Origin: an uncultured bacterium
GTDB taxonomy: Bacteria > Hydrothermota > UBA3072
Direction of reading: 5' to 3'
NCBI GenBank assembly: GCA_964525555.1
Contig: CAZGHN010000006.1
Span: forward strand, 74,805 to 138,804
DNA length: 64,000 nt
In this document: in pieces, positions 1 to 64,000 of the stretch
Position numbering within the stretch: the first letter of the stretch is position 1
Layout of the letters: every line of letters begins with the position of its first letter
Translations under genes and position numbers: made by a program
Notes under the pieces: model-generated
Seen by the model: only the letters and a program-made list of their open reading frames with translations
The model's database searches: none
What the model was told of the DNA's origin: nothing

Positions 1-389
1 AACAATGGATAAAAGTAGATGTTGGCTCAACTAAAATATCTCCAAAAGGTAAATATGTTATGGTTTTAGACCGTTACCTGATTGATTTCACTGACGTTAA
101 ATCGGGGAAATCTCTCTGGCGAAAGAAAACAGGGGGCGAAGGCGGAATGGTTGAAGTCTTTTACGGCCTTGACGATGAATACATTGTTATAGAGGGACAG
201 TCAAACGAATACCTGACCTTCTTTTTGAATGAATATCGTGATTACAATATTTTTGTACTTAAATCGTCTTCGGGAGAAGTTGTAGGGAAATTTAAAGGAT
301 ATCAGCTTTCCTTCTCTAGTGAGTATAATATTTTATTTTTTAAAAATGGAGATACTCTTTTCTTTTACCAGCTTACTTTAGAGAAGTGA
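1..389 (+). CDS. hypothetical protein, C-terminal part (5' end outside window)
   Basis: Frame of ORF 60..389 stays open back to nt 3; no recognisable motif. Confidence 0.35.
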   Translation, partial: QWIKVDVGSTKISPKGKYVMVLDRYLIDFTDVKSGKSLWRKKTGGEGGMVEVFYGLDDEYIVIEGQSNEYLTFFLNEYRDYNIFVLKSSSGEVVGKFKGYQLSFSSEYNILFFKNGDTLFFYQLTLEK

Positions 390-460
390 CTGATGTCTTG
401 GTTAACCACAGATAGCCCAAACAATTTTGTTTTTTTAATTCAACATTCAAAATTCATAAT

Positions 461-532
461 TCAAAATTCTTAATCAATGCTTCGCATTGCTCCCTTGACT
501 TATGAGAATGATTTTTTAAATTTTATACTATG
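461..532. repeat. 72-bp interspersed element, copy 1 (palindrome CAATGC-TTC-GCATTG plus TTGACT and TATACT boxes)
   Basis: Exact 72-nt identity with 2046..2117; both copies preceded by TTCAAAAT oligo-repeats. Confidence 0.8.
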
Positions 533-1232
533 AGTATAAGAACAGTAATAGGAAAGTATAAACAGGAATCGGGCAAATTGTAAAAAGCATCGATGTTATA
601 ATAATTATCCATAATGTTACTCTCTGTAAAGTAGTTAAATTCTTTGCTCTATCACGTTTTATCAGTAGACCTACATCAAATATAAATAAAAGAGGTAAAA
701 CAAAAGGTGTGAATATAATAACAACCGAAAGTGGTAATATTTGAAGAGCATGACCAAAACCCATGAAAGTAAAGCTAAAGAAAAAGTAAAGCCATACCCA
801 TAAAACAATTTTAATTACTTTATCTCTTAAAAAAAGCTCCTCTTTTACATCCGAAAAAGAAAGCGACATTCCTGCAGGTTTCATTATCAGTGTTAGTAAA
901 CCAACTATAAGCCCTATCAATCCCCAGCCAATAGCGTTAACCAGCATTACCAGAGGATGAAAAAATCCTGTTTCAACATTATATTCGACCACTCCATTAA
1001 TTACATTGGAAACAGGATATATTTTTAACAGTAAACTTGGCCAATTGGCTATATAAAAAAGATTAGCGCCCACATTAACATAATCTTCTCCAACAGACAG
1101 AAATACACTTGTTGAGAGATCCCAAAATTTCAGTATCCAGAGCAACCCTATGAAAAATAACACTACAGTAATTATAAGTTTTGCTTTTTTAGATATTTTT
1201 TTCTTCATATATTTATTTTTACTAGTTCTCAT
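528..1232 (-). CDS. multi-pass integral membrane protein, function unknown
   Basis: 234-aa ORF with several long hydrophobic segments; lies between the two 72-bp repeat copies. Confidence 0.5.
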   Translation of the reverse strand: MRTSKNKYMKKKISKKAKLIITVVLFFIGLLWILKFWDLSTSVFLSVGEDYVNVGANLFYIANWPSLLLKIYPVSNVINGVVEYNVETGFFHPLVMLVNAIGWGLIGLIVGLLTLIMKPAGMSLSFSDVKEELFLRDKVIKIVLWVWLYFFFSFTFMGFGHALQILPLSVVIIFTPFVLPLLFIFDVGLLIKRDRAKNLTTLQRVTLWIIIITSMLFTICPIPVYTFLLLFLYS

Positions 1233-1346
1233 TTAAAAGTACTAAATTTCTATAAATTATCAACTCAACAACTAACACGAATGGTTTTTTTTGTTTTTGA
1301 CTTACGACTCGCTAAACCCGTAAAACTACGATCCACGATTCCGAAC

Positions 1347-1916
1347 TCAAAATCTATACGAAAGCGATAGTCCATAGCTTTCATGTTCTATATCGATTTC
1401 TGGCGATAGATAAAAACCTCTGTAATCACGAGCTGAACGATTGTATTTTTCGACCGAGTTCGGGCAGGTCCATATGTCAAACACAATAGACCCAAAGGTG
1501 GCCGCACCTGAAATTATTGTACCCCAAAGATACAAATCCTCATTTTCGAAATTTGCATCGTGTACATCACTAACAACGCTCAGGAGTCCGAAACTGCTCC
1601 AGAGAAAGGTGCCGGTACTGATTGCCCTAAAACCAGCAGACATGAGCCCTCTTTTTGTGTTTCCGGCATAGAAATGACCCACACTTGGTCCGACAACAAT
1701 CCCGGAGACGGATACCAAAAAACTTCCTCTGAATAAAAAATCGTTGTAATCCCCATTATCTAAACAGATACAAAACGCTATGCCGGAAAGAAATGTCGCC
1801 CCGATTGAGTAGGCAGTTGCAGTGGTTGAACTCTTTAACTCCAGTGATTTCCTCTCGTTGCCGTAAGTTACGCAGAAAGTAAATAACAATAACACTATTG
1901 AAATTTTATATTTCAT
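1347..1916 (-). CDS. small secreted outer-membrane beta-barrel-like protein
   Basis: Start placed at internal ATG 1916 preceded by AGGAGGG (1922-1928); signal-peptide-like N-terminus MKYKISIVLLLFTFCV; Gly/aromatic-rich; C-terminal ...LSYRF (terminal Phe typical of OMPs). Confidence 0.5.
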   Translation of the reverse strand: MKYKISIVLLLFTFCVTYGNERKSLELKSSTTATAYSIGATFLSGIAFCICLDNGDYNDFLFRGSFLVSVSGIVVGPSVGHFYAGNTKRGLMSAGFRAISTGTFLWSSFGLLSVVSDVHDANFENEDLYLWGTIISGAATFGSIVFDIWTCPNSVEKYNRSARDYRGFYLSPEIDIEHESYGLSLSYRF

Positions 1917-1954
1917 AATAACCCTCCTAATATCAAAGTACTTTGTTATATAAA

Positions 1955-1984
1955 GTAATATAATAATTTTTTTGGATTTGTCAA
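1955..1984 (-). promoter_or_regulatory. sigma70-like promoter (TTGACA-N16-TATATT) preceded by C-tract, for 1347..1916
   Basis: Minus strand reads CCCCACCCCCC-TTGACA-aatccaaaaaaattat-TATATT. Confidence 0.45.
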
Positions 1985-2045
1985 GGGGGGTGGGGGTGAC
2001 TGTTGGCTGGGTTTTTGTTTTCATTCAAAATTCAAAACTCAAAAT

Positions 2046-2117
2046 TCAAAATTCTTAATCAATGCTTCGCATTGCTCCCTTGACTTATGAGAATGATTTT
2101 TTAAATTTTATACTATG
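2046..2117. repeat. 72-bp interspersed element, copy 2; probable promoter/operator region of the 2207-6301 operon
   Basis: Identical to 461..532; lies about 90 nt upstream of 2207 on the same strand. Confidence 0.8.
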
Positions 2118-2206
2118 GGTATATGTTCTTATTTAGCTGTTCGACGATTTGACTGCTCTTTTATGTTTAAGAGCTATAAGTCTATTCAAAGGAGGTTTAT
2201 TGAAAA

Positions 2207-2872
2207 ATGATTGCAAAATTTAATCTATATGATTTCGTAGCAGCGGTAATACCTGGAATTCTATTTATCTGGGTATTTTCTTTGTTCTCGAGTTCCATAG
2301 ATATTCCTATTACTGGTGGACTTGCTGAAACCTCAATTCTTGTGGCTTTGGGATATGTGATTGGGATGATGCTACAAGGAATTAGCCAATTATTCACAGA
2401 AAAGATTTTATTGATACTTTGGGGTGGTTTTCCGTCTGCACGTTGGCTTCTCGAAGAGGATAATAAATTCAGCAGAGAATATAAAAACAAATTAAAAAAA
2501 TTAGTTGAAGATAAATATTCTGTTAAAATTGACGACAAACTGTCCAAAGAAGAACGTCTGAAGAAAAACCAAGAAGTTTTCTATCTTTGTTACAATGCCG
2601 TTGAAAAAGAGCGAATTAGCGACAGGCCTTATATATTCAATGCGCATTATGGTCTATTCAGATGCCTTCTAACCACATTTATTCTACTTTTTTTTGTTGA
2701 GCTGTACGCTCTTTTAATAGATAAACAGCAAAATAAAGCCGTTATCTATAGTGTTCTAATTCTTAGTATCATTGGTATAATAGTAAGTTATTTTCGTGCG
2801 AAACAGAGAGGCGAGGATTTTGCTAAATCTATCTATGATCTTTTTTTGGTGCGATTTTCAGAACGAGAGTAG
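2207..2872 (+). CDS. membrane protein (two N-terminal and two C-terminal TM helices), first gene of the MBL/E2-E1-JAB operon; possible effector
   Basis: Hydrophobic helices FVAAVIPGILFIWVFSLF, ILVALGYVIGMMLQGI, LLTTFILLFFVELYALLI, VIYSVLILSIIGIIVSYF; RBS AAAGGAGG before ATG; stop 16 nt before next gene. Confidence 0.55.
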   Translation: MIAKFNLYDFVAAVIPGILFIWVFSLFSSSIDIPITGGLAETSILVALGYVIGMMLQGISQLFTEKILLILWGGFPSARWLLEEDNKFSREYKNKLKKLVEDKYSVKIDDKLSKEERLKKNQEVFYLCYNAVEKERISDRPYIFNAHYGLFRCLLTTFILLFFVELYALLIDKQQNKAVIYSVLILSIIGIIVSYFRAKQRGEDFAKSIYDLFLVRFSERE

Positions 2873-2888
2873 CTAGGGAGGGTAATAG

Positions 2889-3956
2889 ATGTCAAACGTA
2901 GCAAAAGACATAATCATTCCAACTGAGCCTAATATCTTCCGAACAATATTCCTCTATGTCGGACAAGGAGACTCTACATTGCTAGTAGTCCCTGCGGGAG
3001 ACGGGTATAAGTATGTATTAATAGATTCAAATTATGACGAAGCCGCTGGTGGTATAGATATTATCAAACTCCTTGAGAACCTTTTCGAAGAAGAAGACGA
3101 AGGTTTAGATGTTTATATAAACACCCATCCCCATAAAGATCATCTCGGAAAGGTTAGGGAAATATATGAAAAGATAGGTATTGGCCAATTATGGCATTCA
3201 GGGCACAAGCCAGGCGGCGAGCATAATGAATCTTATAAAGACCTCGAATTTGTAATCAAAAAACTTGGGGAAGAAAATGTATTTCGCCTTCGAGGTAGCA
3301 GGGAAGAAAACAAATTAGATGAAGAAAAAATTATACTAGGCGACATAAATTACAACATTTTGGGCCCTGCCGATTATGTATCCGATGAAATAGAAGACGA
3401 AAAACCCAAAGAAAGATATACTAGGATTCATGAGCAATGCGCGGTAATTCGATTTAAATACGGAGAAGAAGAGAAACAGATACTCATTACTGGAGATGCA
3501 GATTACAAAGCATGGAAAGAACATATTACTGATTACCACGCGGATAGACTTCCTTCGACAGTGTTAAATGCTGCTCACCATGGTTCAAGGTCTTTTTTCT
3601 GGAAAGATGATAATATGGAGGAAGACCCTTACAAAAAACACTTAGAGAAAATCAAACCGACTTATATTACAGTTAGTGCCCCAAAAGAAAAGGAAAGTAG
3701 GCACGGCCACCCTCATAAAGAAGCCTTGAAGTTATACAAGGAAGAAGTAGGAACTGATGATAAGGTTTTTCATTTAGGCAAGAAAAGAGAATGCATAATT
3801 GTTGATATATACGCCGATGGTGATATAGACCTCTATCCTAATGATGAGTTGGTTAAGAGATATGGAAAAAAGAACGGAGACAATGGGGGTGACGACAAAA
3901 GAACAGGGATTCCGCCAACAGTCACAAAAATCGACAAGAAACCAATGGGTACTTGA
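2889..3956 (+). CDS. metallo-beta-lactamase-fold hydrolase (ComEC/Rec2-like MBL subfamily)
   Basis: GQGDS near N-terminus and HxHxDH motif THPHKDH (nt 3122-3142); later His/Asp ligands (HSGH, TGDADY, AAHHGS); strong RBS GGGAGGG; stop overlaps next start (TGATG). Confidence 0.75.
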   Translation: MSNVAKDIIIPTEPNIFRTIFLYVGQGDSTLLVVPAGDGYKYVLIDSNYDEAAGGIDIIKLLENLFEEEDEGLDVYINTHPHKDHLGKVREIYEKIGIGQLWHSGHKPGGEHNESYKDLEFVIKKLGEENVFRLRGSREENKLDEEKIILGDINYNILGPADYVSDEIEDEKPKERYTRIHEQCAVIRFKYGEEEKQILITGDADYKAWKEHITDYHADRLPSTVLNAAHHGSRSFFWKDDNMEEDPYKKHLEKIKPTYITVSAPKEKESRHGHPHKEALKLYKEEVGTDDKVFHLGKKRECIIVDIYADGDIDLYPNDELVKRYGKKNGDNGGDDKRTGIPPTVTKIDKKPMGT

Positions 3957-6301
3957 TGGAATGGTTCGCTCGTCACACTGGCTGGTTATATAGAGAAACA
4001 AGGGAACTTTCAAAAAATTCAATCTACAGTGAACAGCACCAATTTATAGACAAAACACTCATATCTAGCGGTAATATCTTAGTCCATAAGATAAAAACAG
4101 AATACTTTCCGATTTTAATCGTATATCCTGAAGCTACACCTTATGTCCCTCCTACGATATACCTTTTAGAAAATGAGATAAGTGAGGAAACAGCGAAAGA
4201 ATATTCGGAGCTTTCTCCTGAAGAGATAAGAAAAAGCGTAAAGGATAACATTGCATTTTTCTATAGGCGACATCAGAATGAAGATGGAAGCGTATGCTTT
4301 GTTGAAAGGGGTGACTTACATGATGAAAACCCAGAGAAATATCCTATTGAAAACATAATTAAAAGGTTGAGGGTATGGCTGTCTGGAAAGAAGATACCAA
4401 AGGACAGTCGTGAAGTTGAACTGTTTTATCATTTTCCAAACAGAACTTACGAAATTCAGTATCTCCTGCCGGATTTGTTCTTTGATAGGGAAATAGTAAA
4501 AGGAAAATTCTTTGCAGGACTGTCCAGCCTTATTACAGCAAAATACTTTACAGATGGTACCGAGAAAAGGACATTCATGGGAGTAATGATAGTCGGGGAA
4601 ACACAAGGAGGTGTGTCTCTTCCTCCCAAGTATTATGTAAAAAAACAGCTAATTCTATTTACTCACATTCCGGATATAGAGCATTTGATAACAAATAATG
4701 AGGAAAAAGCAAAGAAAATAGAAAATGGGGAATTAATAGAAGGACACTGGTGGAATATTACTAAAGAGCCTCTACCCTTTTCAAAATTAAATGAGCTTGC
4801 AAAATATATCGGTAACAATGATGAGGTAAAAGGATTTGATATGATGGTAGAAAGCTTAGAATCTGAATTGAAAGCATTTGAAGACTTCATTCACGTAGGA
4901 ATCAGATTTCCCGGAAGGTATAGAGAAAGAGATTGGCAAATGTTTAGACTCAACAAAGGAAGCCGTCCACCAATTATTGTATCCCAAAGGGAAGAATTGA
5001 AACAGCGGGTGCTCGATTACTCTATCGAAGCAGTGTATCAGGAGTATCTTACTGATGATTATTTCCACATGCGAAATAAGGGAAGAGCCGATAGAAGTAT
5101 CTTGAAGAATAAAACTATATCAATTATCGGTTGTGGTGCGCTTGGCTCTGAAACTACTGATGCACTGAGTAAAGCCGGAATAGGAAGATTTATTCTAGTA
5201 GATAGAGAAGTGATGAGGGCTCACAATACTGTTAGGCATAGTCTGGGTATAAATAAAGTAAGCATACCTAAGGCATGTGGTATGGCGGAACATTTGATTC
5301 TTCACAATCCTTTTATAAATATTGAATGGGAACATGAAGACATTCTGCTTGCCAAGATCGAAGATTATTTGCCCGAGGGTGCTATTGGGGTTTCAACCAT
5401 AGCTGATGACAATATAGAAGCTTACCTTAATGAAATAGCCATGAGTCAGGGAAGAACAATCTTCTATTGTAGGGCTTTGCGTGGTGGGAAAGCCGCGCGC
5501 ATATTCAGGGTCGTTCCGCAGATAGATGCATGCAAGACTTGTTTGGGGCTTTATCTCAGAGATAAAAATCCCTTTTTTATTAATATCCCAGAAGATGAGA
5601 GTCTTCCGGTTATAACAAATGAGTGCAACAACCCAGTAAGGCCTGCGAGTGCGGCCGATATGAAAATGATCTCTGGAGTTTTTGCGAGAATCATCATTGA
5701 TTTCCTACAGGGTAAGAGAACAGATAACAACCATTGGATTTGGACATCCGAATCTCTGGAAGGATTGAATATGGAAAATTCAACATATGGGTTTATAAAT
5801 GCAGAAAGCATAGCACCACACCCTCATTGTCTTGTTTGCCAGAAATTGGAAGACGCGAAAGTATATATTTTAAAAGATGTATTGGACTTCATGAAACGGG
5901 AAGCAACAAAATCTGGTAAAATCGAAACAGGGGGAGTTTTAATTGGACACATGTTGGCTAAAGGTGAGTATAAAATTTTAAAAGCAAGTAAGCCTGGCCC
6001 AAATGCTATAAGAACCGAGAATCGCTTTGAGAAAGATGAAAAATATTGTCAAAAAGTGCTTTTGGATGCTTTTGAAGAGCTCGATGATCAAGGCCTTTAT
6101 TTAGGAGAATGGCATTATCATCCTTTGGGTAGCAACGAACCAAGCGGAATAGATATCAATAGCCTAACAGAGATAGCAATTCAAGACAACTACCGGATAG
6201 ACAAACCAATAATGATAATATTATCACCGAAGTTGGAATATGCAATTACAATTCATAATAGGTTTGGCCGATGTGTTAAAATACCCTTGAAGATTGTATG
6301 A
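3956..6301 (+). CDS. E2(UBC-like)-E1(ThiF/MoeB-like)-JAB/MPN(JAMM) triple-domain ubiquitin-like conjugation enzyme
   Basis: N-terminal UBC-like signature YPEATPYVPP...RRHQNEDGSVCF (HPN-like motif plus Cys, nt 4271-4297); central Rossmann ISIIGCGALGSETTDALSKAGIGRFILVDREV (nt ~5123-5200); C-terminal JAMM motif E...HYHPLGSNEPSGID matching HxHx7Sx2D (nt 6113-6160). ATG 3956 used; ORF track begins at TTG 3953. Confidence 0.8.
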   Translation: MEWFARHTGWLYRETRELSKNSIYSEQHQFIDKTLISSGNILVHKIKTEYFPILIVYPEATPYVPPTIYLLENEISEETAKEYSELSPEEIRKSVKDNIAFFYRRHQNEDGSVCFVERGDLHDENPEKYPIENIIKRLRVWLSGKKIPKDSREVELFYHFPNRTYEIQYLLPDLFFDREIVKGKFFAGLSSLITAKYFTDGTEKRTFMGVMIVGETQGGVSLPPKYYVKKQLILFTHIPDIEHLITNNEEKAKKIENGELIEGHWWNITKEPLPFSKLNELAKYIGNNDEVKGFDMMVESLESELKAFEDFIHVGIRFPGRYRERDWQMFRLNKGSRPPIIVSQREELKQRVLDYSIEAVYQEYLTDDYFHMRNKGRADRSILKNKTISIIGCGALGSETTDALSKAGIGRFILVDREVMRAHNTVRHSLGINKVSIPKACGMAEHLILHNPFINIEWEHEDILLAKIEDYLPEGAIGVSTIADDNIEAYLNEIAMSQGRTIFYCRALRGGKAARIFRVVPQIDACKTCLGLYLRDKNPFFINIPEDESLPVITNECNNPVRPASAADMKMISGVFARIIIDFLQGKRTDNNHWIWTSESLEGLNMENSTYGFINAESIAPHPHCLVCQKLEDAKVYILKDVLDFMKREATKSGKIETGGVLIGHMLAKGEYKILKASKPGPNAIRTENRFEKDEKYCQKVLLDAFEELDDQGLYLGEWHYHPLGSNEPSGIDINSLTEIAIQDNYRIDKPIMIILSPKLEYAITIHNRFGRCVKIPLKIV

Positions 6302-6492
6302 TAAATAGATTTGCAAGAACCATTTTTAGAAATTAACAGACTTAGACATTGAAATGATTTCATAGATTCTTCGAATCAGTTGAATTGTCAAATCGTTGAA
6401 TAGTTGGATAGTAAGAAAAAACTTCGTGTCTTAGTGTCTTCGTGGCTAATTAGGGGTTGTGGGTTGCTGTCAGCCGTGAGCGGTCAATCGTC

Positions 6493-6520
6493 TTGACAAA
6501 TCGATTTATCTTTTTAATAT
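6493..6520 (+). promoter_or_regulatory. sigma70-like promoter TTGACA-N16-TAATAT for thi4
   Basis: TTGACA 6493-6498, TAATAT 6515-6520, RBS AAGGAGGG 6566-6573, ATG 6577. Confidence 0.5.
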
Positions 6521-6576
6521 CAATAAATTAAATATTTGATGAGTATATTCTTAAGTTTTAAGTCAAAGGAGGGTTA

Positions 6577-7368
6577 ATGAAGCTTGATGATGTAGAGATA
6601 TCGAAAGCGATAATTGATAACTACTACAAAAAATTGCTGGATTCCTTAGAGCTGGATGTGGCTCTTGTCGGGGCGGGTCCTTCAAATCTTATAGCTGGAA
6701 TACTTTTAGGAGAAAAGAAAATTAAAACTGCTGTTTTTGAATCAAAGCTCGCTCCGGGTGGAGGTGTTTGGGGTGGGGGAATGATGTTTAATGAGGTGGT
6801 TGTTCAGGATTCGGCTTTGCATATTTTGGATAAAGTCGGTGTGGATTATAAAGAAAAAAAGAAAGGATACTATACCGCGGACAGCGTTGAATTGGCTTCG
6901 ACTTTAATTTCAAAATGCGTTAAATCGGGAGTAAAAATATTTAACCTTATTAAAGTTGTGGATGTCATGTTCAGAGAGGAAGATGGCGAGAAAAAGGTTA
7001 ATGGACTTGTGCTTCAATGGTCTCCGATTGAGCATATTGGATTACACGTAGACCCCTTAACGGTAAGAGCTAAATTTGTTGTAGACGGAACCGGACATCC
7101 CGCAGAAGTTTGTTCTGTTCTTTCAAAGAAAATAGATGCGAGGCTCAGTACTAGAACGGGTAAAGTGATTGGTGAAATGTCTATGTGGGCTGATAGGGGG
7201 GAGGAATTGACTGTTAGTAATACTTCGGAGGTTTTTCCCGGTCTTTTTGTAACCGGTATGGCTGCAAATGCTGTAAAGGGCGCTCCGCGCATGGGTCCCA
7301 TTTTTGGAGGCATGTTGCTTTCGGGTGAGAAAGTCGCAAAGATTATCTCACAGAGGACACAACAGTAA
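6577..7368 (+). CDS. thi4: thiazole synthase, Thi4 family
   Basis: Dinucleotide-binding motif VALVGAGPSNLIAG; Thi4-like length and layout; next to thiE. Confidence 0.75.
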   Translation: MKLDDVEISKAIIDNYYKKLLDSLELDVALVGAGPSNLIAGILLGEKKIKTAVFESKLAPGGGVWGGGMMFNEVVVQDSALHILDKVGVDYKEKKKGYYTADSVELASTLISKCVKSGVKIFNLIKVVDVMFREEDGEKKVNGLVLQWSPIEHIGLHVDPLTVRAKFVVDGTGHPAEVCSVLSKKIDARLSTRTGKVIGEMSMWADRGEELTVSNTSEVFPGLFVTGMAANAVKGAPRMGPIFGGMLLSGEKVAKIISQRTQQ

Positions 7369-7449
7369 TTATGAATGTTGAATGTTAAATGTTGAATTCA
7401 AAACTCAAAATTCAAAATCCTAAATCCCAATTTGAAGGTTTAAAGCAGA

Positions 7450-8046
7450 ATGGATTTTAATTTCGGGGCATATGTTATAACGAGTAAAGATCACGTAAAA
7501 ATAGCCCGGGAGGCGTGCGAAGGCGGGGCACGCGTTGTTCAATATAGAGATAAAACTTCCATAAAGCAAGAAGTGTTGAATATTGCCGATAAAATCAGAG
7601 AGATAACGAGTAATTTTAATTCATTATTTATTGTTAATGATTTTATCGATATAGCTTTAATGTCGGGAGCGGATGGGGTTCATCTGGGACAGGATGATAT
7701 GCCGCTGCCGAGGGCAAGAAAAATCGTTCCTGATAATTTTATTATCGGTGTTTCCACCAATTCGTTGGAACAGGCGCTTAAGGCAGAAGAAGCCGGAGCC
7801 GATTATATCGGAATTGGTCCTGTTTTTGCTACGCCTACTAAAAAAAATTATAAGCCCATCGGGCTTTCTGCAGTTAAGGGAGTACTTGCCAGTGTAAGAA
7901 TTCCTGTTGTTGCTATTGGAGGTTTAAATCTTGATAATATCGGTGAGTTAACTGGAATAGGTGTTAGAAACGTTGCAATGGTAAGAGCCTTTCAAGAAAA
8001 TACAAGGGAAAAAGTCGAAAAAGTTAATTTTTTGCTGAAAGTATAG
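7450..8046 (+). CDS. thiE: thiamine-phosphate synthase
   Basis: ThiE-like TIM-barrel motifs GADGVHLGQDD and IGPVFATPTK. Confidence 0.8.
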   Translation: MDFNFGAYVITSKDHVKIAREACEGGARVVQYRDKTSIKQEVLNIADKIREITSNFNSLFIVNDFIDIALMSGADGVHLGQDDMPLPRARKIVPDNFIIGVSTNSLEQALKAEEAGADYIGIGPVFATPTKKNYKPIGLSAVKGVLASVRIPVVAIGGLNLDNIGELTGIGVRNVAMVRAFQENTREKVEKVNFLLKV

Positions 8047-8056
8047 AAAACATCCC

Positions 8057-8084
8057 TTGACATTAGAGAAATACTGTATAGATT
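8057..8084 (+). promoter_or_regulatory. candidate promoter cccTTGACA-N16-TAGATT for the por operon
   Basis: TTGACA 8057-8062; RBS AAAGGGAG before ATG 8107. Confidence 0.4.
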
Positions 8085-8106
8085 TGACTAAAAAGGGAGT
8101 TAAGTA

Positions 8107-8697
8107 ATGGCTAAGGATTTAATCGAGATTAGATGGCACGGCAGAGGAGGCCAGGGAGCTAAGACTGCTGCTTTGCTTTTCGGGGAAGCCGCCATCGATA
8201 CAGGTATGTATATTCAGGCATTTCCCGAATACGGCCCGGAGAGAACCGGCGCACCGGTCAACGCTTTCAATCGTTTGAGCGGAAAACCTATAAGATTGCA
8301 CAGCGGTGTTGACAGTCCACAGATTGTTCTGGTTCTCGACCCGAGTTTACTTGATACTGTGGATGTACTTAAAGGTCTGGGAGAAGGCGGCATTCTTATA
8401 GTTAATACTTCTGATTCGCCTGGAGAAATAAGAAAAAAATTGTCTGTTGATTCCAAAATAAAGGTTTATACTGTTGATGCTTCAAAAATAGCAATGGATA
8501 AAATAGGACTAAATAAACCCAATACTCCGATGCTCGGAGCATTATCTAAAGTTACGGATATTTTGGATTACAAGAAAATGCTTAAGAGTATCGAACATAA
8601 ATTGAAGATCAAATTCAGAGGTAAACCGGAAGAAATAGTGACAAAAAATATGGAAGCTATAAAAGCTGCTCATGAAGAAACGAAGGGAGAAGGCTGA
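8107..8697 (+). CDS. porG: pyruvate/2-oxoacid:ferredoxin oxidoreductase, gamma subunit
   Basis: N-terminal RWHGRGGQGAKTAA typical of POR gamma; gamma-delta-alpha-beta gene order. Confidence 0.8.
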   Translation: MAKDLIEIRWHGRGGQGAKTAALLFGEAAIDTGMYIQAFPEYGPERTGAPVNAFNRLSGKPIRLHSGVDSPQIVLVLDPSLLDTVDVLKGLGEGGILIVNTSDSPGEIRKKLSVDSKIKVYTVDASKIAMDKIGLNKPNTPMLGALSKVTDILDYKKMLKSIEHKLKIKFRGKPEEIVTKNMEAIKAAHEETKGEG

Positions 8698-8990
8698 TGG
8701 CAAAGAAGAAGGAAGGATGGAAAGAACTTCCTATTGGTGCGATTATAGTCGAACCCGGTTCAAGTGAAAAATTCAAGACCGGAGACTGGAGAGAAGGAAA
8801 GAAACCGTCTGTAGATAAGAATAAATGTACGAATTGTATGATATGTTGGATTTCCTGCCCTGATTCCGCGATTATTGTTAAAGACGGAGAAATGAAAGGT
8901 TTTAATCTGGATTATTGTAAAGGTTGCGCGATTTGTGCTTCACAATGTCCTGTTAAAGCCATAGAGATGGTCGACGAGGAGGAAGAATGA
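8697..8990 (+). CDS. porD: pyruvate/2-oxoacid:ferredoxin oxidoreductase, delta subunit (2x[4Fe-4S] ferredoxin)
   Basis: Two Cys clusters CTNCMICWISCP and CKGCAICASQCP. Confidence 0.8.
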   Translation: MAKKKEGWKELPIGAIIVEPGSSEKFKTGDWREGKKPSVDKNKCTNCMICWISCPDSAIIVKDGEMKGFNLDYCKGCAICASQCPVKAIEMVDEEEE

Positions 8991-10156
8991 AGGTTGCGGC
9001 TAAGACTGCCAATGAAGCTATGGCTGAAGCAATGAGACAGATAAACCCCGATGTGGTGGCTGCTTATCCTATAACACCTTCAACGGAGATAGTCCAGATT
9101 TTTTCGCAGTTTGTCGCGGATGGACTGGTCGACACTGAGTTTGTACCTGTCGAATCTGAACACTCGGCTGCAAGCGCCTGTACCGGTGCAGCTGCAGCTG
9201 GTGCAAGGGTAATGACTGCTACGGCATCTCAGGGCCTTGCTCTTATGAACGAGGTCCTTTTTGTTACAGCGGGACTTCGTCTTCCAATGGTTATTTGTGA
9301 GATAGCAAGAACCCTATCAGCTCCGATTAATATTCACTGCGATCATTCCGATACTATGGACCAGAGAGATACGGGATGGATGCAATTTTATGCGGAGGAT
9401 TCTCAGGAAGCTTACGACCTCGTTATACAGGCAATGAAGATTTCAGAAGAGGCGTTCCTGCCGGCTATGGTATCGGCAGATGCTTTTATTCTATCTCATT
9501 CTCTACAGCGAATAGATATGCTGGATGATAAAGAGGTGCAGGGTTTTATAGGTAAGCATAAATCTCCATTTAACCTTCTCGATACAGATAATCCTATTAC
9601 TGTTGGACCTCTTGACCTTCAGGATTATTATTTCGAGCATAAAAGATCTGAAGCCCAGGCTATGAAGGATTCGCATAAGCATGTAAAAAAGGTGTTTGGT
9701 GAATTTGGTAAGAAATTCGGAAGAAAGTATGGTATGATCGAAGAATATAAGATAAAAGATGCGGAAAGGGCTATTGTTATAATGGGCTCCACTGCAGGTA
9801 CAGCTAAAGAAGTGGTCGACATCTTAAGGGCTGATGGCGAGAAAGTAGGTCTTGTAAAAATCTGTACTTTTAGACCCTGGCCCACAGAGGAAGTAAATAA
9901 AGCATTGTCAAATGTTAAATATCTTGCCGTTATGGATAGGGCTGAAGGGATGAGTGGTTTTGGGGCTCCTCTTTTTACAGAGATACGCTCTTCCCTTTAT
10001 GATGGAAGCAAAAAGCCCGATACATACGGTTACGTATATGGATTGGGAGGAAGGGATGTGAAAACCGAAGACTTAAGATTAGTCTTTGATGATTTAAAAA
10101 AGGTGAAAAATGGTAAGAAACTTAATAGAAATAATTATTTGGGAGTGAGGGAATAG
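8987..10156 (+). CDS. porA: pyruvate/2-oxoacid:ferredoxin oxidoreductase, alpha subunit
   Basis: Length and domain order of POR alpha; overlapping start/stop with neighbours. Confidence 0.8.
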   Translation: MKVAAKTANEAMAEAMRQINPDVVAAYPITPSTEIVQIFSQFVADGLVDTEFVPVESEHSAASACTGAAAAGARVMTATASQGLALMNEVLFVTAGLRLPMVICEIARTLSAPINIHCDHSDTMDQRDTGWMQFYAEDSQEAYDLVIQAMKISEEAFLPAMVSADAFILSHSLQRIDMLDDKEVQGFIGKHKSPFNLLDTDNPITVGPLDLQDYYFEHKRSEAQAMKDSHKHVKKVFGEFGKKFGRKYGMIEEYKIKDAERAIVIMGSTAGTAKEVVDILRADGEKVGLVKICTFRPWPTEEVNKALSNVKYLAVMDRAEGMSGFGAPLFTEIRSSLYDGSKKPDTYGYVYGLGGRDVKTEDLRLVFDDLKKVKNGKKLNRNNYLGVRE

Positions 10157-10164
10157 GAGGTTTT

Positions 10165-11094
10165 ATGGGTGTAAATTTAAAAGAGTTATCTAAAAAAGAA
10201 GATTTGTTTGCCTCCGGGCATAGGGCATGCGCGGGTTGTGGTCCTGCGATAGCATTAAGACAGGCGCTTTTAGTTTCGGGAAAAGATACAATCGTGAGTT
10301 TTGCAACAGGTTGTATGGAAGTCGTATCTACAATATTCCCATACTCGTCCTGGAAAGTACCTTATATGCATTCTCTTTTTGAAAATTCTGCAGCTACAAT
10401 GAGTGGAATTGAGTCCGCTTATAATGCTTTAAAAAGAAAAGGGAAAGTAAAAAAGAATATAAACTTTATTGCATTCGGCGGAGACGGCGGAACTTATGAT
10501 ATTGGTCTGCAATCTCTATCAGGAGCAATGGAACGCGGGCATAACATGCTCTATATCTGTTACGATAACCAGGCTTACATGAATACCGGTATTCAGAGAT
10601 CCGGTGCTACTCCTTATGGCGCGAGCACAACAACCTCGCCGGCCGGAAAAGTAATTCCCGGTAAAAATAGACGTAGGAAAAACCTAACAGAAATTATGGC
10701 TGCGCATAATATTCCTTACGTTGCTCAAGCTTCTATCTCCGAATGGAGAGATTATATGACCAAGATAGAGAAAGCTCTTTCTCTTCCCGGTCCAAAATTT
10801 ATGGTCGTTTTTGCCCCATGTCAGCTTGGATGGTATTACAAAAAAGAAAACACAATTAAAATTGCCGATATGGCTGTTAAATCCAGATTTTGGCCGTTAT
10901 ATGAAGTAGAGAATGGTGTACATAAGATTACAAAGGATCCCAAAAAGGTTATTCCTGTTGAAGAATGGTTGAAGTTACAGGGAAGATTCAGGCATTTATT
11001 CAAAGGAGAAAACAGAAAAATTATTGAAGAAATCCAACAAGAAGTAGACGCCAACTGGGATAGATTAAAGAAGTTAGAGGAGGCAGGCGTTTAG
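10165..11094 (+). CDS. porB: pyruvate/2-oxoacid:ferredoxin oxidoreductase, beta subunit (TPP-binding)
   Basis: Cys ligands CAGCG...C and TPP motif GGDGG...YDNQAYMNTG. Confidence 0.8.
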   Translation: MGVNLKELSKKEDLFASGHRACAGCGPAIALRQALLVSGKDTIVSFATGCMEVVSTIFPYSSWKVPYMHSLFENSAATMSGIESAYNALKRKGKVKKNINFIAFGGDGGTYDIGLQSLSGAMERGHNMLYICYDNQAYMNTGIQRSGATPYGASTTTSPAGKVIPGKNRRRKNLTEIMAAHNIPYVAQASISEWRDYMTKIEKALSLPGPKFMVVFAPCQLGWYYKKENTIKIADMAVKSRFWPLYEVENGVHKITKDPKKVIPVEEWLKLQGRFRHLFKGENRKIIEEIQQEVDANWDRLKKLEEAGV

Positions 11095-11580
11095 ATGCCA
11101 ACTAAAGAAGAATCATTTGAAGCAGAATTTCAATCGATAAAAGATAATTTGGAAGACCTTTGCAGGGAGACAAAAGCGCTCTCGGTCTTGCTTATAGATA
11201 AGGCCGGGCAACTTATAACCTCTGCCGGGAATGTTTCTTCTATTGATATACCATCTTTTGCCACTCTATCGGCGGCTGATTTCGCAGCCACTTCAAATCT
11301 TGCAGATTTGATCGGAGAACATGATTTTTCAACTCTGTTTCACCAGGGAGTTCAAAAGAGTATTTATGTTTCATTAATTGCGGATAAGGTAATTCTTGCA
11401 GTTATTTTTACAAAGGAGACAACGCTGGGTTTGGTGCGTATAAAGGTTAAAAAAACGGCAGAAAAACTGGCAGGTTTGTTCGGAAAGATATTCGATGTTC
11501 TTGAGAGTGAGTATTCTGGAGCGGTAGATGATGATTTTATTAGTGAAGCGGAAACGGAACTTGATAGTCTTTTTGAATAA
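11095..11580 (+). CDS. mglB: Roadblock/LC7-domain protein (MglB-like GTPase-activating partner)
   Basis: Roadblock-like alpha/beta pattern; immediately upstream of MglA-like GTPase; start abuts porB stop. Confidence 0.6.
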   Translation: MPTKEESFEAEFQSIKDNLEDLCRETKALSVLLIDKAGQLITSAGNVSSIDIPSFATLSAADFAATSNLADLIGEHDFSTLFHQGVQKSIYVSLIADKVILAVIFTKETTLGLVRIKVKKTAEKLAGLFGKIFDVLESEYSGAVDDDFISEAETELDSLFE

Positions 11581-11592
11581 AATGGAGAAAAA

Positions 11593-12171
11593 ATGGCGCT
11601 TATAAATTATTCTTCGAAAGAGATAAATTGTAAAATAGTATATTACGGTCCTGGACTTGGCGGTAAAACTACGAATATCAAACACATATATTCAAAGGTA
11701 AATCCCGATCACAGGGGAAAATTGATGAGTCTCGATACAGAATTGGATAGAACACTTTTCTTTGATTTCTTACCTGTAGATTTGGGTACTGTTAAAGGTT
11801 TCTCAGTCCATTTTCATCTTTACACCGTTCCCGGTCAAGTTTATTATAATGCTTCCAGAAAACTTATATTGAAAGGTGTTGATGGGTTAATCTTTGTTGC
11901 CGATTCCCAGATAGAAAGATTTGAAGATAATATAGATTCGATGGAAAATCTTCACGACAATTTAAACGAATATCATAAGAAAGTTGAAGAGATACCTTTA
12001 GCAATTCAGTATAATAAAAGAGATTTGCCTAATATTGTTTCTCTTAATGAATTGGAAGACGCTTTGAATCCGCGAGGCGTTTTCTTCTGTGAAGGTGTTG
12101 CTGTAGAAGGTATTGGGGTTTTTGAACCTCTTAAAGAAGTTTCTAAAAAAGTCTTAAGAAAACTTAGATAG
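11593..12171 (+). CDS. mglA: MglA-like Ras-family small GTPase
   Basis: P-loop GPGLGGKTT, switch region and NKRD G4 motif. Confidence 0.7.
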   Translation: MALINYSSKEINCKIVYYGPGLGGKTTNIKHIYSKVNPDHRGKLMSLDTELDRTLFFDFLPVDLGTVKGFSVHFHLYTVPGQVYYNASRKLILKGVDGLIFVADSQIERFEDNIDSMENLHDNLNEYHKKVEEIPLAIQYNKRDLPNIVSLNELEDALNPRGVFFCEGVAVEGIGVFEPLKEVSKKVLRKLR

Positions 12172-12173
12172 CT

Positions 12174-12205
12174 TTAACGCGGCACAGCCGCGTTAATTTT
12201 GAATG
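12174..12205 (+). terminator. intrinsic terminator ending the por-mglBA operon
   Basis: Perfect 10-bp stem TTAACGCGGC-aca-GCCGCGTTAA followed by a T-rich run. Confidence 0.65.
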
Positions 12206-12235
12206 TTGAATTTTAAATTTTGAATTAGGAATTCC

Positions 12236-12583
12236 TTACAGTTTCTCTTTACTGGTTTTTACTATTGAGGTTAAAATTTTAATAATGTCATCAATTTCTT
12301 TAATATATATTTCAACATCACATTTTACAATTTGAGATCTTTGAATTAATCTTAGCCAATATTTAGTTTCACGAGCTTCTTTTGAAGAAATAGCCATTTT
12401 GTTTGTAAAGTCCTTTTTGCTCTGAGCCGCAGAAGCTTCTTCGATATTTGCTCCAATACTTGTTCCACTTCTTAGAACTTGCTTGGACAGAACGTATTCA
12501 TTATTTGCAATCATTTGTCTATACAGATCGATTATCTTTAATGCAAAATCAAAACTTTTATCTTTAATTAAATTCTCTTTCAT
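12236..12583 (-). CDS. four-helix-bundle protein (23S rRNA intervening-sequence protein family)
   Basis: Family-like motif GANIEEASAAQSKKDF...SSKEARETKYWLRLI. Confidence 0.65.
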   Translation of the reverse strand: MKENLIKDKSFDFALKIIDLYRQMIANNEYVLSKQVLRSGTSIGANIEEASAAQSKKDFTNKMAISSKEARETKYWLRLIQRSQIVKCDVEIYIKEIDDIIKILTSIVKTSKEKL

Positions 12584-12721
12584 TTTGTACCTTTTGTTAG
12601 TTCAGAATTCTAAATTAATAATTCATTACTTTTTTTAAGTTTTTCATTCAAAATTCAAAACTCAAAATTCAAAATTGTCATAGTTCATAATTATTATCAT
12701 TTTTGGATTTCTCTATATACT

Positions 12722-13888
12722 TTAGGTGGACTTAATTAATGGGATTATTTTGTTTTCCAGGATGGCGTCCCAGCTGAAATTATTGATTATTGTTCTTCTA
12801 TCTTGTACTATTTTATTATTCTCCAGAAATATATTGATAATTTTTGCTACTTTCTCAGGTTTTTCTTTGATATTAAAAAATATATGAGATTTGAAATGTT
12901 TTTCAATTTCTTTTAAAGGCGGAATGTCAGAAAGTGCAGCTGGCATTCGGAATAATGAAGCCTCAATGGCCGGTAATCCGAATCCTTCCATTTTGCTTGT
13001 AATAAGAAGAAAATCGCCCAGAAAATAGAAAGCTTGAATGTCTTTAATAGTACAATATTCGGAAAAAAGTATCAATTTAACCCCTTTTTTCTTTGCTCTT
13101 TCTTTAAGTTCGTTTCTATAAGATACGAAAGCAGGATTATGAGGATCGGGTGGGGCGGAGAGAAGTAGCAGCGGGGTTCCTTTTAATTTTGAAGTTATAT
13201 CGATTGCCAGCTCAAAATTTTTTCTTCTGGTAATCCTGGAAGGAAAAACGGCAACGGGATAGTAGGATAGTATTTTTAATTTTTTTGCAGTCTTTTTCAT
13301 GTCAGGTGGTAATATTACGTAAGGATCGATCCCATTGTGGATAACCTCTATTTGATTTTTCTTAATATTAAAGAAACTGGATAGTAATTGTTTTCTGTAA
13401 TTTGTTATTGTCACCCATTTTATTCCGGGAGTAGCATTGGATATGTATTTGAGTGGAGAATCCCCCGGAGAGGGTAAGTTGTATGTTGGATCGACATAAG
13501 AGAGATCATGAACCCAGGCTATAGTTTTTATTTCCTTTGACACCTGGATTAAAGCTGCGGTTGCTATTAGATTAAAATGCATTGTAAATATATTGTGGAC
13601 TATTAAAATATCGGAACCTTTTAATGCTTTAAGGATTTTCTTTTTTACTTTTTGGACTTCTTCGTTGAAATTTTCCGGTGTTTTACCTTTAAGTATTTTT
13701 CTGTTCATTTCTTTATAATAAGAAGATTTTAGTTCGGGAATAAATTTATCGGGTTTTCCGTCTCCAGCTATTATATTTACCTTAAAGTTTTTTTCCTTTA
13801 ATAATTTTGAGTGAATATCGACGGTTAGTTCTACCCCCCCGATTACCGGCAAGGCAGAATAATGGAGAATGGATACTACTTTCCCCAT
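12722..13888 (-). CDS. glycosyltransferase family 4 (GT-B fold)
   Basis: EGFGLPAIEA motif characteristic of GT4. Confidence 0.75.
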   Translation of the reverse strand: MGKVVSILHYSALPVIGGVELTVDIHSKLLKEKNFKVNIIAGDGKPDKFIPELKSSYYKEMNRKILKGKTPENFNEEVQKVKKKILKALKGSDILIVHNIFTMHFNLIATAALIQVSKEIKTIAWVHDLSYVDPTYNLPSPGDSPLKYISNATPGIKWVTITNYRKQLLSSFFNIKKNQIEVIHNGIDPYVILPPDMKKTAKKLKILSYYPVAVFPSRITRRKNFELAIDITSKLKGTPLLLLSAPPDPHNPAFVSYRNELKERAKKKGVKLILFSEYCTIKDIQAFYFLGDFLLITSKMEGFGLPAIEASLFRMPAALSDIPPLKEIEKHFKSHIFFNIKEKPEKVAKIINIFLENNKIVQDRRTIINNFSWDAILENKIIPLIKST

Positions 13889-15105
13889 TTTTCAAGAAGA
13901 TAGGATTTGTTCTCTTCGAAAGTAAGTGCAGCCTCTTCAATAAGATTTTCGAATTCGTCATTTTTCATTTTTATTGACGATTCGTAAAGAGAAGCCACTC
14001 TTAAATTATACAAAGGAAGCAGTGTGCTTATCAGTTTTGCGTGATGCCTTTTACAATGATGGAAAGCCGAGGCGAAATCATAAACAATTTTTGCCCAATT
14101 TTCATGATTAAGTAGAGAGTAATCTTTTTCTTTAGAAATTGTTTTTAAGAGTCTAAAAGAACGTTGGTTGAGGATATCATTCCATAATGAATGGAAATTT
14201 TTCCATCCTGATTTAAATGATTCGGCAAGGGAATTGAGGTCTATATCAAATTCTTCGGGTTCTAGTCCTATTTCTTCTCCTAGTATATCTACCTCTTCGG
14301 AGCCTTTTATTTTTTTCCATAAATCTTCAAAATCTCCCATCAGTTCAAAGGTTGTGATGACGACCTGAAGAAACATCGGTCCCAGCTGTTTTGATGGATC
14401 TTTTGCTTCGTGAAGTTTGGCTCCAAGTCTGGTTTGCCCCAATTTAAATCCGTTTTTGACAGCTGTTGTGGTTATCCAAGTATCGATACCGAATTTTGCT
14501 ACCTCCGTATCCCATCGTTTATCTTGCAATAAAGAGTTTACAAGATTAGCTGAAAATCCAAAATCCCCTCCTATAGGCTGTCTGACTCTTTTTCCCCATA
14601 TTGCTCGTATCAACATATAAGCAATATTGTTTGTAATTGTAGCATCGTATTTATATCTTTTATAATATGGAGCTATATAATCATAATCATCATTTATTAT
14701 TGGGCTGATGAGATTTTTCATCCATTTTGGTCCAATGGAGCGTAGGTCTGAATCTACCATAAGTGTTGCTTTGGCGTCAAGAAATTCCGCAGCTTCAAGG
14801 ATACCCCTTACAGCCGAACCCTTTCCGGGGTAACCTCTATATATGCTTACCGCTTTTTCAATGTAAGGAGGTAGTTCCGTGTTTTTTGCTACCTCTCTGG
14901 TGTCATCGACAGAACCACCGTCCGTAACCAGTATCAAACTCTTGAAGTCCTTCCAGTATTGGACTAATCCTTCTCCTATTTGTTTCATTACGAAGTCTAT
15001 AGTATCATCAACATTGTAAGAAGGAATACCGACTAATATATCAACTGATTTTATATCTTCGAGTCTTTTTCTTAAGTCGTCTCGTATTGCCGTTATGAGT
15101 TTCAT
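13876..15105 (-). CDS. GT-A fold glycosyltransferase (GT2/GT81-like)
   Basis: Motifs GIPSYNVDDTI, VTDGGSVDDT and DSD (DxD). Confidence 0.55.
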   Translation of the reverse strand: MKLITAIRDDLRKRLEDIKSVDILVGIPSYNVDDTIDFVMKQIGEGLVQYWKDFKSLILVTDGGSVDDTREVAKNTELPPYIEKAVSIYRGYPGKGSAVRGILEAAEFLDAKATLMVDSDLRSIGPKWMKNLISPIINDDYDYIAPYYKRYKYDATITNNIAYMLIRAIWGKRVRQPIGGDFGFSANLVNSLLQDKRWDTEVAKFGIDTWITTTAVKNGFKLGQTRLGAKLHEAKDPSKQLGPMFLQVVITTFELMGDFEDLWKKIKGSEEVDILGEEIGLEPEEFDIDLNSLAESFKSGWKNFHSLWNDILNQRSFRLLKTISKEKDYSLLNHENWAKIVYDFASAFHHCKRHHAKLISTLLPLYNLRVASLYESSIKMKNDEFENLIEEAALTFEENKSYLLEKWGK

Positions 15106-15106
15106 T

Positions 15107-16321
15107 CTACCTCCCGTTGAATTTATCGACTATATCAGGTATTCTCGAATTTAATAAATCGGGCATTGCAGAATCTATTCTTCCCCATGTAGGTATTAAA
15201 TGAGAACCCAGAGGGTGTTTGTTAAACTCTGATGCTGCTATGTCAAATGCCGTAGTGAACTTTTCAATTGCGATTATCTCTCTGTTTCTATCATACTTGA
15301 GACCGTTTATTAAAGCTAAATTCTTGTATTTTTCTACAAATTCCATGGCGTAATCATAATATGTTATTTTAAGAGTTCGTATCGTCTCAGAGGAGAAAAT
15401 TATTCCATCTTGAGAGAGTACTCTGAAAAACGTTCGTGCAATATCTATTGCCATTCTCATTATTCCCGATGTGATATTATCGGCATCGAATTCTTGATGT
15501 TTGTGGTCATATCTGTCTATTAAATCGACCTGACAAATGCTGGATAGATCCAGATTAGTGTAAATTTCACGCAATAGACCTATCTCTAGGCCCCAGTCTG
15601 AGGAAAAACGAACTCTTCGTGTTAGTTCCGTTGTCATTGCTACTTCTCCGGAAAGAGGATAGCGGAATGATTCGAGATAATCGAAAAACTCCCTGTTGCC
15701 GAAGATTTTCTTGAGTGCTTTTAAGAGTGGGGAAAAGAAAAGACGAACTGCTCTTCCGTGTAATACATCTGCAAATCTTGCGTAATAACCTTTTGCAAAA
15801 TCGTAATTGAGACGTTTGGAAAGAACGGGATAGGTAAGGCGCGCTAGAATATCTCTTGAGTATGAACGTATGTCGCAATCATGCAGGGTTACCATATAAA
15901 CTTCGCCTTTAGCCAGAATATATCCCATTGCCATCCAAACCCCTCTTCCTTTCCCTCTTTTACCGGGGTCAAGATCATCTTTCTTAAGCCTTTTGTAAAT
16001 ATCTTGAATTTGCGGAGAATCATTCCAGATAATGGTTGTTTTTGTCGGTATTTTAGAGAAAAATTTTCTTGCATGGTTAAACTGGGCCTTGTTTGCCTTA
16101 TCGAGAGAAACTACTACTTCGTGTATATAATCAGCTTTTTTTAATTGTTCCACAATTCCGGGAAGGCCTTTACCTTCGAGTTCCATGTAAAGAGAAGGCA
16201 GTAGAAGGGCAAATTTTCTTTCTTTAGAAATTTCTCGTACGCTGTTTTCTATTTTTTCAAGAGAATAGCTGGGTAATTTATGTAATGTTGTAATAATGCC
16301 ATTTTGAAAAAAATCAGACAT
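15107..16321 (-). CDS. glycosyltransferase, putative mannosyl-/glucosyl-3-phosphoglycerate synthase-like
   Basis: Overlaps by 8 nt with the MPGP-like HAD phosphatase gene; assignment is by context, no decisive motif. Confidence 0.4.
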   Translation of the reverse strand: MSDFFQNGIITTLHKLPSYSLEKIENSVREISKERKFALLLPSLYMELEGKGLPGIVEQLKKADYIHEVVVSLDKANKAQFNHARKFFSKIPTKTTIIWNDSPQIQDIYKRLKKDDLDPGKRGKGRGVWMAMGYILAKGEVYMVTLHDCDIRSYSRDILARLTYPVLSKRLNYDFAKGYYARFADVLHGRAVRLFFSPLLKALKKIFGNREFFDYLESFRYPLSGEVAMTTELTRRVRFSSDWGLEIGLLREIYTNLDLSSICQVDLIDRYDHKHQEFDADNITSGIMRMAIDIARTFFRVLSQDGIIFSSETIRTLKITYYDYAMEFVEKYKNLALINGLKYDRNREIIAIEKFTTAFDIAASEFNKHPLGSHLIPTWGRIDSAMPDLLNSRIPDIVDKFNGR

Positions 16322-17036
16322 ATTTCTCCTCCAGTACTTTTTCTACTACTTGTTTCCATACAAGCGGGCCAAAATCTTCGAAGCTTTTATATTTAGAGTT
16401 TTTTATATTGTTTTTACTATTCAATAATATCGGATAATCGCATTCATCCAGCATGGAATAATCGTTTGGAGAGTCTCCGATGCCGACTGAATATCCTTTC
16501 TTTTTTTTCTTAATTACCTTAACCGCTTTGCCTTTTGATGTTCCTCTGTATAATTGATAAAATTTCCCTCCCCAGTGAAGTGTGTAACCAAGTGATTTCA
16601 GCTCTTCGATGAATTCTTGATTTTCAGCGTTGAGAAATCGGAAAGGTTCTGAAAAATTTCTGTTTTTGGCGAGCGGTATCAAATGTTCGGGCAAACCGGT
16701 AAGTTCATGAATTTTTTCTTCAATCATTTCAGAAAATATCTCTATTCTTATATTATGTTCTTTTGCAATATGAAGTAAATCATTTTTTATCCCTGTAGAC
16801 TTTGTCCCTAATTCGTTTTTCTTGCCATCGATAACTACAAGTCCTCCGTTTTCGGCAGCATAGGGTCCTGTGAAGTTCATTTCTTTTAGGAAATAATCTA
16901 TTTCTGAGGATGTTTTGCTTGAGATAATAGATATTATGATTCCTTTATCAATTAAAGTATGTATAAAATCACGAATAGGAATCGCTGAAAATGTAGAATC
17001 CAGAAGGCAGTTGTCAAGATCTGTGAAAATTATCAT
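16314..17036 (-). CDS. HAD-IIB phosphatase, mannosyl-3-phosphoglycerate phosphatase (YedP/MpgP) family
   Basis: FTDLDNCLLD, SSKTSSEI, GIGDSPNDYSMLDECDYPILL align with YedP/MpgP motifs. Confidence 0.75.
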   Translation of the reverse strand: MIIFTDLDNCLLDSTFSAIPIRDFIHTLIDKGIIISIISSKTSSEIDYFLKEMNFTGPYAAENGGLVVIDGKKNELGTKSTGIKNDLLHIAKEHNIRIEIFSEMIEEKIHELTGLPEHLIPLAKNRNFSEPFRFLNAENQEFIEELKSLGYTLHWGGKFYQLYRGTSKGKAVKVIKKKKKGYSVGIGDSPNDYSMLDECDYPILLNSKNNIKNSKYKSFEDFGPLVWKQVVEKVLEEKYV

Positions 17037-18322
17037 TCAAGTACTCGTTTGAATATTTTTTCTTCATTTTTCAGATAACTTTTTGGATCGAACAGATTTT
17101 CCAGTTCCTCTTTGCTAATATATTTTTTAGCTCGTTTATCATTTTCTATTTTTTTCTTGAAATTACCACCCTTTTGCCAGACTTCCATTGCATTTTCCTG
17201 CACGATGTTGTAGGCTTCGTCTCTTTTAACCCCTTTATCAAGTAGGGTTATAAGCACTCTTTGAGAAAAAACGAGGCCGTTTGTTAACCAGATGTTTTTT
17301 TCTATGTTGTCTTTGTATATATTTATATCCTTAACTACGAAAGAAAGCTTCTTAAGCATATAAACTGTAAGCATTATGGCATCGGGAAAGTATATCCTTT
17401 CCGTGGAAGAGTGTGAAATGTCTCGCTCATTCCACAAAATTATATTTTCTAAAGCGGTTATTAAGTATGAACGAAGCAGGCGACTCATTCCGGATAGGCG
17501 TTCGCAAAGTATAGGGTTTCTCTTATGCGGCATTGCAGATGAGCCTTTCTGTCCTTTTTTGAAAGGTTCTTCTAATTCTCTTATTTCTGTCCGCTGCATA
17601 TGACGTATTTCATGTGCTATGTGTTCTATTGTTGTTCCTATGGTAGACAATGCAAATATGTATTCTGCGTACCTGTCTCGCGGAACTATTTGTGTTGAAA
17701 TAGGTTCCGGTTTTAAGTTTAGTTTTTTAAGAGCAAGTGCTTCTACTTCTGGATCAAGATGAGCAAAATTACCCATTGCGCCGGAAATTTTTCCGTATTC
17801 AGTTTCTTTCGAAGCTGTTTCAAAACGCTTATTTGCTCTTTTCATTTCCGAATACCAGGATAGAAACTTGAGTCCAAGGGATGTAGGTTCTCCGTGGATA
17901 CCATGGGTTCTCCCTACTATTGGTATTCCCTTACATTCGAGGGCTTTCTCTTTTAATAACTGAAGTATGTTTTTTATCTCCTTCTTTATAATTTTAGAAC
18001 ACTCTTTAACCTGAAGAGCGAAAGAGGTATCTACTATATCGGACGATGTTAGACCCTGGTGAAAAAAGCGTGTTGAATCTCCGCCTTTTTCTCCGACTGC
18101 CGTGATGAAAGATACGACATCATGTCTGGTCTCCTTTTCGATTTCTTTTATCCTTTCAGTAGAAACTTCGATTCCTTCTAATGATTTAGCTGTTCCGGAA
18201 GGTATTTGTCCCAGTTCTTCACGGGCGGAAAGAACGGCAAGTTCGACTTCAAACCACTTTTTGAATTTATTGTCATCCGACCAGATTTTGTCGATTTCTT
18301 CAATCGTATATCTTGGAATCAT
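17033..18322 (-). CDS. purB: adenylosuccinate lyase
   Basis: Fumarate-lyase signature GSSAMPHKRNP; PurB-like length. Confidence 0.85.
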   Translation of the reverse strand: MIPRYTIEEIDKIWSDDNKFKKWFEVELAVLSAREELGQIPSGTAKSLEGIEVSTERIKEIEKETRHDVVSFITAVGEKGGDSTRFFHQGLTSSDIVDTSFALQVKECSKIIKKEIKNILQLLKEKALECKGIPIVGRTHGIHGEPTSLGLKFLSWYSEMKRANKRFETASKETEYGKISGAMGNFAHLDPEVEALALKKLNLKPEPISTQIVPRDRYAEYIFALSTIGTTIEHIAHEIRHMQRTEIRELEEPFKKGQKGSSAMPHKRNPILCERLSGMSRLLRSYLITALENIILWNERDISHSSTERIYFPDAIMLTVYMLKKLSFVVKDINIYKDNIEKNIWLTNGLVFSQRVLITLLDKGVKRDEAYNIVQENAMEVWQKGGNFKKKIENDKRAKKYISKEELENLFDPKSYLKNEEKIFKRVLE

Positions 18323-18449
18323 TAAGCCCTCCTTAATATTTATGCTGTTTTTTCAGCTTTTAGATTATAAAAGTATATTTTGTAATGTCAAGTCCGAAAG
18401 AAGTTTGGGCCTTTGGTGTTTGCTCTCGCATTGTGATTGTAATAACCCC

Positions 18450-18477
18450 TTGACAAGGTTTGAAAAATCAGTATTAT
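18450..18477 (+). promoter_or_regulatory. promoter cccTTGACA-N16-TATTAT
   Basis: TTGACA 18450-18455, TATTAT 18472-18477, ATG 18488 (short leader). Confidence 0.45.
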
Positions 18478-18487
18478 TTATAATACT

Positions 18488-20104
18488 ATGAAGAAAATTA
18501 TAGAATATTTAAGTATAATTATAATAATTTTTTCATTTTTAATAGTTCCTAATTTTTATGCCCAGAGTTGTAGTTGGAGAAATTATATAGATCTTCCAAG
18601 TGCAAATATTACAGACGGTTTTTTTGTTAATCTTAATAGTGGTTATGCCCTCGCAAGTGACGTAGAGAAGAATTTTGATGTAAACGGTTCCATTGAATAC
18701 GGTATTGCAGGTTTTATTGCAGGTATAAAAATCTATACAGAGAAAACATTTTGTCTTGATTTAGGATATCAATTTATGGATGAGAGCGGAGGTTTTCCGA
18801 GTTTAGCAATTGGAGTTGAAAATATTACAAATAACAAATTTGTATCTCCTCTTGGAGATTCAGGTATGGTTGACGAAGTATATGCTTCCAGGCCTCCGGA
18901 GGTTGCTTCTGCTTATCTGGTTGCTACAAAAAGTTTTGGTAGTAACTTTGAAATGACTTTTGGTTTAGGACGAGGAAGATTTGTAGGTTACGGTCCTCGA
19001 AGTAAGTATTTAAACTTTGATGCCTTTTCCGATGAAAAGCACCCGGATTTTATGTTTGGGCTTTTTACCGGTATGAAGTTTTCTTTACCTGTTGGAGTTT
19101 CATTCATTATTGAAACTGATGGTAGGGACGCTAATGTAGGTTTGGGATATGAATCGGGTATATGGAAGAGTACTTTGAGTCTCGATAAATTCGAACACCT
19201 ATTTGCCAGCGATGGAAATCCGTTGATAAATGCGCCATGGGTGAGTTTATCTTTGTCGATTAATCCCGTTGGAGGTGGAGGGAAGAAGTCTCGGTCTACC
19301 GGAACATTAAGAATAGCTTTAAAGGATAAAGGTACCGGAAATCCTATTCAGGGTAAAATCATTGTGTCTCAAGGTAATGTTGAAAGGACTTTTGAAGTTT
19401 CGACTACACAGAAAAGAGTGCTTCAATTGAAAGCCGGTGTTTATAAAATAACTGTTTTTTCTGCAGGATATAAAATGAAAACAGCAAATATCCCGGTCAA
19501 AGCCGGGAAAGACATGGAATTTGATATTAGTTTATCAAAAGTTATAAATCCTGCAGTGAAACAATCCATGGATTTAACAAAAGCAGCAGCATTTGATTAT
19601 AAATATGGTCGGTTTAAGGAAGCAAAACAAAAACTTGAAGAAGCATTGACTTTATATCCCAATAATAAAAAAGCACAGAAAGGTTTACAATTGATTGATA
19701 AAGCCTTTGCAGATAATGTTAGTTCCTTGAAGAGTAAGGCAAGAGCTCGTGAGTCTGCCGGAGATATAAAAGGTGCGATAGCATTGTGGCAGGAAGTTGT
19801 TGCATGGGAGAAAGACCCGTCCGCAACACAGAAACATATACAATCTTTGAGAAATAAATTAGCCGCTGCGAGTAGAAAAAAACCGGTTAGAAGAACTACT
19901 ACTTCTAAGGTTACAAGGAGGGCTCCGGCAAAAAAGAAGCCTTCTCTGTCAAAACAACAAATAACAGACCTTTATACTAAAGGTCTTAGTGCTTATTTTG
20001 ACGGTAATTATAAAGAAGCAATAAAATATTTTCAACAAGTGCTTAGCGCAGATCCTTCTCACGCACAAGCTAAGCGTTATCTGGGAGAAGCCAAGAAACA
20101 TTAA
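18488..20104 (+). CDS. secreted protein with carboxypeptidase-regulatory-like domain and C-terminal TPR repeats
   Basis: Signal peptide; beta-sandwich-like segment; TPR-like helical repeats. Confidence 0.55.
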   Translation: MKKIIEYLSIIIIIFSFLIVPNFYAQSCSWRNYIDLPSANITDGFFVNLNSGYALASDVEKNFDVNGSIEYGIAGFIAGIKIYTEKTFCLDLGYQFMDESGGFPSLAIGVENITNNKFVSPLGDSGMVDEVYASRPPEVASAYLVATKSFGSNFEMTFGLGRGRFVGYGPRSKYLNFDAFSDEKHPDFMFGLFTGMKFSLPVGVSFIIETDGRDANVGLGYESGIWKSTLSLDKFEHLFASDGNPLINAPWVSLSLSINPVGGGGKKSRSTGTLRIALKDKGTGNPIQGKIIVSQGNVERTFEVSTTQKRVLQLKAGVYKITVFSAGYKMKTANIPVKAGKDMEFDISLSKVINPAVKQSMDLTKAAAFDYKYGRFKEAKQKLEEALTLYPNNKKAQKGLQLIDKAFADNVSSLKSKARARESAGDIKGAIALWQEVVAWEKDPSATQKHIQSLRNKLAAASRKKPVRRTTTSKVTRRAPAKKKPSLSKQQITDLYTKGLSAYFDGNYKEAIKYFQQVLSADPSHAQAKRYLGEAKKH

Positions 20105-21084
20105 TGCTGTATAAAGATGCAGGTGTTGATATCCGAAAGGCAACCGATGCTCTTTCGGAGATTAAACATTTAATAAAGAATACTTTAACAAGTAATGTTC
20201 TAACTTCCCCCGGACATTTCGGAGCAACATATAAAATTCCGTCAGGATATAAAAACCCTGTACTTGTTTCATCGATCGATAGCGTTGGGACCAAGGTACT
20301 TGTAGCTATCGAGCATGGCTATTATGAGGGTTTAGGACGTGATATTGTAAATCATTGCGTTGACGATATTTTAGTAATGGGTGCTAAACCTATGTATATT
20401 CTGGATTATTTTGCCTCAGGTAAGTTAGATAATAAGGTATTGATTGACGTTGTGAAGGGTATGGCCGATGCCTGTCAGGAAAATGAATGCTCTCTCATTG
20501 GAGGAGAAACCGCTGAGATGCCTGATTTGTATGAAAGTAATATATTTGATCTTGCCGTTCAGATAACAGGTATAGTTGAACAGGATAAAATAATAGACGG
20601 GAGTAAAATTGAGGAAGGAGATAAAGTTTTTGGTCTTGCTTCTTCTGGTTTTCATACTAATGGTTATTCTTTGATAAGAGCAATTATAAAAAAAGTCGGG
20701 CTTCCTTTAGGCGATTATATAGAAGAATTGAATGGGGTTCTGGGAGATTTATTACTTGTGCCTCATAAATCTTACTATAAAGAAGTTTTTCCGCATTTGA
20801 GTGAAATAAAAGGTATTTGCCATATAACCGGAGGAGGTTTTTACGGAAATATTCCTCGAATTTTACCGCAAGGGCTTTCTTGTTATATAGATTCCAGTAG
20901 TTTTAAAGTTCCCGAGCTTTTTAGATTCGTTCAAAAGAAGGGAGAAATACCGGAAAGAGAAATGTTTTCTGTATTTAATATGGGTATAGGAATGATTTTG
21001 GTCTGTGAGAGAGATATTGGAGTAGGAACTCAAATTGGTGAAATTAGAAAGGGTGAGGTATCGGTAGAAATTAATGAGGTTTGA
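20104..21084 (+). CDS. purM: phosphoribosylformylglycinamidine cyclo-ligase (AIR synthetase)
   Basis: N-terminal YKDAGVDI and PurM fold motifs. Confidence 0.85.
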   Translation: MLYKDAGVDIRKATDALSEIKHLIKNTLTSNVLTSPGHFGATYKIPSGYKNPVLVSSIDSVGTKVLVAIEHGYYEGLGRDIVNHCVDDILVMGAKPMYILDYFASGKLDNKVLIDVVKGMADACQENECSLIGGETAEMPDLYESNIFDLAVQITGIVEQDKIIDGSKIEEGDKVFGLASSGFHTNGYSLIRAIIKKVGLPLGDYIEELNGVLGDLLLVPHKSYYKEVFPHLSEIKGICHITGGGFYGNIPRILPQGLSCYIDSSSFKVPELFRFVQKKGEIPEREMFSVFNMGIGMILVCERDIGVGTQIGEIRKGEVSVEINEV

Positions 21085-21655
21085 CTTATTTAAAACAAGA
21101 AGAAATATAATATCGATTTTAGTGTCGGTAGTCATTGCGATTATTCTTTGGTATTATGCAAAAACTAATGAAACTATTGTTATTGAAAGTACTCTTATGG
21201 TGCAAATAAAAACCCCTAAAAATATAATTGTAAAAGGGGTATCTGCAGATTCAATTGTTTTGAGGATAAGAGCAAAAAAGAGACAGCTTAATATGTTGAA
21301 AAAAGTCTCTCCCATAATTAAATTATCATATGATTTTCCAGGTATTTATAAATTCAAACTTGAGGAGAGTAAACTTTCTTTTCCTATTCTTTTAGGTATC
21401 GATGATTTTGAAGTAGAATCTCCGGATTCTATTCAGGTAGAGCTTGACTCTTTAGTTAGAACGGAAGTTAGTATTACTTCCGTTAAAGGTAAAGCTTTTG
21501 AGCCTGATAAGGTTACAATAGTGGGTCCAAAAAGTATGGTGTCAAATATTGAATATCTTTCTCCTGATTCTATTCCAAAAGGAATTTTTACAACTATTAC
21601 AATAGATAATCCTTTAATCGAGGTTTTTCCGAATAAAATAAGAGTGAGACAGTGA
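21074..21655 (+). CDS. membrane-anchored hypothetical protein (YbbR-like?)
   Basis: N-terminal TM helix; translationally coupled between purM and tsaD. Confidence 0.4.
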   Translation: MRFDLFKTRRNIISILVSVVIAIILWYYAKTNETIVIESTLMVQIKTPKNIIVKGVSADSIVLRIRAKKRQLNMLKKVSPIIKLSYDFPGIYKFKLEESKLSFPILLGIDDFEVESPDSIQVELDSLVRTEVSITSVKGKAFEPDKVTIVGPKSMVSNIEYLSPDSIPKGIFTTITIDNPLIEVFPNKIRVRQ

Positions 21656-22629
21656 TAATCCTTGGACTAGAAACTTCTTGTGATGAGACAGGCGTAGCTC
21701 TTTTGGAAAACGAAAGGGTTTTAGCTAATAAAGTTTACTCTCAGCAGATTCATAGCAGGTTTGGTGGAGTTGTACCCGAGATAGCCTCGCGTGAACACAC
21801 CGAAAGATTACTTGCAATGACTAAAGAAATATTTGAAGAAAACAATATTTCCGTTAATGAAATTGATGGTATTGCTGTAACTTATGGTCCTGGTTTACTT
21901 TGTTCTCTTCTGATTGGTTTGAATTTCGTAAAAGGATTATCTTATTCAAGTGGAATTCCTTTTGTGGGTGTTAATCACCTTGAATCGCATATTTATTCGC
22001 CTTTTATTAGCTTTGATGAGTATTCTTATCCTTTTCTTTCTCTTTTGGTTTCAGGAGGACATACATCAATAGTGAAAGTTAATGATTTCAGAAACTATGA
22101 AGTCCTTGGTTCGACTCTTGATGATGCTTGCGGTGAGAGTTTTGATAAAGTTTCTAAACTTATCGGACTTGGATATCCCGGAGGTCCTGCAATTCAGAGT
22201 TTTGCTGAAGATGGAGACGAAAATGCCTTTAATTTCCCGGTTCCGGATCCCCAAGCTCTGGATTTTTCCTATTCTGGATTAAAGACCAGTGTTCTTTATA
22301 CATATCGGGATATGTCACAGGAGGAAAGAGTTTTAAGAATTCATGATATAGCTGCTTCTTTTCAAAAATCGGCAATAAGCTCATTGATTCTTAAATTAAA
22401 AAGAGCTATGAAGATAACGGGGATTAAAAAAGTAGCGGTAGCGGGCGGAGTTTCGGCAAATAAATTTTTAAGGAAGAGTCTTGAGGGATTGGATATACAA
22501 TGGATTGCACCCGAAAACCAATATACAGCCGATAACGGAGCAATGATTGGTTTTTTGGGTTATAAACTTTTAAAAGAAGGAATAACTTCAGACTTTAGTC
22601 TAAAAGCAGAACCACGTTTGTTTCTTTAA
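21652..22629 (+). CDS. tsaD: tRNA N6-adenosine threonylcarbamoyltransferase
   Basis: N-terminal ILGLETSCDETGVAL and Kae1/TsaD motifs. Confidence 0.85.
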   Translation: MIILGLETSCDETGVALLENERVLANKVYSQQIHSRFGGVVPEIASREHTERLLAMTKEIFEENNISVNEIDGIAVTYGPGLLCSLLIGLNFVKGLSYSSGIPFVGVNHLESHIYSPFISFDEYSYPFLSLLVSGGHTSIVKVNDFRNYEVLGSTLDDACGESFDKVSKLIGLGYPGGPAIQSFAEDGDENAFNFPVPDPQALDFSYSGLKTSVLYTYRDMSQEERVLRIHDIAASFQKSAISSLILKLKRAMKITGIKKVAVAGGVSANKFLRKSLEGLDIQWIAPENQYTADNGAMIGFLGYKLLKEGITSDFSLKAEPRLFL

Positions 22630-22658
22630 TTTTACCGCAGAAGACACAAAGAATAAAA

Positions 22659-22802
22659 ATAGGATTAGAAGCAGTGCAAGTCAGCAATTCTGGGATTATG
22701 GATTAAGTGGTAGTTTCTTTCTTAATCCTCGCTTTTCTTCGAAGCTTCTCATCTAATCCTTAATCCTAGCTCGACTACCAGGTGTTCTACTAATCCTCGA
22801 AA
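22659..22802. repeat. ~145-bp interspersed element (family R1, subtype i)
   Basis: Near-identical to 25128..25271 over about 110 bp; first ~55 bp shared with 28204.. and 29061.. Confidence 0.75.
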
Positions 22803-22854
22803 CCTTGCCCCCTAAACTTTAATCAACTACGAGCAAGGAACAAAGAACTCTTTA

Positions 22855-25002
22855 TTACCTTATCCTTATTACTTTCTTTGAAATTTTAATGTTTCCTGAT
22901 TTTAGTATACCAAAGTACAATCCCGACCCGAGTTTATTGCCTGAATGGTCGCTTCCGTCCCACAAAATAATTGTTGGAGAAGAGCTATTATTTTCTAAGG
23001 AAAAGGATTTTACCAGCTGTCCGTTTACGTTATAAATGGAAAAAGCGGCATCTTTTATGCTATTGTTACCGGCTAGATAGAGAATAAATTCCGTTCTATT
23101 GCTGAAAGGATTAAGCGAGATATTGAAACTTAGAGGTATTGAGTTGTTTGTAGGGGTTTCTATACCTGCTTCTTCATCCTGAAGGACCCAGACTGTTCCA
23201 CCCTCGTGACACATTACGTAGATTTTGTTCGTTTGCGAATTTACTCCAACTTCCCAGGGGGCATCTCCGACTTCGATAGTCGTAATCACGGAATCTGTAT
23301 TTCCGTCAATTACACTGGTATTGTCATTATACTCATTTGCTGCAAAGATGTGGTTCGACTGTGGGTTTACACCTAGTCCTTTTGGCCAGTTTTCGACATC
23401 AATAGTGTCAATCACTAAGTTAGTAGCCCCATCGATTACATGGATACTATCGCATGCAACATATATTCTGTTTGTCTGTGGGTTTATGGCGATCCCTTCA
23501 GGCCAGCTGCCGACCGCAATAGTGTCAATCACGGAGTCAATAGCACCATCGATTGCAACAACACTGTGATTATCCGATTCTGTCACATATATCCGGTTTG
23601 TTTCCGGATTTATGCACATTCCTGATAGCCAGCTTCCAATTGCAGCTGTATCAATAACGGAGTTAGTTGTGCCGTCGAGTACGACAACCTTAGTATTATC
23701 TTCTATTACATATATCCGGTTTGTTTGCGGATTTACGGACATATCTGATATCCAGCTTCCAATTGCAATAGTATCGATCAAGGTGTTAGTAGTTCCGTTA
23801 ATAACGCTAACCTCGTTCTCAGTTCCTACATATATCCGGTTTGTTTCCGGATTCACGCAAACTTCTGACGTATAACCTCCGAGTTCAATGCTGGTAATCA
23901 TGGAGTTGGTAACTCCGTCAATTACGTTGACGCTGTAGCTTTCTCCAGTTGTTACATAAGTTCGGTTTGTTTGTGGATTTACGGCAATATCATTGGGTTG
24001 AACTCCAAGCACGATAGTAGTAATGAGGGTGTGGGTAGTTGCGTCAATCACACTGGCAGTGTGGTTCCAATAATTCGCCGTATATATACGGTTCGTTTTC
24101 AGATTTATAGCAAGCTCCCGCGGTTCGCCTCCAAGTGCGATGGTATCAATAAGTGAATCGAGTGTTACATCAAACACGGTAATAGCGTAGTTGTTTCTGT
24201 CTAAAGAGTAAAGATGGTTGGTTTGTGGGTCTAGACTTATACTGGATGGTCTATGTCCGACATCAATAGTGTCAATCACAGAGTCAGTCTCACCGTCAAT
24301 TACAAAAATGTTACTATAATCATAATTTGCAACATAGATTAGATTTTTTATAGTATCTACCTCAACTCCGAGAGGTCGGTTTCCAACATCAATAGTGTCA
24401 ATCACGGAATCTATAGTTCCGTCAATTACGTGAACATCTTCATCAGCCCAGTTCGTTACATATATGCGCCTGGTTTTTGGATTTGCATCGATTCCATTTG
24501 GCATATTTCCAACCGTAATAGTAGTGATCAAAGAGTTGGTATTGGCATCGATAACACTAACATTGTCGTCACCTTCATTTGCCGTATAGATGAGGTTATT
24601 CTTTGGGTCTATGCTAATTTTATCGGGAGAGTTTCCGATTGCAATAGAATCAATTATGGAGTCAGTTGTCCCATCAATCACATAAATATTGTCGGTGGCC
24701 GGATTTGTCGTGTAAATAAGGTTTGTTTCAGAATTCACTCCGATTTCCCTTGCTGCGTTTGCTAATTCAATAGAGGCAATGACAGAATTGGTTGTACCGT
24801 CGATCACGGAAACATTGTCTGTGAATAAATTTACCACATAGATACGGTTTGTCGCATCATTTACATCAATTGCTGTAGGGCGCAATCCGTTTCCCGATTC
24901 TGGGCGAAGGTATATTGTATCAATAACCGTAACCTGGCTGAACCCAATAATTGTGTAACAGAATATTATAACTGACAATGCGCCTTTTTTTGAAAAAAAC
25001 AT
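22855..25002 (-). CDS. YVTN-family beta-propeller repeat protein with T9SS-type C-terminal sorting domain
   Basis: Many ~43-aa repeats (N..IYV.N..sv.ViDg.T); signal peptide from ATG 25002 with RBS AAGGAG; C-terminal beta-sandwich tail. Confidence 0.7.
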   Translation of the reverse strand: MFFSKKGALSVIIFCYTIIGFSQVTVIDTIYLRPESGNGLRPTAIDVNDATNRIYVVNLFTDNVSVIDGTTNSVIASIELANAAREIGVNSETNLIYTTNPATDNIYVIDGTTDSIIDSIAIGNSPDKISIDPKNNLIYTANEGDDNVSVIDANTNSLITTITVGNMPNGIDANPKTRRIYVTNWADEDVHVIDGTIDSVIDTIDVGNRPLGVEVDTIKNLIYVANYDYSNIFVIDGETDSVIDTIDVGHRPSSISLDPQTNHLYSLDRNNYAITVFDVTLDSLIDTIALGGEPRELAINLKTNRIYTANYWNHTASVIDATTHTLITTIVLGVQPNDIAVNPQTNRTYVTTGESYSVNVIDGVTNSMITSIELGGYTSEVCVNPETNRIYVGTENEVSVINGTTNTLIDTIAIGSWISDMSVNPQTNRIYVIEDNTKVVVLDGTTNSVIDTAAIGSWLSGMCINPETNRIYVTESDNHSVVAIDGAIDSVIDTIAVGSWPEGIAINPQTNRIYVACDSIHVIDGATNLVIDTIDVENWPKGLGVNPQSNHIFAANEYNDNTSVIDGNTDSVITTIEVGDAPWEVGVNSQTNKIYVMCHEGGTVWVLQDEEAGIETPTNNSIPLSFNISLNPFSNRTEFILYLAGNNSIKDAAFSIYNVNGQLVKSFSLENNSSSPTIILWDGSDHSGNKLGSGLYFGILKSGNIKISKKVIRIR

Positions 25003-25127
25003 ATACTTCTCCTTATTTTTACAGACAAATATATTTTGTTTTCCTATTATGTCAACCATTTACTTATAAAAATATCAGTTTATTACTTATAAGGTATTTT
25101 TGTTGCAGAGAGAACACAGAGAATAGA

Positions 25128-25271
25128 ATAGGATTAAAAGTAGAGCAAGTAGGATGTTCAAGGATTATGGATTAAGTGGTAGTTTCTTTCTTAATCCTCG
25201 CTTTTCTTCGAAGCTTCTCATCTAATCCTTAATCCTAGCTCGACTACCAGGTGTTCTACTAATCCTCGAAA
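25128..25271. repeat. ~145-bp interspersed element (family R1, subtype i)
   Basis: See 22659..22802; together they flank the YVTN gene as direct repeats. Confidence 0.75.
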
Positions 25272-25275
25272 TCTT

Positions 25276-26163
25276 TCATTCAAAATGTCTATATCCCCTT
25301 GGGGGAGTGAGTTCGTCGTCGATGTAAACACCTTTTCCGTTTGTTACATACCCGATTTCACGGACAAATTTCTCCTTTATATCATCCGGGGAGGTAAAAA
25401 GGAGTTCAAATTCTTCTCCTGATGTCAAAATTGATTCTTTTAAATCAAGAGAATGTTTTTTAGCAAATTGCTTACATTCAGGATGTTGAGGTATATTTTT
25501 GAAATATATATTAAGTCTTTTTCCGCTTTCTTTCGATATATGGTTGGAGTCTATTAAAAATCCATCTGATATATCTATCATAGAATTGATTCGGTATTTT
25601 TTTGTAAGCTTAATAGCTTCTTCGCATCTTATTTCAGGTTTTAGGTGATATTTGGTTACAGGGGATTTTACATTGTTCTGTAATGCGAAGAATCCCATAT
25701 AGGCTCCGCCAAGATTTCCGGTCAGGTAAATTTTATCATCTTTTTTTGCACTGGAGCGTAGTATTGGTTTTTTTGTAGTACCTACAACTGTAATAGATAG
25801 AAATAAAAAAGGGGATCTTGCTGTGTCTCCTCCCAGTAATTTGACGGAATATTTTTTCTCGAGGTATTGCATTCCGCGAAAAATTTCTTTGATTTCTTTA
25901 ATAGTTTGATTTTGTCTGATTCCAAGGTTTAGAAAATACGAATTTGGTTTGCCGCCTGAGGCTGAAATGTCAGATAGGGCAGAAGCCAGGGCTTTGTATC
26001 CGATATTATAAGGGGAAAAAATAGAGGGAGTAAAATGTACTCCCTCTATAAATGAATCTGTACTTACGATCTGTTTGCGGCTTATTTTAACTGTATCATT
26101 TCCAATCCAGGCTCTGTTTCTTCTTAGGGTCTGGATTATTTGTTGTTCCAGATCGTTAAATAT
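25276..26163 (-). CDS. thiL: thiamine-monophosphate kinase; N-terminus lacks a canonical start codon
   Basis: Frame open from stop at 26185-87; upstream part encodes IGNDTVKI...STDSFIEGVHF...YKALASALSD...GGDT matching ThiL; ORF track starts at internal ATG 25872. Confidence 0.6.
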   Translation of the reverse strand: MFNDLEQQIIQTLRRNRAWIGNDTVKISRKQIVSTDSFIEGVHFTPSIFSPYNIGYKALASALSDISASGGKPNSYFLNLGIRQNQTIKEIKEIFRGMQYLEKKYSVKLLGGDTARSPFLFLSITVVGTTKKPILRSSAKKDDKIYLTGNLGGAYMGFFALQNNVKSPVTKYHLKPEIRCEEAIKLTKKYRINSMIDISDGFLIDSNHISKESGKRLNIYFKNIPQHPECKQFAKKHSLDLKESILTSGEEFELLFTSPDDIKEKFVREIGYVTNGKGVYIDDELTPPRGYRHFE

Positions 26164-26168
26164 TTTTA

Positions 26169-26444
26169 CTACTTTACAGCGTCTTTAAGGCTTTTGCCTG
26201 CACGGAAAATAGGAACTTTTCGCGCTGGAACTCTTACTGTCTGATTCGGTTTCTGGGGATTCCTTGCGATTCTTGCTTTCCTGTGTTTGACGTCAAAAAC
26301 TCCAAACCCTACCATTACTACTCTGTCGCCCTTTTTCAGTGCCTTGACGATATTGTTGATGAGACTTTCTGTCATTTCTTTGGCTTCTGATTTTTTGCAC
26401 CCACAATCTTTCGCTACTGCGTCAATCAATTCCTTTTTATTCAT
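26169..26444 (-). CDS. hup: HU-family DNA-binding protein
   Basis: MNKKELIDAVA...GFGVF...PARKVP typical of HU/IHF. Confidence 0.85.
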   Translation of the reverse strand: MNKKELIDAVAKDCGCKKSEAKEMTESLINNIVKALKKGDRVVMVGFGVFDVKHRKARIARNPQKPNQTVRVPARKVPIFRAGKSLKDAVK

Positions 26445-26818
26445 TTAATAGCCTCCTTTTATTGTTACATAAGAAGTTTAAGCATTTTTGCTTATATGTC
26501 AAGGGTTTTTTTTAATATATGGTTAAAAATTTGCTAAAAGTCTTTTTTTATTTTTTAAACAAATTAGCTGTTTTTATGCAAATAAAACACAGAGCCAGCC
26601 TTTCTACGTGCCTTATTTTTTAGCCACAAAAGACACAGAGATTTTCTTTTATGTTTTTAAAGCTCAACGCACTACCTTGAATTAGCCGCAGATTTTCGCT
26701 TATAAATACGGGTTTCCCACCTACCCATTCTTTAATACTTTTTTGTTTTTAAATATTGAAATAAATTTTTTTAATCTGTGGGAATCCGTGGCTAATTTCG
26801 CCGGGGGTGGGGATGGGC

Positions 26819-26846
26819 TTGACAAGCGGGTTTTGATGGGTATATT
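26819..26846 (+). promoter_or_regulatory. strong sigma70-like promoter TTGACA-N16-TATATT with no ORF close downstream
   Basis: GTGGCTAA and GGGGGTGGGGATGGG tract immediately 5'; nearest + strand ORF starts at 27127. Confidence 0.45.
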
Positions 26847-27126
26847 CTATAAATCGACAAGGCCGATAAAATGTAAAAATAAAAATTCAAAATGGAAAAA
26901 TACAAATCAGAGTTCAAAAATATAAAAAAAAGAGAAATAACAAATTACACGAATAGCACAAAGGTTTTGGGGGGGTGGAGAAGAGATAATTTTACATTTT
27001 CATTTGTAATTTTGCTTTTTAAAATTTGATATTTTAATTATGAAAGAAATGAGATAATTTAAGTGAAATATTTTTTTGCAAGAAAAATAAAAAGTTAATT
27101 ATTTATAATGTAAAAACGGAGGATGC

Positions 27127-27381
27127 ATGCCGACATATGAATATGAGTGCTTAAAATGCAAGTATATATTCGAAAAATTTCAGGGAATAAAAGAGGAACC
27201 TTTGAAAAAATGTCCCAAGTGTGGTGGAAAAGTGAAAAGACTGATTGGTACAGGGGCAGGAATAATATTTAAAGGGAAAGGTTTTTATCATACTGATTAC
27301 AAAATATCGTCTAAAGATAGTATCGGTAAGAGAAAGTCGGAAATTAGTGAAAGTAAAAATTCGAGCAAGGATAAGGATTAA
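27127..27381 (+). CDS. FmdB-family zinc-ribbon protein
   Basis: MPTYEYECLKCKYIFE...CPKCGG. Confidence 0.7.
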   Translation: MPTYEYECLKCKYIFEKFQGIKEEPLKKCPKCGGKVKRLIGTGAGIIFKGKGFYHTDYKISSKDSIGKRKSEISESKNSSKDKD

Positions 27382-27401
27382 TAGTCATTAAAATATTAGT
27401 A

Positions 27402-28196
27402 ATGGGTTTTATCCTTTTTTTATCATTTATTTTTCTTGTATATTTGTATCTTAAGTATTATCAACACATTAAAATTTACGATCCCAGAGATAAATTATCT
27501 GCTTTTCCCGACGAGTTTGGAGTTGAATTTGAGGATGTAAATTTTTCCTCTCGAGATCAAGTATTGTTGAATGGTTGGTTTGTTAAGGGTGATTTAGATG
27601 ATGTTATTCTTTTCTGCCATGGTAATTATGGGAATATTTCAGTAAGAATAGATATTATTAAAGAATTGAATTTGCTTGGCTATAATGTTTTCATTTTTGA
27701 CTACAGAGGTTTTGGAATTAGTAATGGTGTGCCGAGTGAAAACGGTTTGTACTCCGATGGTCTGGGAGCTTACGATTACCTTAAAGAGAGGGGTTTTAGC
27801 GATAAAAATATTATAGTGTTCGGAAGATCCCTAGGAGCTGCGGTTGCTATCTTTCTTTGCGATTTAATTCATGGATTTAAGGGAATCATAATTGACAGCA
27901 CTTTCCAGTCATTACCGATCCTGGGTTATGATATACTTGGTTATAATCTTCCGAAGTTCTTAATATCGAATCGTTTCGAGTCTATTAAAAGGATAAAGAA
28001 CATAGAAATTCCGAAATTGATTATACATAGTGGGGAAGACGATTTAATACCTTTTCGCCATGGTGAAAAACTGTACGAGAAAGCAGTCGGACCTAAAGAG
28101 TTTCTTAAAATCCGGGGTTTGCATAATAATTGTATTTCGGAATCCAAAGATATTTATATGGCCGGGATCAAGGACTTTCTGAATAGTTTGGAATAA
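27402..28196 (+). CDS. membrane-anchored alpha/beta hydrolase
   Basis: N-terminal TM helix; nucleophile elbow GRSLG; downstream Asp/His. Confidence 0.65.
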   Translation: MGFILFLSFIFLVYLYLKYYQHIKIYDPRDKLSAFPDEFGVEFEDVNFSSRDQVLLNGWFVKGDLDDVILFCHGNYGNISVRIDIIKELNLLGYNVFIFDYRGFGISNGVPSENGLYSDGLGAYDYLKERGFSDKNIIVFGRSLGAAVAIFLCDLIHGFKGIIIDSTFQSLPILGYDILGYNLPKFLISNRFESIKRIKNIEIPKLIIHSGEDDLIPFRHGEKLYEKAVGPKEFLKIRGLHNNCISESKDIYMAGIKDFLNSLE

Positions 28197-28203
28197 ATTG
28201 GAG

Positions 28204-28348
28204 ATAGGATTAGAAGCAGTGCAAGTCAGCAGTTCTGGGATTATGGATTAAGTGGTAAGTTAAAATTTAGTCCAAAGTCCAAGGTCCTAAGTCCAAAGTC
28301 TTGAGTCAAAACTAAATCCTAAATCCCAAATCAAAACCCCTAGTATTA
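28204..28348. repeat. ~145-bp interspersed element (family R1, subtype ii)
   Basis: Near-identical to 29061..29204; together they flank gene 28440..28970 as direct repeats. Confidence 0.75.
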
Positions 28349-28439
28349 CTGATTTACTGATTCACTAATTTACTGATATACTGAAATTCCATTTCAAATA
28401 TTCAACAATTCGACCATTCAACTGATCCGAAGGATCTTT

Positions 28440-28970
28440 CTATCTAGAAGTTTTAAGGATTTGATCTAATAACTCATTATTTGTTTTTAATTCTTCCCAA
28501 ATAAGATCCGGGGAAGAGAAGCAGTCGAAAGGGTTTTTCTCATTCCATGAGATATGGTTTAAAGATAAATCTCCTTTTGGTCTAATGTAGAATCGGAATT
28601 CCCAGGTAAGTGGAGTTCCCAAATGGTAACTTATATAATATAAACGTATATATTTATTGCTGCCCGGAAGATAACTTGTGTTAATAAGGTTATATTCATA
28701 AAAATCTCCATATCGCCCATTCGGAGGTTCAATGAAAATACTGTCTAATTTAGTTCTATAATCATTTTTAGTTTTTTCTTTTGTGTCTTCATCCAAGTAA
28801 TAACCAGTTTCTTCAACTATCATTCGAGCGATTTTTTCTGTTCGTTTATTTTTGAGGTCATCGAAAAATTTTACAACAAATTCATTTACTTGTTTATCTG
28901 CTATTTGTTTATCTATTTTAGCTGTTATATATAAAGGAACGAACATAAGTATAAGAATATAAATTTTCAC
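28440..28970 (-). CDS. secreted hypothetical protein (GTG start) preceded by an rhs-core-like promoter module
   Basis: Signal peptide; upstream 28994-29025 is homologous to the rhs HLDRLGSP coding segment. Confidence 0.5.
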   Translation of the reverse strand: MKIYILILMFVPLYITAKIDKQIADKQVNEFVVKFFDDLKNKRTEKIARMIVEETGYYLDEDTKEKTKNDYRTKLDSIFIEPPNGRYGDFYEYNLINTSYLPGSNKYIRLYYISYHLGTPLTWEFRFYIRPKGDLSLNHISWNEKNPFDCFSSPDLIWEELKTNNELLDQILKTSR

Positions 28971-29060
28971 ATAGTCCTCCTTTTTTATTAATGAGTGTAA
29001 TAAGGGGTACCGAGTCTGTCAAGATGGGTTTAATTCTCACACTGAGACACAGAGACCAAA

Positions 29061-29204
29061 ATAGGATTAGAAGCAGTGCAAGTCAGCAGTTCTGGGATTA
29101 TGGATTAAGTGGTAAGTTAAAATTTAGTCCAAAGTCCAAGGTCCTAAGTCCAAAGTCTTGAGTCAAAACTAAATCCTAAATCCCAAATCCAAACCCCTAG
29201 TATT
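29061..29204. repeat. ~145-bp interspersed element (family R1, subtype ii)
   Basis: See 28204..28348. Confidence 0.75.
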
Positions 29205-29365
29205 GCCACAAAGTACACAAATAAAACAAAGATTTTTTTGTTTTAATTCAGAATTCATAGTTCAAAATTATCATCGTCCTTAATCCTGGCTTAACTTCTT
29301 GCTTTTCTTCTAATTACAAAACATTCCCCCCTTGCTCAAAGATTCAAAAAGAATATACTATTTAT

Positions 29366-30592
29366 ATGGAAAAGCTGTCTAATTTCGAGTTTTTTCTTGC
29401 TAAACGTTATATACGAATTAAAAAAGGCGAAGGTTTTAGGTCTTTGATTACTCTTTTTGCTGCAGGAGGAATCTGTCTTGGAGTTGCAACTCTTTTGGTC
29501 GTTTTATCCGTAATGAATGGTATGCAATCCGATCTTAAGCATAAGGTTCTTGGAGCGAGCGCTCCTTTAACGGTTTTAACTATTAATCAGGAAAATATAA
29601 AAGATTGGGAAAAGATTGCGGGCGACTTAAAAGAAAAAATACCTGAGATTCAGAATGCTACGCCATATATTTTTGAGAAAGCTCTTCTCAGATATGATAA
29701 AAGAACCGATGGAGCTATAATAAGAGGAGTAGATCCTGTTTCTTTTGGACTTGTTTCTGATATACCTAAGAATATAGAAGTCGGTGAATTTGATCTTTCG
29801 GGTAAGAGAGTTGTTCTTGGAAATTATCTTGCCAATCGCTTGTGGGCTCATGTAGGGGATACCATAACAATTTCATCTCCTTTTACTTCTGCGCCGACTC
29901 CCTTTGGGTTCCTTTTGCCTGCGGATGATTATATTCTGTCCGGAATATTCGATATGGGCATGTATGAATATAATGCTACACTCGCTATTATATCAGTTGA
30001 TAATGCGAGAAGGCTTTTTGGTATGAATGGGGTTTCGGGTATAGATTTTACTGTTGATGACCCCTATAAGGCTCCGGAACTTTCGATTGATATCGTTGCG
30101 GAGCTTGGATATCCTTATCGGGTGATTAATTGGATGGAAAGGAATAGAACTCTTCTTAGGGCTTTAGAAATCGAGAAAAAAGTAATGTTTATAATATTAA
30201 CTTTAATAATAATTGTTGCTGCTTTTAATATTATTTCTTCTTTGGTTCTTATCGTTCTAGGTAGAATGCGCGAAATAGGTATACTTAAAGCGCTCGGTTC
30301 TTCTTCTTCTTCAATTACAAGAATATTTCTTGTAGATGGGCTTATCGTTGGAGGTGGTGGTGCCCTTTTTGGTGTTTTAGTCGCCTTGATACTATGTTTT
30401 CTTCTTGGCAGGTATAAGTTTATCGATTTGCCTTCCGATATATATTTTCTTACAAAATTGCCTGTGGAAATGCAGTTATTCGATTTTCTTTTGGTATTTT
30501 TTTCTGCCATAATTTTATCTTTATTGGCAGCTTTATACCCGGCAAAGAAAGCCGCCAAACTTGACCCTGTGGAGGCGATCAGAAATGAGTGA
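29366..30592 (+). CDS. lipoprotein-releasing ABC transporter permease, LolC/LolE family
   Basis: FtsX-like permease with N-terminal TM, periplasmic domain and C-terminal three-TM bundle; paired with LolD-like ATPase. Confidence 0.75.
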   Translation: MEKLSNFEFFLAKRYIRIKKGEGFRSLITLFAAGGICLGVATLLVVLSVMNGMQSDLKHKVLGASAPLTVLTINQENIKDWEKIAGDLKEKIPEIQNATPYIFEKALLRYDKRTDGAIIRGVDPVSFGLVSDIPKNIEVGEFDLSGKRVVLGNYLANRLWAHVGDTITISSPFTSAPTPFGFLLPADDYILSGIFDMGMYEYNATLAIISVDNARRLFGMNGVSGIDFTVDDPYKAPELSIDIVAELGYPYRVINWMERNRTLLRALEIEKKVMFIILTLIIIVAAFNIISSLVLIVLGRMREIGILKALGSSSSSITRIFLVDGLIVGGGGALFGVLVALILCFLLGRYKFIDLPSDIYFLTKLPVEMQLFDFLLVFFSAIILSLLAALYPAKKAAKLDPVEAIRNE

Positions 30593-31271
30593 GATTATAA
30601 TATCTCTAAAAGACGTAAGTAAAGGTTTTCTTTCCGGAGCCGAAGAAATATCTGTTCTAAAAAGTGTAAATTTGGAAGTATGTAGAGGAGATTTTATAAC
30701 AATAAGCGGGCCATCGGGTTCAGGTAAGAGTACGCTTCTTCATATTTTGGGAGGACTTTTGCATCCTGATGAAGGAAATGTTTTACTTGAAGGTAAATCT
30801 TTGTATGATTATAAGGATAGAACACTTGCAAATATAAGAAATGAGAAGATAGGATTTATTTTTCAGTTTCATCACCTTCTCCTCGATTTTACAGTTGTTG
30901 AAAATTTGGCTATACCTCTTTTAATAAAAGGGGTAACTTTTAAGGAAGCTTACAAACAAGCAGAAAATTTACTTCTTCGCGTTGATCTTTCTTCCAGGAT
31001 GTATGCGAAACCTAGGACGCTATCAGGTGGAGAGAGGCAGCGAGTAGCGGTTCTTCGAGCTATTATAAACAATCCTTTGCTTTTACTTGCGGATGAGCCT
31101 ACTGGTGATTTGGATATGGCACATGCGGATGTGGTTTTAGATATGTTGACTCAAATCCATAAGGATAAAGGCATGACAGTTATACTTGTTAGTCATAATC
31201 AAAGGGTTGCAAAAATGGGACAAAAAACTTATAATTTACTTAAAGGGAAATTGAAAAAGAATGAAGTGTGA
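30585..31271 (+). CDS. lolD: lipoprotein-releasing ABC transporter ATP-binding protein
   Basis: Walker A GPSGSGKST, ABC signature LSGGERQRV, Walker B LLLADEPTGDLD; ATG 30585 overlaps permease stop. Confidence 0.8.
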   Translation: MSEIIISLKDVSKGFLSGAEEISVLKSVNLEVCRGDFITISGPSGSGKSTLLHILGGLLHPDEGNVLLEGKSLYDYKDRTLANIRNEKIGFIFQFHHLLLDFTVVENLAIPLLIKGVTFKEAYKQAENLLLRVDLSSRMYAKPRTLSGGERQRVAVLRAIINNPLLLLADEPTGDLDMAHADVVLDMLTQIHKDKGMTVILVSHNQRVAKMGQKTYNLLKGKLKKNEV

Positions 31272-31728
31272 TTTATGCGGAGCTAATGTAGCAAAATATA
31301 AATATTACGAAGTGGACTCTGATAAAGTTCGGGAAATAAACATTTGTGAACAGTGTGCCAGGGAAAAGGGAGTTGACGTTAAAAATAAAGATGATGTTAC
31401 GGAGATTAAAGACAAGGTGTGTCCAACTTGCGGATTGACTTTCTTTGAATATAAAAATTCTGGAAAGTTGGGATGTGTCGATTGCTATAAAGTTTTTTAT
31501 GATCAGGTTAAAACTTATCTGAAAGAGTTTCAATTGGGTGTTAATCACAAAGGTAAAGAACCAGTCAGAAATACAAAAGTCCTTTCTGTTAAAAAAGAAA
31601 TTTTGGAAATGAAGAAACAATTAGAAGATTATGTTGAAAGCGAGAAATTCGAAGAAGCGGTAAAGTTAAGAGATCAGATTGAAGAAAGAAAAGAAGAGCT
31701 TAAAACTATAAGGGGCAAAAATGATTGA
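31261..31728 (+). CDS. mcsA: McsA-like zinc-finger/UVR-domain protein
   Basis: Paired CxxC motifs (CDLCG...CEQC; CPTCG...CVDC) and C-terminal UVR-like helix; upstream of mcsB. Confidence 0.65.
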   Translation: MKCDLCGANVAKYKYYEVDSDKVREINICEQCAREKGVDVKNKDDVTEIKDKVCPTCGLTFFEYKNSGKLGCVDCYKVFYDQVKTYLKEFQLGVNHKGKEPVRNTKVLSVKKEILEMKKQLEDYVESEKFEEAVKLRDQIEERKEELKTIRGKND

Positions 31729-32761
31729 TTCTCTTGTTACTCGTTTCCCTGCCTGGCTTAAAAGAATTGGGCCTTATTCCGAGATGATACTGTTTTCCAA
31801 AATTTCTTTATATCGTAATCTTGGAGGATATAAGTTTAACAGTAAGACAACCGAAAAGGAAAAGGAAGAAATACTAAATTTCCTCTTTGAAGGTATATCT
31901 ACCCTTTCTTATTTTGAGAATTTTATTACTTTGAAAGATTTGAAAGAAAATGAAAAGGATTTTTTTATAGAAAGGAATTTTATAAAAAGAGAGGAGTCTA
32001 ATAAATTCGGGCAACTTGGTTTGGTTATAAATGATTCTCAAAACAGTGTACTTGTATTGAATTCAGACGAGCATCTTGAAATTTCTTCGGTGTTTTCTGA
32101 ATTGTCAATCAAAGAAGCTTATAATCAATGTGATGGTTTAGACGATGAACTTAACGAAGAATTTAGTTTTGCTTATGATAATGAATTAGGTTTTTTGACT
32201 TCATCAACCGATAAAGTCGGGACAGGCATGAAAATTTCCACCGTAGTTCATCTGCCGGCGCTTGTCATTACTGGTAAATTTGTGGATGTTATTGACGATC
32301 TTGAAGATTCTCTTTTTTCAATAGAGGGAGTTTTTAACATAGGTGAAAACGTGGAAGGGAGTTATTTTAAGATAAGCAACAAATTTACTCTGGGTGTCTC
32401 AGAAGAGGAAATACTAAAATTGTTTGAGAACAAGATTAAAGCTATAATTAAAGATGAAGTTGATAGCAGAGAGTATTTAACTCAGAAAGTCGGATATGAG
32501 ACTGAAGACAAAATTTGGAGATCTTATGGTATTCTTAAGAATGCAAGAATTTTATCGGTTACCGATTTTCTTAATTTGACATCGGCTGTAAGGCTCGGGA
32601 CTAGTTTAGGCATTATAAGAGATATTAGTATTGTGAATTTGAACGAATGGCTTTTTCAGGGCCTTCCCGGACACTTAAGGGTTCTAAATGAAGATGTTAG
32701 CAATGAAAAAGAAGAGAATATTCTTAGAGCCAAACTTATAAGAAATTATTTGGGAGGATAA
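31721..32761 (+). CDS. mcsB: protein-arginine kinase (ATP:guanido phosphotransferase)
   Basis: Phosphagen-kinase motifs DEHLEI and VGTGMKISTVVHLP. Confidence 0.75.
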   Translation: MIDSLVTRFPAWLKRIGPYSEMILFSKISLYRNLGGYKFNSKTTEKEKEEILNFLFEGISTLSYFENFITLKDLKENEKDFFIERNFIKREESNKFGQLGLVINDSQNSVLVLNSDEHLEISSVFSELSIKEAYNQCDGLDDELNEEFSFAYDNELGFLTSSTDKVGTGMKISTVVHLPALVITGKFVDVIDDLEDSLFSIEGVFNIGENVEGSYFKISNKFTLGVSEEEILKLFENKIKAIIKDEVDSREYLTQKVGYETEDKIWRSYGILKNARILSVTDFLNLTSAVRLGTSLGIIRDISIVNLNEWLFQGLPGHLRVLNEDVSNEKEENILRAKLIRNYLGG

Positions 32762-32765
32762 GAAT

Positions 32766-35216
32766 ATGTTTGGAGATGAAAAGTTTACGAAGAAATTGAT
32801 AGATGTGGTAAAATTAGCGAAAGACTTAGCTCAGGAATTCGGAGTAAAAGAAGTAACACCGGTTATTCTTTTACTTGCGATATTGAAACACGGAAACAAT
32901 ATTGCGATTACCGTTATCGAAGAAGTTGGAGTAGATATTGAATTGCTTGAAAATCGTGTTTTAAGAATTGTTAGCGGAAGCGGTGAGGTTTTAATTGCAG
33001 AGCAGCCAATGGGTTTGTCAGAGGATTCCCTTAATATTCTCGAACAAGCGAAAGAAGAGGCTATGATGCTTGGCAGGCAGATAATAGGTACAGAACACCT
33101 TCTTCTTGCGTTGCTTAAGGCTAGGGAAGAGGCATTTATAGAAGTGTTAAAGCCAGAAGAATTGGATTACTATTTGGCTAAACAAATGCTCCTTGATCTT
33201 TTTGATAAGGAAAGAATAAGCGATAAAAATAAAGAAAAGCCAAAATCCTCTGTTGATAGGGCGCTGGAATTTTATACGAGAGATCTTACCGAGCTTGCCA
33301 GAAAGGGAAAAATTGACCCTATCATTGGCAGGAAGGGCGAGATGGAACGGGTTATACAGACCTTATGCAGGAGAAAAAAGAATAATCCGGTCCTCGTCGG
33401 CGAGCCGGGTGTAGGAAAAACCGCTATTGTCGAAGGACTTGCTCAGAGAATTGTCTCCGGTTCCATACCTAAGATGTTACAGGGTAAGAAGATACTCTCT
33501 ATGGATCTCGCTTCAGTCATTGCCGGTACAAAATATCGTGGTCAATTTGAAAAGAGATTGAAACAAATTTTAGAATCTTTGAAAGATTCTGAAAACATTC
33601 TTTTTATCGATGAGATGCATACAATTGTTGGGGCGGGTGCAGCTGAGGGAGCCATAGATGCTTCTAATATGTTGAAGCCAATTCTTGCAAGAGGTGAGAT
33701 ACAGACTATTGGAGCTACTACAACTGAGGAATACAGGAAGTATATTGAGAAGGATGGCGCTCTGGAAAGAAGATTGCAGATGATTCTTATTGACCCTCCG
33801 ACTATAGATGAGACAATAGATATACTGGATGGTATTAAGCGCAAATATGAAGATTTTCATAAGGTTACTTATCCAGGTGAGGTTATTAAATCCGCAGTAA
33901 AGCTTTCCTGTCAGTATATAACAGACAGAAATCTTCCTGATAAAGCTATTGATGTTTTGGATGAGACGGGAGCTAAAGTGAGGTTAAGGGAGACAAAGGT
34001 TCCGGAAGAGATAGTAAAACTGGAGGCAGAACTCAGAGACGTAAAGGAAGAACTTATTAGGGTTAGGGAAGAGGGGAAATATGAAGTTGCGATTGAGTTA
34101 CGTGACAGAAGGGATGATATTGAAAAGAAATTAGAGGAAAGTCTGGAAGATTGGGGTAGATACGAGGGACTCAAACAGGTTAATGTCACCGAAGATGATA
34201 TAAGAGAAGTAATTTCTCTTTGGACTGGAATTCCTCTTAAGCGTCTCAGAGAAGAAGAAACAGAACGGCTTCTTTCTATGGAAGATGAAATTAAAAAAAG
34301 ACTTGTCGGACAGGATGAAGCGATCAGAGTTGTTTCTAAAGCAATCAGGAGAAGTAGGGCTGGTTTACGCGATTTAAGAAGGCCCTTAGGTGCTTTTCTA
34401 TTTCTTGGTCCTACGGGAGTGGGAAAAACCGAATTGGCTAAGCAGCTTGCCAAATTCCTTTTTAGTACAGAAGAAGCGCTTGTTAGAATAGATATGAGTG
34501 AATATATGGAGAGGTTTAATGTCTCTAAATTGATAGGAGCTCCTCCTGGATATGTAGGGTATGATGAAGGGGGTGTTTTAACTGAAGCTGTTAGAAGAAG
34601 ACCTTATTCTGTAATTCTTTTGGATGAGATAGAAAAATCTCATCCGGATGTCTATAACATTCTACTTCAGGTTTTTGATGAGGGTATGCTTACTGACGCT
34701 TATGGTAGAAAAGTTTCTTTTAAGAATACTGTTATAATTATGACATCGAATATAGGTACAAAAGAAATAATGCGCGGGGCGCATGTTGGCTTTAAAAAAC
34801 CTGATAAAAATGTTAAATACAAGGAGATGAAAGAATATCTTCTTGAAGAAATTAAAGAAAAATTCAATCCTGAATTTCTAAATAGGATTGATGAGAGTAT
34901 TGTTTTTCGTTCTCTTGATAAAGATATAATGTCTTCAATAGTTGATATATTTTTCAACGAAATAAGGGAAAGAGTTGAGGAAAAAGGTTTTGAAATTTCC
35001 CTTACGGATGAAGCAAAAGAATTTCTTATTGAAAAAGGTTTTGATCCCGAGTATGGGGCCAGGCCTTTAAAAAGAATCCTGCAAAGAAGTTTAGAAGACA
35101 AATTAGCAGAAGGGTTCTTAAAGGGAAAATGGGAAAAAGGAAATAAAATTGTTGTTTCAAGAGAGGAAAATGATTTAATTTTCTTCTCATCCCGTTCTGT
35201 AGCAGAAGTCATGTAA
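32766..35216 (+). CDS. clpC: ATP-dependent Clp protease ATP-binding subunit ClpC
   Basis: Clp_N repeats, two AAA+ modules ([15 protein letters not shown]; [12 protein letters not shown]), UVR linker. Confidence 0.85.
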
Positions 35217-35222
35217 TTTTAT

Positions 35223-36005
35223 ATGGGGAAAAGCATCTCAATCGTTAACCAGAAAGGTGGTGTAGGTAAAACAACTACTGCAGTTAATCTAGCCGCAGCA
35301 CTTGCTCTATATAATCAACGCTCTCTCATAATTGATATGGACCCACAGGCAAATGCTACTAGTGGGTTGGGTTTTACAGGTGTAACCCCAACTATTTATG
35401 ATGTCCTCGTGAAGGGAAGAAATCCGCAAAGTGTTATAAAAAAGACAGATGTCAAAAATCTTGATATTATTTCCTCGGATATTTCTCTTGTCGGAGCAGA
35501 GGTTGAACTTGTAGATGTCAGAGGAAGGGAAATGCAGCTAAAACGAAAGATTATGCCTCTAAAGAGGTATTATGATTTTATTTTAATTGATTCTCCGCCT
35601 TCACTTGGTTTGCTAACAGTAAATGCTCTTGTAAGCGCAGATTCTGTTTTGATCCCAATCCAGGCAGAATTTTATGCAATGGAAGGCTTAAGTAAACTTT
35701 TAAATACCGTAAGGAGTATTCAGCGCGAGTTGAATTCAAGGCTGACTATTGAGGGTGTACTTCTTACACTATTCGATACAAGATTGAATCTTGCTCATGA
35801 TGTTACTGATGAAGTTTGTAAATATTTTGGTGATAAAGTGTATGAGGTTATAATTCCCAGGAATGTTAAATTGGCGGAAGCTCCAAGTTATGGAAAACAC
35901 ATCTTTGATTATGATCTAAAATCCAGAGGGGCTGATGTTTATAGAAGATTAGCAGAAGAAGTTATGAGGAGAAATGGCAAGACGGGCGCTTGGCAAAGGA
36001 TTTGA
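35223..36005 (+). CDS. parA: chromosome partitioning ATPase ParA/Soj
   Basis: Deviant Walker A KGGVGKTTTAVNLA. Confidence 0.85.
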   Translation: MGKSISIVNQKGGVGKTTTAVNLAAALALYNQRSLIIDMDPQANATSGLGFTGVTPTIYDVLVKGRNPQSVIKKTDVKNLDIISSDISLVGAEVELVDVRGREMQLKRKIMPLKRYYDFILIDSPPSLGLLTVNALVSADSVLIPIQAEFYAMEGLSKLLNTVRSIQRELNSRLTIEGVLLTLFDTRLNLAHDVTDEVCKYFGDKVYEVIIPRNVKLAEAPSYGKHIFDYDLKSRGADVYRRLAEEVMRRNGKTGAWQRI

Positions 36006-36783
36006 TGCTCTTATTCCTACTGTAGAGGAAGATAAAATCCCGGTAGGGGAAATATTTCACTCTCCCTTACAGCCCAGAAGAAAAATAAATGAAGAGGATT
36101 TAAAGGATCTCATAGCTTCCATAAAACAGAACGGAATTTTGCAGCCTGTTTTACTGAGGAGAGTTGAAGACGGCAGGTGTGAGTTGGTTTACGGACACCG
36201 GCGTTTTGAGGCAGCAAAAAAGGCTGGGCTAAAAGAAATCCCTGCTGTTTTTAGAAGACTCTCTGATAGAGAAGTATTGGAGATTGCAATAATTGAGAAT
36301 GTACAAAGAGAAGATTTAAATCCTATTGAAGAAGCTGATGCTTATTATAACTTGAATGTAGAATTTAATCTTACGCAGGAGGAAATTGCCGAAAGAGTTG
36401 GAAAAGCAAGAACTACAATAACCAATAAGATGAGATTGCTAACGCTACCCGAAGAGGTTAAGAAAGCTTTATACGATAATAAGATAACTGAAGGACATGC
36501 AAGAGCACTTCTTGCTTTAAAAGATAAGAATAGAATTTTAAAGGAACTGAATAATATAATAAAAGGTGAGAAGACAGTAAGAGAAGCAGAGAGGGCATCC
36601 GGAGTAAAAAAGAAAAGAATAGAGTTGCCTTCTAAATATAAAGAATTAAGAGAAGAGCTTATGCATTTATTTAATACTGATGTTAAAATAAAAACAGGTA
36701 AAAAAAAGAATCAATTAATAATAGAGTTTTATTCTGATGAAGATTTGGAGAGAATATACAATTTAATAAAGGGCAAAAAATAA
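35974..36783 (+). CDS. parB: chromosome partitioning protein ParB/Spo0J
   Basis: ParB box GHRRFEAAK and HTH region. Confidence 0.85.
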   Translation: MARRALGKGFDALIPTVEEDKIPVGEIFHSPLQPRRKINEEDLKDLIASIKQNGILQPVLLRRVEDGRCELVYGHRRFEAAKKAGLKEIPAVFRRLSDREVLEIAIIENVQREDLNPIEEADAYYNLNVEFNLTQEEIAERVGKARTTITNKMRLLTLPEEVKKALYDNKITEGHARALLALKDKNRILKELNNIIKGEKTVREAERASGVKKKRIELPSKYKELREELMHLFNTDVKIKTGKKKNQLIIEFYSDEDLERIYNLIKGKK

Positions 36784-36913
36784 AAATCAAAAAAGATCTT
36801 AAAATACATTAACCACAGAGAACACAGAGGAATTAATTGTGATAAAAAAGAGAGAAACACCGGGAACACAGAGAAAAAACAAAAAGTTAATTAGTAATAT
36901 TATGATAGGTTAG

Positions 36914-37693
36914 GTGATGGGTATGAGGAAGTATACGATACAATTTATTCCTGAAAATGGTGATGTTAAAGAAATTCATCTATCTGGGAAAGTTATTGTT
37001 GTGCTTGGTATTGTTTCTTTTTTGATAATAGCTACCATTCTATATTTTTCTATAAATATTGGAAGATTGGCAGTAAATAAAATGGAATATAGTTTATTGA
37101 AGAATAGAGTTGCTAATCTTGAAAATAGAGGTCTGGAAATAGAGAAATTGAACAATAGAATAAAAAAATTCTATGATATTGCCGATAAATTGAATAAAGC
37201 ACTCGGTCTTGAAATTTCTCTTGAGGAGTTTTATAAGGCGGAGGAGGAGAAATTTACCTCAATAGAATCTTATAAGACAGATGAAATCGGCTCGTTAAAG
37301 GATGAAGCAGAGCGTTTACAGGATTTTGTGCCTAACATACTACCCACAGAAGAAGGATGGATAAGTAAAAGATTTTCTACGGACCATAAAGCAATAGATA
37401 TATCTTTAAAAGAAGGTACATCTATTTATTCTACTATGGAGGGTTCTGTTACTTTTGTGGGTGATAGAGAATATCTTGGATTAACGTTAGAAATAAATAA
37501 TGATGAGGGTTTTGCAATAAGGTTAAGTCATCTAAGTGAAGTTTTAGTTAAAAATGGACAAGAGGTCAAGAAAAACCAGCTGGTTGCTCTTTCTGGAAAT
37601 ACCGGAAGAAGTGATGCTCCTCATCTACACTATGGTTTACAAATGCAAGGGAAATGGGTTGACCCAATTAATTATTTACTTATTAGGAGGTAA
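36914..37693 (+). CDS. M23/LytM-family peptidase with N-terminal TM and coiled coil
   Basis: Catalytic region ...DAPHLHYGLQMQGKWVDP. Confidence 0.75.
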   Translation: MMGMRKYTIQFIPENGDVKEIHLSGKVIVVLGIVSFLIIATILYFSINIGRLAVNKMEYSLLKNRVANLENRGLEIEKLNNRIKKFYDIADKLNKALGLEISLEEFYKAEEEKFTSIESYKTDEIGSLKDEAERLQDFVPNILPTEEGWISKRFSTDHKAIDISLKEGTSIYSTMEGSVTFVGDREYLGLTLEINNDEGFAIRLSHLSEVLVKNGQEVKKNQLVALSGNTGRSDAPHLHYGLQMQGKWVDPINYLLIRR

Positions 37694-37695
37694 AT

Positions 37696-38058
37696 ATGCG
37701 ACAAGATGCAATAATGAATGTTTTCCATAAGGGTTCCACTGTTGATGGTAAAATAAGAATAAACGGATCTATACGAATAGATGGAAAACTAAAGGGAGAA
37801 GTTGAAGCGACAGATGCTGTCATTATAGGTGAAACAGGGATTATTGAAGGAGATATAAAAGCAAAGGAAGCAAATATTTCCGGTAAGTGCACAGGTCGTA
37901 TTGTGATTGAAAACTGTGTTCTTCTTCATGCTTCAGCTGAAATAAATGGGGATATCAAGTGTAAGAAATTAGTGGTCGATGAAGGTGTTACTATTGACGG
38001 TAATATAACTATGAGAGATAAGAGTAGGAATGTCCCGGAAGAAAAAGGAAAAATATAA
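37696..38058 (+). CDS. bactofilin (polymer-forming cytoskeletal protein)
   Basis: Beta-helical repeat pattern G.I.G.I...G typical of bactofilins. Confidence 0.7.
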   Translation: MRQDAIMNVFHKGSTVDGKIRINGSIRIDGKLKGEVEATDAVIIGETGIIEGDIKAKEANISGKCTGRIVIENCVLLHASAEINGDIKCKKLVVDEGVTIDGNITMRDKSRNVPEEKGKI

Positions 38059-38743
38059 TATTCGTCCGGTAGAAATTAAAGTTAACTATCTAAAGCTGGT
38101 TCCTGCTTCGGTATTGATAGAACAGGGGAATACTATTGTTCTAGTTTCTTCCACTCTTACTGATTCCGTGCCTACTTTTTTGAAAGGTTTGGGGCAAGGG
38201 TGGTTAACAGCTCAATATGGTATGCTGCCGAAAAGCTCTAACTCGAGATTAAATAGAGAAAGAAGCGGATTATCCGGAAGAAGTTATGAAATTCAACGAT
38301 TAATTGGAAGAGCGTTAAGACAGGCATTTAATTTGGAAGTCCTGGGAGAAAAGACTATTATTCTTGATTGTGATGTAATTCAGGCGGATGGAGGAACAAG
38401 AACAGCATCGATAACGGCTGGAATGGTGTCGGTTTATGAGCTTTTCCGTCAAATGGTTGAAATGAAGGAAATCAAAAAGATACCTATTAAACGTTGGATT
38501 GCAGCTATTTCGGGCGGTATAGTTAACGGTAAAATATTGCTGGACCTTAATTTCGAAGAAGATTCGAATGCGGATGCCGATATTAATCTTGCTATGGATG
38601 AAGACGGTAGAGTGATTGAGATTCAGGGAACTGCAGAAAGAAGTTCTTTTAGTTCAGAGCAACTTAATGAATTAATTGAGGTTGGTAAACAAGGAATAAA
38701 GGAACTCATTGCCAAGCAAAAAGAATCGCTCGGCTTAAAATAA
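38030..38743 (+). CDS. rph: ribonuclease PH
   Basis: N-terminal region aligns with RNase PH; DGGTRTASIT motif. Confidence 0.85.
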   Translation: MSRKKKEKYNIRPVEIKVNYLKLVPASVLIEQGNTIVLVSSTLTDSVPTFLKGLGQGWLTAQYGMLPKSSNSRLNRERSGLSGRSYEIQRLIGRALRQAFNLEVLGEKTIILDCDVIQADGGTRTASITAGMVSVYELFRQMVEMKEIKKIPIKRWIAAISGGIVNGKILLDLNFEEDSNADADINLAMDEDGRVIEIQGTAERSSFSSEQLNELIEVGKQGIKELIAKQKESLGLK

Positions 38744-38794
38744 GTTTCGAGTTACAAGTTTTGTGTTTCGTGTTTAATTTTCTATTCTTTATAT

Positions 38795-39838
38795 TTGGTA
38801 TCTCTAATGGAAAATAAAAGAGAAAATAATGGCATTGAAAATGTTTGGCGGGAAGATGTTAGGAGTGAGAATATTAGACTCGATACATATTTATCTAAAA
38901 GCAGTCTTCCATTTAGTAGAAGTAAGATAAAACAAAAAATTAAGAATAGGGAAATTCTTGTAAACGGGGAGCCCTCCAAACCCTCATATAGTGTTAAAAG
39001 GGGAGATATTATAGAAGCTGTATATGAACCCCAGGCTTCTTTTGAGATAAAGCCTCAGGAAATACCAATTTCCATAATATATGAAGATCAGGATATAATT
39101 GTTTTAAATAAGCAAAAAGACATGGTAGTGCACCCTGCTAAAGGAAACTCTGACGGTACACTTGTAAATGCTCTTCTTTACCATTGCTCTGACCTTTCGG
39201 AAGGTTCCGGTCTTGAAAGACCTGGCGTTATACATAGACTTGATGAAGATACGACCGGTGTTATAGTTTTCGCTAAAAGCCAGAGAGTGCACGCGAAAAT
39301 AGCGACCCAGTTTCAAAGGCGAGAAGTCGAAAAAATTTATCTTGCCGTAGTCTGGGGGACTCCTCCGATGAAAGAAGGAGAAATAAATTCACCTATAGGT
39401 AGAAGTTCTTTTGATAGAAAATTGATGTCGGTCACGCCTCTTAACTCCAGGGATTCCATTACTCGTTTTAAGGTTCTTCATTCGTATGGGTTTGCATCGA
39501 TTCTTAAAGTACAGCTTGAGACTGGAAGGACACATCAAATTAGGGTTCACCTTTCTCATTACGGATATCCCGTGATCGGAGATGCGGATTATGGAGGTAG
39601 AGATAAAAAAATTTTAAGAAGAATAGGACTTGACTATCGGTCCGCTTTTGATAAGATAATGGGAGTTATAGATAGACAGGCACTTCACGCTGCATCGATT
39701 GAATTTATGCATCCGGTGGAGAAAAAGAAAGTACGCTTTACCGCGCCGGTTCATGAAGATATGAAGAAGCTGATTGAATTTCTGAATGAAAATAATGCCA
39801 CTAAGACACGAAGACACAAAGGAGTATTGAATGATTAA
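38795..39838 (+). CDS. rluD: RluA/RluD-family 23S rRNA pseudouridine synthase
   Basis: S4 domain followed by HRLDEDTTGVIVFAK catalytic motif. Confidence 0.8.
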   Translation: MVSLMENKRENNGIENVWREDVRSENIRLDTYLSKSSLPFSRSKIKQKIKNREILVNGEPSKPSYSVKRGDIIEAVYEPQASFEIKPQEIPISIIYEDQDIIVLNKQKDMVVHPAKGNSDGTLVNALLYHCSDLSEGSGLERPGVIHRLDEDTTGVIVFAKSQRVHAKIATQFQRREVEKIYLAVVWGTPPMKEGEINSPIGRSSFDRKLMSVTPLNSRDSITRFKVLHSYGFASILKVQLETGRTHQIRVHLSHYGYPVIGDADYGGRDKKILRRIGLDYRSAFDKIMGVIDRQALHAASIEFMHPVEKKKVRFTAPVHEDMKKLIEFLNENNATKTRRHKGVLND

Positions 39839-39966
39839 ATTGTTAAATTATAAGGAAAGAAGAGTGTTTATCTTTATTGGATTATATGGGTACTTATTGA
39901 GCAGATCGCTTCAAAAAAATAACCCTGAAAACTTTGTGTTCTTTATGCCTTTGTGGCTAAAAAAAG

Positions 39967-42123
39967 ATGGATTTAATAATAGTTGAATCTCCGGCAAAAG
40001 CCAGAACAATTACCAATTATCTAAAGAAAACTAAGGTAATGGCAACAATGGGTCATATTAAGGATCTTCCGAAGAGTAAGATAGGTATAGATTTTGATAA
40101 TGGGTTCAATCCGGATTATAAAATAATAAAAGGGAAAGGAAAAATTGTAAAAGAGATAGTAAAAGCTAGTAAAAAGAGCGATAGGGTTTTTATAGCAACC
40201 GATCCGGATAGAGAAGGGGAGGCTATTGCCTATCATCTCCAGGAAGAACTGCCGGTTGCGCCCAAAAGAGTTATGTTCTATGAGATGACAAAAAACGGTA
40301 TAAATAAAGGCATCAGCGAACCTTGTGATGTCGATATGAATAAGGTTTTTTCTCAGCGTACAAGGAGAATTCTGGACAGATTAGTTGGGTATAAAATCAG
40401 TCCTTTGCTGTGGAAAGCTATTCGAAGGGGATTGTCTGCCGGGAGAGTTCAAAGTGTGGTTCTCCGGCTTATTTGCGAGAGGGAAGAGGAAATTGATAAT
40501 TTCGTGCCTGAGGATTACTGGGTATTCAAAGGTCTTTTTGTTCATCCCCACGGTGAATTCGAGGCAAATCTTGAAAAAATCGATGGGAAAAAGGCAAATA
40601 TCGCAACTAAAAAGGATGCTGAAAAAATTAAAAAAGCTTTGAAAAATGCTAGTTTTTCAGTTAAAGAATTCAATAAAAGTGACGTTAAGCAGTCTCCTTT
40701 TCCGCCTTTGATAACGAGTACTCTGCAAAGAGGTGCTTCCAACAATTTCGGGTTTCCTATAAAAAAGACAATGTATGTTGCGCAGCGCCTGTATGAGGGT
40801 ATTGCGCTTCCTGAGGGAACAACAGGTCTTATTACTTATATGAGAACAGATTCTTTTAGAATTTCCAAAGATGCCGAAGGAAGTATGCGAAAATTTATTA
40901 AGGATAATTATGGAGATAATTATCTGCCGGCAAAGCCCAATGTTTATAAATCAAAGAAAGGTGCGCAGGAAGCTCATGAGGCAATTAGACCGACAGATAT
41001 AACCAGGACACCGGAATCTATTAAAGAACATCTAAAGCCCGAGGAATATAAGCTCTATAAACTTATATGGGAAAGAGCGCTGGCCAGTCAGTTCGAAGAT
41101 GCTGTTTTTGATTCCAGAAAAGTTACGGTTGAAACTTCCTCTTATGAGTTCAAAGGTTCTTCAAAGAATTTGAAATTCGATGGATTTTATAAAATTCTTG
41201 CTCCTCCTAAGGAGCAAAATATTATACCCCTGATGGAAGTGGGTGATTCCGTAAGCCTTAAAAAACTTGATGACGAGAAAAAAACTACCGAACCTCCTGC
41301 AAGGTATTCCGAAGCTACAATGGTTAGAGAAATGGAAAAACGGGGGATAGGACGTCCAAGTACGTATTCTCCGACCATATCGACTCTTTTGGTAAGAACT
41401 TACATTAAAAAGATAAAAGGTTTTCTTGTGCCTCAGGAAATAGGTAAGATTGTAAATAAAGTTTTGGTTTCTAATTTTGGTTCAACGATTATAAATTGTG
41501 ATTTTACTTCTTCTATGGAAGAAGATTTGGATAAAATCGAGGAAGGTAAGGAAGACTGGCGTAAATCCGTCGAAGTTTTTTATGATTCTTTCAAGAATGA
41601 TCTTGAGGCAGTCGAGGAAAAAATTCCCGAGATTAGAGACAGTATAAGCGAAAAGACAGATAGAAAGTGTCCTAAATGCGGGAAAAATTTGATAGTAAAA
41701 TGGGGCCGTTACGGTAAATTTCTTGCTTGTCCGGGTTATCCGGAGGATTGCGAGGGCTATACTGAACCGCATGAAGATGACATTCTTAATGAGAAATGTC
41801 CTAAATGCGGGGGAAAGGTAATCCTACGTCAGGGGAGGTTCGGGAGGTTTAAAGCCTGCGGGAATTATCCCGAATGTGATTGGAGTGCTTCGGTTTCGAC
41901 CGGCGTAAAATGTCCCAAGTGCGGTAAAGGCGAATTTATTGAAAGAAAATCTAAAAAGGGGAGAGTTTTCTATCCTTGTTCTACCGAAGATTGCGATAAT
42001 GTTTTGTGGGATAAACCAGTTGGGGAAGAGTGCCCAAAATGTAATGCGCCTTTTATGGTTGAAAAGATGAACGCACGCCAGGATTATATTTACTGCCTTG
42101 AGTGTAAACATAAGGAAATGTAA
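39967..42123 (+). CDS. topA: DNA topoisomerase I
   Basis: Toprim start MDLIIVESPAKARTI; C-terminal repeated zinc ribbons CPKCG. Confidence 0.9.
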   Translation: MDLIIVESPAKARTITNYLKKTKVMATMGHIKDLPKSKIGIDFDNGFNPDYKIIKGKGKIVKEIVKASKKSDRVFIATDPDREGEAIAYHLQEELPVAPKRVMFYEMTKNGINKGISEPCDVDMNKVFSQRTRRILDRLVGYKISPLLWKAIRRGLSAGRVQSVVLRLICEREEEIDNFVPEDYWVFKGLFVHPHGEFEANLEKIDGKKANIATKKDAEKIKKALKNASFSVKEFNKSDVKQSPFPPLITSTLQRGASNNFGFPIKKTMYVAQRLYEGIALPEGTTGLITYMRTDSFRISKDAEGSMRKFIKDNYGDNYLPAKPNVYKSKKGAQEAHEAIRPTDITRTPESIKEHLKPEEYKLYKLIWERALASQFEDAVFDSRKVTVETSSYEFKGSSKNLKFDGFYKILAPPKEQNIIPLMEVGDSVSLKKLDDEKKTTEPPARYSEATMVREMEKRGIGRPSTYSPTISTLLVRTYIKKIKGFLVPQEIGKIVNKVLVSNFGSTIINCDFTSSMEEDLDKIEEGKEDWRKSVEVFYDSFKNDLEAVEEKIPEIRDSISEKTDRKCPKCGKNLIVKWGRYGKFLACPGYPEDCEGYTEPHEDDILNEKCPKCGGKVILRQGRFGRFKACGNYPECDWSASVSTGVKCPKCGKGEFIERKSKKGRVFYPCSTEDCDNVLWDKPVGEECPKCNAPFMVEKMNARQDYIYCLECKHKEM

Positions 42124-42140
42124 ACTGCTGAAAGCAGTTT
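42122..42140. terminator. hairpin between convergent topA and S8 peptidase genes (weak terminator candidate)
   Basis: AAACTGC-tgaaa-GCAGTTT stem-loop overlapping the topA stop; no clear T-tract. Confidence 0.3.
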
Positions 42141-42405
42141 ACAGTATATCAGTGAATTCGTGAATCAGTAAATTAGTATACTTATTTTACTAATAACTAA
42201 GTAATGTTGCCTTTGTGTGAGAAATTAGGTTTTAGGTCTTTGGTTTTGGGTTTTAGTAAAGAAGAAAATAAAATCTCTACATGTTCTACATGTTAAAAAT
42301 TAAATGGGGTGTGTTGTGTTTTAAATAAACACACATCATTCTTTTTTTCAGTGTGCTCTGAGTTTTTTTCTTTGTGCTCTCCGTGTCTTTGTGTGAGAAT
42401 CTATT

Positions 42406-44967
42406 TTATTTCGCTATTTTTATAATTTTCGTTTCTTCTACCTTTTCTCCGTCTATTTTTAAAACCGCGAAATAAACACCGGAAACGAGGTTCTCTCCCC
42501 ATTTCGTTGAGTAAGTACCAGGGTCCATTTTTTCATCCAGTAGAGTTGCCATTTTTCTTCCGGTTTTATCGAAAATAGATAAATTTATATCTGCTTTTGT
42601 TGTTATACTTAACTGTATATCCGTTTTATCTATAAAGGGGCTCTTGATGGATAAGTATTTATATTTACTTGCAGTTATATCATCTCCGTCAATGATGCCT
42701 CCTTGCGGAGCGAATCCTCCTACTGCGGCTACTGCAAAAGGTATTGAACCGTTAGGACAATTATAACCCTTAACAGTGATAGTGTAAGTACCGAATAGAC
42801 CGGAAGATAGCCATACTACTTCAACGTTATTTACCCTGTCTGCCGAGCCTCCTGTTTGGGAATATCCTCCGGAAAATACATTGCCTCTGTATCTATTGCT
42901 ATTGGGCGCTGTAACAATTAAATCCAGGTCGTTAATAAGTGTGGGATTCGCCAGTGTGCTTGCAGTCGTATCAGCCCATGCGAGAACAAATTTTAAAGGT
43001 TCTGTTGTGGTTGTAACATCGATTGTCATTACAGTTGAATCGTTTGTCGATACTCCTGAAGAGTTATCGTTTACGTACAGAAGTCTTGATTCTACCGAGA
43101 AATGAAGTGCATTATCGAGCACGACTCGTCCCCAGCCTTCTGCTCTACTTGGGACAGGATTCCCGTCATTCATATCAACTGAAGAGGCTATTAGTACTGC
43201 TTTAACGAGTGCCGCTGAAGGTGAAAGAGGTGTTCCCGATAGCGTGTCACCGGTCGGATAAAATCCGTCGAGAAAATACTGTCTAATCATAGCGCAGGCT
43301 CCTGATATTTGAGGAGCTGCCTGTGATGTTCCGACCATTCCTCCTAATTGTCCGTGAGCAGAATCTATAGCCCAGGTATATTCAGGATTTGCCCCCCAGA
43401 TAAAATGTCTGTAAGCTGAAAAAGGATCGGTACCTCCTGGAGCCACTACTTCGGGTTTTATTCTTCCGTCGGTTGTCCATCCTCTACCTGAAAAAGAAGC
43501 CATGGAATCTGGTGAAATGTCGTATGTCGGATTCCAGCACGCTCCTACTGCTATGCAGTTTTTAGCTGTCGCCGGACAACCTACGGTTGTATCTCTCGGA
43601 CCAAAATTGCCTGCCGAGAAGACAACGACAAAGTCTTTGTTATTCCAGACAGCATTATCAATATCTAATGCTGCTCCGAAATATTCTCCGAAGAGACTGG
43701 TGTAATCCCAGGAGTTTTGATGTATTCTTGAGTTATAGGTAGTATAAGCCTTGTTGAGAGAAGTAGCCAAGTTGAATGAACCCAGTTTACAGGAGTCATT
43801 TTGAGTATAACCCATATCCTGTATATATAGTCTTACAGGGAAATAATCCGGAGTATTTCCTCTTGTTTGTCCGCCCCAATCATATATTGACATTAAATTA
43901 GTACCTCTGGGATGATTATTAGCTATTGAAGGATTGGCGGCTACGATAGAAGAAACATTTGTTCCGTGGGAACATCCGCCTGGGGCAACAGGAGTTCTTG
44001 TTTCTACTAAATCTCCTCCTTCGTCTGTATATGCCTGTACAGATATGTGATTACTTCCAGGAGGGTCATCCTGTGGGTCCTGGAAAAATCCGCTCCAGTA
44101 ATCCAGTCCTGTATCAAAAATAGTTACGATTTCTCCTTTACCTGTTACTCCTTTATCCGCGAGTGTAATTCCGCTTGTTACCGTATCCCAGAGTTGTCCC
44201 AGGTCTATATCCGATGCCATTGTAAAGCTATCCAGAGGAACCTGAACTGAATATCTCCAGGTGGAGGAAGAAAGCACTTTTTTCGCGTATCGGACTATGG
44301 ATTCTACTCCCTTTATCTTTGCTAGCGCGTTTAGCGAATCGGGTCGTATTCTAACGATCATTCTGTTGTTATTTTTCTCTATTTGCTGTATATCCGAACC
44401 CCAGTTTTTCAGTTGTTCTGAGATATCATATATTGAAACACCTTCAAAAACTTGAACGGAAAGTTGAAGTAAAGGGTCATTTTCTCTCCATAATTCGTCT
44501 TTTCCGCAATTGCATTCCCCTTTGCTTATAATTTCTAATTGTCCATCTTTAAACCTTCCGGTAGCCATAGGAAGTTTATTTTCTATTTCTTCTTCTCTTG
44601 TTTTGTAAGCACTCGGATGAATTTTGTATTCTGGATGAAATAATCCTATCCATCTTACGAATGGTAATTGTTCTGCATTTGCCTTTTCTTCGGGTGTCAT
44701 CTCCACTATATACGCGAAATGGGGGATATAGTCGTGGAATACGCCTCCTGCCTCGGCTATTTTTTCTTTCCACTCGGTATAAATCGGTCCTGTGAATTGT
44801 AAGATATAATAGTTTTCTCCGTCTACTTCAGTTGCCTGCAGTGCACTTCGCAGTTTCGGAGTGCTTTTAAGCGGATCGAATTTGTTGTTTACAAGTGAAA
44901 TTGACATATCATTTGAAGCGAAAATAGAGTAAGTTATAAAAAGAAACATTACGAATAGTTTTTTCAT
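42406..44967 (-). CDS. subtilisin-like S8 serine peptidase with T9SS-type C-terminal sorting domain
   Basis: Catalytic triad contexts DTGLDYW, HGTNVSS, GTSQAAPQISG; signal peptide; C-terminal beta-sandwich tail. Confidence 0.8.
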   Translation of the reverse strand: MKKLFVMFLFITYSIFASNDMSISLVNNKFDPLKSTPKLRSALQATEVDGENYYILQFTGPIYTEWKEKIAEAGGVFHDYIPHFAYIVEMTPEEKANAEQLPFVRWIGLFHPEYKIHPSAYKTREEEIENKLPMATGRFKDGQLEIISKGECNCGKDELWRENDPLLQLSVQVFEGVSIYDISEQLKNWGSDIQQIEKNNNRMIVRIRPDSLNALAKIKGVESIVRYAKKVLSSSTWRYSVQVPLDSFTMASDIDLGQLWDTVTSGITLADKGVTGKGEIVTIFDTGLDYWSGFFQDPQDDPPGSNHISVQAYTDEGGDLVETRTPVAPGGCSHGTNVSSIVAANPSIANNHPRGTNLMSIYDWGGQTRGNTPDYFPVRLYIQDMGYTQNDSCKLGSFNLATSLNKAYTTYNSRIHQNSWDYTSLFGEYFGAALDIDNAVWNNKDFVVVFSAGNFGPRDTTVGCPATAKNCIAVGACWNPTYDISPDSMASFSGRGWTTDGRIKPEVVAPGGTDPFSAYRHFIWGANPEYTWAIDSAHGQLGGMVGTSQAAPQISGACAMIRQYFLDGFYPTGDTLSGTPLSPSAALVKAVLIASSVDMNDGNPVPSRAEGWGRVVLDNALHFSVESRLLYVNDNSSGVSTNDSTVMTIDVTTTTEPLKFVLAWADTTASTLANPTLINDLDLIVTAPNSNRYRGNVFSGGYSQTGGSADRVNNVEVVWLSSGLFGTYTITVKGYNCPNGSIPFAVAAVGGFAPQGGIIDGDDITASKYKYLSIKSPFIDKTDIQLSITTKADINLSIFDKTGRKMATLLDEKMDPGTYSTKWGENLVSGVYFAVLKIDGEKVEETKIIKIAK

Positions 44968-44990
44968 AAAACCTCCATGGTTATGCTTAT

Positions 44991-45019
44991 ATTATGCGAA
45001 ATTTTACTCGATATGTCAA
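44991..45019 (-). promoter_or_regulatory. promoter TTGACA-N17-CATAAT for the S8 peptidase gene
   Basis: Minus strand GTGGCAAAA...TTGACA(45019-45014)...CATAAT(44996-44991); RBS GGAGG before ATG 44967. Confidence 0.45.
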
Positions 45020-45043
45020 TGGTTTATTTTGCCACGAAGACAA

Positions 45044-45180
45044 ACAAAAAACATTTAACACAGAGTACACAGAGAAAAACAAAAAACACAGAGATCACAG
45101 AGAAAAAACTATGTTTCGTGTTTTTAAAACCCAACCCGCCTCAGTTAATTTTTCACATGTAGAACATGTAGGTATTGTAG
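45044..45180. repeat. ~137-bp interspersed element (family R2): four CACAGAG boxes plus conserved block with CATGT-AGA-ACATG palindrome
   Basis: Over 90 percent identical to 60998..61134; both sit just upstream of promoters of secreted-protein genes. Confidence 0.8.
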
Positions 45181-45411
45181 TTTTGTTTTTTACAATTTAA
45201 CTATTTTTCTATTTAACAATTCAACTGATTCGAAGAATCTATAACACTGATTCACCGATTCACTATTTTACTGAATCACTGCTGTCTATTGATGCAATTT
45301 TTTCATAAGTGATACCGTTGATATTTTCATTGGTGACCCCAATTATACGCCAATTACGCAATTACAGAAGATTCAAAACCAATTTCATTGATATTGAATA
45401 TCAAAGTAATC

Positions 45412-46716
45412 TTAGTCAGATACCTTGGGTTCCCATAATTTTAGTTCGCTTATACATGCGTCATTATATTTGGAACCCTTGTATATATCTTTAATAATGA
45501 ATTTGACGGATTTAGTAACATGTGGTTCGATTTTAATCTTTTGTAAATCCATAGTATCTTTTAAATCTAGATTCATTGTTGAGCCATCCGAGAATGATAT
45601 CTCAAGGGTTTTTATTCTATTATTGGCATTAAATATGGCTTTTGATTTAGAGTAACCTGAAATGATATCAATTCTTTCGATATTATATTCCTCATCGAAA
45701 TCCAATTGTATCCATTCGCCTATACCGTCTCCTTCCGAACCTTCAACCCAGGCTGTATTATCATCATTATCAAATATATTGTCTATATCATATAAAAACT
45801 TGTTATTTTTATCGGTAAGAGTAGAAGAGCAGGTCACTTTCATATGATGTCTTTGAATTAACCCTTCGTTTTTCTTTAATTCCGCGATAATATTGTCTAA
45901 GTCTAACTCATAACAATCGACAAGTAGCCCGTTATCTCTGTTTTTCTCAAGGAAATCTATGACTTCCGGATTACAGATTTCTTCTATGTGAGAAAGGAAA
46001 TCATCAATTGGATAATAAACATCAGGTTTATTTATACTTTCTTCGAACGAATTAAGAATAAAATTAAGATTTTTCTCGTACTCATGATTGACCAGACAAT
46101 AAGCTTCCGCAATCGCTAATTCCTCTCTTATTCCCTTTGGCTTGAAATTCTTTAAAACTTCTACAATCCTTTTATCTCGTAATTCTGCCAATCTCCATAA
46201 AATTGGTAATGTAGATATATTTTTACTTTTAAACGGACCATCGAATGGACTCTTATTATCTTTATTGTGTAATTCATTATAGAGTTCTTGCATAAGATAG
46301 TCAAAAACTTTTGGTTTATTTATCTTCTCTAAAATAGATAAAGCAATATATAATGAATATTCACCTTTTTCGATATATCTCTTAACTTTACTATATAAAT
46401 TTGATTTTCTATCTGATGATATTTCTTTTAGAATCGACTCAAATAAATGTAATAATTTCTTTTCTTCAATATCGTCAGATAGCGAAAAGCTTTCAATTAT
46501 ACTTTTACTGGCTTCATCTGTACCAATCTCAATTAAATTTTCATAAGCTTGTTTTATTTTTTGATGATCTTCTTTGGTATTGATGCCTTCTGCAAGAATA
46601 TTTCTAATAATATTAGCGTGACGTTCAACATCTAAATCTTGTGATTTGTCTCCATTTGCTGATAATTGATAGCAAGAGCTAACAAAACATAGAATTATAA
46701 GGATACACGTTTTCAT
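45412..46716 (-). CDS. lipoprotein with helical N-terminal region and C-terminal galactose-binding/discoidin-like domain
   Basis: Lipobox LCFVSSC; C-terminal NTAWVEGSEGDGIGEWIQLDF...ISELKLW. Confidence 0.45.
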   Translation of the reverse strand: MKTCILIILCFVSSCYQLSANGDKSQDLDVERHANIIRNILAEGINTKEDHQKIKQAYENLIEIGTDEASKSIIESFSLSDDIEEKKLLHLFESILKEISSDRKSNLYSKVKRYIEKGEYSLYIALSILEKINKPKVFDYLMQELYNELHNKDNKSPFDGPFKSKNISTLPILWRLAELRDKRIVEVLKNFKPKGIREELAIAEAYCLVNHEYEKNLNFILNSFEESINKPDVYYPIDDFLSHIEEICNPEVIDFLEKNRDNGLLVDCYELDLDNIIAELKKNEGLIQRHHMKVTCSSTLTDKNNKFLYDIDNIFDNDDNTAWVEGSEGDGIGEWIQLDFDEEYNIERIDIISGYSKSKAIFNANNRIKTLEISFSDGSTMNLDLKDTMDLQKIKIEPHVTKSVKFIIKDIYKGSKYNDACISELKLWEPKVSD

Positions 46717-46784
46717 ATTCTATACTCCTTTTTTAGATTTAACGCTCAGTGTTAAGTAATTCATGGTTCTAAGATTTATCAGCG

Positions 46785-47738
46785 TTATTCCCAATAATAG
46801 TTGGGTCCGGCAAGGTCGGTTTTCGGATTAAACACCCGGGTGTTATCTGTTGGTGAAAGCAAAGATTGTAATGTATTATCTTCGGTAAACATTATATAAA
46901 TGTTATCTTCTTTAGGGTCGAAATCTTTGAAGTTCGCGTAAAAAGCTTTTTCATCTTCTCTGCTCATGAAAAGTACGCATCCTGCACTTTTTTCACCAAA
47001 GTGAAATAAACATAAAGTTTTATAATTTTTACCCGAGGCTGATTGAGTCACTGTTAATGAAATTTTAGTCCCTATTTCATTTGGCCACAAGTCTTTTCCA
47101 CCACGATCAGAAGCGTCAAGATTAGCTATATAAAGTGGAACTCCCTTGTTGGTTTTTGTAAATGTATTACTTTCCTTAAACACACCAGCATATTTAACAT
47201 TTGATGGCACAGATAAATATGGCTTGCCATTTTCTGCTGATGTATTTGCTTGACTATTTACCCTAAATTGAGAATTTAAGATAAATTTGTCATCCGCTGT
47301 CAGCCTTAGATTATCACAGTAACCTCCCGAATACCCAACATAATTCCTTACTACATTAATATTATAATCGGTTAAGCCACCAAGGTCAATTCGATTAATC
47401 GGATCATTTGTCGCGTACACATAAGGATTTAGACTTTGTGGGCCGGTTAAAAATAAATCTTGAGGCATAAGCGTATGCGGATCAGGGGTTATAAATCTCC
47501 CGGTATTACTGCTATAATACCTTGCTCCAAAGTAATTGAATCCAGACTTATCTTTTTCCTTTCCGGTGAAATCCCTATTGTCTTCAAGTGTTCCTGAAGT
47601 GCTTAAATTTATACCAAAACTCTCATATGACTTCTCCTTCACAATATCATCCTCATCTGTAATCATAATGGGGGAACCCAGTCTGTCAAGATGATAGAAA
47701 TACAATTTCCCATCCTTTTCTTTGGCAAGGAGGCGGTT
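46785..47738 (-). CDS. orphan rhs C-terminal cassette (start-less): core end (YFYHLDRLGSP...DPINRIDLGGL) plus unique toxin tip
   Basis: Frame opens directly after a stop; homology to rhs begins at NRLLAKEKDGKLYFYHLDRLGSP; no ATG or RBS. Confidence 0.6.
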   Translation of the reverse strand, partial: NRLLAKEKDGKLYFYHLDRLGSPIMITDEDDIVKEKSYESFGINLSTSGTLEDNRDFTGKEKDKSGFNYFGARYYSSNTGRFITPDPHTLMPQDLFLTGPQSLNPYVYATNDPINRIDLGGLTDYNINVVRNYVGYSGGYCDNLRLTADDKFILNSQFRVNSQANTSAENGKPYLSVPSNVKYAGVFKESNTFTKTNKGVPLYIANLDASDRGGKDLWPNEIGTKISLTVTQSASGKNYKTLCLFHFGEKSAGCVLFMSREDEKAFYANFKDFDPKEDNIYIMFTEDNTLQSLLSPTDNTRVFNPKTDLAGPNYYWE

Positions 47739-47755
47739 TTAAAAGAATTTAATAT

Positions 47756-48781
47756 TTATTTTTTAAGGTTAACCAGAAAAACTTTGTCCTTTGAATCTTT
47801 ATCACGCATTAAAAAAACTATCTTCAAACCATCAGGAGACCATTTAGCTGCATGGTTTTTCCTGTATTCTTCTTTGAACCCAAATATTTTCACTGATTTT
47901 CCGGTCTCTAAAGAATATATAAAGACTCCTTCGATAGTTGAATATACCAATTTTTTATCATCCGGAGAAAATGCGCCTGGTGCGAAACCTGGTAGGTATC
48001 GAAAATTATCATCGTTAAAACTAAATAACTTAATATATTTTAAAGTATTAACATTGTAAATCCAATATTCATAAACCGAATTCTCATTTTCAGAAGGCCG
48101 ATAACTAGCATAAAATAAGAACATATTTCCGTCCGAGGACCATACTGGATCCGGATAAGCGGATTTTAAGTCTGTAAGACCGGGAATAACTACTTTTTTG
48201 AATTTCTGCTCTTCCAGATTAAAAAACCACATTCTTTCATCGTAATTTGGTTCTCCCGTCAATGAATCCCTTGGATTACATAAGTCTATAACAATAAAAA
48301 GATCGGTCCGAGTTCCAAAATTTATAGCGCTATTATCGCTGGCATACCTTTGGAATCCCTCAGGGAGACTAACGCTTTTCTTCTCTCCTGACGGATATTT
48401 TATTCTAAGTGTATCTTTATATATCCTGACCACGTATTCCCTGCAGGGACTTACAGCCCAATCATATCCAAACTTCTTAATCGTGTCTACATCAAAGACT
48501 TCTTTTATATTCTCCTTGTTCTTACAATTATCATAGTATAATCTTATAAACTCCATTTCATTAATGCGTAAAGAATCTTTAGTTTCCAGGTCAAGAAGAT
48601 AATATTCGTTATAAGGTTTATATATGGTTTTACCAGAACCTCTATATAGGATTTTATTGGATTCAGTCCACTCATATAGGTATTCTATCTTGTCCGCTTC
48701 AAATATTGCCTGAGCTTTGTAATAGTCAGAGCTACACATACTTATGGTTAGACAGATTAAATTAAGATTAAATAGAAACAT
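47756..48781 (-). CDS. PD40/TolB-like beta-propeller lipoprotein (candidate immunity protein)
   Basis: Start at ATG 48781 with RBS GGAGGA; lipobox LTISMC; repeated SPDG/SSDG motifs. Confidence 0.55.
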   Translation of the reverse strand: MFLFNLNLICLTISMCSSDYYKAQAIFEADKIEYLYEWTESNKILYRGSGKTIYKPYNEYYLLDLETKDSLRINEMEFIRLYYDNCKNKENIKEVFDVDTIKKFGYDWAVSPCREYVVRIYKDTLRIKYPSGEKKSVSLPEGFQRYASDNSAINFGTRTDLFIVIDLCNPRDSLTGEPNYDERMWFFNLEEQKFKKVVIPGLTDLKSAYPDPVWSSDGNMFLFYASYRPSENENSVYEYWIYNVNTLKYIKLFSFNDDNFRYLPGFAPGAFSPDDKKLVYSTIEGVFIYSLETGKSVKIFGFKEEYRKNHAAKWSPDGLKIVFLMRDKDSKDKVFLVNLKK

Positions 48782-48862
48782 CTTGTTTCTCCTCCAATTT
48801 TTCATTTTTTTATATTAAAGATAATACATTTCTATACTTATTCATACTTACCTTAACTCATT

Positions 48863-50383
48863 TCACAATGGAGAAATATAAGGTTCAGGCTCGAAAGACT
48901 CAAAAATCGCTTGCGGTGGATCTTTCATTACTTCGCAATCCTCAGGCGTCTCTTCTGAATCATTCTTTTCGAGTTCATCAATTTGACCTGTTAAATCTTT
49001 CATATCATCATTTGATAACCTTATACACCCATTGGTAGCCCTCAGTTCTTCTGTAGCCTCGGAGAGTTTTCCTCCATGGATTCTAAATAAATCACGATTA
49101 GACTTCTTTGCTTCGCCTGATTTTGGGTCAAGAAGTATTTTTCCGTTAGGACCAAAAGAGCTTAATTTTTTCCCTGTCAATTTCGATGTACTTTGTCTTC
49201 CTGTTATGTCGTAAGTTCCGTAAGGGGTATCTCCATTTTCAGCCATCCTGTCTCTATGATTTCCTCTCCCTAAGGCATCCCAGCTTTTAACAACAATTCC
49301 CTGTCTATTGCGTAAGTATAACCTACCAGTCGTACTACGGTCGTCAGAAAAAGCAACATCTATAGACCATAAACCATTCGGGTCTACACGCGTAAGTGGC
49401 GCATTTAAACAATACACATAAGGATTCAGTTCCTGTGGGTTAGCTAACTTCAATCCTCCAGGCATCAATGTATGCGGATCGGGGGTCAGGAATCTTCCGA
49501 TACTACTACTATAATACCTCGCACCAAAGTAATTGAATCCAGACTTATCTTTTTCTTTACCGGTGAAATCCCGATTGTCTTCGTTAACACCCGTACTACT
49601 AAGGGCAGTACCGAAACTCTCATAAGATTTTTCCTTCACAATATCATCCTCATCTGTAATCATAATGGGGGAACCCAGTCTGTCAAGATGATAATAATAG
49701 ATGTGTCCGTCTTCATCTTTGGCAAGGAGACGGTTTCCCGCATAGAAATACTTCTTCGGAGGAGTTCGCTCTGAACCCGATTCGCATCGGGCGTTATCCA
49801 CCCATAATTTTCCGCCGCCTAACATTCTTGCTATATGAAACTTAAAATTAGCCGCGCCTGAAGGGATATCTCCAGGATTTATCGTTACTGAAATCTTCAT
49901 CCAGTTATTTGTGCCTGTTATTATAGCCGATGATTTCCCTCCGAAACTCTGGGACCAATCCGCACTCCAGAAATCGACCATTACTTTCACTCCTCCCGAT
50001 AGATTTTGAGTCTTTACCCAGACGGAAGCGGTAAAGGGTTTTTTTACCTCTGATAATGAATTATGCTGTATCATGAGTTCCGTTGTGCCCATAGATTGAA
50101 AGAATGGGGAGTATAGGCAATATTTACCTTCCTGGGATTGCTGGGAGGTCACAGACCAATTAAAATCACCTTCCCATTGTCCCCAGCCCGTCTTATCTCC
50201 TGTTTCAAATCCGGGATTTTCAAGAATATTAGGTGAATCATCATCTTCTAAGATGAGGTTGCCCGCGTTATCATGGAAATAATTAATTATTTCAGTATTC
50301 GAAGTAGGACAGTCGGTGATCTCCTGACGAATTCTCGGATATCCTTTATAGGAATATTTATAATTACACAAATATGTCCCGGA
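48863..50383 (-). CDS. orphan rhs C-terminal cassette (start-less): CBM4/9-like domain, rhs core end, L,D-transpeptidase-fold toxin tip
   Basis: Homology to full-length rhs from YKGYPRIRQEIT onward; YYYHLDRLGSP...DPNGL; tip contains HGG-x17-TNGCIRL (YkuD catalytic signature); only a TTG at 50371, no RBS. Confidence 0.6.
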   Translation of the reverse strand, partial: SGTYLCNYKYSYKGYPRIRQEITDCPTSNTEIINYFHDNAGNLILEDDDSPNILENPGFETGDKTGWGQWEGDFNWSVTSQQSQEGKYCLYSPFFQSMGTTELMIQHNSLSEVKKPFTASVWVKTQNLSGGVKVMVDFWSADWSQSFGGKSSAIITGTNNWMKISVTINPGDIPSGAANFKFHIARMLGGGKLWVDNARCESGSERTPPKKYFYAGNRLLAKDEDGHIYYYHLDRLGSPIMITDEDDIVKEKSYESFGTALSSTGVNEDNRDFTGKEKDKSGFNYFGARYYSSSIGRFLTPDPHTLMPGGLKLANPQELNPYVYCLNAPLTRVDPNGLWSIDVAFSDDRSTTGRLYLRNRQGIVVKSWDALGRGNHRDRMAENGDTPYGTYDITGRQSTSKLTGKKLSSFGPNGKILLDPKSGEAKKSNRDLFRIHGGKLSEATEELRATNGCIRLSNDDMKDLTGQIDELEKNDSEETPEDCEVMKDPPQAIFESFEPEPYISPL

Positions 50384-50405
50384 CTAAAATGTGTAGTTAA
50401 GTGAT

Positions 50406-50726
50406 CTACTCGATTTCTATCTCAATCCCGCCTATTTTTCGGGAAAGGAAATTGTAGAAAAGTCCTCCTAATAATCCAAATAAAAATCCACCAGTACCAT
50501 ACATAATTGGAAATAAAATGAAGCTTACTCTTCTATATATCCAGGATAGTATTGTCCCAGACAGCATAGGAGAATATCTTCCATATTCTGTTCCTATATA
50601 TATGCCTATTATTACGCCTGGAATAAGATAAAGAAAAGCGCAAATCTTCGCTACTGAAAGTACTCCTACTTTTTTTATCTCTACTACCTTTTTACCCTGT
50701 AATTCTTCTTCTTGTAAAGCTATCAT
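50406..50726 (-). CDS. small two-TM membrane protein (candidate immunity protein)
   Basis: 106 aa with two hydrophobic helices; lies between toxin cassettes. Confidence 0.4.
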   Translation of the reverse strand: MIALQEEELQGKKVVEIKKVGVLSVAKICAFLYLIPGVIIGIYIGTEYGRYSPMLSGTILSWIYRRVSFILFPIMYGTGGFLFGLLGGLFYNFLSRKIGGIEIEIE

Positions 50727-50742
50727 TATTTATTATCCCCTG

Positions 50743-51834
50743 TTATTTTTGAGGATACCAGGAGATTTCTCCGCAAGAATAAGCGTGAATCCCTATAATT
50801 TTTCTCTTATTTGTCCCGTTGTTATTCATAACCCAGATTTCAGTATATTTATCATCCTCTATCTCTTCTACAATATATGCGATAAATTTATCATCAGGTG
50901 ATACCATGGGAGAATACTCATATATATCTGGCGAATTTGTCAGGTTCTTTTGGTTTTTACCATCACTATCCATCACAAAAATTTCACTTGGGAAATCTTT
51001 GGTTTCCCTTTTTATACTCCAGTCTATACATCTGCTAAAATAGATTTTCTTGCCGTCATTAGACCAACAAGGATCAAAATCAGGAAGATTATTATTTGTC
51101 AGTCTTTTATATTTTCCGTTCTCTATATTTATTACAAAGATCTCTGAGATAGAAGATTCAAAGGCAGTTCTACTTAGAGAGTCCGGAAGGGTGTAAGGGA
51201 GCCTTGTTTGTTCCGCTTCTAATTGTGTACTAAAAGCAATTTCTTTTTCATCCGGAGAAAGAGCAAAATCACCATAAAAGTTAGCTAATTCAGGACTTAT
51301 TTTCATGGCATTAAAAGAGATTTTGGACTGGACAGTGTCATGAACTATAAACTCATATCCGTCAAGATTAAATATAATCTTTCCTGAAGAAGTAGGTGCT
51401 ATAGAACAAATAATTCCATCTAGGTCTTTATATTTCTCTCTCTCGCTTTTTGGAAGGTTTTCCCAGCATCTAATTATTCTTCTTGTTCCCGTTGTATTCA
51501 TAATATAAATATCTGGATCATCTTGCCAACCCACAATACCATCGTCATATAAACCGGTCTCAAACCTTGTCCCAAGAAATAAAATTCCCGAGCCATCTGG
51601 TAACCAGACAGGATCTTCCAGAGGGTATCTTGTATTAGTTAACTGATATAGAGTATGAGGCGAATCTACTTTAACTGCAAATATCTGGGGATCTTTAATC
51701 GGATTACTGTTTGTATCCGCGGTAAAGAGTATAGTATTTGTGAAATCCACATTAGCCGGCAATTTCTCTACTTCAGCGTTACATCCGGTTAAGATTACAA
51801 TGAAAAGAAAGAAGACATTTATTTTTTTAATCAT
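50743..51834 (-). CDS. PD40/TolB-like beta-propeller lipoprotein (candidate immunity protein)
   Basis: Start at ATG 51834 with RBS GAGGAG, 11 nt after the stop of cassette 51845..53086; lipobox ILTGC; repeated LPDG/SNDG/SPDD motifs. Confidence 0.55.
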   Translation of the reverse strand: MIKKINVFFLFIVILTGCNAEVEKLPANVDFTNTILFTADTNSNPIKDPQIFAVKVDSPHTLYQLTNTRYPLEDPVWLPDGSGILFLGTRFETGLYDDGIVGWQDDPDIYIMNTTGTRRIIRCWENLPKSEREKYKDLDGIICSIAPTSSGKIIFNLDGYEFIVHDTVQSKISFNAMKISPELANFYGDFALSPDEKEIAFSTQLEAEQTRLPYTLPDSLSRTAFESSISEIFVINIENGKYKRLTNNNLPDFDPCWSNDGKKIYFSRCIDWSIKRETKDFPSEIFVMDSDGKNQKNLTNSPDIYEYSPMVSPDDKFIAYIVEEIEDDKYTEIWVMNNNGTNKRKIIGIHAYSCGEISWYPQK

Positions 51835-51844
51835 TATGCTCCTC

Positions 51845-53086
51845 TTACCAGTTTTGAATATCCTGAGGTATGACTTGAATATTTCCGTTATCATAAGACC
51901 CAATTGGACTATAACCACTAACTGCGTTATAATGTTGAAGGAAATCATTATCATATTTGCCTCCACCTCTTTTAATAAGACTCTTCGGATCTTTTCCTCG
52001 ATGTACTTCCTTTACAAATTTTTTCATTCTTGCAAGTTCTATCTCTGCTACCTCTGCTCCGTTCTTCTGGTCTTTATAAACTTTACTAAGATCTAGCCGG
52101 TCGTAACCCTCATAACCTGGCACTATTGCTTCCTCATGTTTGTGAGCAAACATTCCCATGCAGATTTTATCTATATCCCCTTCGCGGATTGTATTCATAG
52201 TACTAAAAAGGGTAACAATTCCCCAGAAAGCAGTAGTTGGAACGCCGGTAAATGCCGCCCCAGCCCAAAACCAATCTTCACCTGTTACAATTTCTGCGGA
52301 GGGGTAAGGTATCTCTTCAGGAGCTGTGGTTAAAGCTCCTGGGAAACGTCTCCTAAGGGTTAAAAATACACTACCCATTGGTACTATCGAACCAGCTGTT
52401 TCAGCCGTCCCTCGACCCAAAGTTACCCTATATACCATATTATCTGTAGTAGTGCGGAATAGGCCTTTCTTATCCACATAATACAACGGATCATTTGTGC
52501 AATAAACATACGGATTAAATGTTTGCGGGTCCGAAAGTTCCAAATTCCCCGGCATAAGCGTATGCGGATCAGGGGATATAAATCTTCCGGTATTACTACT
52601 ATAATACCTCGCACCAAAGTAATTGAATCCCGACTTATCTTTCTCTTTACCAGTAAACTCCCTATTATCCTCATGAGTCCCACTTGATGAGACCACCGCT
52701 CCAAACCCTTCATACGTTTTATCTTTCACAATATCATCCTCATCTGTAATCATAATGGGGGAACCGAGTCTGTCAAGATGATAATAATAGAGATGACCGT
52801 CTTCTTCTTTGGCAAGGAGACGGTTTCCCGCATAGAAATACTTCTTCGGAGGAGTTCGCTCTGAACCCGATTCGCATCGGGCGTTATCCACCCATAATTT
52901 TCCTGAACCGGATAGTTTTATAAGCATTACCTTAAGGGCTTCTACTTCCCATTCGGGCATATTTCCTTCATCTACCGTTAACAATATCTTTTGCCAGTTG
53001 TTTGTTCCTGTTATTGGATTAGATGTTATAAATTTGTTATGACCGATAGAGAGTAAGAATTGTCCAATGTCGAGATGCGACCCCAA
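51845..53086 (-). CDS. orphan rhs C-terminal cassette (start-less): partial CBM-like domain, rhs core end, unique toxin tip
   Basis: YYYHLDRLGSP...NDPLYYVDKKGL; frame opens after stop at 53087-89 (TTG only); 5' end abuts tandem repeat 53079..53151. Confidence 0.6.
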   Translation of the reverse strand: MGSHLDIGQFLLSIGHNKFITSNPITGTNNWQKILLTVDEGNMPEWEVEALKVMLIKLSGSGKLWVDNARCESGSERTPPKKYFYAGNRLLAKEEDGHLYYYHLDRLGSPIMITDEDDIVKDKTYEGFGAVVSSSGTHEDNREFTGKEKDKSGFNYFGARYYSSNTGRFISPDPHTLMPGNLELSDPQTFNPYVYCTNDPLYYVDKKGLFRTTTDNMVYRVTLGRGTAETAGSIVPMGSVFLTLRRRFPGALTTAPEEIPYPSAEIVTGEDWFWAGAAFTGVPTTAFWGIVTLFSTMNTIREGDIDKICMGMFAHKHEEAIVPGYEGYDRLDLSKVYKDQKNGAEVAEIELARMKKFVKEVHRGKDPKSLIKRGGGKYDNDFLQHYNAVSGYSPIGSYDNGNIQVIPQDIQNW

Positions 53087-53151
53087 TTACACACGACCCC
53101 AATTACACGACCCCAATTACAACCCCAATTACACACGACCCCAATTACACA
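53079..53151. repeat. tandem repeat, about five copies of a 13-16-bp unit GACCCCAATTACAC(AC)
   Basis: Direct reading of 53079-53151, ending in inverted GGGGTC. Confidence 0.8.
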
Positions 53152-53576
53152 AGGGGTCAACTTTATTGTATCCAAATTTAAAAATCACTTTGCTGTGATC
53201 AATATAAAATAATTTGCTGCGATTAATAATCCCCTCCTTAATTTAAGATTCTTTATAATTAAAAAATATGTATTTGAAAATAAATGTCAATAGTGGTATG
53301 CAGGGAATATATCGAACGAAGAATTATAAAAAATAGAAGAGGAATCACCCAGAAATGTTTTTAATATTAATTTAAACAGGAGGTAAAAAAAGATTAATTT
53401 AACCCCACCCCTTGACACTTTTCAAAGAAGGTCTGACCCTGTTGCCCCCACTGTTGCCCCCAGAGAAAAGAACGCACGTTAATCTTGACCCTAGATACAT
53501 AGATACACTCATTATACTCCAGCATCATAATCTTAAACCCTTGATTTTTATTTGTAAACCAATATTATTAAAAGAC

Positions 53577-54755
53577 ATGAAAGAAGTAAATTTAGGAAAG
53601 AGAATAAAAAAACTGTTCCTTTTTCATATAGTATTTCTTGGTGTAATAGTATTTATTTCGTGTTCACGAGAACAAGGAAACAATGCAACAGTGAAAGTTG
53701 AAATTCCAATCGATTCTAAATCTAATATATATGAACTAATTTTAAAAGAAAAAATTGATTTTAGTCATTTAATCAAAAAAGCTGACTCATTATTTGATGT
53801 TGGAGAATATGTTAAAGCCGAATCTCTATATAATAAAGCGCACAATCTTTCGCTGGAATCCGGTAATAAAAAATTAATCGGAGTTACTTTAATTGGTATC
53901 GGAGCGTCTAAAGATAGACAATTTGAATATGAAGAAGCCATTGAGATATTTAACAACACAATGGAATATAAAAGTTTAATGGATAATCCTAGTTTATATC
54001 TATTGTTTTTTAACAAAGGTGTTTCTTTACAAAAAACAGATAAGCTGGAAGGCGCATTAAATTCATATAAGAATGCAATTCTAATAGATTCTAACTTAAC
54101 GGAAGCTTACATTAATCTGGCAAAAATTTACTATAGTGAAAATCAAAAAGATAAAGCATTTAAGGAACTTTCTAAAGCGATTGATTTAGGTTCTAAATAT
54201 TATGATGCTTACTTAGGAAGAGGTATTATCTATCTTAAGAAAGAAGAATATCAGAAAGCTTTAAAAGACCTCAATTTCGCTATAAAGCTGAATCCAAAAT
54301 CTGTTAAAGCCTATAAAGCACGTGGAATGATTTATGGCGATGAAGGAAAGATTGAAAAAGCTTTATCTGACTTTAATAAAGCTATAGAATTGGAACCCAA
54401 AAATTCCGACCTTTATTCTTTAAAAGCGTTTATTTTTTACGAAAAGGAAAGTTACAATAAAGCTCTCCGAAACTTAAATAAAGCAATTGAATTAAATTCT
54501 AATTCTCACAAAGATTACCACCTTAGAGGTATTATTTATGGGAAGAAAGGTAAATATGATCAAGCAATAGATGAATTTACCAAAGCAATCAATTTAGAAC
54601 CCCAAAGTTATGAATCATATTATTTCAGAGGTTTGTCTTACGCTAATAAAGGTAATTATAAAGAAGCAATAACTGATTACAAAAAAACATTAGATTTGAA
54701 TCCAAGATTTGATGAAGCACAGGAAAGGCTAAGAGAATTAAAACAATTTAAGTAA
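53577..54755 (+). CDS. TPR-repeat lipoprotein
   Basis: Start at ATG 53577 (signal/lipobox VFISCS) instead of track TTG 53412; at least eight TPR-like 34-aa repeats. Confidence 0.65.
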   Translation: MKEVNLGKRIKKLFLFHIVFLGVIVFISCSREQGNNATVKVEIPIDSKSNIYELILKEKIDFSHLIKKADSLFDVGEYVKAESLYNKAHNLSLESGNKKLIGVTLIGIGASKDRQFEYEEAIEIFNNTMEYKSLMDNPSLYLLFFNKGVSLQKTDKLEGALNSYKNAILIDSNLTEAYINLAKIYYSENQKDKAFKELSKAIDLGSKYYDAYLGRGIIYLKKEEYQKALKDLNFAIKLNPKSVKAYKARGMIYGDEGKIEKALSDFNKAIELEPKNSDLYSLKAFIFYEKESYNKALRNLNKAIELNSNSHKDYHLRGIIYGKKGKYDQAIDEFTKAINLEPQSYESYYFRGLSYANKGNYKEAITDYKKTLDLNPRFDEAQERLRELKQFK

Positions 54756-54957
54756 GCTTAAAACAAAGAAAATATAAGAAATTATTATAACTTCGATTAT
54801 TTATTAAATATATCAGTAGTTGTAGTTTATATTTGAAGTTTTTCTGTCGTTCTCTCTTTTTATCTCCTCTAAATCATGTTGCAGAAATATAAGACATCTA
54901 ATATAGTTTTTTTAAGTATTTTTTAGTAAAACGAACTACGGCTATCTCCTTTCTAGC

Positions 54958-55233
54958 TTACATTGTTTTAATAAAAACATAAAAAAGAAAAAATCCTATA
55001 CAAACGCAAAGAAAACCCATTACCCTAATGTATATAATATACGATTTGCTTTTCACCCAATCTACATAGGAAGAAATATCAACGTAACGATTCCGATTGA
55101 ATATAGACATATTATATATGGCTAAATTTTGAGTCTTATAGGGGAACAGCAATACTAATACCCCCACACTGATGAGAAAGAAACCGAATAACAGAACCTT
55201 CACATTAACAAGATTTTCTGAACCCATTGGCAC
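54958..55233 (-). CDS. small two-TM membrane protein immediately after rhs (candidate immunity protein)
   Basis: 91 aa, two hydrophobic helices; starts 16 nt after the rhs stop. Confidence 0.45.
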   Translation of the reverse strand: MPMGSENLVNVKVLLFGFFLISVGVLVLLFPYKTQNLAIYNMSIFNRNRYVDISSYVDWVKSKSYIIYIRVMGFLCVCIGFFLFYVFIKTM

Positions 55234-55248
55234 TCTCTCCTTTAAATC

Positions 55249-58200
55249 TTACCACTCAATTTCTTCAAACCTATAAATCTTCCCAGAATCCCAGTAATAA
55301 GTCGCACCTAACATAGGAACATAAACACCACCTTCCGTAGTCCAACCACTTCCAAAGAAATAATCTCCTTGAACGCCAATTATAGAGCCTCCGGCTGTCT
55401 CAATAGACTTTCTGGTCAGGCATTTTGAAAGTTCGTCTTCAGTTGGCGCTCGACGCCATCGGTTCATCTTACACATAGTACCCGCTGACAAACTACCAGA
55501 TAAAGGTATTAAAGATTTTCCCAGCTGTGGGCCATGTCCAAAGTACACATTCCCATACCTATCCAACTTTAAATTTATACTATATCCAATAATAGATCCT
55601 AAATTAATAGTAAGATTAAGATAATCAGGCCATTGTCCTCTCCAAAACTCATTAACAGCTTCTTGCATCGTAGGTCCTTGATAAATACCAAGATAAAAAC
55701 CCAAATAATTGAAAAAATGATACGGATCCATACTTGATGCGGTAACGATAATAGGATCCATTAAAAATATATCATCACCTATTTGGGTCGGTTCCAATCC
55801 CCATGGGTCAAAGAAATTTACTGGATCGTTATGGCAATACACATAAGGATTAAGTGTCTGCGGACGCTCTAAATTCACAAGTAGTGGATACAAGTTAATC
55901 GGATCAGGTGTAAAAAACCTACCGATATCCGCACTGTAATACCTCGCTCCAAAATAATGGAAACCGGTCTTATCTTTTTCTTTCCCAGTGAATTCACGGT
56001 TGTCATTATATGTACCATTGGACCAGCGTAAATTCCCAAACGCCTCATATAATCTTTCTTTTACAACATTACCATCTTCATCTGTTATCATAAGCGGTGA
56101 ACCGAGACGGTCAAGATGATAAAAATGAAGGTCTCCGTCATTTTCAGTCGCAAGAAGACGGTTCCCCGCATAGATATATCTTTTGGGAGCTGTAGTCTCA
56201 CTATCGTCATCCTCGAGAATGAGATTACCCGCGATATCATAGAAGTAATTAAAAATTTCCTTAGTTCCTGCCGGATACTGTGTAATTTTCTGTCTTATTC
56301 GCTGACTCCCTTTGTAATAATAATTGTACACTCTATCGGTTTCCATTGAATTAAGCGAAACAAGATTTCCATCCACATCATAGGTAAGACTGGCATCTTC
56401 CGAGACGCTGGTAAATCCATTTATCCTGCCATTTTCATCGTATGAATAGTTAAATTCACCGTCATTCTTTAACCTGTTGGTTCCGGAATAATAAGTATAA
56501 TTAGTACTATTGACGCTTTTCCTATTTCCGACCGTATCATAGGTGAAAATGAGTGTGTAACCCGGAATATAGGGATAACGACCGTAATAAATATTTTTCT
56601 TATCCTGCGTAAGTCTTCCGAGTTTATCGTATTGGTAAGATTTTACAATATCTCCAGGCCCGTCATCATGCCTGACTTCTTGATACACCTCTCCTCGTTT
56701 ATTGTAGCAAAATTGTGCTATATAGGGGTTGGCGGAAGGAATATTCTTTATTTCCATCCAGTACATCCAATTCCTTGGTCTATATGCAAATGTATCGGTA
56801 ATTCCACCGGGGAAATTTATGCCTCTTAAGAGGCCTGCTGCTGTGGATGAAAGATTGATCGTTTTGTAATCGTTAATTTCTACCGACGAGATATTGCCAA
56901 GTTTATCATATTCATATTCGACTTTGTACTCGTCCGGGTATTCCAGTTTAGTTAATCTTCCCCACAGATCGTAGGAATATTTGAATGTCTGTTCATCTAT
57001 ATCACCAATTAATGGTATTACAAGCTTTTCCCCAAGGTTTCCGAATTTATCGTAAAAATATACTTCCCTTACATTTGGATTTTGGAAACCCGTAAGTCTT
57101 CCTTTTGGAAAATTTAATCCTGAAGGTGCAGTATAAGGTGTACCTTTTATAGTATAGTTATCGTAGAAATATTCCTCCAGTGTATCAGGGAAAAACATGT
57201 AGCTTAATGAATCGTTTGTTATCACAAGGACTGATTTAATTGAATCTAGCCAGTTTTGTGATCCATGTGCAGGATAACCAGGAATAGCGGAATCAGTATG
57301 TTGGATCGCCATCCCACAAATAGTATTCCCAATATAATCCTCGCCTGGGTAAAGAAGAAAAGAATGATCTTGTTGCCAGGTTTTATTAATTGAAGAAAAG
57401 CCTTCTTGAATGGTGAACTCGCTACCAAAAGTATCGGCCGGATTTTCGAAATACACGAATAATGAACATATTCCGAAATAATTAGGAGGGTCAAATACCC
57501 AGGTTTTTGAATTAAATCTTATCCTTATCTCTTCACCTTCATCTTGCATTACATTTGCATCCTCAATGTCCCAGTATAGCCGACCAAGTTCGCGGTGGGG
57601 ATACATCCAGCTTTTACCAGGCACATACAATAAAGTGTCTTCAACCATATAGAATAGTGTATCCGGAGCAGGATCATGTATAGCCGGATTGATTTTGGTT
57701 TTTAATCTACCAAGATTATCATAAGTATAATAGATTGAATCACCGATATTTGTTCTACGAAGCTTTAAATTCCCATCAGGATAATATTCGAATGAATCTA
57801 CGCCTCTGTCAGGACCTTCTCTACGGATTAGTTCACCTAACCAGTTATAGTTAAAATCAGTGAATTTTCCTTCTGCGCCTTCAATTTCTATTAAGTTTCC
57901 GTTTGCGTCGTAATCGTAATAAGTATGATAATCGAGAGCATCTATGACCTCTACCAAGCTGCCTGTTGCATCGTTAATTAATGTGGTATAATATCCTTTC
58001 TCATCTCTTACATCTGTTATATTCCCATTATATTCATAGGTAACAAATTCGGCTCCAGGATCTTCAGAGCTTTTGGGATATTCTATCTCGGTTACTCTTC
58101 CAAGTGCATCGAAAGTCTTTTTTACTGTGTCCGCGTTTGCTGCACTGTTAAACCGTAGTGCTGTTTCCTTATTCATACGCCCATTATTATCATAAAAATA

Positions 58201-60846
58201 TTCCTTTATTACATGCTCGCCAGGATCTCCTAATACCGAATCTTGTTTAAGCCTTCCTAACTGGTCGTAACAGTAGATTATAGTGCTTGAGTCCGAAGAA
58301 GAAGAAAAAGATTTTGCTTTTGCAATCCTGTCGAAATCGTCATATTTATATTTGTTTAAAACATCGCTGCCGATTTTATCCAGAGTAAGTCTTCCGTAAC
58401 AATCATATTCGAATTCTCTTGAAACTTCATTCTTATCAGTGTGCCCTATAAGTTGCCCATCCGAATTAAAGTCGAAGTCCTCTTTTGAGCCATCAGGATA
58501 TATTACTGTGTCAGGGAATACCTCATTAGAACAGTAATCGAATTGAGATTCCTCTCCCATGTAATCTCGCATTTTTACTAGATTCCCGCAAATGTCATAC
58601 CAGTATTCCTGTGTACGGGATTCGGAATTGTTTGTCCATTCTATTTTCTTGGTGAGGTTCCCGCGGATTTTAAAATCAGCACCAAAGTCTTCAGAATCAT
58701 GAAAACCCGGGTTAGAAATGTTGCTTAAATTAGTTTCATCATACCGAAAATAAGTTTTTCCTATTCTTTGTCCTGTAATTTTAAATTTGTGTATTGCTAT
58801 CGGAAGATTGCACAACACACGATGATGGAAATTCCAACCTCCTTCTCCACCATAGCAATCCTCACACCATTCTGCAAGCTCGATATATAGAGCATCTACT
58901 TCATGTTTAAAATGCTTTATCTCTTTCCAGCTGTCATCTAAATCCAGGTCCTCGTAAGAAATTTTTTCGTTATCAACCTTATCTAAGTCTAAGCCTGGCA
59001 TAATAGCTGTAGTAAATACAGTTAGCAAGTATGGAAAATCAAATTCTTCAATACTTTCCCATCCTATACCTGTACATTCCACATCCCCTCGATAAATGTA
59101 TTCTCTTATATTACCAAACCTATCATAACTGTTATATTCGTATAGTTCTACAATATCTCCAATACCTACCTCAAGATCAGATGGATCTTTCTGTACGGCT
59201 TTGCATTTCAATGTTGGGCGTAAATGAATTGGCGGCATAAACAAATAGAGACTATCTATTGCCCAATATAAACGCGTCAATTCTAAAGTGTCTCCTTCTT
59301 TATCAAATTTTACTACCTTGTAAGGTTTACCGTAAATAAATTTCCTTGCCTTAGGGATGACCCTTTCGGAGATTACCACCTCATCTCTACCTTCATGTTC
59401 GAAAAATCTGTAATGATCCCCATTCTCCAGATATTCATTATTAATATGCCAGTAAACTATACTATCTCCTTCGGGCATAACAACCGCGCATTTTTTATAC
59501 ATGGGATAATATCCAAATATTTGCGAATTTACCCCATGAGACCAATTATCTTTAAAATCTCCATGAGTACATTCCATTTCACCTACAGAACTCACCGCGA
59601 GTGAATCATGACCTGGATAATGATATTCATACACTAAAGTTTTGGAATCCTCAGAAAGAAAAACTTCTTTCTTTTTGATTCTGCGGTATTTGGTAGGCGC
59701 GGCGATGCCTGAGCCAGACACCGTCTCATACTCATAACTGTATTCCGCGCCGTCAGGAGTGATAAATCTGACGAGTTCCCCTGTATTATTATCATAAAAA
59801 AACTGATAAGAAGGTTTCATTTTTTGCCCTTCAAAATGAAAAGATATCGAATCCAGAAGTGCGTGTTCACGAACATACCAGTATTCAATTGCATCGTCTA
59901 AATGTTTAGCCGTATAGTAGAATTTAACCTTGTAACAACCATCGTTTATCCAATGAACTAAGCTATCAATAAGATAAAACTTATCCCAACAAGGCCTATC
60001 TGGGTAAATAGGGTCTAACATTTTAGGATAAAATTTACAGTGAGAGGTAGGAGTAATAATACTATCGGGGATTCTGCCAGCCGGAGGGCAAGGGGCCGCA
60101 TCCTGCCAGGTAAATCGCACATAATTGCCATTCCTGTCCTCCATCTCTGTTAGCATATAATCAAGTCTGCGTCTCTTCTCCGGTTCTGATGGGTACTCAG
60201 GATCGGGACCGTAATCCAGTATATTCTCGAAGGTATATTTATATTCTGGCGTTGCAACAAAAGCTCTAAGATTACTTGCGAAACCAATCCAATTTTTTTC
60301 ACCTAAAACATGCCACAACCAAGCATCAAAAACATTGAAAGTTTTTTGCACAGTGTAAAACTGCCCATTAATACACGTGAAACCCACATCGCCCGTAGCA
60401 ATATTGCCAGTTCCCGGGGATCCGGGAACAGAAAATTCTCCCGGCATTACATTCCAACCTAAACCACAGGTACCTATATCCCCAGTAACCAAAAAAGCAT
60501 CATTTAGCGCCACATTAGAATGCGAATAGCAATCACCTGGAGTGAGCTGCGTCACCGATAAGGGAGAACCTCGATAGGTTAAATATACATTATAATCTTT
60601 ATTTCCTCTCATTGGCAAACTTGTAAGTTTTATTTTGAGAGACACAGTCCCGTTTGAAACATCTATATTTTCCGCAACAGTATTAGTCGATATGGTCGTT
60701 TTGTTAAAACCTACCGAGTATGCATCAAAACCGTGTGAATACATATCCTCAGTAATTTCATCAGAGGTTTTTATTTCAAGCGAATCATAAGCGGCAAGGG
60801 GGTTAGCTACGGAACTCCCAATGTTGCCAAATAAAAATACTATCAT
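55249..60846 (-). CDS. rhs: full-length RHS/YD-repeat polymorphic toxin
   Basis: 1865 aa; many YD repeats (e.g. YEYDANGNLIEI); core end FYHLDRLGSPLMITDEDG...DPWGL followed by a ~230-aa unique C-terminal tip. Confidence 0.85.
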   Translation of the reverse strand: MIVFLFGNIGSSVANPLAAYDSLEIKTSDEITEDMYSHGFDAYSVGFNKTTISTNTVAENIDVSNGTVSLKIKLTSLPMRGNKDYNVYLTYRGSPLSVTQLTPGDCYSHSNVALNDAFLVTGDIGTCGLGWNVMPGEFSVPGSPGTGNIATGDVGFTCINGQFYTVQKTFNVFDAWLWHVLGEKNWIGFASNLRAFVATPEYKYTFENILDYGPDPEYPSEPEKRRRLDYMLTEMEDRNGNYVRFTWQDAAPCPPAGRIPDSIITPTSHCKFYPKMLDPIYPDRPCWDKFYLIDSLVHWINDGCYKVKFYYTAKHLDDAIEYWYVREHALLDSISFHFEGQKMKPSYQFFYDNNTGELVRFITPDGAEYSYEYETVSGSGIAAPTKYRRIKKKEVFLSEDSKTLVYEYHYPGHDSLAVSSVGEMECTHGDFKDNWSHGVNSQIFGYYPMYKKCAVVMPEGDSIVYWHINNEYLENGDHYRFFEHEGRDEVVISERVIPKARKFIYGKPYKVVKFDKEGDTLELTRLYWAIDSLYLFMPPIHLRPTLKCKAVQKDPSDLEVGIGDIVELYEYNSYDRFGNIREYIYRGDVECTGIGWESIEEFDFPYLLTVFTTAIMPGLDLDKVDNEKISYEDLDLDDSWKEIKHFKHEVDALYIELAEWCEDCYGGEGGWNFHHRVLCNLPIAIHKFKITGQRIGKTYFRYDETNLSNISNPGFHDSEDFGADFKIRGNLTKKIEWTNNSESRTQEYWYDICGNLVKMRDYMGEESQFDYCSNEVFPDTVIYPDGSKEDFDFNSDGQLIGHTDKNEVSREFEYDCYGRLTLDKIGSDVLNKYKYDDFDRIAKAKSFSSSSDSSTIIYCYDQLGRLKQDSVLGDPGEHVIKEYFYDNNGRMNKETALRFNSAANADTVKKTFDALGRVTEIEYPKSSEDPGAEFVTYEYNGNITDVRDEKGYYTTLINDATGSLVEVIDALDYHTYYDYDANGNLIEIEGAEGKFTDFNYNWLGELIRREGPDRGVDSFEYYPDGNLKLRRTNIGDSIYYTYDNLGRLKTKINPAIHDPAPDTLFYMVEDTLLYVPGKSWMYPHRELGRLYWDIEDANVMQDEGEEIRIRFNSKTWVFDPPNYFGICSLFVYFENPADTFGSEFTIQEGFSSINKTWQQDHSFLLYPGEDYIGNTICGMAIQHTDSAIPGYPAHGSQNWLDSIKSVLVITNDSLSYMFFPDTLEEYFYDNYTIKGTPYTAPSGLNFPKGRLTGFQNPNVREVYFYDKFGNLGEKLVIPLIGDIDEQTFKYSYDLWGRLTKLEYPDEYKVEYEYDKLGNISSVEINDYKTINLSSTAAGLLRGINFPGGITDTFAYRPRNWMYWMEIKNIPSANPYIAQFCYNKRGEVYQEVRHDDGPGDIVKSYQYDKLGRLTQDKKNIYYGRYPYIPGYTLIFTYDTVGNRKSVNSTNYTYYSGTNRLKNDGEFNYSYDENGRINGFTSVSEDASLTYDVDGNLVSLNSMETDRVYNYYYKGSQRIRQKITQYPAGTKEIFNYFYDIAGNLILEDDDSETTAPKRYIYAGNRLLATENDGDLHFYHLDRLGSPLMITDEDGNVVKERLYEAFGNLRWSNGTYNDNREFTGKEKDKTGFHYFGARYYSADIGRFFTPDPINLYPLLVNLERPQTLNPYVYCHNDPVNFFDPWGLEPTQIGDDIFLMDPIIVTASSMDPYHFFNYLGFYLGIYQGPTMQEAVNEFWRGQWPDYLNLTINLGSIIGYSINLKLDRYGNVYFGHGPQLGKSLIPLSGSLSAGTMCKMNRWRRAPTEDELSKCLTRKSIETAGGSIIGVQGDYFFGSGWTTEGGVYVPMLGATYYWDSGKIYRFEEIEW

Positions 60847-60943
60847 TAATAAATTCGTTTAATACCTCCTTACTAAATATTGTTTCCATAAAAATTAATT
60901 AACATGTTATAATTTTGATAATTTTAGTAACATTACAAAAATT

Positions 60944-60980
60944 ATTGTAGGGAAAATGAAACTTTTGTCAAGAGGTTTTT
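60944..60980 (-). promoter_or_regulatory. promoter GTGGCTAA-N9-TTGACA-N16-TACAAT for rhs
   Basis: Minus strand reading of 60980-60944. Confidence 0.45.
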
Positions 60981-60997
60981 TTAGCCACACCCACCAC

Positions 60998-61134
60998 CAA
61001 AAAACATTCACCACAGAGAACACAGAGAAAAAGAAAAAACACAGAGCACACTGAGAAAAAAACTATGTTTCGTGTTTTTAAAACCCAACCCACCTCAGTT
61101 AATTTTTCACATGTAGAACATGTAGAAATTGTAG
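60998..61134. repeat. ~137-bp interspersed element (family R2), copy upstream of rhs
   Basis: See 45044..45180. Confidence 0.8.
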
Positions 61135-61253
61135 ATACTGTGTTCTCTTTGATTATTTTACTAATTAACAAATATACTAATCAACCAATTAACAGATTCG
61201 AAGAATTTTTGAATCTAAATCAAAAGATGCAATTTTTTCTTAGGCGGTACCAA

Positions 61254-61826
61254 TTATCCTCCATGCATTTTTCTTGATTCTACAATTATTGTATCCGCGT
61301 TAATTATTATGTTTAGTCCTGTTTTTATTTTTTTAAGTTCGGCTCCCATATATTTTACATTTGGAGGATATTTGATCTGGTCGCCAAAATCAAAAATCCT
61401 CATTTTATATCCTTCTTTAGCATCACCAAATAAAACAAAATGAATTACAACTTCATCACCCGAATTAAAACAGGCAATATAATATAATTGGATTGCCCGC
61501 TGTCCTAAAACAGGCAGATATGAATCAAAAACAATCTCTTTTATACCTCCAGATTCCTCGAAGTAAACTTTTTCCATCGCATCTCTGAATTCTTCAAAAG
61601 TAAATTCTTTTAAAAGATCCGGATGAAATTGTAGAAAAACTTCTTTATAATTCTTATTGAAAAGTCCAAAAAGAACCTTGTTGGTAATCGTTACTGCCTT
61701 AAAAGTGTCGTGTTCCAGCTGGCGAACACAATGAGATAGGACAATGATGGACGAAATTAAGATTAAAATTATAAAAGAACACTTTTTCTTCATATATTTA
61801 GTATATTTAGGGTCAAATCGCGGCAT
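61254..61826 (-). CDS. secreted/lipoprotein-like hypothetical protein preceded by an rhs-core-like promoter module
   Basis: RBS AGGAGG 61835-61840; upstream 61853-61881 encodes HLDRLGHPY-stop, homologous to the rhs core segment. Confidence 0.5.
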   Translation of the reverse strand: MPRFDPKYTKYMKKKCSFIILILISSIIVLSHCVRQLEHDTFKAVTITNKVLFGLFNKNYKEVFLQFHPDLLKEFTFEEFRDAMEKVYFEESGGIKEIVFDSYLPVLGQRAIQLYYIACFNSGDEVVIHFVLFGDAKEGYKMRIFDFGDQIKYPPNVKYMGAELKKIKTGLNIIINADTIIVESRKMHGG

Positions 61827-62200
61827 TGCATTATCCTCCTTTTTTATTAATGATTTTAATAAGGGTGTCCAAGCCTGTCAAGATGGGTTGAATAAGGTTA
61901 GGTTGTTAGAAGGTTAGGTGGTTTCAAAAAAAATCCGATCCAACAGTGTTTTATAACTAGTTCCTGGTACCCGGTACCTGATATCTAAAATTGACCATAG
62001 AGATCGCAGAGATTTTTAAATGTTGGTCTGTTGATCTGTTAGTCTGTTTTTTCCCCACCTACACACTAACTTTATTTATCTTTTGACCCATGACTCAAGA
62101 CGCGGGACTCACCGACTCGGTTGAAATTGTCAAGCGTTGAGATTTACCCCCAATTATTTACGTATGTACCCTCGTCTATATGAGAAGATCGTCTCTCGTG

Positions 62201-62683
62201 TTATTTATACACTAAAATAAAAATCAAAATCTCCCAGAAAGGTACAGTTAAAATCAAAACAACGCTGGAGATCCTTAACCTTTTATTTTTTCTTTCTATT
62301 TCCTCCGTTATTTTTTCCCTTTTGCTTAACACTTCCGAAGAAAAATGATAACAAGAAATTCCACTTAAAAAAAGTGCTATGGTTAAAGGAAATATATACA
62401 TCATGAAACTTCCCGGAATATTACCGAACTCGGGGACAATATCTAATATCTCCTCAACACATATCAAAAGTATGATGTAAATAACCCCTATCGCCATAGG
62501 TATACTAACCAATTTATTGGTTATCCTTAAAAACTTTTTTACTTTTTCATTCCCTATAAAAGGAAAGAAAGGACGATATAGTTTCACAACAGCACCTACG
62601 TATTTATCTGCAAAGAAAAAGAAAGTTAAAAATAAAAGATAGAAACAGTAAATCCCTAAAGCGGCTAAGACTTTAATTGCCAT
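62201..62683 (-). CDS. four-TM membrane protein immediately after an rhs toxin tip (candidate immunity protein)
   Basis: 160 aa with several hydrophobic helices; begins 4 nt after the stop of 62687.. Confidence 0.5.
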   Translation of the reverse strand: MAIKVLAALGIYCFYLLFLTFFFFADKYVGAVVKLYRPFFPFIGNEKVKKFLRITNKLVSIPMAIGVIYIILLICVEEILDIVPEFGNIPGSFMMYIFPLTIALFLSGISCYHFSSEVLSKREKITEEIERKNKRLRISSVVLILTVPFWEILIFILVYK

Positions 62684-62686
62684 TTA

Positions 62687-64000
62687 TTATTTTCCCTCCC
62701 ATACAATAAAGGCAGAGGCGCCTAAACCACCGACAACAAAGACTCCTGACTCCACATAAAATCCACTCCACCATGGGTTAGCGGGACCCCAACCCACCTG
62801 AGTACCTAAAACAAATCCTGCTTGAACACTTATGTTCAAACCAGGAGAAGGCTCCTTATAGCCATCATTTACCATTACCATGGCACCCGGAGGTATACTT
62901 ACACTTGGAGAGATCCCAAGATAATAATATGGTTTTCCATCGTCAGTGATTATTTTTCCTCCAGTAATTATTACTACACTTACACCTAAATCTACGTAAT
63001 CAACCGAAGGATCCTCCTCAAAGTGCTTGGCAAACGTTGCCCAGTCTGGATCCTTTTTTGTATCGTCTTGACCCTTTTCATTAAAAACACCCGTCTGAGC
63101 ATTAGTACTGGTATTATCAGCAGCAACAAAAGCCCAGGAAGGGTTATCGAAATACATAATTGAACCAGACCCATACTGATTAATTATATCCTGCTGCCTT
63201 TTATAATCCCAATACGCAATGGGATCTTCTTCATAGCTTATTGGTGACTCTTGTAATCCTAATAAATCCACATATTTAAGTGGGCTATTTCTACAGTAAA
63301 TATACGGATTTAAACTCTGTGGAATTGCCAATGTAAGCCCAGCGGGCGTAAGCGTATGCGGATCAGGGATCAGGAATCTTCCGATGTCGCCGCTGTAATA
63401 TCTCGCGCCGAAGTAATGAAATCCTGTCGGGTCTTTTTCCTTTCCCGTGAATTCTCGGTTATCTTCGAGTGTACCTGAAGAAGATACTAAGTTACCAAAT
63501 GCTTCGTATTCTCTCCGTTTTACCACAATACCATTCTCATCTGTAATCATAATCGGAGAACCAAGACGGTTAAGATGATAGAAATGAAGCTCTCCGTCGA
63601 TTTCGGATGCAAGGAGACGGTTTCCAGCATAATAGTATTTCGTTTCAGGTGTTCGCTCGGTTCCCGATTCACATCTGGCGTTATCAACCCATAGTTGTCC
63701 ACTTCCTAACATTCTTGCTATATGAAATTTGAAATTAACCGCGCCGGAAGGTATATCTCCAGGATTTATCGTTACTGAAATCTTTTGCCAGTTATGTGTG
63801 CCTGTTATTATTGCCGATGATTTGCCTCCATAACTCTGAGACCAATCCTCACTCCAGAAATCGACCATTACCTTCACTCCTCCCGATAAATTCTTAGTCT
63901 TTACCCAGACGGAAGCGGTAAAGGATTTTTTTACCTTTGATAATGAAAATTGCTGTATCATGAGTTCCATTGTGCCCATCGTTTGAAAATATGGGGAGTA
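62687..64000 (-). CDS. rhs: RHS toxin C-terminal region (CBM4/9-like domain, core end, unique tip); N-terminus beyond window end
   Basis: Frame open to nt 64000 (YSPYFQTMGTMELMIQQ parallels the orphan cassettes); HFYHLNRLGSP...VDLLGL then a unique ~200-aa tip. Confidence 0.7.
   Translation of the reverse strand, partial: YSPYFQTMGTMELMIQQFSLSKVKKSFTASVWVKTKNLSGGVKVMVDFWSEDWSQSYGGKSSAIITGTHNWQKISVTINPGDIPSGAVNFKFHIARMLGSGQLWVDNARCESGTERTPETKYYYAGNRLLASEIDGELHFYHLNRLGSPIMITDENGIVVKRREYEAFGNLVSSSGTLEDNREFTGKEKDPTGFHYFGARYYSGDIGRFLIPDPHTLTPAGLTLAIPQSLNPYIYCRNSPLKYVDLLGLQESPISYEEDPIAYWDYKRQQDIINQYGSGSIMYFDNPSWAFVAADNTSTNAQTGVFNEKGQDDTKKDPDWATFAKHFEEDPSVDYVDLGVSVVIITGGKIITDDGKPYYYLGISPSVSIPPGAMVMVNDGYKEPSPGLNISVQAGFVLGTQVGWGPANPWWSGFYVESGVFVVGGLGASAFIVWEGK

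What the first reader, a model, noticed from the sequence alone, without database searches (positions are those of the whole stretch)
12722..17036. Glycosyl-glycerate-type cluster (MPGP-like HAD phosphatase plus three glycosyltransferases)
A YedP/MpgP-family phosphatase overlaps a candidate synthase and is followed by GT-A and GT4 enzymes, all co-oriented. This suggests synthesis of a mannosyl-/glucosyl-glycerate compatible solute or a further-glycosylated derivative.
Basis: partly seen in the sequence, partly recalled or inferred. Interest (0 to 1): 0.4.

Follow-up and report, generated by a model that had tools for sequence, protein, structure and literature searches.

The report
Glucosylglycerate operon with extra glycosyltransferase
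This is a five-gene operon from an uncultured WOR-3 bacterium that almost certainly makes the stress-protecting sugar acid glucosylglycerate by two routes. Its last gene belongs to an uncharacterised enzyme family that probably adds a second sugar.

Summary
Four co-oriented minus-strand genes lie at 12722..17036, overlapping or abutting. They continue an operon that starts at purB (18322) behind a perfect sigma-70 consensus promoter.

- **240 aa:** an MPGP/GpgP-type HAD-IIB phosphatase.
- **404 aa:** a Methanococcoides/Persephonella-type glucosyl-3-phosphoglycerate synthase (GpgS). It is 48% identical to a Persephonella GpgS and is not GT55.
- **409 aa:** a homologue of the Persephonella single-step glucosylglycerate synthase (Ggs), 52% identical.
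- **388 aa:** a GT4 enzyme.

The same purB–gpgP–gpgS–ggs–GT4 order is kept in WOR-3 relatives down to 67% GpgS identity.

The new element is the GT4. It belongs to a small family of about 187 clusters at 50% identity. In other phyla this family sits beside GT81-type GpgS. It also occurs with a mycobacterial-type histidine-phosphatase GpgP or a glycerate kinase, and is sometimes fused to GpgS or to a Ggs-like domain. It is a distant sister (22–28% identity) of mannosylglucosylglycerate-synthase-like GT4s.

Best reading: GpgS/GpgP and Ggs both make glucosylglycerate, and the GT4 extends it, or its phosphate, to a diglycosyl-glycerate. The sugar added and the exact acceptor are not determined. 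This is a new variant of a known pathway, of moderate interest.

The parts
18364..18391 (-). Sigma-70-type promoter-like site (TTGACA, 16 nt, TATAAT; 12 of 12 matches), 42 nt upstream of the purB start
   Evidence: sequence read, with an AAGGAGG ribosome-binding site before the ATG at 18322
17033..18322 (-). purB (adenylosuccinate lyase), first gene of the transcription unit; its stop overlaps the phosphatase start by 4 nt
   Evidence: TIGR00928 519 bits against a cut-off of 326; linkage to the cluster conserved in relatives L088-L091 and L157
16314..17036 (-). gpgP-like HAD-IIB phosphatase (240 aa) of the mannosyl/glucosyl-3-phosphoglycerate phosphatase family, with a shortened cap region
   Evidence: TIGR01486 155 bits (cut-off 164.75) and TIGR02461 131 bits. 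30% identical to the Persephonella operon phosphatase. Motifs D6-x-D8, S40-K-T, K168 and G187-D-S-P-N-D192 are present; two deletions of about 9 and 7 aa relative to four other GpgP-type proteins.
15107..16321 (-). gpgS, glucosyl-3-phosphoglycerate synthase of the Methanococcoides/Persephonella type (404 aa)
   Evidence: NF040724 337 bits, E 1.5e-100, residues 3-391 against profile positions 2-389 of 402. 48% identical without gaps to Persephonella sp. IF05-L8 GpgS, which itself scores 348 bits. JGI names members of its 90% cluster GpgS. G123-K-G, D148-C-D150 and H273/H275 align with M. tuberculosis GpgS motifs.
13876..15105 (-). ggs-like GT-A glycosyltransferase (409 aa), homologue of the single-step glucosylglycerate synthase
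   Evidence: Pfam MGS_GT 36.3 bits, above the gathering score of 27. 52% identical over its full length to the Persephonella 415-aa GT that lies between glycerate kinase and gpgS. JGI names some homologues 'glucosylglycerate synthase'. G94-K-G, D118-S-D120 and H232 align with GT81 GpgS structures.
12722..13888 (-). GT4 retaining GT-B glycosyltransferase (388 aa) of an uncharacterised family linked to GPG/GG synthases; proposed glycosyl-glucosylglycerate synthase
   Evidence: Pfam Glyco_transf_4 plus Glycos_transf_1; E301-x7-E309 motif; AF2 model pLDDT 93.8. The N-terminal half hits only MggS NF041101 among NCBIfam. Gene neighbourhoods and fusions.

Best explanation
The five genes purB–gpgP–gpgS–ggs–GT4 form one transcription unit in a WOR-3 (Caldifarciminota) bacterium.

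- **GpgS** condenses an NDP-glucose with 3-phosphoglycerate to give glucosyl-3-phosphoglycerate (GPG).
- **The HAD phosphatase** removes the phosphate to give glucosylglycerate (GG).
- **Ggs** makes GG in one step from NDP-glucose and glycerate. This is the same dual-route arrangement described for Persephonella marina.
- **The GT4**, translationally coupled to ggs, then transfers a second hexose onto GG. The product is a diglycosyl-glycerate of the mannosylglucosylglycerate or glucosylglucosylglycerate kind, which would serve as a negatively charged compatible solute.

Shown here: the gene identities by homology, the intact catalytic motifs, the conservation of the operon, and the cross-phylum linkage and fusion of the GT4 family with GPG/GG synthases. 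Inferred: the activities themselves, the acceptor (GG rather than GPG), the donor sugar and linkage, and the physiological role.
For: **Gene identities.** Searches support the assignments. The curated cut-off of NF040724 is narrow: a Persephonella GpgS orthologue scores 348 bits and the window protein 337, against a cut-off of 700.

**Comparison operons.** The Persephonella operon L002 reads HAD – glycerate 2-kinase – Ggs – GpgS. Calditrichota has only HAD–GpgS.

**One transcription unit.** There is a 12/12 consensus promoter upstream of purB. No terminator-like site lies on the minus strand between 18322 and 12722. The genes overlap by 4, 8 and 13 nt.

**Conservation.** The same five genes in the same order occur in relatives with 67-75% GpgS identity and 56-83% GT4 identity.

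**Linkage of the GT4 family to GG genes.**
- A family-specific motif scan of metagenome contigs returned 120 loci, of which 97 carry a strong family member.
- Of the 29 with at least 1.5 kb on both sides, 19 have an adjacent same-strand GT-A partner.
- NCBIfam identifies these partners as GT81 GpgS at 373-386 bits, above the cut-off of 262.
- L161 reads GpgS – His_Phos_1 – GT4. L200 reads GT4' – GT4 – Usp-GpgS – His_Phos_1. The histidine phosphatase is the mycobacterial GpgP type (PMC3240985).
- L003 has a short Ggs plus the GT4, next to a convergent GpgS plus HAD.
- L006 has glycerate kinase next to the GT4.
- L009 has an MGH1-like GH63 nearby.
- Single polypeptides join GT4 with GpgS (P0487), GT4 with GpgS and a sucrose-phosphorylase-like GH13 domain (P0396), and GT4 with a Ggs-like domain (P0467).

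**Acceptor hint.** The N-terminal, acceptor-side half of the window GT4 hits only MggS NF041101 among 18,950 NCBIfam models, at E 4e-8.

**Precedent.** The GgS plus MggS non-phosphorylating route in Petrotoga is described in PMC3736172.
Against: - No activity has been measured for any protein of this cluster or for any member of this GT4 family.
- The GT4 scores only 68 bits on the MggS equivalog model, against a cut-off of 640. It is 22-23% identical to MggS-like GT4s found next to family members in other loci. It is therefore not an MggS orthologue, and the sugar and acceptor may differ.
- The phosphatase falls just under the TIGR01486 cut-off and has a shortened cap. That could mean a different substrate, for example a phosphorylated disaccharide.
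- In most other lineages the GT4 partners with GpgS, which makes the phosphorylated intermediate. This is equally compatible with GPG as the acceptor.
- The Foldseek neighbours are generic retaining GT-B enzymes with TM about 0.4.
Confidence: 0.62

Rival explanations
1. Phosphorylated route. The GT4 works like MggA. It glycosylates glucosyl-3-phosphoglycerate, and the cap-shortened HAD phosphatase dephosphorylates the resulting diglycosyl-3-phosphoglycerate. Ggs separately supplies plain GG. The end product is still a diglycosyl-glycerate.
For: - In most lineages the GT4 family sits next to GpgS rather than Ggs, sometimes with a phosphatase in the same run (L161, L200, L154).
- The window phosphatase is the most divergent of the GpgP-type proteins compared. 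It scores 155 bits against 204-264 and has two cap-region deletions.
- Petrotoga has consecutive gpgS and mggA genes, and MggA accepts only GPG (PMC3736172).
Against: - In WOR-3, L003, L135 and L170 the GT4 is directly coupled to the Ggs-type gene, whose product is unphosphorylated GG.
- The only NCBIfam hit of the acceptor-side half of the GT4 is MggS, which uses GG.
- R. baltica MggA is 530 aa, against 388 aa here (PMC3736172).
- No MggA sequence was available for a direct comparison.
Confidence: 0.25
2. GG is the end product. The GT4 is an unrelated envelope or polysaccharide glycosyltransferase that merely shares the operon.
For: JGI annotates most homologues generically as 'glycosyltransferase involved in cell wall biosynthesis'. 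GT4 is a very large and functionally diverse family.
Against: - Adjacency to three non-orthologous GG/GPG synthase types recurs across phyla: 19 of 29 well-flanked loci.
- Natural GT4–GpgS and GT4–Ggs-like fusion proteins exist.
- The structural neighbours are dominated by enzymes with small soluble acceptors: GlgM, BshA, MshA and sucrose-phosphate synthase.
Confidence: 0.06
3. GG serves as the primer of an intracellular oligo- or polysaccharide, as in mycobacterial methylglucose lipopolysaccharide, and the GT4 is the first elongating enzyme.
For: - GG is the primer of MGLP in mycobacteria (PMC3240985, PMC5381378).
- Some family members lie next to GlgB branching enzyme (L012, L018) or next to further GT4 genes (L102, L187, L200).
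- The top structural hit is GlgM.
Against: The WOR-3 operon has no methyltransferase, acyltransferase, branching enzyme or second GT4. Nothing else related was found in the 64-kb window.
Confidence: 0.05
4. The cluster makes mannosylglycerate rather than glucosylglycerate.
For: The phosphatase family is named for mannosyl-3-phosphoglycerate. Pfam MGS_GT (the mannosylglycerate synthase GT domain) hits both GT-A proteins. MpgP and GpgP enzymes are partly interchangeable (PMC3240985).
Against: - No GT55 MpgS-type match was found at E <= 0.01.
- The 404-aa protein aligns end to end with the GpgS model and with Persephonella GpgS.
- The 409-aa protein's closest named relatives are glucosylglycerate synthases.
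Confidence: 0.02

Closest known systems
Persephonella marina glucosylglycerate operon (gpgP, ggs, gpgS; two-step and single-step routes)
   Same: It has the same three enzyme types: an MPGP-type HAD phosphatase, a Methanococcoides-type GpgS (48% identity) and Ggs (52% identity), all co-oriented in one operon-like run. The dual pathway is described in PMC3736172, and in Fernandes 2007 and Costa 2007, which are cited there but not held in the library.
   Different: The congeneric Persephonella locus read here (L002) carries a glycerate 2-kinase and no GT4. The gene order differs. The WOR-3 operon starts with purB, and its phosphatase is about 30 aa shorter.
Petrotoga mobilis mannosylglucosylglycerate pathways (GpgS–MggA–MggB and GgS–MggS)
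   Same: The logic is the same: GG or GPG is made first and is then extended by a GT4 Leloir glycosyltransferase. Both a phosphorylating and a non-phosphorylating supply of the glucosyl-glycerate core exist (PMC3736172). MggS is the best NCBIfam match of the window GT4.
   Different: - The window GT4 scores 68 bits against the 640-bit MggS cut-off.
- It is 22-28% identical to the MggS-like GT4' proteins, which themselves score 220-226 bits and co-occur with this family in some loci.
- There is only one GT4 here.
- All the genes are in one operon, whereas the Petrotoga genes are dispersed.
- The donor sugar is unknown.
Mycobacterial GG / MGLP initiation (GT81 GpgS Rv1208, histidine-phosphatase GpgP Rv2419c)
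   Same: Relatives of the window GT4 lie in runs with exactly these two protein types (L161, L200). This shows that the GT4 accompanies GG synthesis whichever enzyme types perform it.
   Different: The window uses the Methanococcoides-type GpgS and a HAD phosphatase. The mycobacterial second glucosylation is attributed to a putative DggS, not to this GT4 family (PMC3240985, PMC5381378).

Membership tests
GpgS, Methanococcoides/Persephonella type (NCBIfam NF040724) | Full-length match to the family model at the curated cut-off | tested here: inconclusive
   337 bits, E 1.5e-100, covering 389 of 402 profile positions, against a cut-off of 700. A Persephonella GpgS orthologue scores 348 and a Calditrichota one 380, so the cut-off captures only methanogen sequences.
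GpgS, Methanococcoides/Persephonella type (NCBIfam NF040724) | GT-A catalytic motifs (GKG loop, DxD metal site, metal-binding His) and adjacency to a GpgP phosphatase gene | tested here: met
   G123-K-G, D148-C-D150 and H273/H275 align with M. tuberculosis GpgS motifs (PMC2581804). The gene overlaps the HAD phosphatase gene by 8 nt.
GpgS, Methanococcoides/Persephonella type (NCBIfam NF040724) | Formation of glucosyl-3-phosphoglycerate from NDP-glucose and 3-phosphoglycerate | not testable with these tools
   This needs an enzyme assay.
GT55 mannosyl-3-phosphoglycerate synthase (MpgS) | Match to an MpgS family model | tested here: not met
   No MpgS model appears for the 404- or 409-aa proteins at E <= 0.01 in Pfam or NCBIfam.
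GT81 (actinobacterial GpgS, NCBIfam NF010496 / PRK13915) | Score at or above the curated cut-off of 262 bits | tested here: not met
   The 404-aa protein scores 63 bits and the 409-aa protein 59 bits, so the homology is only distant. PDB GpgS and MpgS chains match at E about 3e-6.
Glucosylglycerate synthase (Ggs, single-step) | Orthology to the Persephonella Ggs | tested here: met
   52% identity over 100% of the query to the Persephonella sp. 415-aa GT (P0186, P0206). This is the only extra GT in the Persephonella gpgP–gpgS operon. Some homologues are named glucosylglycerate synthase by JGI. The characterised P. marina sequence itself was not on hand.
Glucosylglycerate synthase (Ggs, single-step) | GG formed directly from NDP-glucose and D-glycerate | not testable with these tools
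   This needs an enzyme assay.
HAD-IIB MPGP/GpgP phosphatase family (TIGR01486) | Score at or above the curated cut-off of 164.75 bits | tested here: inconclusive
   155 bits, just under the cut-off. Other GpgP-type proteins score 204-264. The shortfall coincides with two cap-region deletions.
HAD-IIB MPGP/GpgP phosphatase family (TIGR01486) | The four HAD catalytic motifs (DxD, S/T, K, GDxxND) | tested here: met
   D6-L-D8, S40-K-T42, K168 and G187-D-S-P-N-D192.
MggS, mannosylglucosylglycerate synthase (NCBIfam NF041101) | Score at or above the curated cut-off of 640 bits | tested here: not met
   68 bits. Relatives of the window GT4 score 32-85, whereas a different GT4' in the same loci scores 220-226. 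The two families are 22-28% identical.
MggA, mannosylglucosyl-3-phosphoglycerate synthase | Sequence similarity to Petrotoga or R. baltica MggA; GPG as sole acceptor | not testable with these tools
   No MggA sequence or model could be obtained. The only datum is size: R. baltica MggA is 530 aa (PMC3736172), against 388 aa here.
CAZy GT4 retaining GT-B glycosyltransferases | Glyco_transf_4 plus Glycos_transf_1 domains, E-x7-E motif and a two-Rossmann GT-B fold | tested here: met
   Pfam hits at 40.7 and 57.1 bits, above the gathering scores. E301-x7-E309. AF2 model pLDDT 93.8, with Foldseek top hits GlgM, BshA, MshA and sucrose-phosphate synthase.

The most novel reading that the evidence does not exclude
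The 388-aa GT4 may define a previously unrecognised enzyme family: a 'glycosyl-glucosylglycerate synthase' distinct from MggA and MggS. It is the constant partner of GG/GPG synthesis in WOR-3, Chloroflexota, Verrucomicrobiota, Desulfobacterota and other lineages, and it occurs even in dinoflagellates as a fusion protein. It could be the missing enzyme for alpha(1-6)glucosyl-alpha(1-2)glucosylglycerate, a solute found in Persephonella marina with no known synthase. Alternatively it could make a new diglycosyl-glycerate solute.
Probability: 0.3. Interest if true: 0.55.

Novelty: new variant of a known kind. Interest (0 to 1): 0.4.

Why it matters
Glucosylglycerate and its glycosylated derivatives are rare, negatively charged compatible solutes. 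They are tied to salt, heat and nitrogen stress, and in mycobacteria to an essential polysaccharide primer.

This locus gives a first concrete prediction of osmolyte chemistry for the uncultured WOR-3 phylum. It also points to a small, uncharacterised GT4 family, sister to MggS, that travels with GG synthesis whichever non-homologous synthase or phosphatase performs it.

Characterising one member would assign a function to about 190 sequence clusters. It could also identify the unknown enzyme behind diglucosylglycerate-type solutes.

Tried and rejected
- **Primary papers.** The J Bacteriol papers (Fernandes 2007, Fernandes 2010) are not held. Pathway facts were taken from PMC3736172, PMC3240985, PMC5381378 and PMC2581804. 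What I recall of the 2010 abstract (MggS having some homology to MggA) is my own knowledge and was not verified.
- **Genome-contig scan.** Only about 11 of the 80 loci were true family members. A hand-made pattern from the family-specific N-terminal motif HYSxxP[VI]IGGVE on metagenome contigs worked far better.
- **MggA and MggS sequences.** I could not obtain Petrotoga or R. baltica sequences, so no direct comparison with MggA was made.
- **Foldseek.** The GT4 model returned only generic retaining GT-B enzymes, with low TM scores because of domain opening. This does not discriminate the acceptor.
- **RNA elements.** There are no Rfam families and no tRNAs in the window, so there is no riboswitch ahead of purB.
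- **Rest of the window.** It holds housekeeping and envelope genes, with no sugar-nucleotide, glycerate kinase, GH63 or GH13_18 genes.
- **Literature.** Searches for WOR-3 compatible solutes and for GT4 plus glucosylglycerate clusters found nothing relevant.
- **Rejected readings.** I rejected GT55/MpgS and a mannosylglycerate product. I also rejected the GT4 as a hitch-hiking envelope enzyme.

Full report
**1. What is in the sequence**

Between 12722 and 18322, five ORFs on the minus strand follow one another with overlapping or abutting ends:
- purB, 18322..17033
- a 240-aa ORF, 17036..16314
- a 404-aa ORF, 16321..15107
- a 409-aa ORF, 15105..13876
- a 388-aa ORF, 13888..12722

The junctions are a 4-nt overlap, an 8-nt overlap, a 1-nt gap and a 13-nt overlap. 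A perfect sigma-70 consensus (TTGACA, 16 nt, TATAAT) lies at 18391..18364, just upstream of purB. No terminator-like site lies on the minus strand inside the run.

**2. Organism**

An identical copy of the 409-aa protein lies on a 163-kb NCBI contig. Homologues at 90% identity or more are named 'candidate division WOR-3 bacterium'. WOR-3 is now the phylum Caldifarciminota. The window is a chromosomal stretch with purB, purM, tsaD, parAB, topA, clpC and pyruvate:ferredoxin oxidoreductase genes.

**3. The phosphatase**

The 240-aa protein matches the mannosyl-3-phosphoglycerate phosphatase family TIGR01486 at 155 bits, against a cut-off of 164.75. It also matches several MPGP equivalogs. It is 30% identical to the phosphatase of the Persephonella GG operon.

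All HAD motifs are present: D6-x-D8, S40-K-T, K168 and G187-D-S-P-N-D192. It is the most divergent of the GpgP-type proteins compared, which score 204-264 bits. It has two deletions, of about 9 and 7 residues, in the cap region. Relatives in WOR-3 are likewise 237-240 aa.

**4. The 404-aa protein is a GpgS**

It aligns end to end with NCBIfam NF040724, the Methanococcoides-type glucosyl-3-phosphoglycerate synthase, at 337 bits and E 1.5e-100. It is 48% identical, without a single gap, to the 404-aa protein of Persephonella sp. IF05-L8.

The curated cut-off of 700 is not an argument against this assignment. The Persephonella and Calditrichota orthologues score 348 and 380. JGI names members of its 90% cluster GpgS.

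It is only distantly related to GT81 (63 bits on PRK13915; PDB GpgS and MpgS at E about 3e-6). It has no GT55 match. The GKG loop, the D148-C-D150 metal site and a His in the loop that carries His258 of the M. tuberculosis enzyme are all present (PMC2581804).

**5. The 409-aa protein is a Ggs homologue**

It passes the Pfam MGS_GT gathering score. It aligns with GT81 GpgS structures across the D118-S-D120 site. It is 52% identical over its full length to Persephonella glycosyltransferases of 415 aa.

In Persephonella sp. IF05-L8 that gene lies in the run HAD phosphatase – glycerate 2-kinase – 415-aa GT – GpgS. This corresponds to the published P. marina operon, in which the extra glycosyltransferase is the single-step glucosylglycerate synthase (cited in PMC3736172 and PMC3240985). 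The WOR-3 operon thus encodes both known routes to GG. By contrast, a Calditrichota genome has only HAD–GpgS.

**6. The GT4: basic properties**

The 388-aa protein has both GT4 domains and the E301-x7-E309 motif. It folds with high confidence into a GT-B structure (pLDDT 93.8). Its nearest solved structures are retaining enzymes with small soluble acceptors: GlgM, BshA, MshA, sucrose-phosphate synthase and glycogen synthase. These hits are generic.

Close homologues, at more than 55% identity, occur only in WOR-3 and Stahlbacteria-type bins. Identity then drops to 30-40%. The whole family comprises about 187 clusters at 50% identity (E <= 1e-30) among 1.84 billion representatives.

**7. What the GT4 family travels with**

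This is the main new result.

- **Individual distant members.**
  - One lies next to a short Ggs-type gene, with a convergent GpgS plus HAD pair (L003).
  - One lies next to a glycerate kinase (L006).
  - One lies next to an MGH1-like GH63 and an OtsA/OtsB-like pair (L009).
- **Metagenome scan.**
  - A scan for the family-specific N-terminal motif returned 120 loci, of which 97 carry a strong family member.
  - Of the 29 with at least 1.5 kb on both sides, 19 have an adjacent same-strand GT-A gene.
  - NCBIfam identifies that partner as a bona fide GT81 GpgS, at 373-386 bits against a cut-off of 262.
  - The partner often carries an N-terminal Usp domain or an MPGP phosphatase domain.
- **Phosphatase swap.** L161 reads GpgS – histidine phosphatase – GT4. 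L200 reads GT4' – GT4 – Usp-GpgS – histidine phosphatase. The histidine phosphatase is the mycobacterial GpgP type (PMC3240985).
- **Fusion proteins.**
  - P0487 joins GT4 and GpgS and was seen on two contigs.
  - P0396 joins GT4, GpgS and a sucrose-phosphorylase-like GH13 domain, and sits among general-stress genes.
  - P0467 joins a membrane domain, GT4 and a Ggs-like domain.

The GT4 is thus the constant element, while the synthase and the phosphatase are exchanged for non-orthologous analogues. This is strong evidence that its substrate is GG or GPG.

**8. Relation to MggS and MggA**

The best NCBIfam match of the window GT4 is MggS (NF041101), but only at 68 bits against a cut-off of 640. 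Its N-terminal, acceptor-side half matches that model and no other.

In L200, L187 and L013 a second GT4 (GT4') next to the family member scores 220-226 bits over the full length of the MggS model. The two families are 22-28% identical to each other, against 31-47% within the window's family. The window GT4 is therefore a distant sister of the MggS-like enzymes, not an orthologue.

R. baltica MggA is 530 aa (PMC3736172). No MggA sequence could be obtained for a direct test.

**9. Mechanism proposed**

GpgS and the HAD phosphatase make GG via GPG. Ggs makes GG directly. The GT4, translationally coupled to ggs, adds a second hexose to give a diglycosyl-glycerate. This follows the logic of the Petrotoga GgS/MggS route (PMC3736172).

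The main rival keeps the same product but routes it through GPG, with dephosphorylation last, as with MggA and MggB. The GpgS-adjacent contexts and the remodelled phosphatase cap speak for that rival. The Ggs–GT4 coupling and the MggS-like acceptor half speak for GG as acceptor.

The donor sugar and linkage are open. The known candidates are mannosyl-(1-2)-GG, and the glucosyl-(1-6)-GG found in P. marina (Lamosa 2013, cited in PMC5381378), for which I know of no assigned synthase.

**10. Verdict**

The GG part is a new member of a known pathway in an uncultured phylum. Adding a GT4 of an uncharacterised, GG-linked family makes the whole a new variant of a known kind. Interest is moderate. It would rise if the GT4 family proves to make a solute whose synthase is unknown.

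Noticed in passing
window 12195-12676: A 115-aa four-helix-bundle protein of the '23S rRNA intervening sequence protein' family (12583..12236, minus strand; TIGR02436 103 bits) is bracketed by 31-nt inverted repeats at 12195-12225 and 12646-12676 (90% complementary, TTTTGAA-rich). The cassette is absent at this spot in relatives, where the GT4 and the GTPase gene abut. It looks like a small inserted element.
   Followed up: partly
window 17033-18322 and 18364-18391: purB is translationally coupled to the glucosylglycerate genes behind a perfect consensus promoter, and this linkage is conserved in all WOR-3 relatives examined (L088-L091, L157). I have no functional explanation for a purine gene heading an osmolyte operon.
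   Followed up: partly
L214 6001-10152 (P0396); P0487; P0467; P0452: Natural fusion proteins of the GT4 family:
- P0396: GT4, GT81 GpgS and a sucrose-phosphorylase-like GH13 domain (1383 aa), among CsbD/BON/YflT stress genes.
- P0487: GT4 and GpgS (750 aa).
- P0467: membrane domain, GT4 and a Ggs-like domain (1257 aa).
- P0452: membrane domain and GT4 (881 aa), from the dinoflagellate Polykrikos kofoidii, which suggests the pathway also exists in eukaryotes.
   Followed up: partly
L187 3425-5254, L213 4317-6113, L172 5281-7200, L008 11233-13062 and others: GT81-type GpgS proteins of about 600-650 aa with an N-terminal universal-stress-protein (Usp) domain are common next to the GT4 family in Chloroflexota-like metagenome contigs. 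L154 instead has an MPGP-phosphatase–GpgS fusion followed by a second free MPGP phosphatase.
   Followed up: partly
L200 4045-5370, L187 906-2078, L013 5999-7336: A second GT4 that scores 220-226 bits on the MggS model lies directly upstream of the window-type GT4 in several loci. This implies that two successive glycosylations of the GG core occur in those organisms.
   Followed up: partly
window 11095-12171: A Roadblock/LC7 protein and a small Ras/Arf-like GTPase form an MglB/MglA-like pair. The pair lies convergent to the cluster and is conserved in that position in WOR-3 relatives.
   Followed up: no
window 2889-6301: A metallo-beta-lactamase-fold protein is followed by a 782-aa ThiF (E1-like) plus JAB deubiquitinase-like fusion, upstream of thiamine genes (Thi4, TMP synthase).
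   Followed up: no
window 55249-60846 (minus strand): A 1865-aa RHS-repeat protein. The ORFs on either side of it (53412-54755 TPR protein; 61254-61826 and 62201-62683) gave no match that points to a toxin or immunity function, and the last two have no Pfam match at all. It may be a polymorphic toxin locus.
   Followed up: no
window 31261-35216: A UVR-motif protein, an ATP:guanido phosphotransferase (McsB-like arginine kinase) and ClpC lie in a row. This is a Firmicutes-style protein-arginine-phosphorylation quality-control module in a WOR-3 genome.
   Followed up: no

Follow-up and report, generated by a model that had tools for sequence, protein, structure and literature searches.

The window, that is, the whole 64-kb stretch of DNA analysed here, contains four copies of an intergenic repeat, R1. 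All of them lie on the + strand and form two near-identical pairs (types a and b), at coordinates that agree with those of the original prediction. Each pair encloses exactly one gene, on the − strand, and in both cases this is a secreted-protein gene, as had been claimed. The features of the two regions are as follows.

22635..22655, + strand: CGCAGAAGACACAAAG box, directly after the tsaD stop, orthologous to TTTTACCACAAAGACACAAA in L074 (closest relative)
22659..22802, + strand: R1 type-a copy 1 (repeat comparison, family D8, and head probes)
22855..25002, − strand: gene a, 715-aa secreted NHL/YVTN beta-propeller (domain search)
25028..25055, − strand: sigma-70-like promoter of the YVTN gene (TTGACA-16-TATATT, 11/12 matches)
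25103..25124, + strand: GCAGAGAGAACACAGAG box ahead of copy 2 (~75% similarity to the copy 1 box)
25128..25271, + strand: R1 type-a copy 2 (repeat comparison, D8)
28204..28347, + strand: R1 type-b copy 3 (repeat comparison, D7)
28261..29276, no strand: insert relative to L065-L067, ~1016 nt between ancestral R1 head and 3' arm
28440..28970, − strand: gene b, 176-aa signal-peptide protein (no Pfam family)
28994..29022, − strand: promoter of the 176-aa gene (TTGACA-17-TACACT)
29061..29204, + strand: R1 type-b copy 4, head and b tail (repeat comparison)
29277..29315, + strand: R1 3' arm (TCCTTAATCCTGGCTTAACTTCTTGCTTTTCTTCTAATTAC; nhmmer E 7.5e-8)

tsaD and the YVTN gene converge on copy 1, which separates their 3' ends, and copy 2 has the YVTN promoter on one side and the thiL stop codon on the other. 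The propeller has a FlgD_ig / weak Por_Secre_tail match (T9SS C-terminal sorting domain) at its C-terminus, and the sigma-70-like promoter indicates that its gene brings its own. For the 176-aa gene, a 65-nt promoter/5'UTR module (28970-29034) reappears at 61829-61893 (85% identical), where it precedes a 190-aa gene barely related to it. Another module of the window, intergenic, 112 nt long and distinct from R1, likewise brackets two signal/TM genes (427-2133). GC and GC3 of both inserted genes are ordinary for the genome, which fits within-clade exchange. A donor locus (R1-gene-R1 elsewhere) was sought for both genes and none was found.

Head probes allowing up to 3 mismatches gave three matches with 28 nt and four with 20 nt, against 0.00 and 0.01 expected from shuffles. 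Logan contigs built from short reads of this organism stop precisely at R1 copies, which confirms that R1 is multi-copy. If four copies were placed at random in the ~24 sizeable intergenic spacers, two single-gene brackets would arise with p~0.02 by rough combinatorics, and with p~0.007 when a subtype match of both pairs is required.

Modular anatomy of R1

R1 is a modular family. Its 5' arm, the head, is 55 nt long and conserved, carries GGATTA three times (offsets 0, 31 and 38) and is followed by a variable middle (a, b, c and others). Type a alone has a conserved 3' arm with mirror-image TAATCC motifs, and is overall an imperfect palindrome of 105-150 bp; its terminal inverted repeats (GGATTAG...CTAATCC) are 97.6% paired across 12 type-a elements. 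In copy 1, for instance, the head (22659-22714) is followed by an inner CTTAATCC at 22721 and by the 3' arm at 22750-22797. The b, c and other types have heads without an adjoining 3' arm; in copy 3 the head (28204-28259) is followed by a b tail, a (AGTCCAAN)n / (CTAAATC)n module. Every 3' arm lies downstream of a head and is oriented like it, the distance ranging from ~50 nt to 1.1 kb (in the window). The inverted repeats attributed to the elements by the original prediction (GGATTAAG/CTTAATCC) are found in type a only, and the CTTAATCC partner of the b pair lies in the separate arm at 29277-29315, which had been overlooked. Similarly, the CACAGAG box said to precede the elements is exact before copies 2 (25115) and 4 (29048) but reads CACAAAG before copy 1 (22645) and is missing before copy 3; in relatives, a box of this type lies at most 60 nt upstream of 22 of ~31 non-redundant heads. 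The strict conservation and spacing of the GGATTA motifs suggests protein binding, which plain homologous recombination would not need.

The two b copies (28204-28347 and 29061-29204) differ by a single mismatch (28333) over 144 nt. The a copies align over 149 nt (22658-22806 with 25127-25275) at 93% identity, and all 10 in-element mismatches fall within the head (22668-22692), the remaining 110 nt (22693-22802) being 100% identical. Divergence thus jumps sharply from 24% to 0%, as would be expected where a tract was recombined or converted. Of the four window heads, three are near-identical: that of copy 1 is the genome-standard form, at 3 positions unlike the b-copy heads, and that of copy 2 is the better palindromic partner for the type-a tail. 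Since the CGCAGAAGACACAAAG box is orthologous to TTTTACCACAAAGACACAAA of L074, it is part of the resident left flank, and its ~75% similarity to the GCAGAGAGAACACAGAG box means that the likeness of the a copies reaches ~35 nt upstream of the head in a diverged form.

Both bracketed genes are insertions relative to the relatives examined

The question of the pairs was settled by synteny with relatives, one of the checks that the original prediction had proposed: single-gene insertions are found at both, neither gene being present in the otherwise conserved gene order of any relative examined. At nine related loci thiL directly neighbours tsaD, with neither the YVTN gene nor R1; in L063-L069 and L074 the spacer between them is 45-237 nt and contains no R1 head. 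The same arrangement, lacking the YVTN gene and an R1 head, in the more distant L076/L077 (61% ThiL identity) polarises the event as a gain. A single resident R1 at this site was found in no relative examined, and for this reason recombination at a resident R1 is a step that we infer for pair a.

The b pair offers a more complete picture. The genes for lolC and a hydrolase are neighbours in L064-L067, and in the closest relatives covering the site (L065-L067) the 166-nt spacer between them is one short R1. Positions 28181-28260 and 29277-29373 of the window align to this empty site and the interior does not: the copy 3 head (28204) is orthologous to the single head of L065-L067 and the arm at 29277-29315 to its 3' arm, followed by the conserved lolC promoter and start (arm and promoter, 79/96 identical). 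The arms of the single R1 are thus the outer borders of the composite in the window, and this insertion sits inside an ancestral R1. The insert consists of a b tail, short-period modules, a GATCCGAAGGATC hairpin, the 176-aa gene with its promoter, a CACAGAG box, a second head with b tail, and CACAAAG and TTCAAAA modules; copy 4 is a duplicated copy that arrived with it. In L064 and L069 the spacer has no R1. Homologues of the 176-aa protein (60-72% identity) occur in three other genomic contexts in relatives, where they keep their own promoter; R1 flanks were looked for at these homologues and none were found.

Across related MAGs and metagenome contigs we counted ~31 non-redundant R1 head loci with a, b, c or other tails, in uncultured sediment bacteria of ~35-40% GC related to TA06/WOR-3. 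R1 is exclusively intergenic and was absent from the outgroup L076/L077 and from the plasmids, phages and viral contigs searched. It is a previously undescribed, lineage-specific intergenic repeat, with the features of the generic BIME/BOX/ERIC/NIME-like class (multi-copy, intergenic, recombining modules, imperfect palindrome, lineage-restricted). Copies persist at orthologous sites in different species, and inheritance is largely vertical. Where orthologous loci differ, the difference is an internal indel or the exchange of a whole tail (L008 vs L019; L004 vs L060), and breakpoints between relatives coincide with R1 boundaries. As an example, in L004 a stretch of 1.83 kb with an MFS transporter gene begins exactly at the head end, whereas L060 shows just a 95-nt a tail there; this is a third gene-sized replacement starting from an R1 head. 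Accessory insertions without flanking repeats also occur in relatives (an S8 peptidase in L065 and a DUF1573 gene in L068).

Two more R1 pairs bracket single signal-peptide genes in relatives, direct in L032 and inverted in L040 (around a BNR-repeat secreted protein gene), in line with the cassette-like gain of genes first proposed from the window, where the pairs are direct. All four bracketed genes, window and relatives together, encode signal-peptide proteins, a count of four cases only; among R1 neighbours in general there is no overall enrichment in signal peptides (15/48 vs 37/151, p=0.35). Copies that are single elsewhere had been named as counting against the prediction, and family-wide most are (23 of ~31, a weak statement for some of them because many related loci are short); the insertion evidence for the two pairs stands.

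Origin of the R1 pairs

Judging from these sequence comparisons, the two R1 pairs of the window mark insertions of single secreted-protein genes, most likely through recombination at the repeat. The same head is present at several loci and could thereby serve as portable homology. We find it rather probable that R1 acts in this way in recombination-driven gain of accessory genes and that the two pairs are footprints of two such events. Recombination between R1 copies, in the same genome or in DNA taken up from relatives, would swap the content beside the head, by a double crossover in the head and 3' arm/tail or by Campbell-type integration of a looped-out R1-gene circle, and each event would have brought in an accessory gene that encodes a secreted protein and has its own promoter. 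Recombination was presumably homologous (RecA-type) rather than the work of a dedicated enzyme, and R1 itself probably has no other required function.

An unlikely alternative is that a dedicated site-specific recombinase, encoded elsewhere in the genome, uses R1 as an att-like site, the bracketed genes being small integrase-less cassettes (integron-cassette/CIME-like) that leave attL-/attR-like direct repeats. Imperfect palindromes of ~145 bp lying directly repeated around single genes recall the Vibrio VCR/attC, and the invariant GGATTA motifs, spaced by 31 and 38 nt and mirrored in the 3' arm, look like arrays of protein-binding sites. Diverse content also starts repeatedly at one position just past GGATTAAGTGGTA, and the window insertion falls precisely between two arms, yet an apparent fixed junction is expected without a recombinase because shared homology ends there. 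No recombinase, transposase or integrase domain was found among the genes scanned or synteny-annotated in the 64-kb window, where IntI (Phage_integrase) is likewise absent from the ORFs scanned. A regex search of the four elements and their flanks returned no GTTRRRY, the sole RYYYAAC (29289) lies inside the 3' arm, and no attC R''/R' core sites are present at the element ends. Rather than forming an array, the brackets have housekeeping genes (thiL, HU, a Zn-ribbon gene and the hydrolase gene) between them, and in place of promoterless cassettes each bracketed gene comes with a TTGACA-type promoter of its own. R1 is found mostly as single copies that stay at orthologous loci in different species, the pair in L040 is inverted, and the orientation of bracketed genes relative to R1 varies among cases. 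An obligate paired or directional cassette site, as the original prediction could be read, is not supported. The proposal that the head and 3' arm, with their phased GGATTA arrays, are the recognition site of a putative recombinase inserting promoter-bearing single-gene cassettes between the arms we regard as decidedly unlikely; if true, it would amount to integron-like capture of secreted, surface and transporter genes with no IntI or attC, limited to a candidate-phylum-level lineage, and the CACAGAG, AGTCCAA, TTCAAAA and similar modules would be by-products or accessory sites of the machinery.

Type a might also be a MITE-like non-autonomous element that spreads by transposition and whose pairs arose by independent insertion or local duplication on either side of recently acquired genes, a reading to which we give little credence. 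Its GGATTAG...CTAATCC terminal inverted repeats, sub-terminal repeated motifs and length (105-150 bp) would suit such an element, as would the finding that the hydrolase/lolC spacer has R1 in the window and in L065-L067 but not in L064/L069, and the near-identical heads suggest recent copying. Against this, heads occur with b, c and other tails and no 3' arm, target-site duplications are not consistent at the element ends (flanking dinucleotides are inconsistent), and no autonomous partner with these ends was seen, no fetched locus having a transposase between R1 ends and the gene in L040 encoding the BNR-repeat protein. Copy number is low (2-4 exact-core matches per multi-hit MAG, 1 in two others), positions are conserved across species, and transposition leaves unexplained how one ancestral element came to hold a gene between its head and its 3' arm. 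A REP/REPIN-RAYT system, for which 20-40-nt REP units in high copy number are expected, was rejected: R1 copy number is low, the Y1_Tnp genes of L071 and L072 have a repeat unrelated to R1, GGGGTCAAATCTCAACACTTGACAAA, on either side, and tblastn found no Y1_Tnp in the window. A DGR TR/VR pair was rejected as well: the two a copies differ by G>A, C>T, T>A, C>A, A>G, C>A, A>T, A>G, T>A and G>A, 10 changes that are not restricted to adenines of one copy, both lie outside genes, and no RT was found in the window.

As improbable, in our view, as the MITE-like reading is a functional RNA or DNA signal (3'-UTR hairpin/terminator, insulator or sRNA) that travels with accessory genes or is selected beside them, with pairs acting as insulators. 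The type-a copies fold into whole-length hairpins better than shuffles do (+ strand; −41.9 kcal/mol and z −3.9 for copy 1, −42.1 kcal/mol and z −3.3 for copy 2), R1 often starts 5-30 nt past a stop codon, and tandem gene contexts have it in sense 7 times and in antisense twice. In the alignment 87% of cells pair, against 25-50% in slid controls, and one apical pair alternates between U-A and A-U. However, type b folds poorly (z −1.9 to −2.3, centroid −22 kcal/mol), R1 occupies convergent, divergent and tandem spacers in both orientations, and no terminator-like U-tract follows the hairpin. Rfam gave no match to R1, at gathering thresholds or at E<=1, RNAalifold found 0 compensatory changes among 26 pairs, and in a manual structure 3/35 pairs changed on both sides, with a covariation score reached by 16/500 shuffles, which is marginal. 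The well-paired helices are invariant in sequence and so uninformative on RNA selection. Membership of a structured non-coding RNA family is thus not supported, and the structured-RNA or regulatory reading of the original prediction gained no positive evidence.

R1 among known repeat systems

The BOX elements of Streptococcus pneumoniae (boxA - boxB(n) - boxC) are intergenic, with a predicted long stem-loop, and like R1 place conserved 5' and partly complementary 3' modules around a variable number of internal modules. They are unrelated to R1 in sequence and reach ~100+ copies per genome, and no case is known in which whole genes are enclosed between boxA and boxC. REP/REPIN, ERIC and Correia elements share with R1 the form of short palindromic intergenic repeats, REPINs being two inverted arms in a ~100-nt hairpin and ERIC and Correia imperfect palindromes of 127-156 bp; R1 differs from these and from Correia-type MITEs in its low copy number, its heads without 3' arm and its lack of target-site duplication. 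Integron attC/VCR sites are, like R1, imperfect palindromes (~60-145 bp) found as direct repeats around single genes, often of unknown function, with insertion at the repeat. R1 is not an integron, however: in the window it comes with no IntI, attI or Pc and no RYYYAAC/GTTRRRY cores, its orientation is not fixed, and its conservation is one of sequence, that of attC one of structure.

[quoted passage not shown] Like R1, these are mosaics in intergenic DNA that draw on a limited set of repeat modules, and both are syntenic between related species with turnover of modules. In the case of R1, gene-sized insertions and replacements start at its boundaries, and all four bracketed genes encode signal-peptide proteins. 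The likeness is functional and architectural only: the sequences are unrelated, the dRS3 motif ATTCCCN8GGGAAT occurs nowhere in or around any R1, the conserved arm is 55 nt long in R1 against 20 bp in dRS3, R1 copy number is far lower, the host is not a Neisseria, and R1 has no known link to a phage recombinase or an Ssn-type nuclease. The case for mosaic intergenic repeats promoting exchange of surface-protein genes has been made mainly for Neisseria (Bentley et al.). R1 would bring a NIME-like logic to an uncultured lineage from sediment, unrelated to Neisseria, and the comparative evidence is unusually clean: the ancestral single repeat of one species is split in another by a 1-kb gene-bearing insert, and two further gene gains or replacements are anchored at R1. 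From a practical standpoint, R1 and its companion modules break short-read assemblies from these bacteria exactly at accessory genes. The R1 loci and their junction sequences give concrete ground for studying repeat-driven turnover of accessory genes in genomes without obvious mobile elements.

R1 repeats: anatomy and distribution

Reading of positions 22400-29500, together with a whole-window repeat search, located four copies of the intergenic repeat R1 where the original prediction had put them, all on the + strand. They form two pairs, and a single gene, on the − strand, lies inside each:

22658-22806 and 25127-25275, + strand: type-a pair, 149 nt, 93% identical, around the YVTN gene (22855-25002)
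28204-28347 and 29061-29204, + strand: type-b pair, 144 nt, 99% identical, around the 176-aa gene (28440-28970)

As had also been proposed, a head of ~55 nt is common to all four copies, after which the tails diverge into two subtypes. Head probes of 28 nt and 20 nt match at R1 sites only (shuffles expect 0.00 and 0.01). All internal mismatches of the a pair (10/10) fall within the head (22668-22692), after which 110 nt follow without a difference; a single base separates the b copies. The gene between the a copies encodes an NHL/YVTN propeller of 715 aa whose T9SS sorting tail is weak, and that between the b copies a 176-aa signal-peptide protein without family; both have a TTGACA-type promoter of their own. 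If four copies were placed at random in ~24 sizeable spacers, two single-gene brackets would be expected with p~0.02, or ~0.007 when a subtype match is also required.

The head profile recovers 53 copies (~31 non-redundant). In the head, GGATTA-N25-GGATTATGGATTA, two conserved boxes, GGATTAGAAG and (A/G)GGATTATGGATTAAGTGGTA, keep a fixed spacing around a variable middle. Downstream of the head R1 is modular:

Type a, 16-17 loci: terminal 3' arm, conserved and mirroring the head, ...CTAATCCTTAATCC-N-GCTTAACTTCC-GCTTTTCT-CTAATCC
Type b, 6 loci: (AGTCCAAN)n tail
Type c, 3 loci: tail TTCAAAAAACAAGACC...
Other tails: 6 loci

Every 3' arm found by profile search lies downstream of a head and in the same orientation, including one at 29277-29314 of the window that the original prediction had not contained. 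A CACAGAG-like box stands ≤60 nt upstream of 22 of the ~31 heads, so the association first noted in the window is general. With respect to neighbouring genes, R1 has no significantly preferred orientation.

Scans with the invariant R1 core covered GTDB genomes and JGI metagenomes; true copies proved confined to 'uncultured bacterium' MAGs of ~35-40% GC and to sediment contigs, matches elsewhere being due to chance. R1a gave no match in plasmids or phages (blastn, distant mode), and viral collections contained no R1: the sole viral-contig match to the head core (L075) lies inside a coding region and was rejected as chance. Logan contigs of the window's own organism break off precisely at R1 copies. 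Among ThiL homologues, those at 58-84% identity make up a tight clade, the next best matches, at ≤45%, being labelled Cloacimonadota, Zixibacteria or 'bacterium'. The clade was placed indirectly, via its outgroup NGFL01 (GCA_002215665.1; 61% ThiL identity, 38.8% GC), an oil-seep genome from Santa Barbara in the DAS Tool study; Sieber et al. set such genomes beside TA06/WOR-3, as possible new phylum-level lineages (PMC6786971). Spacers of NGFL01 are ordinary, with neither R1 nor CACAGAG mosaics, which restricts the phenomenon to the inner clade.

Synteny at the bracketed genes

With ThiL homologues as anchors, nine distinct related loci were fetched for the tsaD/thiL site; L074, the closest relative (84%), and L076/L077, the outgroup, are among them. 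HU-thiL is directly followed by convergent tsaD in 9/9. In the spacer (45-237 nt) CACAGAG boxes occur with other modules, and neither a YVTN gene nor an R1 head is present; a single R1 at this site occurs in none of the relatives. Since gene and head are missing from all nine, the YVTN gene and its two R1a copies were gained in the lineage of the window. The box near tsaD, TTTTACCGCAGAAGACACAAAG, is orthologous to the L074 box, indicating that the left flank is resident.

The 5' part of thiL at this site (25873-26170) has ~100 conserved N-terminal codons without ATG, GTG or TTG after the upstream stop. The gene is called as a truncated 198-aa protein in the window and from internal GTG starts in relatives, and its reading frame adjoins the HU stop codon. 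The lack of a usable start codon and this adjacency suggest that the thiL start is non-canonical or translationally coupled throughout the clade.

At the site of pair b the hydrolase gene adjoins lolC in four related loci (L064-L067). In three of them (L065-L067, ThiL 81%) the 166-nt spacer consists of a single R1, short and complete (head, loop of 11 nt, 3' arm), followed by the conserved lolC promoter. Gapped alignment to this spacer divides the window into three parts:

28181-28260: hydrolase end and head, 52/66 identical
28261-29276: inserted DNA, in order b tail, short modules, small hairpin, 176-aa gene, its promoter, CACAGAG box, second head and b tail, CACAAAG and TTCAAAA modules
29277-29373: 3' arm, promoter and start, 79/96 identical

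Because the insert lies between regions aligning to the head and the 3' arm, the 176-aa gene lies inside an ancestral R1, and head and b tail are duplicated. Homologues of this gene (60-72% identity) occupy three other neighbourhoods in relatives: one is a secretin cluster, and the other two are islands where toxin-antitoxin genes accompany Y1 transposases. The homologues retain the promoter, and R1 flanks were found in none of these three contexts. The gene family moves around the genome. Neither inserted gene is foreign in composition: GC is normal for the genome, and GC and GC3 deviate from the window mean by no more than ~1-1.7 sd. No donor locus was found for either gene.

Relatives show further replacements and pairs. 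Two loci with orthologous flanks on both sides (L004 and L060, 84-87% identical) share the same head: L060 is a plain R1a, and in L004 its 95-nt a tail is replaced by 1.83 kb comprising a b tail, an MFS transporter gene and the CACAAAG/TTCAAAA succession seen at the second b copy of the window. Orthologous R1 copies (L008/L028 vs L019/L041) show two differences, an internal module of 48 nt and an indel at the head's 5' edge. Another pair, of two direct c-type copies (L032, 73% identical), surrounds a 264-aa lipoprotein gene, and two inverted a-type copies (L040) surround a gene for a 793-aa BNR/Sortilin-type protein with signal peptide, whose C-terminal end, judged by eye, looks like a T9SS sorting tail (no Pfam match). 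A signal peptide is present in 4/4 R1-bracketed genes (window, L032 and L040); by a crude signal-peptide score, genes next to R1 show no general enrichment (15/48 vs 37/151, p=0.35).

Extra secreted-protein genes in otherwise conserved synteny were also seen at L065:8709-12347 (a 1212-aa S8 peptidase with T9SS tail, where nothing but a spacer of 165 nt, 18323-18487, stands in the window) and L068:5770-7692 (a 640-aa DUF1573 protein); flanking repeats are absent from both.

Other repeats and modules

Almost all sizeable intergenic spacers are mosaics of degenerate tandem modules with a period of 7-10 nt (for example 390-527, 6302-6576, 12584-12721, 26445-27126, 36784-36913, 42124-42405, 44968-45411, 53087-53411, 60847-61253 and 61827-62200). 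Their vocabulary, CACAGAG(A/T)A, TTCAAAA, AGTCCAA, TACTGATT, CATGTAGAA, GGTTAGG, CCCCAATTACA and GACGCNNN, follows a loose 'syntax', e.g. two CACAGAG pairs, an A or T run, then AAAACCCACCCC; it recurs in relatives L063-L074 and is absent from outgroup L076. One mosaic of ~230 nt is duplicated 16 kb apart (45021-45254 and 60974-61222, 83-96% identity), upstream of an S8 peptidase gene and of the Rhs gene, with CACAGAG boxes, AAAACCCAACCC, CATGTAGAACATGTAG and a GATTCGAAGAATC hairpin. A 65-nt promoter/5'-UTR module (28970-29034 and 61829-61893, 85% identical) precedes two small secreted proteins that are at best very distant kin (29% over 52 aa, E 0.002), so promoter regions too act as shared modules. 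Small GATTC-TTCG-GAATC type hairpins, with a UUCG-like loop and no U-tract, recur directly after stop codons (28424-28436, 6373-6388, 45236-45250 and 61196-61210, and downstream of the 176-aa homologues in L070-L072) and may be the lineage's terminator or 3'-end module.

A 112-nt direct repeat (427-548 and 2012-2133, 94% identical), composed of a TTCAAAA module, a CAATGCTTCGCATTG hairpin and a TTGACT promoter, surrounds two signal/TM genes without Pfam family (528-1232 and 1347-2024). In the left copy the promoter points into a convergent gene at its 3' end, and for this reason the repeat looks like the duplication footprint of another, non-R1 insertion. Relatives L071 (187-1188) and L072 (1269-2219) carry Y1_Tnp genes (IS200/RAYT-like, 316-333 aa, one with a DnaA_C-like domain) with inverted GGGGTCAAATCTCAACACTTGACAAA copies on both sides. 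The window has no Y1_Tnp gene and retains remnants of their repeat at ~62120-62150 and 53087-53160 (TTGTCAAGCGTTGAGATTTACCCCC; tandem GACCCCAATTACA), so that a REP/RAYT-like system separate from R1 exists in the clade. The window also holds a Rhs polymorphic-toxin locus (45412-63979) with a 1865-aa RHS-repeat protein (55249-60846). Repeats of 213, 128 and 300 nt (at 47373, 49370, 52460, 55795 and 63254) are common to several of its downstream or adjacent ORFs, which look like orphan Rhs C-terminal tips; among them are a YkuD/Tlde1-like domain (48863-50371) and the end of an RHS core (62687-63979). A stand-alone gene for a 115-aa '23S rRNA-intervening sequence protein' (PF05635, 12236-12583) has module-rich spacers on both sides.

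Proposed mechanism of gain and comparison with known systems

Paired R1 copies around single secreted-protein genes are thus confirmed, and of the readings first offered for them cassette-like gene gain is borne out by synteny with relatives; a structured RNA is not supported. The palindrome itself is real: type-a copies form a hairpin over their full length (z −3.9 and −3.3; folding of type b is poor), and pairing in 12 type-a elements covers 87% of cells vs 25-50% in slid controls. Its two strong, GGATTA-based helices are invariant across these elements, alignments of 8 and 12 type-a sequences show no convincing compensatory change (RNAalifold 0 pairs, covariation score marginal), and Rfam gave no match in gathering mode on the whole window or at E≤1 on 22600-29400. 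With invariant helices, no compensatory pair and marginal covariation, selection of the palindrome as RNA has nothing in its support.

The simplest account that fits all of this is that the head, plus 3' arm or tail if present, serves as portable homology. Two routes would leave R1-gene-R1 at the target: a donor piece R1-gene-R1 may cross over twice with the R1 already resident, or a circle may loop out between two direct R1 copies and then integrate. Both would explain why the second b copy has its own CACAGAG box and the resident head (the first b copy, as in L065) has none, and why the a pair switches sharply from 24% divergence to identity. A recurrent 'junction' just after GGATTAAGTGGTA would likewise be expected, as homology between element types stops there. 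Against this account count the lack of any donor locus among the loci fetched, the absence of a single R1 at tsaD/thiL from all relatives, and the phased, invariant GGATTA motifs. These motifs do resemble protein-binding sites, as they would if R1 were the att site of a site-specific system, but orientation is variable, with the L040 pair inverted, and no recombinase was found in the 64-kb window, so that we consider such a system improbable; no tRNA or tmRNA gene that might act as att site lies nearby. The variable orientation and the lack of a recombinase in the window, together with the non-R1 112-nt module that brackets two other signal/TM genes (427-2133), make general recombination more likely than a directional site-specific system. 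Present evidence does not indicate a new kind of system.

R1 fails the defining tests of integron attC sites, of REP/RAYT elements and of any Rfam family, and has neither the target-site duplication nor the autonomous partner of a MITE; DGR (whose tests it fails as well), integron and RAYT-REP readings were rejected outright. We file it under the general kind 'modular palindromic intergenic repeat'. What stands out is the direct comparative evidence for gene insertion inside the element, which makes R1 a clean new case of repeat-anchored accessory-gene gain in an unstudied lineage. In architecture it is closest to pneumococcal BOX, where variable B modules lie between conserved A and C modules. 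Its nearest functional analogue is the neisserial intergenic mosaic element (NIME), whose mosaic modules are syntenic between species, turn over by recombination, are associated with surface-protein genes and have been proposed as the entry point of array-flanked genes (PMC1797815; PMC11893778). By sequence, R1 is a member of neither, and NIME was rejected outright on this ground.

Follow-up and report, generated by a model that had tools for sequence, protein, structure and literature searches.

The closest described systems to the one presented here are the internal promoters of enterobacterial rhs genes. In Salmonella Typhimurium, transcription start sites (TSS) of the rhs promoters P2A and P2B were mapped by 5′RACE, and YFP fusions to them were active (Starsta et al. 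2020, PMC7043789). P2 is located in the conserved rhs core, with its TSS 89 nt before the PxxxxDPxGL motif, and is present upstream of at least 50 toxins; similar internal promoters are described for rhsF and rhsG of EHEC (PMC7618764). All internal rhs promoters documented to date are from enterobacteria and from one core segment. Such promoters explain how a toxin tip and its immunity gene can be expressed while the large delivery gene is silent.

We analyzed a 64,000-nt stretch of DNA from an uncultured bacterium (the window; G+C content 36.5%). The original prediction for this DNA was that a segment of the rhs core doubles as a promoter, that copies of it precede two genes for secreted proteins (genes A and B), and that either the promoter has been co-opted there or the two genes mark former rhs recombination junctions. 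Both readings proved partly true, and they are not mutually exclusive. Our reading is that an rhs-derived module, i.e., a promoter plus a Shine-Dalgarno (SD) sequence, drives gene A and, by copying, gene B, and that the same stretch probably acts as a promoter in rhs; we give this statement as a whole a probability of roughly 60%, and a higher one to the descent from rhs and to the use as a promoter before A and B. We infer the promoter activity, in the modules as in rhs, and the route of origin from sequence features.

Results

The rhs array and its core segment

[quoted passage not shown] The three longer orphans (48863..50371, 51845..53086 and 62687..63979) encode a CBM_4_9-like domain that immediately precedes the core segment; since the full-length rhs has no such domain at the corresponding position, these orphans are from a different parental rhs. 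Orphan 48863..50371 has a YkuD/Tlde1-like L,D-transpeptidase domain as its tip and is followed by a gene for a beta-propeller lipoprotein. An Rfam search of the whole window matched no family.

The Pfam RHS signature starts with HLDRLGSPIMIT, which is encoded by the 35 bases CAT-C-TTGACA-N16-TATGAT-TAC and is the most conserved motif of Rhs toxin genes; HLDRLGSP(I/L)MIT forms the first 19 positions of PF03527 ('RHS protein'). We found the promoter motifs in rhs and before genes A and B at the places claimed for them, all on the minus strand, except for a one-base slip at the second rhs site (49659-49686, previously given as 49658-49685). The string TTGAC(A/C)-N16-TATGAT, predicted for every rhs copy, is present in 4 of the 5 copies in the window, where it is read from HLDRLGSP(I/L)MIT codons, and is absent from the fifth, an HLNRLG copy with TTAACC at the −35. 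These rhs sites score 10-11 of 12 against the sigma70 consensus, and the distance from the −10 to the PxxxxDPxGL cleavage motif is 259-262 nt in 5 of 5 copies, with a consensus −35 in 4 of 5.

We compared synonymous sites across four diverged lineages, i.e., an orphan, the full-length gene, the copy at 63.5 kb and the rhs of a related contig (L045). Only 21 of 96 third codon positions (22%) are identical across the four; the three on which the hexamers depend (Leu CTT, Asp/Asn xAC and Ile/Leu xTT) are all identical (p about 0.01, on three sites and four lineages only), and the Ser, Pro and Arg codons within the spacer vary in all cases. GAC is the minority Asp codon, at 24% usage. Selection inside rhs, if any, is not strict, since the −35, whose sixth base varies among rhs copies, is weaker in the full-length gene (TTGACC) and degenerate in the fifth copy. 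By analogy with Salmonella, it is plausible, with the odds about even, that the segment acts as an internal promoter in rhs, at another motif. Transcripts from it may drive expression of the tip and immunity genes, a view that draws on the published precedent together with the weak synonymous-site signal.

Table 1. Coordinates of features in the window and, where named, in related contigs.
Feature	Position (nt)	Strand	Details
Full-length rhs gene	55249..60846	−	
Three orphan rhs fragments and partner genes	46785..53086	−	
Individual orphans	46785..47705, 48863..50371, 51845..53086	−	
Further rhs orphan	62687..63979	−	Then membrane-protein gene 62201..62683, then gene B
rhs site, TTGACA-N16-TATGAT	47662..47689	−	On HLDRLGSPIMI; orphan 46785..47705
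rhs site, TTGACA-N16-TATGAT	49659..49686	−	Orphan 48863..50371 (YkuD/Tlde1-like tip)
rhs site, TTGACA-N16-TATGAT	52749..52776	−	Orphan 51845..53086; copy nearest to module A
rhs site, TTGACC-N16-TATGAT	56087..56114	−	Full-length rhs; 262 nt upstream of PVNFFDPWGL cleavage motif
Fifth rhs copy (HLNRLG)	63546..63573	−	Degenerate −35 TTAACC, N16, −10 TATGAT
Predicted TSS inside rhs	about 47655, 49652, 52742, 56080	−	
Second sigma70-like site (11/12), TTGACC-N17-TATAAT	47361-47389	−	In orphan 46785..47705; overlies IDLGGL codons, the PxxxxDPxGL equivalent at the core/tip boundary
Gene A	28440..28970	−	176-aa protein, N-terminal signal peptide, predicted NTF2-like fold
Module A (rhs-like core promoter to start codon)	28968..29026	−	CAT 29026-29024; −35 TTGACA 29022-29017; 17-nt spacer; −10 TACACT 28999-28994
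Module A after the −10	28980-28975 (SD), 28970-28968 (start)	−	CAT-TAATAAAAAA, then SD GGAGGA, then GTG
Module A, predicted TSS	about 28987	−	
144-bp direct repeat (family R2), downstream copy	28204..28347		Brackets gene A cassette
144-bp direct repeat (family R2), upstream copy	29061..29204		Brackets gene A cassette
Gene B	61254..61826	−	190-aa lipoprotein-like protein
Module B	61824..61885	−	−35 TTGACA 61881-61876; 17-nt spacer; −10 TAAAAT 61858-61853
Module B, downstream part	61839-61834 (SD), 61826 (start)	−	SD GGAGGA, ATG; predicted TSS about 61846
315-bp spacer, membrane-protein gene (62201..62683) to module B	61886..62200	−	Micro-tandem arrays; REP-like 25-mer 62127-62151
PCC-domain gene (PF03479), fronting sequence	L049 5083-5125; L055 2429-2533		Near gene A in relatives
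Family R2	22642-22806, 25114-25275, 28204-28347, 29045-29204		
Family R3	42256-42411 (inverted), 45014-45219, 60966-61171		
REP-like 25-mer	62127-62151 (window)		
REP-like 25-mer, L003	135-159; 1168-1268	+; −	Three copies at 1168-1268
REP-like 25-mer, L045	135-235		One exact, two variant copies by eye
Motif similar to REP-like 25-mer, L059	about 1782-1806		
Micro-tandem arrays	437-474, 2023-2054, 6373-6444, 7372-7425, 12195-12233, 28269-28422, 29126-29190, 42142-42294, 45181-45281, 53078-53151, 61012-61189, 61896-62048		
Tandem array, 14-16-nt unit TGTGTAATTGGGGTCG	53078-53151		About five copies; adjoins orphan 51845..53086 upstream
Small hairpin GATTCTTCGAATC	28424-28436, 6365-6377, 45227-45239, 61195-61207		Shortly after stop codons

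Genes A and B and their upstream modules

Gene A lies 16 kb from the nearest gene of the array (45412..46716), with a hydrolase gene on one side and an ABC-transporter operon on the other. Its protein has 11 homologues among 5.8 billion clustered proteins, and the wider family comprises 20 clusters at 50% identity among 1.8 billion representatives. An AlphaFold model built with 23 sequences reached a pLDDT of 86 (initial model, 45), and the structure matches of this model were generic NTF2-like ones only; neither the A nor the B protein matched a Pfam or NCBIfam family, immunity families included. The predicted NTF2-like fold of A is a mere generic resemblance, and neither A nor B is assigned to an immunity family. 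An apparent A-B homology (BLASTP E=0.002; shallow profile E=0.0013) was rejected with a deeper A-family profile (hhalign E=0.14).

Both modules are directly upstream of the ribosome-binding sites, as had been predicted, with GGAGGA 13 nt past the −10 in each; module A scores 10 of 12 and module B 11 of 12 against the sigma70 consensus, and module A is matched by an nhmmer module profile at E=6.7e-12. The frame through module B reads HLDRLGHPY-stop, as originally stated, and that through module A reads HLDRLGTPYYTH-stop and not HLDRLGTPY-stop. The rhs similarity of either module extends over about 23-35 bp. Module A is identical to rhs positions 52758-52780 at 22 of 23 bases (blastn-short against the window, E=2.5e-4), with an uninterrupted run of 18 in which every orthologue differs. 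Whereas rhs and the orthologues have TATGAT as the −10, the two modules of the window have the diverged elements TACACT and TAAAAT.

Gene B, described in the original prediction as a non-rhs gene like gene A, belongs to an rhs tip cassette (62687..63979/62201..62683), in which it is conserved as the third gene. The single homologue found (66% identity) is the third gene of the cassette in L045/L046, with the order rhs orphan, 170-aa membrane protein, B homologue; the rhs orphans of the window and L045 cassettes are 39% identical over 275 aa, into the tip, and the membrane proteins match at E=2e-5. The ATG of the B homologue in L045 overlaps the preceding gene, i.e., the two are translationally coupled, with the 315-bp spacer and the module both absent. 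With two genomes to compare, either the window-type or the L045-type arrangement could be ancestral. Module B is not the core fragment of its own rhs cassette. It has a stretch of 56-60 bp in common with module A at about 87% identity (86.7% over 60 bp; 28975-29034 against 61834-61893), running from 9 nt upstream of CATC through the SD and including TCATTAATAAAAAAGGAGGA. Since the two modules have non-rhs bases and derived indels in common, seen in no orthologue, module B is a secondary copy of an A-type module and marks no independent rhs junction.

The two 144-bp direct repeats that flank the gene A cassette are 99.3% identical, which points to a recent insertion or duplication; the R2 relatives at 22642-22806 and 25114-25275 are more diverged (blastn, 82-98% over 54-71-bp overlaps). 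No site-specific recombinase was found among the genes scanned near A or B, and the modules have no inverted-repeat structure. These repeats are among the evidence for an alternative that we consider unlikely, in which the conserved 35 bp are a homology patch for cassette exchange with rhs, besides or instead of a promoter. This explanation would account for the 18 consecutive bases that module A has in common with the resident rhs copy and with no orthologue, for the movement of module copies between unrelated genes, and for the orphan in L045, which starts at the module boundary with generic upstream DNA, as if from a crossover between module and rhs. Against it, the lower homology limit for RecA-dependent exchange is near 35 bp; the reciprocal product, i.e., an rhs 5′ part fused to gene A, was not found, and upkeep of homology alone would not favor the hexamers over the spacer. 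A dual-purpose version, which appears equally unlikely, would make the HLDRLGS stretch a promoter, through which expression of whatever cassette lies downstream is maintained, and a 35-bp homology patch at once, resembling an integron-like attachment-plus-promoter site with no dedicated recombinase, where gene A, gene B, a PCC-domain gene described below and the orphan tips would be plugged into and out of rhs arrays.

Orthologous loci in other metagenomes

In the window, alignment of the flanks of genes A and B revealed nothing further that is rhs-like, i.e., the extended homology to rhs that a junction might have left does not go beyond 23-35 bp. By the criterion set with the original prediction, this would weigh against a former junction, and we therefore examined relatives, using six distinct upstream regions of gene A homologues (L002, L003, L049/50, L055, L056 and L057/58; proteins 60-72% identical). 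All six contain the module, CTTGACAG-N15-TATG(A/T)T-TAC-TAATAAAAGGAGG, within the full upstream pattern (C/T)(A/G)T-CTTGACAG-N15-TATG(A/T)T-TAC-TAATA(A/G)AA(A)GGAGGTAT..(A/G)TG, and the N-terminal extensions of proteins P0005 and P0010 encode the same module. Beyond the hexamers, the module bases comprise TC.TTC.CC in the spacer and TATGATTAC. Gap-free alignment with rhs gives identity at 27-29 of 35 positions and at 15-17 of the 23 non-hexamer positions, and identity in the next 22 nt downstream falls to background (6-9 of 22). The retained rhs piece starts one base ahead of the −35 and ends three bases past the −10, and its edges are those of a core promoter.

Across the six loci, all but one of the 12 hexamer columns show no variation, as compared with 5 of the 16 columns in the spacer (Fisher p=0.002), and the SD and its spacing are also conserved. 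The former rhs frame is destroyed, reading HLDR followed by TISPT, VDSPV or FISST, and coding constraint therefore does not hold the hexamers. Near-invariant hexamers with a drifting spacer are the pattern expected of a working promoter, and in this respect the predicted co-option gains support from the sequences. A homologue in L051-53 has only the −10 half, behind a Fic gene, so that the −35 may be dispensable where an upstream gene can supply transcription.

This pattern bears on the possibility of a neutral scar, in which rhs bases were left beside gene A by deletion of an orphan toxin, the promoter look is accidental, and A and B are transcribed from elsewhere. The rhs arrays do rearrange in relatives, with truncated rhs genes in L003, L045 and L059 and a decayed remnant in L055 whose −35 is lost (CTCGAC), as a scar might be. 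We regard this explanation as quite unlikely, given that six diverged orthologues have kept the hexamers while the spacer decayed, that the retained piece matches promoter edges at a constant distance from the SD, that the unit was copied to gene B and to the PCC gene, and that the spacers before A and before B contain no better promoter.

The genomic contexts in relatives place gene A close to rhs. In L003 the order is an rhs core (EAFGNLVWAEGTHEDNREFTGKEKEPTGFHYLGARRYYANIGK) truncated at a REP-like 25-mer, a Y1 transposase gene, three REP copies inverted relative to the first, the module and gene A; coming after a truncated rhs, gene A occupies the expected place of an orphan cassette. In L049 the order is an intact rhs end, a small gene (putative immunity), a Y1 transposase, a Fic toxin-antitoxin pair, the module with gene A, an MNT/HepT toxin-antitoxin pair, and the module with a PCC-domain gene, and in other relatives gene A is among toxin-antitoxin pairs, near the same PCC gene. 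Gene A is thus in or directly after an rhs array in L003 and L049, and not in the window or L002; gene B is so placed in the window. In the true rhs orphan of L045, the rhs homology starts at the His codon, and the open reading frame upstream of it is translated spacer DNA, so that the HLDRLGS stretch can be the functional 5′ end of a free-standing cassette.

The intact module before the PCC gene of L049 has the very sequence that precedes gene A in L055, and its −10 is placed 10 nt before an ATG that has no SD. This arrangement, in a third type of gene, is sensible only if the module supplies a transcription start, which again favors co-option. In L055 the PCC gene is instead preceded by a separate, longer and decayed rhs remnant (YFYHLDLIGFSFMITDEND), whose DNA, TATTTCTATCATCTCGACCTTATTGGATTTTCTTTTATGATCACGGATGAGAATGAT, is a decayed YFYHLD.IG...MITDEND matched by the rhs profile (nhmmer E=6.5e-9) and has 11-12 of 16 further rhs bases beyond TAC. 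This remnant demonstrates that rhs 5′ fragments do remain before non-rhs genes in this lineage; convergence on a promoter cannot account for it, which favors descent from rhs. The proposal of former rhs junctions thus fits the A family, through the stop of similarity at the promoter edge, the L055 remnant and the L003 and L049 contexts, and does not fit gene B, whose module was copied.

Two further candidate signs of junctions were rejected, namely a junction common to L057 and L045, suggested by similar upstream DNA, and TATTAT before CATC in L057 as extra rhs (YYH) homology, since the micro-tandem motif with C(A/G)TCTTGAC behind it also precedes an unrelated L049/L057 promoter.

Similarity of the modules to rhs and to other promoters

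The window contains 22 sites of the form TTGACM-N15-18-TANNNT, against 6.7 ± 2.7 in shuffled sequence. Fifteen sites score at least 11 of 12 against the sigma70 consensus, 3 of them rhs sites and 1 module B, and such sites are about 5-fold enriched per base in intergenic DNA, indicating that the organism uses sigma70-type promoters. We accordingly weighed an explanation in which a C(A/G)TCTTGACA promoter family is common in this lineage and resembles rhs by convergence or chance. Consistent with it, promoters of unrelated genes at window 6489 and at L049 6353/L057 3369 have CGTCTTGAC or CATCTTGAC at their head, with the extended −35 context C(A/G)TCTTGAC, and the micro-tandem motif that precedes the L057 module and the L045 orphan exists in multiple copies. 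For this reason we count neither the C(A/G)TCTTGAC bases nor this upstream similarity toward rhs descent. The match to rhs extends through the spacer (10-11 of 16, counted by hand) and the TAC after the −10 (3 of 3), and the −10 has the non-consensus G of TATGAT in common with rhs. An rhs-core DNA profile matches A-family modules at five other metagenomic loci (E about 1e-4 in a 145-kb set), and neither this profile nor the module profile matches the generic promoters of that set. With the further rhs bases of the L055 remnant (MITDEND) added, the explanation by a generic promoter appears very unlikely. Chance similarity between module and rhs is excluded by the match of module A to rhs at 22 of 23 bases and by the count of only 15 sites that reach 11 of 12, rhs sites and module B among them. 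We base the case for rhs descent on the spacer bases, the match over TATGAT-TAC, the results of the profile searches and the remnant in L055.

The main rhs promoter (60944-60971), which has a TCATTTTCCC block in common with some modules, was not counted as related, since the module profile gives no match to it. A module scan of species-representative genomes and JGI metagenome contigs returned the same lineage only (L037, which equals L002, and L055); about 40 further matches were rejected as unrelated promoter-like strings. The module is thus not widespread. A degenerate codon pattern for HLDRLGSPIMITDE had no match in viral contigs, and a search with the rhs core protein returned three proteins.

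Repeats and other intergenic elements

The intergenic spacers of the window consist of concatenated micro-tandem arrays with a period of 7-9 nt and 3-5 degenerate copies each, for example GGATTTGGGATTTAGGATTTAG, CAGACTAACAGATCAACAGACCAACA and CTCTGTGTTCTCTGTGG, often with a CTCTGTG-type or TCTGCGT-type pair directly upstream of a promoter. The same style is present in L002, L003, L045, L049 and L057, and we know of no described element like these spacer arrays. Two intergenic repeat families, R2 and R3, have members of 140-210 bp. Copies of R2 bracket gene A and also an NHL beta-propeller gene (22855..25059); direct copies of R3 (84-92% identical) bracket the entire 15.8-kb rhs array, and R3 copies end where the promoters of two genes begin, the full-length rhs gene and a subtilase gene (42406..44967). 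In the small hairpin behind gene A, GATCCTTCGGATC, compensatory changes preserve the stem. Inverted copies of the REP-like 25-mer GGGGTCAAATCTCAACACTTGACAA lie on either side of a Y1 transposase gene (IS200-like, RAYT-type), and the 25-mer truncates the different rhs genes of L003 and L045 at nearly the same codon (after ..IGK and ..IGRF, respectively).

Insertion of the gene A cassette 3′ of TTAC, the IS608 target, by an IS200/IS605-like or REP-associated Y1 transposase is highly improbable: the rhs-like part does end exactly at ...ATGATTAC, and Y1_Tnp genes and REP-like 25-mers do adjoin gene A in L003, L049 and L058 and rhs fragments in L045 and L059, but no subterminal hairpins flank the cassette at the junction, the subset of window open reading frames scanned with Pfam includes no Y1 transposase gene, and the REP-like elements are upstream of the module, away from the junction.

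Discussion

What our analysis establishes by direct observation is how the sequences are related, how they are conserved and in which genomic contexts the modules lie. The mechanism we propose for them is that the coding strand of the 35-base HLDRLGS stretch would at the same time be a near-consensus sigma70 promoter, and that a copy of exactly this stretch was cut out of rhs, joined to an SD sequence and became the promoter of a small family of putative secreted NTF2-like proteins, represented here by gene A. The likeliest route would be through a free-standing cassette of the rhs orphan type, with the toxin-coding part replaced. The promoter-plus-SD unit of 56-60 bp would later have been copied, in a relative, to the PCC-domain gene and, in the window genome, to gene B, which, as the last of three genes in its rhs tip cassette, may already have been split from its operon by the 315-bp spacer. 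The same hexamers in intact and orphan rhs would start transcripts over the toxin tip and downstream immunity genes. Six transcription starts, four in rhs and one in each module, are predicted from the site geometry, about 6-8 nt past the −10 elements.

The case suggests that a distant, uncultured lineage acquired an internal promoter at another core motif, the second for this trait, that selection on synonymous sites of a toxin gene can keep a promoter, and that part of a coding sequence, once excised, can spread to other genes as a portable unit of promoter and SD. Reuse of an excised promoter by non-toxin genes is not described in the searched passages of PMC7043789 and PMC7618764.

Compared with the promoters in those papers, the rhs segment described here is similarly a sigma70-type promoter, in our case predicted, within the conserved core upstream of PxxxxDPxGL, and similarly occurs in main and orphan copies, at a position from which transcripts would cover the toxin tip and immunity gene independently of the full-length gene. 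Unlike P2 of Salmonella, which overlies YFDxETGLHYN, the segment overlies HLDRLGS, at the start of PF03527 and about 250 nt before the cleavage motif; the P2 motif is about 40 codons downstream of this site, and blastn-short of the published 108-bp P2 region against it gave chance 10-11-mers only.

The modules also resemble Rhs orphan toxin/immunity cassettes, as described in PMC3150448 and PMC3967940, in having an rhs core fragment at the 5′ end of the cassette and in lying within or behind an rhs array, as is the case for gene B of the window and for gene A of L003 and L049; the true orphan of L045 starts at the same codon. They differ from those cassettes in that only 35 bp of core are present, with no toxin tip following, i.e., no tip-coding sequence precedes A or B, and in that a predicted secreted NTF2-like gene stands behind the fragment, which for gene A in the window is 16 kb from the array.

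A final comparison is with rAID-1 (Ross et al., bioRxiv 10.1101/471110), where, as here, toxin-linked genes are kept without a toxin and repeated intergenic sequences lie between them. Unlike rAID-1, the present system has no immunity-gene array, A and B are not assigned as immunity proteins, and there is no XerD-type recombinase among the genes scanned near A or B, the relatives carrying Y1 transposases only. Also unlike rAID-1, the repeated unit appears to derive from the toxin gene's own coding sequence.
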